IMG/VR virus record: IMGVR_UViG_3300012928_002819
Coordinates: 1-26,771 of that record
DNA from: a virus
Lineage: Duplodnaviria > Caudoviricetes
Reading direction: 5' to 3' (one strand)
Length of the DNA stretch: 26,771 nt
Shown: positions 1 to 26,771 of the stretch, one piece after another
Position numbering within the stretch: the first letter of the stretch is position 1
Layout of the letters: each line of letters starts with the position of its first letter
The notes under the pieces: model-generated
Seen by the model: only the letters and a program-made list of their open reading frames with translations
Databases searched by the model: none
Told to the model about the DNA's origin: nothing
Position numbers and translations under genes: made by a program

Positions 1-28
1 AGTCCTTGCGATTGCCATGGGGTAGAGA

Positions 29-262
29 ATGAACTTCGGATTATGGGTACAGCTGGAACTCATGAAGCACGAGAAGAGCCTAAGCTGGCTAGCTGGCAGG
101 ATAGGCTCCCATCCTTCTCTCTTATGCAAGTGGAGAGCAGGCTTATCCAATCCGAAAACAGAATATTTCTTCCTAGTATGCAAGGAGATCTCCCTTCTGA
201 GGAAGGAACCCATAGAGAAAACAATACGAGAAGGGGCTAAGGCTATGGGGATTAAGTTCTAA
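29..262 (+). CDS. XRE/Cro-like helix-turn-helix protein
   Basis: 77 aa; pattern F..W...LM...SLSWLAGRIG.HPSLLCKW.AG...P matches an XRE HTH; TAATG overlap with the terminase gene. Confidence 0.75.
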   Translation: MNFGLWVQLELMKHEKSLSWLAGRIGSHPSLLCKWRAGLSNPKTEYFFLVCKEISLLRKEPIEKTIREGAKAMGIKF

Positions 263-1677
263 TGAGCATCCGAGATACTACAAAGAATCTAAGGAGATTA
301 AAGAACCGGGCTAGCCAGAATCCGCTCGCTTACTTTTGTCCTACTCCTCCGCAGGAGGCTTGGCTTAAGGATCCAAGTAAGATTAAGTTACTTCTCGGAG
401 GTAATCAAGTAGGAAAAACCTACGCTCAGACAGCAGAATTATTATATAGATGCCTTGGGAACCATCCCTATCTAGATACAGATCCTCCTCCTATCCAGGC
501 TTTCCTTATTACCCACTCTCACCAGCAGAGCATAACGATCCAAGAGAAGCTCTATGCTATGATTCCTAAGGATGCTCTCCATCCCTCTTGTGAATTCGTA
601 CCGGGGAGAGGCTTCCGGGGTATCCATCCAGTAGTAAGATTTAATAATGGAAGCATGATACATATTAAGACCGCTAACCAGGGGCTCGGATTGGCTTCTG
701 CTACTGTTGCTTACGTTGCAATCGATGAGCCCGTATCCGGTGAGGTATGGGGAGAGCTCGCTGCTCGTGTTCTTCGAGGAGGAGCAGGAGGGACTACTGG
801 AACGATAGGTATAACTATGACTCCAGTCGGCCAGGATGTAAGTTACCTTAAGGAATTAGTAGATCAAGGGAGAGTAACTTGCCATAGAGCACCCTTAACC
901 GTAGAAGCTACAACTCCCAAGTACTGTAAAGCGATCATCTCCCAGGCTCAAGTGGATGCAATCTCCCAGACTTACCTCCCAATAGACCGAGCAGCGAGGC
1001 TTAACGGAGACTGGGTAATCGGTATACCGGAGGGGAGAGTATTCGATCAATTCTCGGAGGATATGATCTCTAAGGAGGCTGCTCCATTTGGTAACTATTC
1101 CTTCTGCATTGGAGTAGACCATGGATCTCAGCCTAATGCACAGGTAGCAATCCTCGCAGCGGTAGAGATGACAGATAGTTCTAAGCCTTGGGTATATGTT
1201 CTAGATGAGTACGTATCCGGATCAGCACCTCCGGAGGCTCATGCTAGAGCGATATTGGAGATGCTGAGTAGAAACTCTATCGAGGCTGCATCCTGCAGAT
1301 GGACCGGAGATAATATTCACTATGGAGGCTCCGGAGGTGGCAAGATGAGTAATTCGCTTCTTATGAAGGCCTTCGAGAGAGTTATGGGTTATCCTCAGGG
1401 TAATCTCCCCTTTAGAATTCGTACAATCAAAAAGCCTAGATATAGTGTATATTATGGGAGTGCTATGATACATTCGATTATGGCCCGGAGGCAATTCTTT
1501 ATCCATCCTAAATGCGAGCGGTTAATCCTCTCTCTGCAGCGGTGGACAATGAAGCGCAACCAATCCGCGAGATCTCGCGATGAGTGGGGTCACTCGGTCG
1601 ATGCTCTCCGCTATTGTATCGTTCCTACCCTTGAATCTAGTAAAGCAAATATCCCCGGTAAACTAAGGATCTATTGA
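262..1677 (+). CDS. terL: Terminase large subunit
   Basis: Walker A GGNQVGKT, Walker B YVAIDEP, motif III-like TMTP, RNase H-like nuclease motifs IGVDHG and HSVDALRY. Confidence 0.93.
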   Translation: MSIRDTTKNLRRLKNRASQNPLAYFCPTPPQEAWLKDPSKIKLLLGGNQVGKTYAQTAELLYRCLGNHPYLDTDPPPIQAFLITHSHQQSITIQEKLYAMIPKDALHPSCEFVPGRGFRGIHPVVRFNNGSMIHIKTANQGLGLASATVAYVAIDEPVSGEVWGELAARVLRGGAGGTTGTIGITMTPVGQDVSYLKELVDQGRVTCHRAPLTVEATTPKYCKAIISQAQVDAISQTYLPIDRAARLNGDWVIGIPEGRVFDQFSEDMISKEAAPFGNYSFCIGVDHGSQPNAQVAILAAVEMTDSSKPWVYVLDEYVSGSAPPEAHARAILEMLSRNSIEAASCRWTGDNIHYGGSGGGKMSNSLLMKAFERVMGYPQGNLPFRIRTIKKPRYSVYYGSAMIHSIMARRQFFIHPKCERLILSLQRWTMKRNQSARSRDEWGHSVDALRYCIVPTLESSKANIPGKLRIY

Positions 1678-1678
1678 T

Positions 1679-3136
1679 ATGTATACTAATCTTCCTATGA
1701 AGCCTCTAGCACCAAACCAAGAAGAGCAAGATAGATGGAATCACTCAGCACTCCGGAAGCGAATGATTATCGGAGCATGGGAGCAAGATCTAGAAGATGA
1801 ACTCGCTAGGCATCTTCCAGCAGATCGGAGAGAGGCTTGGGGTCCTGCAGATCTCTCCTCCAATCCCTTCGAGCAAATCACTAGACAGTTATCTGTTTTA
1901 TATCATGAGGTCCCAGCAGTTACTAATCTGAATGGAGATATCTCCGATCTAGTATCTAGAGAGGGACTTGTTACGAAGGCTGGATTATGGCAGCTCATGC
2001 AGAGAGCCCAGCAGATGGTAATCGGACTCCGAGAGAGCGCGATCCGGATAGATGTTAATCCTCACGTAGTAGGAGCTCCTACTATCGCTCCAGGAATCCA
2101 ATATCGGATTGTTACTCCAGATCTATTATATTGTGAAGCCCATCCGGACCAGCCAGATATCCCCGTATATTATCAGGAGTCTAGACTCCGAGAGCATGAA
2201 GGGAAGCCGGTATGGGTAGCCGATGTACTCGATATTCGGAATCCAGAGGAACCGATCTTCGGAATGTACGAGATTAAGAAGGATGGAAGCCTGGGTAGAG
2301 ATGTATCTGTAGAGTTTATGGGACACCCTACCCATAGAGGAGCGGATTATCCCTATCGAGATGGAGAGGGGAATCCCTTCCTCCCCGTAGTTTTATACCA
2401 TGCAGAAAAAACAGGGTTTTTATGGGATCCTTATAATGCTTCTCAGATGGTGTATGGATCTCTTACTTCTGCTGTTTTATATTCTATGTGGGTGCATCTT
2501 GTTAGAGATGCCTGCTGGAGTCAGAAGTACGTAGCCGGATTATCTGTAGCTGGACTCTCCCAGATCGATCAAAATGAGATAGCCCGGAGATCTTCTATTG
2601 CTACGGATCCGAGCTCTATTCTAGTATTCACTCAAGATCCAGATGCTCAGGGCCAGCCCTTAGTAGGCTCCTTCTCTATTCCTACGGATCCTCATGCTCT
2701 GTTAGAGTCTATCTCTAAATACGAGATGAGAGTAGGATTAGCAGCTGGGCTCTCTCCTTCAGAACTCAGCAGAACAAATGGAGATCCAAGATCTGGATAT
2801 GCTCTAGCAGTCTCCAAAAGTGGACAGAGGGAAGCCCAAAAGAAGTTCGCTCCTGTATTCCGCTTGGGAGATGAGGAACTCTTAGCGAAGACCGCTATCT
2901 TAGCTAATCGCTTCCTCGGAACATCTCTTCCAGAGGATGGATATAGGGTATCCTATCATTCAATGCCATTAACACCGGATGAGATGCGAGCCCAAAGAGA
3001 GGATATAACTGCTAAGATGAGCGCAGGATTAATATCTCCAGTGCAAGCGGTTATGATGATGTATGATGATATGGATGATAGAGAGGCTAGAGAGTATCTA
3101 CTTCAGATCCGGAGAGAGAGAGCGGAGTTCTTATAA
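1679..3136 (+). CDS. Portal protein
   Basis: 485 aa directly after terL; SGYAL motif resembling the SG.AL motif of SPP1-like portals; assigned mainly by synteny and size. Confidence 0.8.
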   Translation: MYTNLPMKPLAPNQEEQDRWNHSALRKRMIIGAWEQDLEDELARHLPADRREAWGPADLSSNPFEQITRQLSVLYHEVPAVTNLNGDISDLVSREGLVTKAGLWQLMQRAQQMVIGLRESAIRIDVNPHVVGAPTIAPGIQYRIVTPDLLYCEAHPDQPDIPVYYQESRLREHEGKPVWVADVLDIRNPEEPIFGMYEIKKDGSLGRDVSVEFMGHPTHRGADYPYRDGEGNPFLPVVLYHAEKTGFLWDPYNASQMVYGSLTSAVLYSMWVHLVRDACWSQKYVAGLSVAGLSQIDQNEIARRSSIATDPSSILVFTQDPDAQGQPLVGSFSIPTDPHALLESISKYEMRVGLAAGLSPSELSRTNGDPRSGYALAVSKSGQREAQKKFAPVFRLGDEELLAKTAILANRFLGTSLPEDGYRVSYHSMPLTPDEMRAQREDITAKMSAGLISPVQAVMMMYDDMDDREAREYLLQIRRERAEFL

Positions 3137-3459
3137 TGATCTGTGAAGAGTGTAAAGAGCCCATCGAAAAGATTAAAGATTCTATCGTAGAGTGGATATC
3201 TTGTGAGGAGTGGGCTCTCTCTATGTATGTTAGATTGGTCCATCCGGGCTGCTGCTACTATGAGAAGCGGAAGGAGATCCTCGAGGAGATGAATGCAAAT
3301 GATCATTGGCTCCCGGTAGTAGATATGGAGGCTCTCTTAGATATTGCATTCGAGATGCCTTGGGATGATAAGCTTCTAGCAGAATCCTCATTTATTCGAT
3401 ATATTACTCAAAGAAACCAAAAAACCAGAGGTACAGCTGATGAAAAAAATAACCCATGA
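3136..3459 (+). CDS. Hypothetical protein, possible zinc-binding (CxxC...HxxC)
   Basis: 107 aa, MICEEC...HPGCC; TAATG-coupled to the portal. Confidence 0.55.
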   Translation: MICEECKEPIEKIKDSIVEWISCEEWALSMYVRLVHPGCCYYEKRKEILEEMNANDHWLPVVDMEALLDIAFEMPWDDKLLAESSFIRYITQRNQKTRGTADEKNNP

Positions 3460-4087
3460 AGGAGTAGAGTATGTACTTAAAGCAGATATCGAAGCTGCTT
3501 TTAAGGATAGAATCTCTAAACTAAGCGCTAGAGCTATTCAAGCGGAGGAAGTCGCTAAGGCTCTCCAGGATACTCTCGATAATCAATCTGGAGAACTTAC
3601 TAAGATCTCTACATTACAAGAGAAGGTATCTACTCTCGAGCAGTCTTTACTGGATGCAGAGAGCAAGTATAGCCGAGTATCTATGTTATCGGATATGGGA
3701 TTTACAGATCCAGATCTTAGAGATGCTGTAGAGTGGGCTTATAGTCGCTCGAATAGCGAAGCTCCTTTGGAGGATTGGATAAAGGGGATAAAAGAAAATC
3801 CAACAGAGGCTCCCTTAGTTCTAAGACCTCATCTTCTAGCGAAGGCATCTCCAGAGAATACAGCAGAAGCCGCTCCAAGTGCAGAAGCCGCTCCCATCCA
3901 AGCAGAAGCGGTAGAGAGTGCTCCCTTAATACCTCCTCGAACGAATACAGGAGCCAAGCCTGCACCGGTACAGAGTGGAGATATTATCTCTCGAGGTCTT
4001 AAGGATGGAGAGTTCTACGAGCAAAATAGAGATGCAATTATAAAGGCTTGGAGACAGCAGCGGCTGCATGGAACGCGATCGATCTAA
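3440..4087 (+). CDS. Capsid scaffolding protein
   Basis: N-terminal coiled coil, Ala/Pro/Glu-rich linker, short C-terminal helix; between portal and capsid; GAGGTAC RBS at 3428-3434. Confidence 0.7.
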   Translation: MKKITHEGVEYVLKADIEAAFKDRISKLSARAIQAEEVAKALQDTLDNQSGELTKISTLQEKVSTLEQSLLDAESKYSRVSMLSDMGFTDPDLRDAVEWAYSRSNSEAPLEDWIKGIKENPTEAPLVLRPHLLAKASPENTAEAAPSAEAAPIQAEAVESAPLIPPRTNTGAKPAPVQSGDIISRGLKDGEFYEQNRDAIIKAWRQQRLHGTRSI

Positions 4088-4102
4088 GATCTAGGAGGTA
4101 CG

Positions 4103-4411
4103 ATGTCTATCGATCTACAGGGGAGTAACACCTTCCCAATAGTGAAAACTATCACAGTATACCAGACAGCTACAGAGGTATTACTTCCTGCTAATGCTAG
4201 GCATCTGCAGATAGGAGCCCAGACTCACAAATTATTTTATTCTACATCTGGGACCGATGGAGCAATACTAGGAGCAGATAAGGACTTTATAGCGAAGGAA
4301 GCTAAGCAAGTATTAAACCTTGGAAGAGGTAGAAATAAGCATGACTCTATTTTTATCTCTACTCAGACTGCAGCCTCTGCTACTGTTACTCTAGTCTTCT
4401 CGGAGGAATAG
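4103..4411 (+). CDS. Small beta-rich virion protein (head decoration-like), paralog 1
   Basis: 102 aa, clearly similar to 7916..8224; GGAGGTAC RBS. Confidence 0.55.
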   Translation: MSIDLQGSNTFPIVKTITVYQTATEVLLPANARHLQIGAQTHKLFYSTSGTDGAILGADKDFIAKEAKQVLNLGRGRNKHDSIFISTQTAASATVTLVFSEE

Positions 4412-4630
4412 ATGCTAGGATATATACCCAGTGTAAACTCGGAGCCCTTAGTACTGAGCTTCTCTAATACCAATCTCATAGTGATTAATCACAATTTCGG
4501 ATATAAACCAATGATCCAGATTATTCTAAGTGATGGAACAATCGCAGAAGGCTCCGTTACTCATAATAGCGAGAATAGAGTTACTATATCTTTCCAAATT
4601 TCACTCTCTGGAGAGATATTATTGAGATAG
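4412..4630 (+). CDS. Small beta-domain protein resembling the C-terminal domain of the adjacent fibre
   Basis: 72 aa; INHNFGYKPMIQ...G...V...N.V.ISF...SG pattern parallels LNHGLGEKIVH...G...V...NNL.V in the next ORF. Confidence 0.55.
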   Translation: MLGYIPSVNSEPLVLSFSNTNLIVINHNFGYKPMIQIILSDGTIAEGSVTHNSENRVTISFQISLSGEILLR

Positions 4631-4679
4631 TATATAGAGCGAGGGAGGGATCCCTCTTAATCTATATATGGAGTCTAAA

Positions 4680-6050
4680 ATGCAATTTCTTGCACCCACA
4701 AATATTTTCGAGGGCGTTGTTCAACTTAATCAAGCCCCTTCAGCTGATAATCATGCGGTTACCCGTTCTTACTTGGAAGCTAATAGCGTAGTCGGTATCG
4801 CTTCAGATTCTGCTAATTATGCCGAGCTCGTTACAGAAGGTGGAGATCTTAAATTAAAGCTTAAGCCTCTTACTATTACAGATGTAGCTGTAGATACTTC
4901 TGCTGCTTCTCTCGCTGCTTGGGTAAGTTCTAACTATACCTCTGGAGATGAGAAACAAGAAGGTGATATCATCATCTTAACAGCTGTCACTGGTCGCGCT
5001 CAGACCTTTATCCATAACGGGGGATCTGCTGGTACTACTGCAGACTTTACAGAGATTGAGGGTGGAGATGTTACGGCTGCTGAGGTTCGAGCTGCTCTCT
5101 CTGCTTCTGCTGGTATTAACTATAATGCTAGTACTGGAGAATTCACTGCAGATCAAGCAGAGATCCGAGGGCTTTTTGCTGCTGGAACTGGACTTGGTTA
5201 TGATAGTTCTAATGGTAGCTTCTCACTTAATGTAGATAGCGATGGTATCTCCGAAGGTTCTAGTAATCTTTACTTTACAGATGCTCGCGCTCGCGGTGCT
5301 ATCTCTGTATCTGGAGCAGGGATCTCATATAATGCTGGTACTGGTGTTATTACTCTTGCTGCTACTTCTGATAACATTAGCGAAGGATCTAGTAATCTTT
5401 ACCATACTACAGCTCGAGTAAGAAGCAGTATCTCTCTTGGAGCAGTATCTTCTCCAGATGTTCAACTCTTGGAATATGATAATTCTAATGGACAATTAAA
5501 GGTTAGAGCCTCTCAAGTCTTTGCTCAGTTCGATGCTGGTACGGGTCTATCTTATGCGGATGGTGTTTATAGCTTGAATGCTTCTACATCTAACGTAGCA
5601 GAAGGATCTAATCTTTACTTTACAGATGCTAGAGCTCGCGCTGCTATCTCTGTAGATGCTGCTGGACTTAACTATAATTCCGGTACTGGTCAGATTACAT
5701 TAACTGCTGATACTGGAGATATCGCAGAAGGTACTAATCTTTACTTTACTACAGCCAGAGCCCAAGCCGCTATTTCTGCAGATCCTGCAGCTGGTAACAT
5801 GGCTACCGTTGCTAGTGGTCAAGTACTTGTAGCTAAGTCTTCATTCCGTAAGACTTTCGCTCCTCAGAACTTGACAGCTAACACCTTTGTAACCTTAAAT
5901 CATGGCTTGGGAGAAAAGATAGTTCACTGCTCAGCATATGACAGCAATGGGGATAAGGTCCAGTTAGACGTACAGCTTACAGATAACAATAACCTTAAGG
6001 TTAAATCTGTAATCAATGTAACCGGAGCCCAGATCGTAGTATCTTTGTAA
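4680..6050 (+). CDS. Repetitive fibre protein (probable head fibre)
   Basis: Ala/Ser/Gly/Thr-rich; four EG(S/T)(S)NLY(F/H)TxAR repeats and G(I/L)xYxxxxG repeats typical of phage fibres; start moved to ATG 4680 (GGAG 6 nt upstream). Confidence 0.7.
   Translation: MQFLAPTNIFEGVVQLNQAPSADNHAVTRSYLEANSVVGIASDSANYAELVTEGGDLKLKLKPLTITDVAVDTSAASLAAWVSSNYTSGDEKQEGDIIILTAVTGRAQTFIHNGGSAGTTADFTEIEGGDVTAAEVRAALSASAGINYNASTGEFTADQAEIRGLFAAGTGLGYDSSNGSFSLNVDSDGISEGSSNLYFTDARARGAISVSGAGISYNAGTGVITLAATSDNISEGSSNLYHTTARVRSSISLGAVSSPDVQLLEYDNSNGQLKVRASQVFAQFDAGTGLSYADGVYSLNASTSNVAEGSNLYFTDARARAAISVDAAGLNYNSGTGQITLTADTGDIAEGTNLYFTTARAQAAISADPAAGNMATVASGQVLVAKSSFRKTFAPQNLTANTFVTLNHGLGEKIVHCSAYDSNGDKVQLDVQLTDNNNLKVKSVINVTGAQIVVSL
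5253..5785 (+). repeat. Four intragenic fibre repeats (GAAGG..TAATCTTTAC..TAC)
   Basis: Copies begin near 5253, 5382, 5601 and 5727; similar at both DNA and protein level. Confidence 0.85.
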
Positions 6051-6070
6051 TCCTCTTACAATCCCTTAAA

Positions 6071-6101
6071 AAGGGCTTCGGATGTACCTCCCCAAGCCCT
6101 T
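6071..6101 (+). ncRNA. Hairpin with anti-RBS loop (candidate regulatory RNA element)
   Basis: Stem AAGGGCTT (6071-6078)/AAGCCCTT (6094-6101); loop contains ATGTACCTCC (6082-6091), the reverse complement of GGAGGTACAT. Function is inferred. Confidence 0.4.
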
Positions 6102-6131
6102 CCCCTCGTTCTCCTCGAGGGGTTTTTTTTT
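6102..6131 (+). terminator. Rho-independent terminator after the fibre gene
   Basis: CCCCTCG-ttctcct-CGAGGGG followed by 9 T. Confidence 0.9.
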
Positions 6132-6135
6132 ATCC

Positions 6136-6164
6136 TTGCTAGTCCTATTTATTTCGTTTATACT
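6136..6164 (+). promoter_or_regulatory. Sigma70-type promoter for the major capsid gene
   Basis: TTGCTA-N17-TATACT immediately after the terminator. Confidence 0.7.
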
Positions 6165-6243
6165 TCTAATGGGTAGGGTCGCTCCCGAAACAGCAGAAGA
6201 GCCCAGATAATGATTTTTTCCCTTTTCTTCTAATGGTGCAATA

Positions 6244-7176
6244 ATGGCAAATGAAATTACTAATAATGGGCTGGTCGGTGATTTAAGACTCGCTCAAATG
6301 ATCTCTGCGGAAATCCGCTTACTTCTTAAGGATTCTGTTAATCTTAAAAATACTCCCTTTATCGATTTTATCGGATCTATTAATGGATCTGGTAGTGACA
6401 CGGTCCGAGTTCGTAAAGCGTTCTTAGATGGTGAAGATGGCTTCTCTGCTTTCACAGGTGCAACCGAAGATGGAGCCGTAGCTAATACTGCTCTCGTAGA
6501 TAGTCACGTAGATGTAGTATGTAAGAGAAACTCTCTTGCTTACTCTATTACTGACTTGGCAACCATGACAGGTATGGGACAAGATATTGACCCGTTCCGT
6601 ATCGCTGAGCACATCTCTAAGTCTTACGATGCTCTCTTCGCTAAACTTACTGCAGCTGTATTCTCTGGATTTACTGCTCAGGTAGGTTCTGCTGCTACTA
6701 TGAGCGTAGATATCTTCCAAGATGCTATCCAAGCTCTCGAGGCTGCTGATTCTAATAAAGGGGCTCCTGGTCCTTATGTCTGTGTATTGCATCCTGCTCA
6801 GATGGCACAATTGCAAGATTCTATCCGCGGAGAGACTGGAGCTGTAGCTTACGCTCCTGCTTCTTTTGAGGCTCTCGCTGCTAAGGGCTCTCACTATAAA
6901 GGCTCTTTTATGGGTGTAGAGATCTATACTAGCTCTTATGTTATCGATGGTGGATCTAACTATCAAGCTGCTATGTTCGCTCCAGGTGCTATCGGTTATG
7001 CTACTGGGATGCCTGCTTCTCTTCCGGGTGCTGCTGAATCTATGCAGATGGGTGAAGTTATGGTAGAGCTGGATCGTTCAGCTGCTAGCGCACTTACTCA
7101 GGTAGTCGGTCATGCTTACCTAGGAATAGCTATTATCAGTGATGATCGAGGAGTAGAGATTGCTACTTTAAGCTAA
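6244..7176 (+). CDS. Major capsid protein (HK97 fold inferred)
   Basis: 310 aa; GSDTVRV, VLHPAQMAQL and GSFMGVEIYTS match typical capsid patterns; strong GCT/TCT/GGT codon bias; own promoter and terminator. Confidence 0.85.
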   Translation: MANEITNNGLVGDLRLAQMISAEIRLLLKDSVNLKNTPFIDFIGSINGSGSDTVRVRKAFLDGEDGFSAFTGATEDGAVANTALVDSHVDVVCKRNSLAYSITDLATMTGMGQDIDPFRIAEHISKSYDALFAKLTAAVFSGFTAQVGSAATMSVDIFQDAIQALEAADSNKGAPGPYVCVLHPAQMAQLQDSIRGETGAVAYAPASFEALAAKGSHYKGSFMGVEIYTSSYVIDGGSNYQAAMFAPGAIGYATGMPASLPGAAESMQMGEVMVELDRSAASALTQVVGHAYLGIAIISDDRGVEIATLS

Positions 7177-7193
7177 TCTATAGATTCTTTTAT

Positions 7194-7224
7194 GGGGAGG
7201 GGCTTCTGCTCTTCCCCTTGTTTT
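7194..7224 (+). terminator. Rho-independent terminator after the capsid gene
   Basis: GGGGAGGGGC-ttct-GCTCTTCCCC then TTGTTTT. Confidence 0.7.
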
Positions 7225-7246
7225 AACTTACAATGAGGTACATTTT

Positions 7247-7906
7247 ATGAGTTTAACTCCCCAGCCTTGGGCCCCGGTCCAGACTAGCCAGCAAGAGCTC
7301 CTCCCAGAGCAGCCAAATCATCCTTTTTTCTATAAATGGCATCCTACCAATTGGACTTATAATTACTTCGAGAAGGAAGTTACGAAGGGTAAAACAACCA
7401 AGATAGAACGCTCGTTTTTCTTTGTACCCAATATCCGGATGGAACATATTATCCCCGGAGTTAATGGAGTACATCAAGTATCCGGAGAACGAGGGAACCC
7501 AGGCTCGAGAATTGGTAATCTACAGCAGAAGGGATGGATCTATCTCGATCCGGGTAAACATCAATATATCCATCAATACAGAGTCCGGAATGGGTTCTAT
7601 CATTGTCCTAAGTGGCAATCGGTCCGAGTAGTAGGAAACCGAGTAATTAAATCCTTCGATAGAGAAGCCTTCCTTAAATGGAGCTGCTCACTGGTATTAG
7701 ATGGAACTCTCCTTCCTATTGAACCTCACTTCTGGGAACTCGAGAGCCTTACACATCTCAAAGCAGTTAACAGAATGCTTAACTCTCAGCATATCCCAGA
7801 GATTAAGGCTAAGATCGATGATCATTACAAGGTTAGAGAAGATATGTTATCATTTATCGAAGCCTTCCAGAAAAAGGGAATCGAACTTTATAAAGAGATT
7901 AAATAG
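7247..7906 (+). CDS. Hypothetical protein (head module)
   Basis: 219 aa ORF with GAGGTAC RBS; no recognised motif. Confidence 0.6.
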   Translation: MSLTPQPWAPVQTSQQELLPEQPNHPFFYKWHPTNWTYNYFEKEVTKGKTTKIERSFFFVPNIRMEHIIPGVNGVHQVSGERGNPGSRIGNLQQKGWIYLDPGKHQYIHQYRVRNGFYHCPKWQSVRVVGNRVIKSFDREAFLKWSCSLVLDGTLLPIEPHFWELESLTHLKAVNRMLNSQHIPEIKAKIDDHYKVREDMLSFIEAFQKKGIELYKEIK

Positions 7907-7915
7907 GAGTCAATA

Positions 7916-8224
7916 ATGGCAATCGATCTAAGAAGTCAAAATAATTACCCAATTGTAAAAGTAGTATCAATTACTAATACAGTATGCTTAGAGGTACAAT
8001 TACCAAGTAGCTCTAGGAATGTAAAAATTGCATGCAATACAGAAGATATATTTTTTACTTCTGTAGGTACAGATGGAGTAACTCTTGGAGCGGATAAAGC
8101 TCTGATAAAAGTAAATGAATATTATAGTCAAAAATTAGCGAGAGGTAATAATAGAATCGATTCTATTTTCTTGCAGTCATCAGCAGCTCCAGCTACTGCT
8201 ACTTTAATATTTGATGAGGAATAG
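7916..8224 (+). CDS. Small beta-rich virion protein (head decoration-like), paralog 2
   Basis: 102 aa; shares IDL, PIVK, GTDG, LGADK, DSIF and terminal F.EE with 4103..4411; AGGAG RBS. Confidence 0.55.
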   Translation: MAIDLRSQNNYPIVKVVSITNTVCLEVQLPSSSRNVKIACNTEDIFFTSVGTDGVTLGADKALIKVNEYYSQKLARGNNRIDSIFLQSSAAPATATLIFDEE

Positions 8225-8227
8225 GTA

Positions 8228-8995
8228 ATGACTACTAGCACTCCATATGCTCCTCAGATCAAGATCCCAGAGCTCCTCGAGCGCGGGAAGTCTAATACTA
8301 CAACTCTTCCGATCTTTCGAGATGGTGTGCTAGCAGTTCCTACAGAAGTAAGATATACACTCTTTAAACCAGATCAGACCAAGCTAGTAGATAATGCTCT
8401 CGCTACCTTCCCTGCTAATATCCCTACTTACGTACACTCTTCTTCGAATTTGGATGAGAGCCTGGTACTCGGAGAGGGATATCTCCAGGAGTGGAAGATT
8501 ACACTTGTAGGAGAGGTTTATACTTTTCGTAGAATGGCAGCAGTAGTATTAAGAAGGTTATATCCTGTAGTATCGGATGGAGATCTTACTGCTACTTATT
8601 CTCAACTCGCAGATATCAGACCTTCCAATTTAACTTCTTATCAGACTTATATAGATGAGGCTTGGTTTACTCTGGTACAGAGAATGAGGACCGAAGGAGG
8701 AGGGATGGAGTATCTAGTAATGAGCCCGGAGGCCTTCCGTGCTGCTCATCAGAATCTAGCTCTCTATTACATCTTCCGAGACTTCCATTCTAGCCTTGGA
8801 CAGAGTAACGGAAGATATCTAGATCTAGCTAATGAGCACTTCTCTCAATATAAAGATGAATGGAAGCGGATAAACTTTATCTATGACCATAATCACGATG
8901 GCCAGACAGGTAACCCTAATGATCGAGTAGCTAAGCAGCCTGTTATCTTCCTCAATGGTAATGGAACCTTCTCTCGCAGATTCCGGAGAAGATAA
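8228..8995 (+). CDS. Probable head-tail adaptor/connector
   Basis: 255 aa; position after the head genes; helical C-terminal half (YIDEAW...ALYYIF...RYLDLA); synteny-based. Confidence 0.5.
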   Translation: MTTSTPYAPQIKIPELLERGKSNTTTLPIFRDGVLAVPTEVRYTLFKPDQTKLVDNALATFPANIPTYVHSSSNLDESLVLGEGYLQEWKITLVGEVYTFRRMAAVVLRRLYPVVSDGDLTATYSQLADIRPSNLTSYQTYIDEAWFTLVQRMRTEGGGMEYLVMSPEAFRAAHQNLALYYIFRDFHSSLGQSNGRYLDLANEHFSQYKDEWKRINFIYDHNHDGQTGNPNDRVAKQPVIFLNGNGTFSRRFRRR

Positions 8996-9423
8996 TGGCA
9001 GAATCTCTCTCCAGTATCCGAAAGGCAATAGCAGCGAAGATAGAGACTCTCTCCGGGTTCAAAGAATCTAAGCATACTCCGGACTTCTTCGGAAGAACAG
9101 AGAATACCGTAGCCCATAAAGCATTCTCAATCTCTGTAGCCTCCTCTGCAGCAATGGAAGAGAGACAGAGAAGAGCGGTTGGAGTCTATCTCTCTACTCC
9201 AATGCAAGTTCTATTCTCTTTTCGATTAAGACCTCTCGATATCTATCCTACTGATTACGATGCTAGCCTAGATGCTGAAGAGCTGGTAATCAATAAGGTG
9301 TTAGAGGCTTATTCTACGGATAATCAGTTTACAATTAGATATACTGCATCCGAGAGAACGGTTACAGATTCTCAAGAGTATATATTGATTACTCTATCGT
9401 TCAATATACTACACACTATCTAA
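8995..9423 (+). CDS. Probable tail terminator/completion protein
   Basis: 142 aa immediately before the tail tube; IRKAIAAKIETL N-terminal helix followed by beta strands; synteny-based. Confidence 0.5.
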   Translation: MAESLSSIRKAIAAKIETLSGFKESKHTPDFFGRTENTVAHKAFSISVASSAAMEERQRRAVGVYLSTPMQVLFSFRLRPLDIYPTDYDASLDAEELVINKVLEAYSTDNQFTIRYTASERTVTDSQEYILITLSFNILHTI

Positions 9424-9468
9424 TCCAATCGGTTAAAATATTAATCATAATCCCCCCTGGAGGCTGTA

Positions 9469-9960
9469 ATGGCATATTCAACAATTCCCAAGACTAAAAG
9501 AGATGGAGTTATAACCCTTCTCGATAATGGTGGTGTATCTCTCGAAGTAGCCTTCGAAGATGGTAACTTTACCTTCTCAGATCCCCAGCAATTCTCTGAG
9601 CTCGTAGTTATGGATCGCGGTAATTTCTCAGCAATCCGTAAGCAAGATGAGCAAGCGAAAACAGGTTCTTTCTCCTTTCACTTTAGACAATTTACTGATG
9701 CCTCAGAAGCAGGAAGTATCCGAGATTTTATTACTCAATCTGGATTCTACTCTGGGAATACTTCTACTGGATTAAGCGGTACTCCATTTATCGAGCAGTA
9801 TTGTATCGATATCAAGTACTTAGCAGATAGTCCAGATGCAGCAGAAGCAGATCACTTCGTTACATTGTCTAAGTGTATATGTTCTTTAGACTTCTCAGAA
9901 GGAGATCCAAGCAGCTTTACTCTGAACTTCACATGTTACGGTGGATTGGTAGCAGCATAA
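9469..9960 (+). CDS. Major tail tube protein
   Basis: 163 aa, beta-rich (GSFSFHF, FTLNFTCYG); GGAGG RBS; directly upstream of the frameshifting chaperone. Confidence 0.7.
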   Translation: MAYSTIPKTKRDGVITLLDNGGVSLEVAFEDGNFTFSDPQQFSELVVMDRGNFSAIRKQDEQAKTGSFSFHFRQFTDASEAGSIRDFITQSGFYSGNTSTGLSGTPFIEQYCIDIKYLADSPDAAEADHFVTLSKCICSLDFSEGDPSSFTLNFTCYGGLVAA

Positions 9961-9979
9961 AATAGCGTAGGAGGTACAT

Positions 9980-10345
9980 ATGCTATTAGATCTTAAAAAA
10001 CTTGGACAGCATGAGGGGAGGTTACCCTCCTCGATTGCTACTTGCTTAGACTTCGTATCCATATGGGGAGCGCATCCCAACCGAGCCCAGCTTGGAAGGA
10101 TATGTGCAGCTGCTATAGCAGTATCCATAGATCATAAAAGAGTGCTTCCAGCATATCCGGTAACGAGTGGAGATCCTATTGCCTTCGGTTATAAGATCCT
10201 GGATCGATTGCTTGATGCTGGAGTTACTCCTGCTAAGATCTACGAGATGGGAAGCGAAGTTCTATTAGAGATGATGCGAGTTATCCCATCCGAGCAAGAG
10301 GTAGAAGAGAAGGCAAATTTTACGCAAGAGGGAGAGGAGGGCTAG
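9980..10345 (+). CDS. Tail assembly chaperone (gpG-like)
   Basis: 121 aa after the tail tube; slippery heptamer A AAT TTT near the 3' end; GGAGGTACAT RBS. Confidence 0.75.
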   Translation: MLLDLKKLGQHEGRLPSSIATCLDFVSIWGAHPNRAQLGRICAAAIAVSIDHKRVLPAYPVTSGDPIAFGYKILDRLLDAGVTPAKIYEMGSEVLLEMMRVIPSEQEVEEKANFTQEGEEG

Positions 10346-10536
10346 ATCTCCTCGCTCTTCGGATCTCTCTTCGATGGGGGAAGGATCCTCTCTGGTATTA
10401 CTCTCTCTCTCCAGATCTCCGAGTATCGCTGCTAGCTGAGTATAGGCTAGCAAATGAAGATCCAAAAGCATCTAAGGATAGACAAGAGCGCATAAAAAGG
10501 GCTAGAATGGAGGAGATAATACGGGGCAATCGATGA
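10315..10536 (+). CDS. -1 frameshift extension of the tail chaperone (gpGT-like), missing from the ORF track
   Basis: A AAT TTT at 10315-10321; the -1 frame reads YARGRGGLDLLALRISLRWGKDPLWYYSLSPDLRVSLLAEY...IRGNR to TGA 10534-10536, filling the gap and overlapping the next ATG. Confidence 0.8.
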   Translation, partial: KFYARGRGGLDLLALRISLRWGKDPLWYYSLSPDLRVSLLAEYRLANEDPKASKDRQERIKRARMEEIIRGNR

Positions 10537-11006
10537 GCGTTAAAATCAATAAAGGAAGAGCAGGAATCCGGATCGATACAGATCTCCAACAGTTCTATAC
10601 GGGCTTCCTAGATACAGTAGCTCCGAATGCTCGCAAGGTTATAGAGGGTAGCCTTAAGAAGATAGAAGCGGATGCTATTAAAGATTGGCCAGTACGGAAG
10701 CCGATTATCCGTAAAACTGCAGAAGGAGAGGTTAGGTTCTTTCGTAAGACCTCGAAGGGATCTTGGAAGAAGTTCGAGAGGGGCTTCCGGATAACTCCCG
10801 AGGGAGGCTTCGAGGCCTTCCTCCGGAATAGGGCTCCTTACTCTTGGGCTATAAAGTTCGGAGTAGATTCCGAGAATAATAGAGGGCAAGATATTATCCA
10901 GCCCCAGGGGAAGAAGGCATCTCAAGAATTACTTATTAAACCTCATAGAAAAGCAGCTAATAAGATAGTCAAGGCTCTAGCTGATGATCTTATCCGGAGG
11001 ATATAA
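10533..11006 (+). CDS. HK97 gp10-like neck/tail component
   Basis: Basic 157 aa; A.KDWPV...T...W and NRAPYSWAIKFG resemble the gp10 aPv.TG.../Ya.yvEfG pattern. Confidence 0.55.
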   Translation: MSVKINKGRAGIRIDTDLQQFYTGFLDTVAPNARKVIEGSLKKIEADAIKDWPVRKPIIRKTAEGEVRFFRKTSKGSWKKFERGFRITPEGGFEAFLRNRAPYSWAIKFGVDSENNRGQDIIQPQGKKASQELLIKPHRKAANKIVKALADDLIRRI

Positions 11007-13018
11007 TGGCAGAAGAGAAAAGATCTATCAATATCGCTTATAAAGCAGATCTTAAGGATCTCATTAATAAACTAAAGCAGATGCCGAATGTAACAGAGCA
11101 GGAAGCCCGGAAGATGGTATCTGCTCTCGATAGGCAACTTAAGCAAGCCGAGAAGGCTGCTAAGAAGAGCGCAGATGCTAGCGCGAAGGCTGCTAAGAAT
11201 GCAGCAGCAGCAGCTCGGAGAGGTTCTAAAGAATTCGATGATATGGCTACTGCTGCTAGGAGAGCTGAAGAACGCTTGGAGAGTGTAGGAGAAGCATCTG
11301 GAGATATCGATAGGGGCTTCTCTTCCATAGGGCTCGCTCTTCGAGGGGTTAATCCTCAGCTCGCAGAAGCAGCAGATGGATTAGCAGATGCCTTCGCAGT
11401 TACAGAAGGGTTGACTATGTCCTTCGCTGCTCTTAATCCTCTTGTAATCGCTGCTGGTGTTGCGATTGGAGCATTAACTCTAGGATATGTAGCCCATCAA
11501 GCAGAACTCGAGAAGGCTAGGCAGTTAACACTTGATTTAAGAGATGCTCAAAAATCTTTGATTGAGAGCCAAGAGCAACAGCAGAAAAATTTAGTTGATG
11601 CAGCATCCAAATTAAGAGAGCAGCGATTAGAATTTAAACTTCTTACGGGACAGATAACCCAATATGAATTCGATCTAATTAAGGCTGGAGAAGCAGCTAA
11701 CGAAGCATTCAAGGGAAATTTAGAAGCAGTAGAAGTAAACATATCTGAAACTAATATGTTATTGGCTACAGTCCAGAGTCTTAAGGATGCTTACCTCGCT
11801 GCAGGTTCTTCTAATGTAGTGCTCTCAGAAGGAGAGAAGGATAAATTACGGACTCTCCAATTACAAAATAAATCGGTGTCTGATAGCATCGATCTAACAA
11901 AAGAGGGACTTAGGCAGGCTGCAGAACTTGGAAAAATAGAGAAGGGACTGCTAGCAGATCTCGCTAATCAAGAAAACCAGAGAGCAGCGATCGAGGCTAT
12001 GCAGTCAGAAGCGGTAGAGACTGCACAAGAGATGGTAACTCTCGAAAAAGAATTGGCAGATGCTACAGAGGCAGCAGCAGCAGCGAAGGAGAAGGGAGTT
12101 AAGCCTGCTAAAAAGAGTGTAGATTTAGTAAAAGAAGAACTTGAGGCTATGGAAGCCTTAATCCAAGCAGAAAATAGATTTTTTGATAGACAGATAGATG
12201 CCAATAAAAAACTAGAGGACTTCCAGATTCAAGCTTTTATGAGCGAGGAGCAGAGAGAGTCTCTAGCCTTCGGTAATAGAATAGAAGAGATAGAGAGACT
12301 CGGAGAGATTACAGAGCAGGAAGAACTAGCAGCAGATATCATAAAGCAGATGTTACATAATAAAGATCTCGAGCGGATAGAAGAACTCAAGGATAAGGAA
12401 GAGGAACTCCAGGCCAAAAGGAGAGAAGGCCTTAAAGAGAATCTCGAGGGAGCGTTAACTCTTGGAGGAACGCTCGCAGAACTTACAGAGATGCGGATCA
12501 AGGGTAACGAAATAGATGTTAAGGCTATGCAAGATAAGCAGGAAGAGATAGCCGCGATGAGCGATATAGAGAGGGCTGCATATGAGAAGGAGCAGAAGAA
12601 CCTAAGAGGGCTATTTAACTTCCGTAAGGGTATGGCATTAGCCGAGATCGCAATGGGTACAGCAGAGGCAGTAGTAGCCGCTCAGAAGTTAATCTCTCCA
12701 TTCAATGCTATCCAATCTGCTCTCGCAGTAGCTACCGGGGTAGCTCAGGCCGGAGTAGTAATGAGCCAGCAGATGCCTAGCTTCCATATGGGAGGAATGG
12801 CCCCGGATGAGGCTAATGCTCGAGTATTGAGAGGAGAGGCTATACTAGATAGGGCTACAGTCCGAAGGATCGGAGGAGAGCAAGGAGTAAGGAATCTCCA
12901 GCAGGGAGGCTCCGGAAGCGTTAATACTGTAGTAATTCAACCCTTTAAGCACTTCGGGAGATTCTCTAAGGAACTAGGAATCTCAAGGGCTAAACCTGTA
13001 GGAATAAGAGGATACTAA
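11006..13018 (+). CDS. Tape measure protein
   Basis: 670 aa Ala/Glu-rich helical protein with hydrophobic segments; C-terminal FHMGG...VLRGEAIL typical of tape measure C-termini. Confidence 0.88.
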   Translation: MAEEKRSINIAYKADLKDLINKLKQMPNVTEQEARKMVSALDRQLKQAEKAAKKSADASAKAAKNAAAAARRGSKEFDDMATAARRAEERLESVGEASGDIDRGFSSIGLALRGVNPQLAEAADGLADAFAVTEGLTMSFAALNPLVIAAGVAIGALTLGYVAHQAELEKARQLTLDLRDAQKSLIESQEQQQKNLVDAASKLREQRLEFKLLTGQITQYEFDLIKAGEAANEAFKGNLEAVEVNISETNMLLATVQSLKDAYLAAGSSNVVLSEGEKDKLRTLQLQNKSVSDSIDLTKEGLRQAAELGKIEKGLLADLANQENQRAAIEAMQSEAVETAQEMVTLEKELADATEAAAAAKEKGVKPAKKSVDLVKEELEAMEALIQAENRFFDRQIDANKKLEDFQIQAFMSEEQRESLAFGNRIEEIERLGEITEQEELAADIIKQMLHNKDLERIEELKDKEEELQAKRREGLKENLEGALTLGGTLAELTEMRIKGNEIDVKAMQDKQEEIAAMSDIERAAYEKEQKNLRGLFNFRKGMALAEIAMGTAEAVVAAQKLISPFNAIQSALAVATGVAQAGVVMSQQMPSFHMGGMAPDEANARVLRGEAILDRATVRRIGGEQGVRNLQQGGSGSVNTVVIQPFKHFGRFSKELGISRAKPVGIRGY

Positions 13019-13020
13019 AA

Positions 13021-16000
13021 ATGGCAAATATAACTCCAGACTATTTAAGAGGCTTCCTCATTCCGAGTATCTCCATCTCGAAGGATAATCTATGGGATGC
13101 TCAATCCCAATTCACCCAAGCGAACGCGAGAGCAGGTATCCCAGAAGCACAGAGCGAAGGAGTTAACTTAACTCTCTCTTCTATCGGTTCTCAAGGTGAA
13201 GATATAACTATCGAAACCATGCAAGGAGGGCTCCCAGGAGAGGCTCGATTTAAATGGAGCGGAGCGGATTCTATAGAGATGGGGAAGGATGCAGCCCATA
13301 TCCTTACGGAGAGCGGATATTGGAAGTTCTCTTCTAGTACAGCTGTAGGATCTTATTTTTACTCAGATTGTACGAGTAATCTAGATGGAGTTATCTGGGT
13401 AATCTCGGAGATTCTAGACTCCTCCAATAGATTTACAATTACTTTACATAGGCAGAAGGAGAACGGATCTATAGATGCTGTTAAAACCTTCGAGAGCATT
13501 CTATTTATCGGTACTCCTTCGAGCTTGGGCCTCCCTTCGATTACTAGATTACAGGATGGTAGCCTTCTAGTAGCCTACTTCCAATATACATCCGAGAACG
13601 CGGTTAATATAAAAGTACATAGATCTCTAGATGAAGGGGATAACTGGAGCCAGATCTCCTCGAGAGGTCTAGTAGATTCTCTAGCATCTAGCGCGAATGA
13701 GCCTAAGAAGATGAAGTTAATCACTGTAGATAATACAGTACTCCTCTTTATTGAACTTGAAACTAGCAATACAAACAGATTAGCCCAGTACATCTCGAGA
13801 GATGGAGGGACTACTTTTAATCTCGTAGATTCTATCTCAGATATAAGTGATGGATATTTTCACCAGCCGAGCCCCGTAGCCCTTCCGGATGGTACTATCG
13901 GAGTAGCCTATATATCTGATACTCAAGAGTTAAATTTTACTAAGATTCCTAATCCGGGTATCCGGTTATCTAGTGCAGTATGGCTATCAGCTAATGAGAA
14001 TACTGTAGCAGTAGCTACAACCTTCTCCAGTATTACCTCTAATGTAATGAGCGGAGGTAATGTTACAGCCTTTTTTCAAGATGGGCTCATCTGGGTAATC
14101 GCTCAAGAGTTCGGAGATGGGAGGCTTATTGGATTCTATTCTGATGATATGGGTACTTCTTGGAGATATGCAAGCGGAGGAGGTTCTACGGTATCGAATG
14201 GATACATATTAGATTACGGAAGTAACTCCGATAGATTACAGAATCTCTCATCGTGTGTACATGAGGGAAGGGCTAAGATATTTGGACACAATACTAATAG
14301 TGTATGGAGCCTAGCCCTCGGAGGTTACTCCTCCTTCTCATATCCTGCGAGATCGGATAATCCTTCGTTCTACGAGTATCTAGTATGGGAATCTACTTAT
14401 ATACCTGTAATGCTACCTGGTTCCTCTTCTCAGTACACTACTACAGGAGCCGGAACCCAATCTCTAGATGGAGAGGGATTAAATATCTCTACCTCTGGGA
14501 ATATCCGGAAGTATGTTTACACTCATTCCGGAGGCTATTTTACAGAAGGCCAGGTTATCAGATTGAGATTAAAAGTAGATCAGAACTCTAGTGTTTTACT
14601 AGATCATATAGCCTTAAAGATATTCCAAGATGATACAACCAATAGCACAGAGCTGCAGCTTAGATTCTCTACTACGACTATACAAGTTAGAGACTCTGCA
14701 GGAGTTAAGGCTACTATCTCTCATGATATGACAGCTAGCACAGAGATAGTTATAGGGCTCCAAGATACAGATGCAGAGATCTACTATAGAACAGCAGATG
14801 GAGATCAGGCTAAGAAGTGGACTCTCCAATCCATCTCCGGTATCACAAAGGGAGCGAGCGGAGCTGGTAATACTGTTGAGTGGGGTCATTTTGCATTCTC
14901 TGGCCTTCTTACTTTTGAATCTCATTGGCAAGAAGTCTCGATTACATCTGGAGAGCAGGCTGGGCTCGGTAAGTTCGATCTACGAGGAGCGAAGTATCCT
15001 CCCCTCGGAGAGTATCAGTACATAGATCAAGGGCTAGCGATCACAGCGAAGGATGCTCCAGCGCGAGGAGAAGATATCTATAAGATTGCTACTCGATTCG
15101 ATTATCCTATTGATAATATTTTCCATGGAATATCCCTCTCTCCGAGAGTTACTTGGAGATCTTCTAACGATACAGTATTAGCCCGGATCCCTCTTTTCAT
15201 AGATCCGAAGGTCCAAGCAACGGAGAAGAGCTTGGGCTTAAGTGATGTACTCGGAGTACATCTTGCTAATACCAACTTCCGGAGATTCTCTCTCAATAGC
15301 TGGACCGGGGCCGCTTGGGTAACTCTTGCGGATGTAGATATCAGCGAAGGATTTAACGGAACCTATATAAAGAAGGGCAATACTCTAATATCTAACGATA
15401 CCGGGAAGAAGTTCTTACTCCATTATGGGGAGGCTATTGGATGGAGAGCAGAACTTACGAGCGGAGAGACTACGAAGATAGTTAAAATCAGAATGAATAG
15501 CGAGGGCATCTGGACCAATAGCAGCGGACTTAAGCAGACTGTACTCCAGTACGATACAGATCTTACAGATCCTGCTACTATTCCAGCCTCTGGGACTTTC
15601 CGATTAATCCCAGATCGGATAACCTTCCTTAAGAGCAGGCTCGATGGAGTTAACCTTGGGCAATATGCTCTAGCAATAGAGATTCCGGTACAGGATACTC
15701 TCGAGGGATACTTCCAGATCGGATCTCTTCTTATGGGGTCGGTAGCCTTCCCTGCTCCGCAATATCAGAGAGGAAGAAGCATCTCTTACTCTCCCAATAT
15801 CCAAGCCCAAGAGACTCTAGATGGAATGTTCTTTGCTCGCAAGATGAGCGAAGGAAGGAGAACAGCTTCTATAGCTTGGACAGAACCCATAGACACTACT
15901 AGATTATTCTCTCTTAGTCCTGACTACTGGCAGATATCGAATACAGCAGGAGCCCAGCCTATAGCCAATTATGGAGATCCTTATCTGATGAATGGAATCT

Positions 16001-16224
16001 TTAGATACTTGAGTAACCAAGAGCCTCTTGTATATCTTCCTTCTATAGATGTAGCTGCATATCGAACCGGGCTAGATGGTACTGATGAGATTATTCTAAA
16101 CCGAAGAGCGCAGCATATGCTCGCGAGAACTACTGGAGAGGTATCTGTAGAGAGTGTAATAGGGGAAGAGATGGTGGATGAGATGTTCCGAGTAGCTACA
16201 GTTAATCTCGAGGAGATCGAGTAA
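13021..16224 (+). CDS. Large tail-tip protein with Asp-box (BNR) beta-propeller region
   Basis: 1067 aa after the tape measure gene; Asp-boxes SLDEGDNW, SRDGGTTF, SDDMGTSW. Confidence 0.7.
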   Translation: MANITPDYLRGFLIPSISISKDNLWDAQSQFTQANARAGIPEAQSEGVNLTLSSIGSQGEDITIETMQGGLPGEARFKWSGADSIEMGKDAAHILTESGYWKFSSSTAVGSYFYSDCTSNLDGVIWVISEILDSSNRFTITLHRQKENGSIDAVKTFESILFIGTPSSLGLPSITRLQDGSLLVAYFQYTSENAVNIKVHRSLDEGDNWSQISSRGLVDSLASSANEPKKMKLITVDNTVLLFIELETSNTNRLAQYISRDGGTTFNLVDSISDISDGYFHQPSPVALPDGTIGVAYISDTQELNFTKIPNPGIRLSSAVWLSANENTVAVATTFSSITSNVMSGGNVTAFFQDGLIWVIAQEFGDGRLIGFYSDDMGTSWRYASGGGSTVSNGYILDYGSNSDRLQNLSSCVHEGRAKIFGHNTNSVWSLALGGYSSFSYPARSDNPSFYEYLVWESTYIPVMLPGSSSQYTTTGAGTQSLDGEGLNISTSGNIRKYVYTHSGGYFTEGQVIRLRLKVDQNSSVLLDHIALKIFQDDTTNSTELQLRFSTTTIQVRDSAGVKATISHDMTASTEIVIGLQDTDAEIYYRTADGDQAKKWTLQSISGITKGASGAGNTVEWGHFAFSGLLTFESHWQEVSITSGEQAGLGKFDLRGAKYPPLGEYQYIDQGLAITAKDAPARGEDIYKIATRFDYPIDNIFHGISLSPRVTWRSSNDTVLARIPLFIDPKVQATEKSLGLSDVLGVHLANTNFRRFSLNSWTGAAWVTLADVDISEGFNGTYIKKGNTLISNDTGKKFLLHYGEAIGWRAELTSGETTKIVKIRMNSEGIWTNSSGLKQTVLQYDTDLTDPATIPASGTFRLIPDRITFLKSRLDGVNLGQYALAIEIPVQDTLEGYFQIGSLLMGSVAFPAPQYQRGRSISYSPNIQAQETLDGMFFARKMSEGRRTASIAWTEPIDTTRLFSLSPDYWQISNTAGAQPIANYGDPYLMNGIFRYLSNQEPLVYLPSIDVAAYRTGLDGTDEIILNRRAQHMLARTTGEVSVESVIGEEMVDEMFRVATVNLEEIE

Positions 16225-17921
16225 TGGATACAATAAAGCGGAGCGATATACAGCAGGGAGATATCTGCTTCCTATTGGATATAGAGTACTTCGGAGCGAT
16301 ATACCGATTTTCTACAGTACCCATAGATATATCTGATATTACAGAGAATACAGTTATCCCCTATCGAGGAAGCCTCTCAGATCCTCCGGTTAATCTCCAG
16401 AGCGATCTCCTAGGAGTAGATCTGGAAGCTAATACCATCTCTCTAGAACTCATCTTCGAGGAGGTAGACTGGGTATCGGAATTTCTTAAGGGTAGGACTA
16501 TAAACGATGCTATCTGTACTCTCTCAATGATCATTATACGAGATGGTAAAACTAAATTCACACAGCAGGATAGAATCGGAATATTTAAGGGTAGAGCCTT
16601 AGATGCGATCTTCGGAGCTCCAGATGCTCCTAAGGGTACTGTAGCATTCACTATCGAGAACTCAGTTAATGTAAGAGATGCTAATCTCCTTGGAGAAGAA
16701 CACGTTATCATAGAAGATAATTATACAATACCGATTCTAGATAAAAGTAAAGGGAAGGTGGTCCCTTTCGTATTTGGAGAACTGGGTACAAGTTCCAGAG
16801 AGCAAGCTGGAAGTATTACATTAGATACAGATCTTCGAGCTACTCCTGCATACCAGGCCGGAGGAACAGCTACCTTAAAAACTCAATACTTCCAAGTAGC
16901 CTATCATCAAGTAATGAAGCCCGGAGTATCTCTTGTAAAAATCTTCGATGGTCAAGGAGGATCCTTTACCAATCCAGTAGAGATCGCGGTAGATTCTAAA
17001 GGCTTCCTTCATGCCTATGTACCCTTCTATCTGATAGTGGGAAGCCCAGAAGGAACCAACGTACAGTATAATAACTTCCAAGTATCGAGCCCAGAGATAG
17101 CCTTCTCTTATTATGCTAGCTGGGGAATCTCTCAAGGTGGAATCCCTAGTATAATGGGAGATGGACCTCTTCAAGGGGCAGTAGATCTCTCTCTTTTTGT
17201 ACTGCAGAAGACTGATCTCTTATTCGATTACTCCTCCTGGAGTGGGCTAGCTCCAGTACTAGATCGTTATAAATTTGGAGGCTTCGTTAATGACTTAGAT
17301 GTATCTGCTCTCGATTGGATCCAAAGTAATATTTGGAGCCTCCTTCCTATTATGGTAGTAACGGGAGGAGATGGTATAAAAGTAGCCCTCAATCTTTATA
17401 CGTACTCCCAAGAAATTATCCCTACTCATCATCTCATAGAGAGCGGAGAGCTAGAGATTATCTCTCCATTAACTCCTCTCGAGGGAGAGATTATAAATAA
17501 GATTACTATCCGATTCTCTTATGCAGGTATGAGCGGAGCCTATCGCTCCCAAGTTACTATCGATCCCCTATTGGTAGAAGATGAACCTCTTAAGTATAAA
17601 GATCCTATAGCCTATATCTCCTTTACTCGGTACGGATTGAGAGAGAAGGTTATAGAGGCTCCCTTCGTTTATGATCTCCAGACTGCTATCCGAATAGCGA
17701 GGGATAAGATTAGAGCCCATGCTCTAGGCAACTACGCTATAGAGATCTCTGCTGCTCCTAAGTATGGATATCTGGATCTCGGAGATATTGTATCGATTAC
17801 TTCGGAGAGGGTCGGTTTAACTTCTCATAAATGCCAGATCGTATCTAAGTCATGGAGCGATAATCGCTGGAGATATGTACTCCATATAGAGGATAATCCT
17901 CTAGTAACCATCCGTAAGTAA
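16224..17921 (+). CDS. Tail tip/baseplate hub protein
   Basis: 565 aa; GKVVPFVFG and C-terminal SFTRYGLRE...LDLGDIVSIT motifs typical of siphophage hub proteins. Confidence 0.7.
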   Translation: MDTIKRSDIQQGDICFLLDIEYFGAIYRFSTVPIDISDITENTVIPYRGSLSDPPVNLQSDLLGVDLEANTISLELIFEEVDWVSEFLKGRTINDAICTLSMIIIRDGKTKFTQQDRIGIFKGRALDAIFGAPDAPKGTVAFTIENSVNVRDANLLGEEHVIIEDNYTIPILDKSKGKVVPFVFGELGTSSREQAGSITLDTDLRATPAYQAGGTATLKTQYFQVAYHQVMKPGVSLVKIFDGQGGSFTNPVEIAVDSKGFLHAYVPFYLIVGSPEGTNVQYNNFQVSSPEIAFSYYASWGISQGGIPSIMGDGPLQGAVDLSLFVLQKTDLLFDYSSWSGLAPVLDRYKFGGFVNDLDVSALDWIQSNIWSLLPIMVVTGGDGIKVALNLYTYSQEIIPTHHLIESGELEIISPLTPLEGEIINKITIRFSYAGMSGAYRSQVTIDPLLVEDEPLKYKDPIAYISFTRYGLREKVIEAPFVYDLQTAIRIARDKIRAHALGNYAIEISAAPKYGYLDLGDIVSITSERVGLTSHKCQIVSKSWSDNRWRYVLHIEDNPLVTIRK

Positions 17922-17962
17922 TATTTCCCTCCTTTCATAAGATAACGAGGTATATTAGCCTT

Positions 17963-18538
17963 ATGATAGTATTCATAGATAGACAGCATGCAGGGAAGCC
18001 AAATAACCCAGAAGATAGAGGAGCCTCTGTAGAGCCCTTATCCTTTGGACTAGGACTAGAAGCAATGTATACAGGGTATCTATCTCTCATGATAGAAGAG
18101 AAGTTACTAGAGAACGGAGTTAAGGTTCTTCCCATCTCGGATGGATTCTACCCAGATAGGCACAAAAGAGTAAACGAGTACTCCAAGCGATTTAAGAACG
18201 AAGAGCAGGTATATCTCGCTCTCCATCTTAATGCAGGAGGAGGAGATTACTCTAGTTTTTTCCATATGGGATCCACAGAAGGAAGCGATCTAGCCTCTGC
18301 GATATGTGACAAGATGAGAGAGGCAGCTCTACCCGGTCTAGTTAGATGCCTTCCGAAGAGATGTTCTTCTGGAGACTGGACTAAGAATGCATGGTATACG
18401 ATTAAAGGAGTAGGAGATCCGATTGCTATCTGCTGCGAGCCTCTGTTCATGGATACCCATAGAGATCTATTAAATCTAGAATCCCTTAGAATAATCGCTA
18501 ATGCGATTGCTACCGGGATAATCTCCTGGAGTCTGTAA
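17963..18538 (+). CDS. Endolysin, N-acetylmuramoyl-L-alanine amidase (Amidase_3-like)
   Basis: Zn-ligand motifs IDRQHAG, E, LALHLNA and catalytic-like CCEPLFMD. Confidence 0.85.
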   Translation: MIVFIDRQHAGKPNNPEDRGASVEPLSFGLGLEAMYTGYLSLMIEEKLLENGVKVLPISDGFYPDRHKRVNEYSKRFKNEEQVYLALHLNAGGGDYSSFFHMGSTEGSDLASAICDKMREAALPGLVRCLPKRCSSGDWTKNAWYTIKGVGDPIAICCEPLFMDTHRDLLNLESLRIIANAIATGIISWSL

Positions 18539-18855
18539 TGGAAGAGCCCTTAATCAATATCCTTCTTAATGGAGGAGCTAATATAGCCTTCGCTGCCTTC
18601 CTCTATATGCAGAACCAGCAGCTACAGAAGCGAGCAGATGAGCGAGAACTAAAACAGGATAAGCGGGAAGCAGATATCCGGGCTCGATACGATAAGGTAA
18701 TATCTGATATGTACGAGAGAGAAGATGCTATCCGGAGAGAATTAGTCCAAGAGATTAACGATCTAGATAAGAAGGTTACTACTCTAGAGACTAAGATCCA
18801 GCATATCTTCAAAATAGTAGATGAGATTAAAGCGCAGTTTTTAAGGGCAGGATAA
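18538..18855 (+). CDS. Holin-like membrane protein
   Basis: One N-terminal hydrophobic helix plus coiled coil; TAATG-coupled to the endolysin. Confidence 0.55.
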   Translation: MEEPLINILLNGGANIAFAAFLYMQNQQLQKRADERELKQDKREADIRARYDKVISDMYEREDAIRRELVQEINDLDKKVTTLETKIQHIFKIVDEIKAQFLRAG

Positions 18856-19354
18856 TCCGCTCAATCTCAGCATCTAGAAACAGATCGAAGGGAGCCCTCT
18901 TAAATATGGTACGGTCTTCCGGTCCATTATTCTCTACATAGAATTCACTCATGAAGGGTACCAGACCTTCTATCTCAGTATAGAGGCTCCGAGTATTGAT
19001 AATAGCGAGATATAGCATCCCATTCCATAGGAAGCCTTCCATAGTTAGATCGGAGATCTCCTCTCCAGTCTTTATCGCTGCTATTCTAGAATGGATCTCT
19101 AAGTCCATCTCTGGATACTTGGTTCTCCTCCATCTTAGAGCGAAGTGTCTAGCAGGCCTGCTCTTCCATATCCGAGCAGATACAGTAGTATCCTTTCCAT
19201 TCTCTGTATAGGTATAGTCTATGCCATTATAGATATCTCTACTCGTTCCTATCTCGGTTCTCCATGCACCGGGGAACCTATTAGCGAGCGTAGGAACTAC
19301 ATAATCGAACCAGAGAATATCGCTCTCTCGTAGTCTATCTTTTGTCGTTTTCAT
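18827..19354 (-). CDS. Hypothetical protein, possible restriction-endonuclease-like (PD-(D/E)xK) fold
   Basis: Start moved to ATG 19354 (GGAGG RBS; MKTTKDRL..., 175 aa); D...GID...SAR motif. Confidence 0.5.
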   Translation of the reverse strand: MKTTKDRLRESDILWFDYVVPTLANRFPGAWRTEIGTSRDIYNGIDYTYTENGKDTTVSARIWKSRPARHFALRWRRTKYPEMDLEIHSRIAAIKTGEEISDLTMEGFLWNGMLYLAIINTRSLYTEIEGLVPFMSEFYVENNGPEDRTIFKRAPFDLFLDAEIERIILPLKTAL

Positions 19355-19377
19355 ATCGTAACCTCCGATACGATAGC

Positions 19378-19446
19378 AATATACCATAATACTATATGAA
19401 ATAAATCTAATTTTATTGATACACCTATAAAAAACTATGCTATAGT
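19378..19446. promoter_or_regulatory. Divergent extended -10 promoters
   Basis: + strand TGcTATAGT at 19438-19446; - strand TGgTATATT near 19379-19387; AT-rich intergenic region. Confidence 0.6.
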
Positions 19447-19487
19447 TAAGTATATCCAATAAGGGATATAAACAAGAGGTACAAAAA

Positions 19488-19739
19488 ATGAACTTAGCAG
19501 ACTTACAAAATCAAATTAACAACTCAAAAAATACAGCAGAAACATTAGCGGTAGTAGATGCCTATAATCTCTCTATGGGTACTGTAATCGTTTATAAAGC
19601 GAATGGACAAACCTTAGAGATTACATCTGTAACTCACAACTATATCGAAGGATTGCAATATATCGGAACCGATAAAGATGGTGAGCAATGGTTAGTTAAT
19701 GCAAAAGATATCGCAGAAAAATACACTATCAAAAAGTAA
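19488..19739 (+). CDS. Hypothetical early protein
   Basis: 83 aa; GAGGTAC RBS; first gene after the early promoter. Confidence 0.7.
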   Translation: MNLADLQNQINNSKNTAETLAVVDAYNLSMGTVIVYKANGQTLEITSVTHNYIEGLQYIGTDKDGEQWLVNAKDIAEKYTIKK

Positions 19740-19749
19740 TCAATCAATC

Positions 19750-19769
19750 TGGGGAGGGCTTCCTCCCCA
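19750..19769 (+). other. GC-rich intergenic hairpin without U-tract
   Basis: TGGGGAGG-gctt-CCTCCCCA. Confidence 0.6.
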
Positions 19770-19789
19770 TCTAACTAGAGGTACAAACA

Positions 19790-19897
19790 ATGAAAAAAGA
19801 TAAAACTTTAACCATGCTAGGCTATCTGCTAGTAACAGTAGCATTCTTTGCGGTCCCAGCTACTCTCTCCTTCCTTTGCTATGTGATGGGGGTTTAA
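19790..19897 (+). CDS. Small single-pass membrane protein (35 aa), missing from the ORF track
   Basis: MKKDKTLTMLGYLLVTVAFFAVPATLSFLCYVMGV; GAGGTAC RBS at 19778-19784; ends 1 nt before the next ATG. Confidence 0.7.
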   Translation: MKKDKTLTMLGYLLVTVAFFAVPATLSFLCYVMGV

Positions 19898-19898
19898 G

Positions 19899-20123
19899 AT
19901 GGATAAGATAGCCTTTTGGGATTACGTAATGAGATGTAACTGGGATGATGATATCCTAGCAGAATTAATCGGAATTCCTACTGTTATTCTGCAGATGTGG
20001 GTAACCGGAGAAGTAGAACCTAACAGAAGGGTTCTCTATCGAGTAGCAGGATGGATAAGCGTAAAATTAGATTTAAATAGGGATGAAGTATTTAAAAATA
20101 TTATGGGAGAAAACAATGAATAA
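19899..20123 (+). CDS. XRE-like HTH protein
   Basis: LAELIGIPTVILQMWVTGEVEP HTH pattern. Confidence 0.65.
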   Translation: MDKIAFWDYVMRCNWDDDILAELIGIPTVILQMWVTGEVEPNRRVLYRVAGWISVKLDLNRDEVFKNIMGENNE

Positions 20124-20631
20124 GAACCGTAGAAGATATGTAAAAGAGAATGGAAGAACTCAGCTCCGCAAGATGAGCAAGCGCAGAACTCCTCCCAAGC
20201 CGATCTACTTAGATAATTTTGCTCTATTGAATGCAGTTAAGCAGATTGGAGAGATCTGTAAGATCTGGAGCCCGATCTACTGTAGCTGGGTATGGGAAGC
20301 GAAGATCCAGATTAACGGGCTAGTACTCCGTAGAGAAATATTCGAGGATAAACCGGAGGAGGCTATCCAATGGGCTCGAGATAAATATACAGCGATACTC
20401 TCTCCTCAATTTGCTAGAGTACTACATGGATATATTATGGGCTCGGATTATGCTCTCGTAGATATTGCGGAGGTCTGTGGAGTTACAGAGAATGCGATCT
20501 CTAAGTGGATCGCTGGAGATACCTACCCTTCTATCTCTGCTCTCGTTAGATTATGCGAGATGCTGAGTGGAGATGCTTGGAAATCTAAGTATAATAAACT
20601 CTCCAAGATGATCGAGTTAGAGAGGGTATAA
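20116..20631 (+). CDS. Two-domain protein with C-terminal XRE HTH
   Basis: Start moved to ATG 20116 (GGAG RBS); DIAEVCGVTENAISKWIAGDTYPSISALVRLC. Confidence 0.75.
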   Translation: MNKNRRRYVKENGRTQLRKMSKRRTPPKPIYLDNFALLNAVKQIGEICKIWSPIYCSWVWEAKIQINGLVLRREIFEDKPEEAIQWARDKYTAILSPQFARVLHGYIMGSDYALVDIAEVCGVTENAISKWIAGDTYPSISALVRLCEMLSGDAWKSKYNKLSKMIELERV

Positions 20632-21077
20632 TGTGGAAATTAGCACATCAAGGAATCTTACAGGGGCCTCCAGTAGCGATGGGGAGGCCTCGTTTTACTA
20701 GAACTGGAAGAGCCTATACTGCTCAGACCTCGAGAACCTATAAAGATGAGCAAGTTAAGCAGCTCGAAGCAAGTAAAGGAGAGGACTGGAAACCACTAGA
20801 AGGTATCTTCCAGATTAAGATCTCCTTTATCCATCCTCGTACTAAGAGCCTAAGTAGAGTTAAAGGAGAACTTCCTCAAGGTAGAATATGGAGGCCTAAG
20901 AAGCCAGATCTAGATAACTTGCTTAAGATGGTACTGGATATCCTTACTCAGAGTAAAATATGGATAGATGATAATCGAGTGGTATCTATATTCTGCGAAG
21001 ATTACTACGCAGGAGAGATGGAGGAAGCCCATACTCTATTCTCTATCTATCAATGGAGTAGAGAAGATGAGGAATGA
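20631..21077 (+). CDS. rusA: RusA-family Holliday junction resolvase
   Basis: GRPRF N-terminal motif; KPDLDNLLKMVLD...WIDDNRV catalytic motif. Confidence 0.9.
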   Translation: MWKLAHQGILQGPPVAMGRPRFTRTGRAYTAQTSRTYKDEQVKQLEASKGEDWKPLEGIFQIKISFIHPRTKSLSRVKGELPQGRIWRPKKPDLDNLLKMVLDILTQSKIWIDDNRVVSIFCEDYYAGEMEEAHTLFSIYQWSREDEE

Positions 21078-21681
21078 TCCAAGCATTAATCTCCATCTCG
21101 GATGCTCTCTCCAGGCTATGAGAGAGATGGAAGATAACCAATATGATCTCGCTATCGTAGATCCTCCCTTCGGTATCGGTAATTTTGTACAGTCTAATAG
21201 AGGATCACCAGTTAAATGGAATGATAGTATCCCTTCTCCTTTATATTTTACAGAGCTTAGAAGGGTCAGTAGGCATCAGATTATTTTTGGAGCGAATTAC
21301 TATAATTGTTTTTCTGGAAAATCTGGTGCAATTGTATGGATAAAAAACCAACCTATTCCAAATTTTAGTAAAGCTGTAATAGCATCATGCACCTACCATA
21401 AAAAGATAGAGGTATATACTCAAACTTGGACTAATTTTGTAGCTAATGGAAGAACTGGTATACATGCATGCGAGATGCCGGTAGATCTTTATAAATGGAT
21501 ATTAGAAAACTATGCGAAGGATGGAGATAAGATACTGGATACTCATCTCGGATCCGGTTCCATTGCTTGCGCTTGTTATGATCTGGGATTCGATCTCGAT
21601 GCTTGGGAACTCGATCCGGAGTACTTCGAGAGAACCCTATCCAGGTATAACGAGCACTCCAAGCAATCTAAATTATTCTAG
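21067..21681 (+). CDS. DNA N6-adenine/N4-cytosine methyltransferase, beta-class motif order
   Basis: Motif IV DPPF near the N-terminus; motif I ILDTHLGSGS near the C-terminus; start moved to ATG 21067. Confidence 0.88.
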   Translation: MRNDPSINLHLGCSLQAMREMEDNQYDLAIVDPPFGIGNFVQSNRGSPVKWNDSIPSPLYFTELRRVSRHQIIFGANYYNCFSGKSGAIVWIKNQPIPNFSKAVIASCTYHKKIEVYTQTWTNFVANGRTGIHACEMPVDLYKWILENYAKDGDKILDTHLGSGSIACACYDLGFDLDAWELDPEYFERTLSRYNEHSKQSKLF

Positions 21682-21690
21682 GAGGTACAG

Positions 21691-22533
21691 ATGGATAAGA
21701 AGTTTAAGATAAGCACCTTCTCTAATAAGTTCGCTAAGGTCCCAGTAGAAGCAGAAGTAGATCTCCGGAAACTTGCTAAGGCTCTCATGCTTCCAGCAGT
21801 TCCCTATCCAGTGAGAGAGAAGGGCTCTCTCCCTCTTTGGAGCCCTACCTCCTTCGCTGGAAATAGAAGCGGAGCCCATGCTATAGAGATTAGCTGCTTA
21901 GTATTCGATCTCGATGATGGAACAGATTACGGATTCCATACAGCCTTCTTAGATTATCATTATATAGCCCATACCTCCTTCTCTCATACTGAGGATATCA
22001 ATAAATGGAGGATAGTCCTTCCATTAGAGATTCCCATACCTGCTGCAGATTGGAAGAGAGCAGCAAAAGCAGCGAAGGAGTTATGGGATAGAATAGTAGG
22101 GCAAGGAGATCCGGATAATAGTGCTCTTAACGATTGCGCTAGGATGTACTATCGCTACGCTATCCCAGATAGATCGGATGCAGATCTTCAGAGAACGAAG
22201 GCCCATAAAGGAGATGGGCTCCTCCGGTTGGAGTATTCTCATATTCCAAAAGAGGAACCGAAGAAAAGATACAAGAGATGGGAGAGTAAGAGAGCAGGCT
22301 CCAAGAGTGGGATGGAGGCTCTATTCCATAATCCAGAATATAGAAGGGCTCTTGCTCAGCAGATAGGAGCAAGCATCGAAGGGAATGTAGCCCGGAATAT
22401 TACTTGCCCAGCTTGCAATAAGAGAGAGGTCTATTATTCTATAGATCCCGATTTAATGCACGCGGTTAGATATCCTCATTGTAATCGCGCTAATAAGTGC
22501 GGATGGTGGGGATTTTTGGAGGCTCTATTATGA
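21691..22533 (+). CDS. AEP-superfamily primase-like protein with C-terminal zinc-binding domain
   Basis: LVFDLDDG, AHTSFSH, KWRIVLPL motifs; CPAC...HCNRANKC. Confidence 0.7.
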   Translation: MDKKFKISTFSNKFAKVPVEAEVDLRKLAKALMLPAVPYPVREKGSLPLWSPTSFAGNRSGAHAIEISCLVFDLDDGTDYGFHTAFLDYHYIAHTSFSHTEDINKWRIVLPLEIPIPAADWKRAAKAAKELWDRIVGQGDPDNSALNDCARMYYRYAIPDRSDADLQRTKAHKGDGLLRLEYSHIPKEEPKKRYKRWESKRAGSKSGMEALFHNPEYRRALAQQIGASIEGNVARNITCPACNKREVYYSIDPDLMHAVRYPHCNRANKCGWWGFLEALL

Positions 22534-22856
22534 AAAGTAGAAATAAGATACCTTACATCCCTAAGAACTGTACTTCCTTTGGGTTCCATATATTCCGATA
22601 TGCAGAGTTCAAGGATATGACTCTGGAAGATGTGGCCAGGGGAGTAGGAATAAAGGTTCCTACGCTTAAAGCTTATATGAATGGACAGAGATATCCTAAG
22701 CTAGATGTATACCTCGCTATCTGTGAGGTATTAAGCGATACGAGAGAAGAGTATAATATGCTCATCATGAGAGGGATACGATCTACTCCAGAGAATGCTC
22801 TCTCGGAGCGGAGGCTACGGATCAAGGAAAAACACAGTAAGAACGATAACCAATAA
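22530..22856 (+). CDS. XRE-family HTH protein
   Basis: Start moved to ATG 22530 (GGAGG RBS, ATGA overlap); MTLEDVARGVGIKVPTLKAYMNGQRYPKLD. Confidence 0.85.
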   Translation: MKSRNKIPYIPKNCTSFGFHIFRYAEFKDMTLEDVARGVGIKVPTLKAYMNGQRYPKLDVYLAICEVLSDTREEYNMLIMRGIRSTPENALSERRLRIKEKHSKNDNQ

Positions 22857-22882
22857 ACACAATAAAAAATACGGAGGTACAT

Positions 22883-23221
22883 ATGTATTTTAATAAGTGG
22901 TTAAATGAGGAGTTAGAACAGCTGCCAATAACGAGGAAGGATCTCTCCAGGCTCTCCGGGGTAAGTTACTCAACAATGAACGGATCTAAGAAATTCGATC
23001 CTAGAATCTCGAATCTCGTGTTAATATGCGAGGTGCTAACAGAGATCAAGATGCTGAGACAGTATCCAGAGTATAAATATTTAGATCTTCCAGAATGGAG
23101 AAAAGAATCCCTTAGACAGAAGCGAGTTGCCCTCTTAGATTCTACGATTATCTCTGCTATTGCTTCCTGCGGATTCGAATATTCCTTCGCGATTAACAGA
23201 TTACAGGAGCGCGAAAAATGA
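22883..23221 (+). CDS. XRE-family HTH protein
   Basis: ITRKDLSRLSGVSYSTMNG...DPRISNLVLICEVL; GGAGGTACAT RBS. Confidence 0.8.
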   Translation: MYFNKWLNEELEQLPITRKDLSRLSGVSYSTMNGSKKFDPRISNLVLICEVLTEIKMLRQYPEYKYLDLPEWRKESLRQKRVALLDSTIISAIASCGFEYSFAINRLQEREK

Positions 23222-24483
23222 ACAAAGAGCAAATGAAGAAGATGTTAGAGATCGCTAAGCAGATTGGAGAGGAAGCGGAGTATAAGTTTGCTCCAGAGGA
23301 AGCAGATATCGATACTTGGGATCTGCTGCAGAAGTCAGAAGCGAAGTATAATAAAGAAGGAGAACTTACTAGAACTCCCAAACCTTATGCCAATAGAAAC
23401 AATATCGCGCTCATCTTAGAGAATGATCCAGTCTACGAGAGTCTCTGCTACAACGATCATAGTAATAAAGTAATCTGGAAGATGAGAGAGTTATGGGATC
23501 CAGATCTCGAGGATATTGGACTCCATATTGAGCGAGCCTATAACATTAGATACACATCTCCAGATATTAAGAGAGCGGTCCTTCGAGTAGCCCATAAGAA
23601 CATCCAAGAGAATGTAAAGGACTGGGTAACGAATCTTCCAGTATGGGATGGAGAGCCTAGAATCCATAATCTCTTCCGGAATGCCTTCCGAGCCCAGATT
23701 ATTCTAGGATCTGAGCAGCTGATAGAGGAGATGAGTTCTAAGTGGATTATCTCTCTCATTGCTCGAGTAATGAAGCCCGGATGTAAGATGGATAACTTCC
23801 TTATCCTTTGCGGAGAGAAGGGACTGGGCAAGAGTACAGGATTAAAAACTCTTATTGGAGAGGATTGGTTCAGCGATAGCCCTCTGGATATTGGCAAGAA
23901 GGATTCTCTAGAGTTAATCCATTCTACGGAGACTTGGTTATGGGAACTCGCGGAGTTACACTCTCTCCAGGGTAGAACAGCAGATAACTTTAAAGCCTTC
24001 ATCTCTTCCGCAGAAGATAAGTTCAGACCTTCCTATCAGCAATTTCCTAAGTCTTACCTTCGTAGAGTAGTCTTCGCTGGGACTTCGAATAACTACCAAT
24101 TCTTAAGCGATGGCCCGGAGCGTAGAGTATGGCCTATAACAGTTACTCAGCAGGTAGATCTCGAGTATCTCAGAACGTGGAGAGAACAGATCTTCGCAGA
24201 AGGGCTAGAGGAATACTTATCGGGTTCGATATGGTATCTAGAATGGGAATCCCAGCGGATGCTCTCAGAACTACAGCAGGCCTACATAATCGATGATCCT
24301 TGGAGTATCAAGGTTAGAGAGGCGATCGCAAGCGGTAAAAACAATACTACTGAGATTATGCATTACCTCGATCTTCCAGTATCTCAGCAGCATACTGGGA
24401 ACGCTAAGCGGATAGCGCAGATCTGCAAGGAGTCCGGATATAAACAAGTTATAAAGGATGGGCAGAGAATATGGAAGAGGTAA
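23218..24483 (+). CDS. VapE/VirE-family P-loop ATPase (probable replicative helicase)
   Basis: PGCKMD, Walker A GEKGLGKST, Walker B WELAEL, FAGTSN, ERRVWP, REQIFAE. Confidence 0.88.
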   Translation: MNKEQMKKMLEIAKQIGEEAEYKFAPEEADIDTWDLLQKSEAKYNKEGELTRTPKPYANRNNIALILENDPVYESLCYNDHSNKVIWKMRELWDPDLEDIGLHIERAYNIRYTSPDIKRAVLRVAHKNIQENVKDWVTNLPVWDGEPRIHNLFRNAFRAQIILGSEQLIEEMSSKWIISLIARVMKPGCKMDNFLILCGEKGLGKSTGLKTLIGEDWFSDSPLDIGKKDSLELIHSTETWLWELAELHSLQGRTADNFKAFISSAEDKFRPSYQQFPKSYLRRVVFAGTSNNYQFLSDGPERRVWPITVTQQVDLEYLRTWREQIFAEGLEEYLSGSIWYLEWESQRMLSELQQAYIIDDPWSIKVREAIASGKNNTTEIMHYLDLPVSQQHTGNAKRIAQICKESGYKQVIKDGQRIWKR

Positions 24484-24490
24484 AATAGAC

Positions 24491-24519
24491 TTGTAATCTA
24501 ATCTGGAGTAGTGTATATT
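24491..24519 (+). promoter_or_regulatory. Possible sigma70 promoter
   Basis: TTGTAA-N17-TATATT. Confidence 0.45.
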
Positions 24520-24553
24520 CTAATTGGTCTGTTTGATTGAATGTTAATGGTTG

Positions 24554-24583
24554 AGAGCTCGGAGTAATATCCGGGCTCTTTTT
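24554..24583 (+). terminator. Rho-independent terminator after the helicase gene
   Basis: AGAGCTCGGA-gtaata-TCCGGGCTCT followed by TTTT. Confidence 0.85.
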
Positions 24584-24613
24584 GTGTTTAGAATCCCCCG
24601 TATCTAGTTAAAA

Positions 24614-24880
24614 AATACACTAGATAACACTAAAAATACAGAAGATAACACTAGGTTAAATCTGCGATACCCTCGATCTATAGGGGACAAAGTACCAAAA
24701 ATAGCCCTATTTCGAGTATCAGTTTATATAGAGAATATAAATTGGTATATGTATTTATATTATATATATACGCGAAGGGCTCGAACCTCATTAAAAGAGA
24801 GTATCGAGCCCGTAGCAGCGCAACTATCGCAGAATATACCTAGTGTTATTTAGTGTAGTTCTAGTGTTTTCTAGTGTTAT
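24614..24880. repeat. Inverted iteron arrays flanking an AT-rich core (probable replication origin)
   Basis: Four ~10 bp units (ATAACACTAG-like) at 24614-24655 and four inverted units at 24839-24880; AT-rich tract at ~24723-24770; next to the helicase gene. Confidence 0.7.
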
Positions 24881-25224
24881 TCCTTAGATCGAAGGCTCTT
24901 AATAGCACGCTTAACCCATGAGCGAGCAGGAGTTCCTCCCCAGAGAGCCCAAGCAATAGCAGCTTTAGAGGTCTTATCCTGTCTAGCCTTCGCTTCTTTA
25001 TCGGACTCTCCATGTCTAGCGAACCAAGCATCCATGAGCTCTAGCTGCTGGAGATCTACTTCTCCAGAGGTCAATCTTCTAGCAGTCTTCATTCCAGTAC
25101 CGGGTACTCTCTTCCCCTTTTCATCTTTATAAGATGCTCGTTTACTAATGGGTTGCTCTAGGTTATAATCTATTGCTCTCTTAGCGAGGATCTGGATCTC
25201 TCGCGGTACTCTAATCTTAGGCAT
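24877..25224 (-). CDS. Basic phage protein with W.LWGG motif
   Basis: Start moved to ATG 25224 (GGAGG RBS); MDAWFARH...IAWALWGG...W motif recalled from uncharacterised phage proteins. Confidence 0.7.
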   Translation of the reverse strand: MPKIRVPREIQILAKRAIDYNLEQPISKRASYKDEKGKRVPGTGMKTARRLTSGEVDLQQLELMDAWFARHGESDKEAKARQDKTSKAAIAWALWGGTPARSWVKRAIKSLRSKE

Positions 25225-25254
25225 GAAGCCCTCCAAATATGTTAAGGTGATGTT

Positions 25255-25611
25255 ATGAAAATGAAAAAGCGATCAATTATACCAGAGCTCGAAGGCATCT
25301 CTCTATCGGAACTCTTCCCCGGAATCGAGATAGAGGAGAACTTTAGAATATCTACAGCCCAGGACTTCCTCCAAGCACAGATCGAAGAGATGCACGAGGC
25401 TATCTGCTGCGATAGCATTGGAGATACTAGCATTATAACAGTTAATGGAGAGATTTATATATATGCCAAATGGGATAGGAACGGAGTAGATCTAGACTTC
25501 CGTAACGAAGGCTTCCCAGCACTTGGATTAATGGGAGCGATACTCTCTACTGTAAACCATGTAAGAGGGCATAACGGAGAAGAAGAGAGCGAGGATTGGA
25601 GTGAGATCTAA
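25255..25611 (+). CDS. Hypothetical acidic protein
   Basis: 118 aa; AAGGTGA RBS-like sequence upstream. Confidence 0.6.
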   Translation: MKMKKRSIIPELEGISLSELFPGIEIEENFRISTAQDFLQAQIEEMHEAICCDSIGDTSIITVNGEIYIYAKWDRNGVDLDFRNEGFPALGLMGAILSTVNHVRGHNGEEESEDWSEI

Positions 25612-25798
25612 ACAAGATAATCTTCTTATCCGTTACAAGATCTCTAGATTAATGAGAGAGGGCTACCAGTGGGACCAGGCTGCAGCGATTACAATGAGGA
25701 TGTATAAAGAAGGAGAGCTTAGAGGATCGGTTCCTTACTCCAAGCCTAAGAAGCGCAAGAAAAGAGAAGAACGTAGAAGAACCAGATACCGGAGATAA
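25601..25798 (+). CDS. Small basic protein with K/R-rich tail
   Basis: 65 aa, GTG start; LMREGY..DQAAAI core followed by KPKKRKKREERRRTRYRR. Confidence 0.6.
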   Translation: MRSKQDNLLIRYKISRLMREGYQWDQAAAITMRMYKEGELRGSVPYSKPKKRKKREERRRTRYRR

Positions 25799-25801
25799 AA
25801 A

Positions 25802-25885
25802 ATGTACGGAAAAAAACCCAAGAAGAAAAAGACTACAACCAATCCCAAGCGTAAAACAGCTAGAAGAACTACTCGAAGGAGATAG
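25802..25885 (+). CDS. Protamine-like micro-protein (27 aa), missing from the ORF track
   Basis: MYGKKPKKKKTTTNPKRKTARRTTRRR; GGAG upstream; fills the gap between neighbouring genes. Confidence 0.6.
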   Translation: MYGKKPKKKKTTTNPKRKTARRTTRRR

Positions 25886-25887
25886 AT

Positions 25888-26361
25888 ATGGCTGCTAAGG
25901 TACCCAAGAAATATACTAAGGGACTCGGAGAGAGTACGCAGGCTCGGAGGAAAGCAGAAATCCGAAAGAGAATAAAGGGGAAGGAATCCTTTAAGCCTCT
26001 TCCGGGAGATGCTCGCGCTAAGACTAAGCCTAGCAAGTATACGAAAAGAATTAAAGATAGTGGGCTTCGATCTGTTATCCAAGAGGAAGCAACCAAGAAG
26101 GAAGGGAAGCCTCGAGAGAGATTCGTTAAGGCTGTAGCATCTGTTACAGATATTCCCAGAGGGATTATCCAAGAGGTATTCGATAAGGGTTTAGCAGCCT
26201 GGGCAGTAGGTCATAGACCAGGAGCAACTCAAGATCAATGGGCTCGAGCTCGTGTATATTCTTTTTTATCGAAGGGAAAAACTGTAGAGACTGCAGATAA
26301 ACAACTCTTTGAGAGAGCGAAGGAATCATTAAAGAAGAAGGGGAAGCGGTTCTCCTTCTAG
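25888..26361 (+). CDS. Basic protein with GHRPGA motif (DUF5824-like, family name from memory)
   Basis: KTKPSKYT and GLAAWAVGHRPGATQDQWARARVYSF motifs. Confidence 0.7.
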   Translation: MAAKVPKKYTKGLGESTQARRKAEIRKRIKGKESFKPLPGDARAKTKPSKYTKRIKDSGLRSVIQEEATKKEGKPRERFVKAVASVTDIPRGIIQEVFDKGLAAWAVGHRPGATQDQWARARVYSFLSKGKTVETADKQLFERAKESLKKKGKRFSF

Positions 26362-26398
26362 ACAAAATATTAACACTTATCCAAAAGTAGAGGTACAA

Positions 26399-26725
26399 AT
26401 GGAAATAAAATTACTAGCAGCCCCTCTCGATATGCCAGAGGCTATAGATTATATGGAAGAAGTACTCGATAAAGAGGATCCTCTATTTATAATGGTAAAT
26501 CTCAATCGATTACTAGAAGATGGATTCTCAGAGAAGCAGGTTAGAGAGTTTATCTCCGATATCTCGAAGGGTTCTTTAAACTCTATCCATTTAATGCAGC
26601 CCAAGGATAACGAGTTCTTCTACACTGATGAGTGGTTAGAGAGTCTCTACAGGGCTTGGGATACTCTCGAGAGGGTTATTTGGTGGCAGCCCTCTCACAT
26701 GGCAGAGGGCCCGCGAGAGGGCTAG
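26399..26725 (+). CDS. Hypothetical acidic protein
   Basis: 108 aa; GAGGTAC RBS at 26390-26396. Confidence 0.65.
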   Translation: MEIKLLAAPLDMPEAIDYMEEVLDKEDPLFIMVNLNRLLEDGFSEKQVREFISDISKGSLNSIHLMQPKDNEFFYTDEWLESLYRAWDTLERVIWWQPSHMAEGPREG

Positions 26726-26771
26726 GCTATGGGCATGTGTACCTAGGCTACCCCCCCCGCACTGCACTCAC

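Follow-up and report, generated by a model that had tools for sequence, protein, structure and literature searches.

The locus and its genes

The locus raises the question of why the 3′ end of a phage structural gene should carry a hairpin whose loop is the complement of a ribosome-binding site (RBS) motif that the same phage places before other genes. The window, meaning the whole stretch of 26,771 nucleotides that was analysed, is a 26.8-kb phage contig with a G+C content of 43% and almost every gene on the plus strand. Its proteins include family matches to a terminase, an endolysin, a RusA-like resolvase, a methyltransferase, and a helicase/primase. Two longer minus-strand open reading frames, 18827-19459 and 24877-25236, lie in gaps of the plus-strand map, and GGAGG-type sites precede internal ATGs. 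A 14.6-kb prophage-like contig in a Rhodospirillaceae bin was the sole match of its kind for a host and is too weak to name one.

The anti-RBS element sits at the 3′ end of a fibre-like structural gene (4680..6050, plus strand), which matches the structural-protein family PHROG 697 (E 3.6e-21) and the tail-fibre family PHROG 33244 (E 2.2e-6). The major capsid gene (6244..7176, plus strand; 310 aa) matched two annotated major capsid proteins with E values of 9e-8 and 7e-4. The 215-aa gene at 3440-4087 (plus strand) is termed the putative scaffold gene by position only, and sequence and profile searches gave no homologue for it. The plus-strand gene at 9980-10345 has a slippery heptamer (window 10316-10324) and an open -1 frame that continues after the gene to about 10536. 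This arrangement, which we take to be the mark of a tail-assembly chaperone, is conserved in all 12 loci compared, and the heptamer is identical in 11 of them.

Gene X (7247-7906, plus strand; 219 aa) follows the capsid gene and belongs to a large unnamed family, with relatives in 434 clusters of which none is named. None of the 78 relatives scanned, from a relative list of 150, matched PHROGs, and gene X found no match in Pfam, annotated phages, or the Atlas. Its structural model (pLDDT 86.9) consists of a long beta hairpin and C-terminal helices. The fold gave no PDB match, and its single match was an uncharacterised marine-virus fold. Two related 102-aa genes, 4103-4411 and 7916-8224, had been labelled decoration-like, a label backed by no family match; the RBS motif precedes 4103-4411 only.

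An anti-RBS hairpin and a predicted terminator

The fibre-like stop codon is followed by a spacer (6051..6072, plus strand) ending in an A run that partly joins the stem of hairpin 1. Hairpin 1, the anti-RBS hairpin (6071..6101, plus strand), has an 8-bp stem (6071-6078/6094-6101) and a 15-nt loop (6079-6093). The loop contains the seed (6082..6091, plus strand), whose 7-nt core, GUACCUC (6084-6090), complements the shared RBS motif. Hairpin 2 and its T run (6102..6131, plus strand) comprise a 7-bp GC stem (6102-6122) and nine T (6123-6131), the GC-rich stem and subsequent U run of an intrinsic terminator, which is predicted to set the 3′ end of the RNA. The initial annotation had described just such an 8-bp stem and loop with a terminator directly after it, and the sequence bears out its coordinates.

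The fold has a z-score of -3.88, and none of 200 shuffles was equally good. The loop had been described as exposed. This holds for the ensemble of the window, where the 7-nt core is unpaired with a mean probability of 0.81, but not for the minimum-energy fold, which closes three inner pairs over part of the seed. Opening the seed (6082-6091) costs 1.5 kcal/mol, and across 47 elements the median unpaired probability of the loop is 0.86. An asserted likeness to the 16S rRNA 3′ end is retained for the CCUC(C) core and lost for the GGAU part, which relatives do not keep. The terminator loop (6109-6115) is likewise C/U-rich in the clade of the window and complements GGAGAA-type sites; it is not conserved family-wide.

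Matching sites in the window

The motif GAGGTAC occurs 11 times in the window against 2.29 expected, a count reached by none of 100 shuffles. Its sole minus-strand occurrence is the loop itself. Nine of the ten plus-strand copies stand directly before a start codon, and one is intragenic (7991). No minus-strand ATG follows the motif within the 120 nt inspected, as first reported, and a minus-strand gene behind the motif was discarded as an explanation, none being present.

The match lengths given by the initial annotation were confirmed at all nine plus-strand sites. The two 10-nt matches are the RBS of the tail-assembly chaperone gene (9970..9979), which extends up to the start codon, and that of a 112-aa helix-turn-helix-like gene (22873..22882; HTH_26, E 0.0022, below the cut-off). 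The 9-nt matches belong to gene X (7235..7243) and to a 280-aa primase-related gene (21681..21689; weak primase PHROG, E 2.6e-4), which is also a target in G003. Matches of 8 nt precede the putative scaffold gene (3428..3435), the 102-aa gene at 4103-4411 (4094..4101), an 83-aa early-region gene (19476..19483), a 35-aa early-region open reading frame at 19790 (19778..19785), and a 108-aa gene (26390..26397). Every other tested start matches over 6 nt or fewer, including the fibre-like RBS at 4 nt and the capsid RBS at 3 nt.

There are 24 plus-strand sites with at least 7 nt of loop complement, nine of which lie before starts, including both 10-nt and both 9-nt matches; the windows before starts make up 1.8% of the sequence. 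When 29 starts were scored with correction for accessibility, the nine best were the nine motif genes (-7.6 to -12.5 kcal/mol), followed by the endolysin at -7.1, the capsid at -5.5, and the other 18 at -3.0 kcal/mol or weaker. The endolysin RBS (17945-17962), next in rank after the motif genes, has a 6-nt match with a wobble extension, and the endolysin is a possible weak target affecting lysis timing.

Conservation among relatives

Four protein-based scans and one pattern scan yielded 331 stored sequences, duplicates included, of which 251 have a capsid relative and 230 have enough upstream DNA. Hairpin and terminator recur in about 208 of these 230 related capsid loci. The element passed the filter in 197 loci, the window included, and was missed in 33. 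Nine of the missed loci plainly carry it, another is probably a duplicate of the window, and a further one retains the element in degraded form. Of the rest, one has upstream DNA that is unrelated, and 21 are distant and lack the element. The 79 pattern-scan loci without a capsid match were dismissed as chance matches.

All 18 aligned elements share the same 7-nt core while their stems vary, and 47 distinct elements place differing stems around a fixed loop. In the 18-sequence alignment, six of ten stem pairs changed on both sides, and 37 cells carry both-side changes compared with 18.0 in shuffles. In the same alignment the structure scored better than all slid controls, at one column by a narrow margin. 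The helices of hairpin 2 with its T run are also kept, with 91% and 72% of cells paired in two helices. The stems therefore vary with compensation, as had been looked for, and the loop is conserved where the RBS motif is kept; its loss from such relatives had been named as grounds for rejecting a regulatory role. Hairpin and terminator close the packaging/fibre gene block, with a loop that is conserved and co-varies with its target sites. The hairpin is a real, selected feature.

Loop and target sites change together

The 49 representatives fall into 12 loop-core types, with 13 changes on the capsid tree. Where the loop changes, the RBSs of the putative scaffold, gene X, and the chaperone change too, so that the proposed co-variation of loop and RBS is found across relatives. 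The RBS set of each loop type pairs better with its own loop, with a double-centred diagonal of -3.9 kcal/mol that was reached in 0 of 200,000 permutations, a p-value that is too small because loop types share ancestry. Two core positions pair by construction because the site register required purine-GG. At four loci, a C-for-U change in the loop is matched by G-for-A sites, and a loop found at a single locus is answered there by an equally singular 9-nt site; in both cases the RBS was as predicted from the loop. Natural compensatory changes between loop and RBSs are thus present among these phages.

The oppositions in 121 loop-site pairs show wobble in one direction. Loop C stands opposite G in 12 of 12 cases and loop U opposite A in 104 and G in 5, while loop G stands opposite U in 16 and C in 8, and loop A opposite U in 84 and C in 3. 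All three A/C pairs come from L254, whose matching loop is in the capsid terminator. One-way wobble of this kind is what RNA-RNA pairing by a plus-strand transcript predicts. Independent-pair tests at three core positions went in the predicted direction in 2 of 2, about 1.9 of 3, and 2 of 2 instances and never in the opposite one, at counts for which significance is unattainable; two flank positions gave little signal in these tests. The loop of the deepest clade (L093, L094, L253) is an anti-Shine-Dalgarno sequence of generic type and matches the private motif poorly.

The set of matching genes has a constant and a variable part. A duplex of -9 kcal/mol or better forms in 97% of 37 representatives for the putative scaffold, 98% of 48 for gene X, and 97% of 36 for the chaperone, and in 68% of 38 for the 102-aa gene at 4103-4411, a variable target. 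The corresponding share is 0-7% at the fibre-like, capsid, terminase, and portal starts and 37% at the tube start. Median duplex energies are -12.4, -12.4, and -14.3 kcal/mol for the three constant targets against -5.4 for the fibre-like gene, -4.7 for the capsid, and -7.0 for the tube. The tube RBS reads GAGGC in 18 of the 29 lineages with a loop unable to pair with it and in 1 of the 7 in which pairing would be possible, which hints at avoidance, from few lineages. Seven further near-complete records each carry their own motif at starts (e.g., 7/12, 7/11, 5/7, and 4/10), and the scaffold is always among the motif genes while the early genes vary. The class of scaffold, chaperone, early, and replication genes originally proposed therefore stands as a shared motif set, but its constant members are three morphogenesis genes, joined by early and replication genes that differ between lineages. 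What the seed fits is the phage-private extension of the RBS and not the 16S tail.

The complement in distant relatives

Fourteen loci were listed without the element, of which two are cut short, one has no parsed start, and 11 are testable. In 9 of the 11, a hairpin in the capsid 3′ UTR contains an 8-12 nt complement of the gene X RBS, and none of the control windows (278-291 for each locus) matches as well. The same shared motif precedes the scaffold and chaperone genes where these are present. These loci carry four unrelated motifs, all wholly unlike that of the main group. L329 and L139 have no RBS complement in the capsid 3′ UTR. In L254, L255, and L096, the matching loop is in the capsid terminator and has a 10-nt match to the chaperone RBS.

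Several of these loci are built differently from the window. L254, L255, L096, and L095 each have a pair of anti-RBS hairpins that differ in their loops; the first precedes the capsid promoter and the second forms the capsid terminator. The fibre-like gene is absent from that place in these loci. The first hairpin of L255 and L096 matches the RBS of an upstream 421-aa gene. For five distant loci, the best fold predicted hides the complement (unpaired probability 0.03-0.12), and the terminator fold that exposes it lies 0.8-4.6 kcal/mol higher. The capsid 3′ UTRs of L210, L136, L164, L179, and L149 have two near-equal folds, a seed-exposing terminator and a seed-hiding fold that uses the bases right after the capsid stop codon. 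Such a two-fold 3′ UTR could couple seed release to capsid translation. The capsid 3′ UTRs of L137 and L155 contain the RBS motif in both orientations, with the sense copy immediately upstream of the antisense one.

These relatives also bear on whether the element is an ordinary back-to-back terminator pair whose likeness to the RBSs is due to chance or to a host 16S tail mirrored by both. The core does contain the universal anti-Shine-Dalgarno sequence, C/U-rich loops are common here, hairpin 2 included, and the deepest clade is generic. A host 16S tail with the required extension is unsupported, since a scan of 185,579 species genomes, many of them without the 16S end, returned one match that was not a 16S gene. 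The motif changes among phages of 58-68% capsid identity, which a nearly fixed 16S tail cannot explain, and the unrelated motifs of the distant loci cannot follow such a tail. In the main group, the capsid 3′ UTR rarely matches the gene X RBS (2/48 at 7 nt, never longer), whereas the element region does so in 39 of 48. The co-variation already largely refutes an ordinary terminator pair, and we regard it as very improbable.

Strand and transcript

The stem does not by itself fix the strand of the RNA. By folding energy, the minus-strand hairpin is the more stable one in 37 of 47 elements, and internal stem oppositions number 13 for G-T and 7 for A-C (p 0.26). The A run is longer than its partner T run in 41 of 49, which suggests that hairpin 1 may double as a minus-strand terminator. 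One can therefore envisage a minus-strand RNA in which the hairpin ends antisense transcription and the loop mimics the RBS motif, as a decoy for a protein that recognises this motif at gene starts. The more stable minus-strand folds agree with this, as does an A run that exceeds the need of the stem and would read as a U tail. The energy bias, however, probably follows from the C/A-rich flanks, and a protein model does not predict one-way wobble. In L254, L255, and L096, moreover, the complement forms the loop of a terminator on the plus strand, followed by its T run, and motifs that differ wholly between lineages would call for a protein of very labile specificity. A minus-strand decoy is thus improbable, and the strand is taken to be plus because of the loop-target wobble and the plus-strand terminators of the relocated copies.

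A predicted capsid promoter (6136..6164, plus strand) comes directly after the terminator and is the top-scoring site of the window, with a counterpart in 43 of 49 representatives. With the promoter at this position, hairpin and capsid gene would belong to separate transcripts. Across 48 representatives, no conserved internal promoter was found in the 400 nt at the 3′ end of the fibre-like gene. A dedicated promoter for a separate small RNA was rejected, as the best scores have a median of 6.0 against 14.2 for the capsid promoter and their positions are scattered. The RNA would therefore be the 3′ portion of the upstream message or a fragment derived from it. As in 3′-UTR-derived small RNAs, the terminator is shared with the upstream gene; the core lies 16-55 nt past the stop codon in 47 representatives, and the terminator is next.

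The available RNA data are contigs from four runs of one sample and cover a small share. There are 20 RNA contigs on 3000-11000 and 3 on 11000-26771, and none lies over the hairpin, a count that is uninformative for a short RNA. Contigs from three runs of the sample begin at 6171, a weak hint in favour of the capsid promoter. At this predicted start of the capsid message, a structured leader (6171-6205) is conserved in 233 of 236 loci and has no Rfam match. The Shine-Dalgarno sequence of the capsid gene is weak, and the leader is a candidate translational enhancer or antiterminator.

Proposed mode of action

Since the loop and its sites have changed together, the RNA likely turns down translation of the matching gene set. 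On the sequence evidence, our favoured reading, which we consider probable, is that the loop pairs with the private RBS motif of the putative scaffold, gene X, the chaperone, and some early genes, so that the RNA blocks their translation by an antisense mechanism. A plus-strand transcript would stop at the terminator, and the loop would be presented by the full-length message or by a 3′ piece of roughly 70-80 nt processed from it. The loop would form 7-11 nt of pairing with the Shine-Dalgarno core and the spacer; it would act in trans where the gene is on another transcript and possibly in cis at the scaffold. The duplex would lie too near the start codon for initiation, resulting in repression. 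As late transcripts build up, the assembly helpers and early proteins would be turned down, while synthesis of the capsid, fibre-like, and tail-tube proteins would continue, as their sites do not match.

Pairing is 7-11 nt long in 111 of 118 pairs (median 8). In 64 of the 118, no more than 3 nt separate the duplex from the start codon, and the distance varies up to 10 nt. Pairing of this length that ends near the start codon points to occlusion of ribosome loading. Repression is described for the eight-nucleotide anti-Shine-Dalgarno seed of NfeR1 (PMC10746234) and for a 7-nt 3′-UTR motif of icaR (PMC3868564).

It is counter-intuitive that genes on which assembly depends should be repressed. 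Large amounts of scaffolds and tail chaperones are required, which would suit a loop that stabilises its target messages or loads ribosomes as an adaptor or surrogate anti-Shine-Dalgarno, raising the output of the assembly helpers. Raised output fits all of the co-variation evidence as well, and some lineages keep the loop match even where their motif has moved away from a good Shine-Dalgarno. It fits poorly with a duplex that ends 0-3 nt from the start codon in 62 of 118 pairs, at a distance variable to 10 nt, with the complement in L198 that spans the last 9 nt before the start codon, and with the avoidance of the match by the highly needed capsid and tube genes. We consider raised output unlikely.

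The pairing might also act mainly in cis, with the 3′ end folding back, in the way put forward for icaR, on the RBSs of its own long or read-through transcript and the other matches being incidental. The scaffold and 102-aa genes are upstream in the same gene block, the complement in distant relatives is within about 100 nt of the gene X RBS, and the proposal for icaR leaves cis and trans open (PMC3868564). Gene X and the chaperone, however, lie beyond a strong terminator and a new promoter, yet they co-vary as tightly as the scaffold, and the motif of each lineage is present at early-region genes. A mainly cis role is therefore distinctly unlikely.

Relation to known RNAs

The element was compared with systems described in PMC12197685, PMC4615179, PMC3868564, PMC10746234, PMC12571901, PMC2115188, and the CyaR preprint (bioRxiv 10.1101/2024.10.08.617194). 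It shares with NfeR1 and the cuckoo RNAs (ar14, CcsR, RSs0680) of Alphaproteobacteria a variable stem under a conserved, unpaired anti-Shine-Dalgarno loop (PMC4615179, PMC10746234), and NfeR1 is described as repressing through about 8 nt of pairing at translation starts (PMC10746234). Cuckoo RNAs are presented as host regulators with two to four adjacent hairpins, each with CCUCCUCCC in its loop (PMC4615179). The phage element, in contrast, lacks this repeated CCUCCUCCC arrangement and has a single seed hairpin with a GUACCUC core plus a terminator, and its loop is lineage-specific and co-varies with phage genes.

The icaR mRNA of Staphylococcus aureus is reported to block ribosome loading through a 7-nt anti-Shine-Dalgarno motif in its 3′ UTR (PMC3868564). 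Its single target is its own message, whereas the constant targets of the phage element number at least three and lie on different predicted transcripts. Pairing of the phage element with its own gene is not seen, as the fibre-like RBS reaches -9 kcal/mol in 0 of 41 representatives. The c4 antisense RNA of phages P1 and P7 is described as carrying loop complements that block translation near the RBS, with a specificity that varies between related phages (PMC12197685). It controls the antirepressor (ant) message and immunity (PMC12197685), whereas the sites matched here precede scaffold-like, unknown, chaperone, and early genes, that is, morphogenesis and early genes spread over the genome. No antirepressor match was found among the 35 window proteins. 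In CyaR of enterobacteria, a short hairpin presents a conserved seed to the ompX Shine-Dalgarno for pairing, and CyaR is portrayed as a stand-alone host small RNA with its own promoter (bioRxiv 10.1101/2024.10.08.617194). Unlike the phage element, it has no private, co-evolving RBS code. The phage element has no CyaR sequence-family match.

Searches of Rfam returned only anti-hemB (RF02837) for the window, at 26.8 bits against a gathering threshold of 49.5, and this identity was rejected as far below threshold. Five related loci gave no match to Rfam, whose families include C4, CyaR, and ar14. The element thus works like NfeR1, CyaR, icaR, and c4 and has the defining features of none of them. 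No description of it was found in searches of mostly open-access literature on anti-Shine-Dalgarno and phage RNAs; the 38 unassigned phage small RNAs of the review and the large structured-RNA catalogues could hold it. The portion of the review that served for comparison (PMC12197685) names no phage RNA that addresses a class of its own messages through one shared RBS.

Implications

A broader proposal, which we put forward tentatively as a serious possibility, is that the element belongs to an RNA address code. Assembly-helper and early genes would share a private RBS barcode that evolves freely, and a matching loop, carried at the 3′ end of an abundant late message and able to move from fibre block to capsid terminator, would switch this class off while virion proteins continue to be made. 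The seed, targets, non-targets, and natural compensatory variants are all predicted from the sequence, which makes the proposal testable with simple reporters.

Phage small RNAs with known targets are few. If true, the address code would be an undescribed layer of phage developmental control, through which a small phage could balance assembly helpers against virion proteins with no need of a regulatory protein. It would also offer natural orthogonal RNA-RBS pairs, and the RBS barcode would help classify unknown genes such as gene X.
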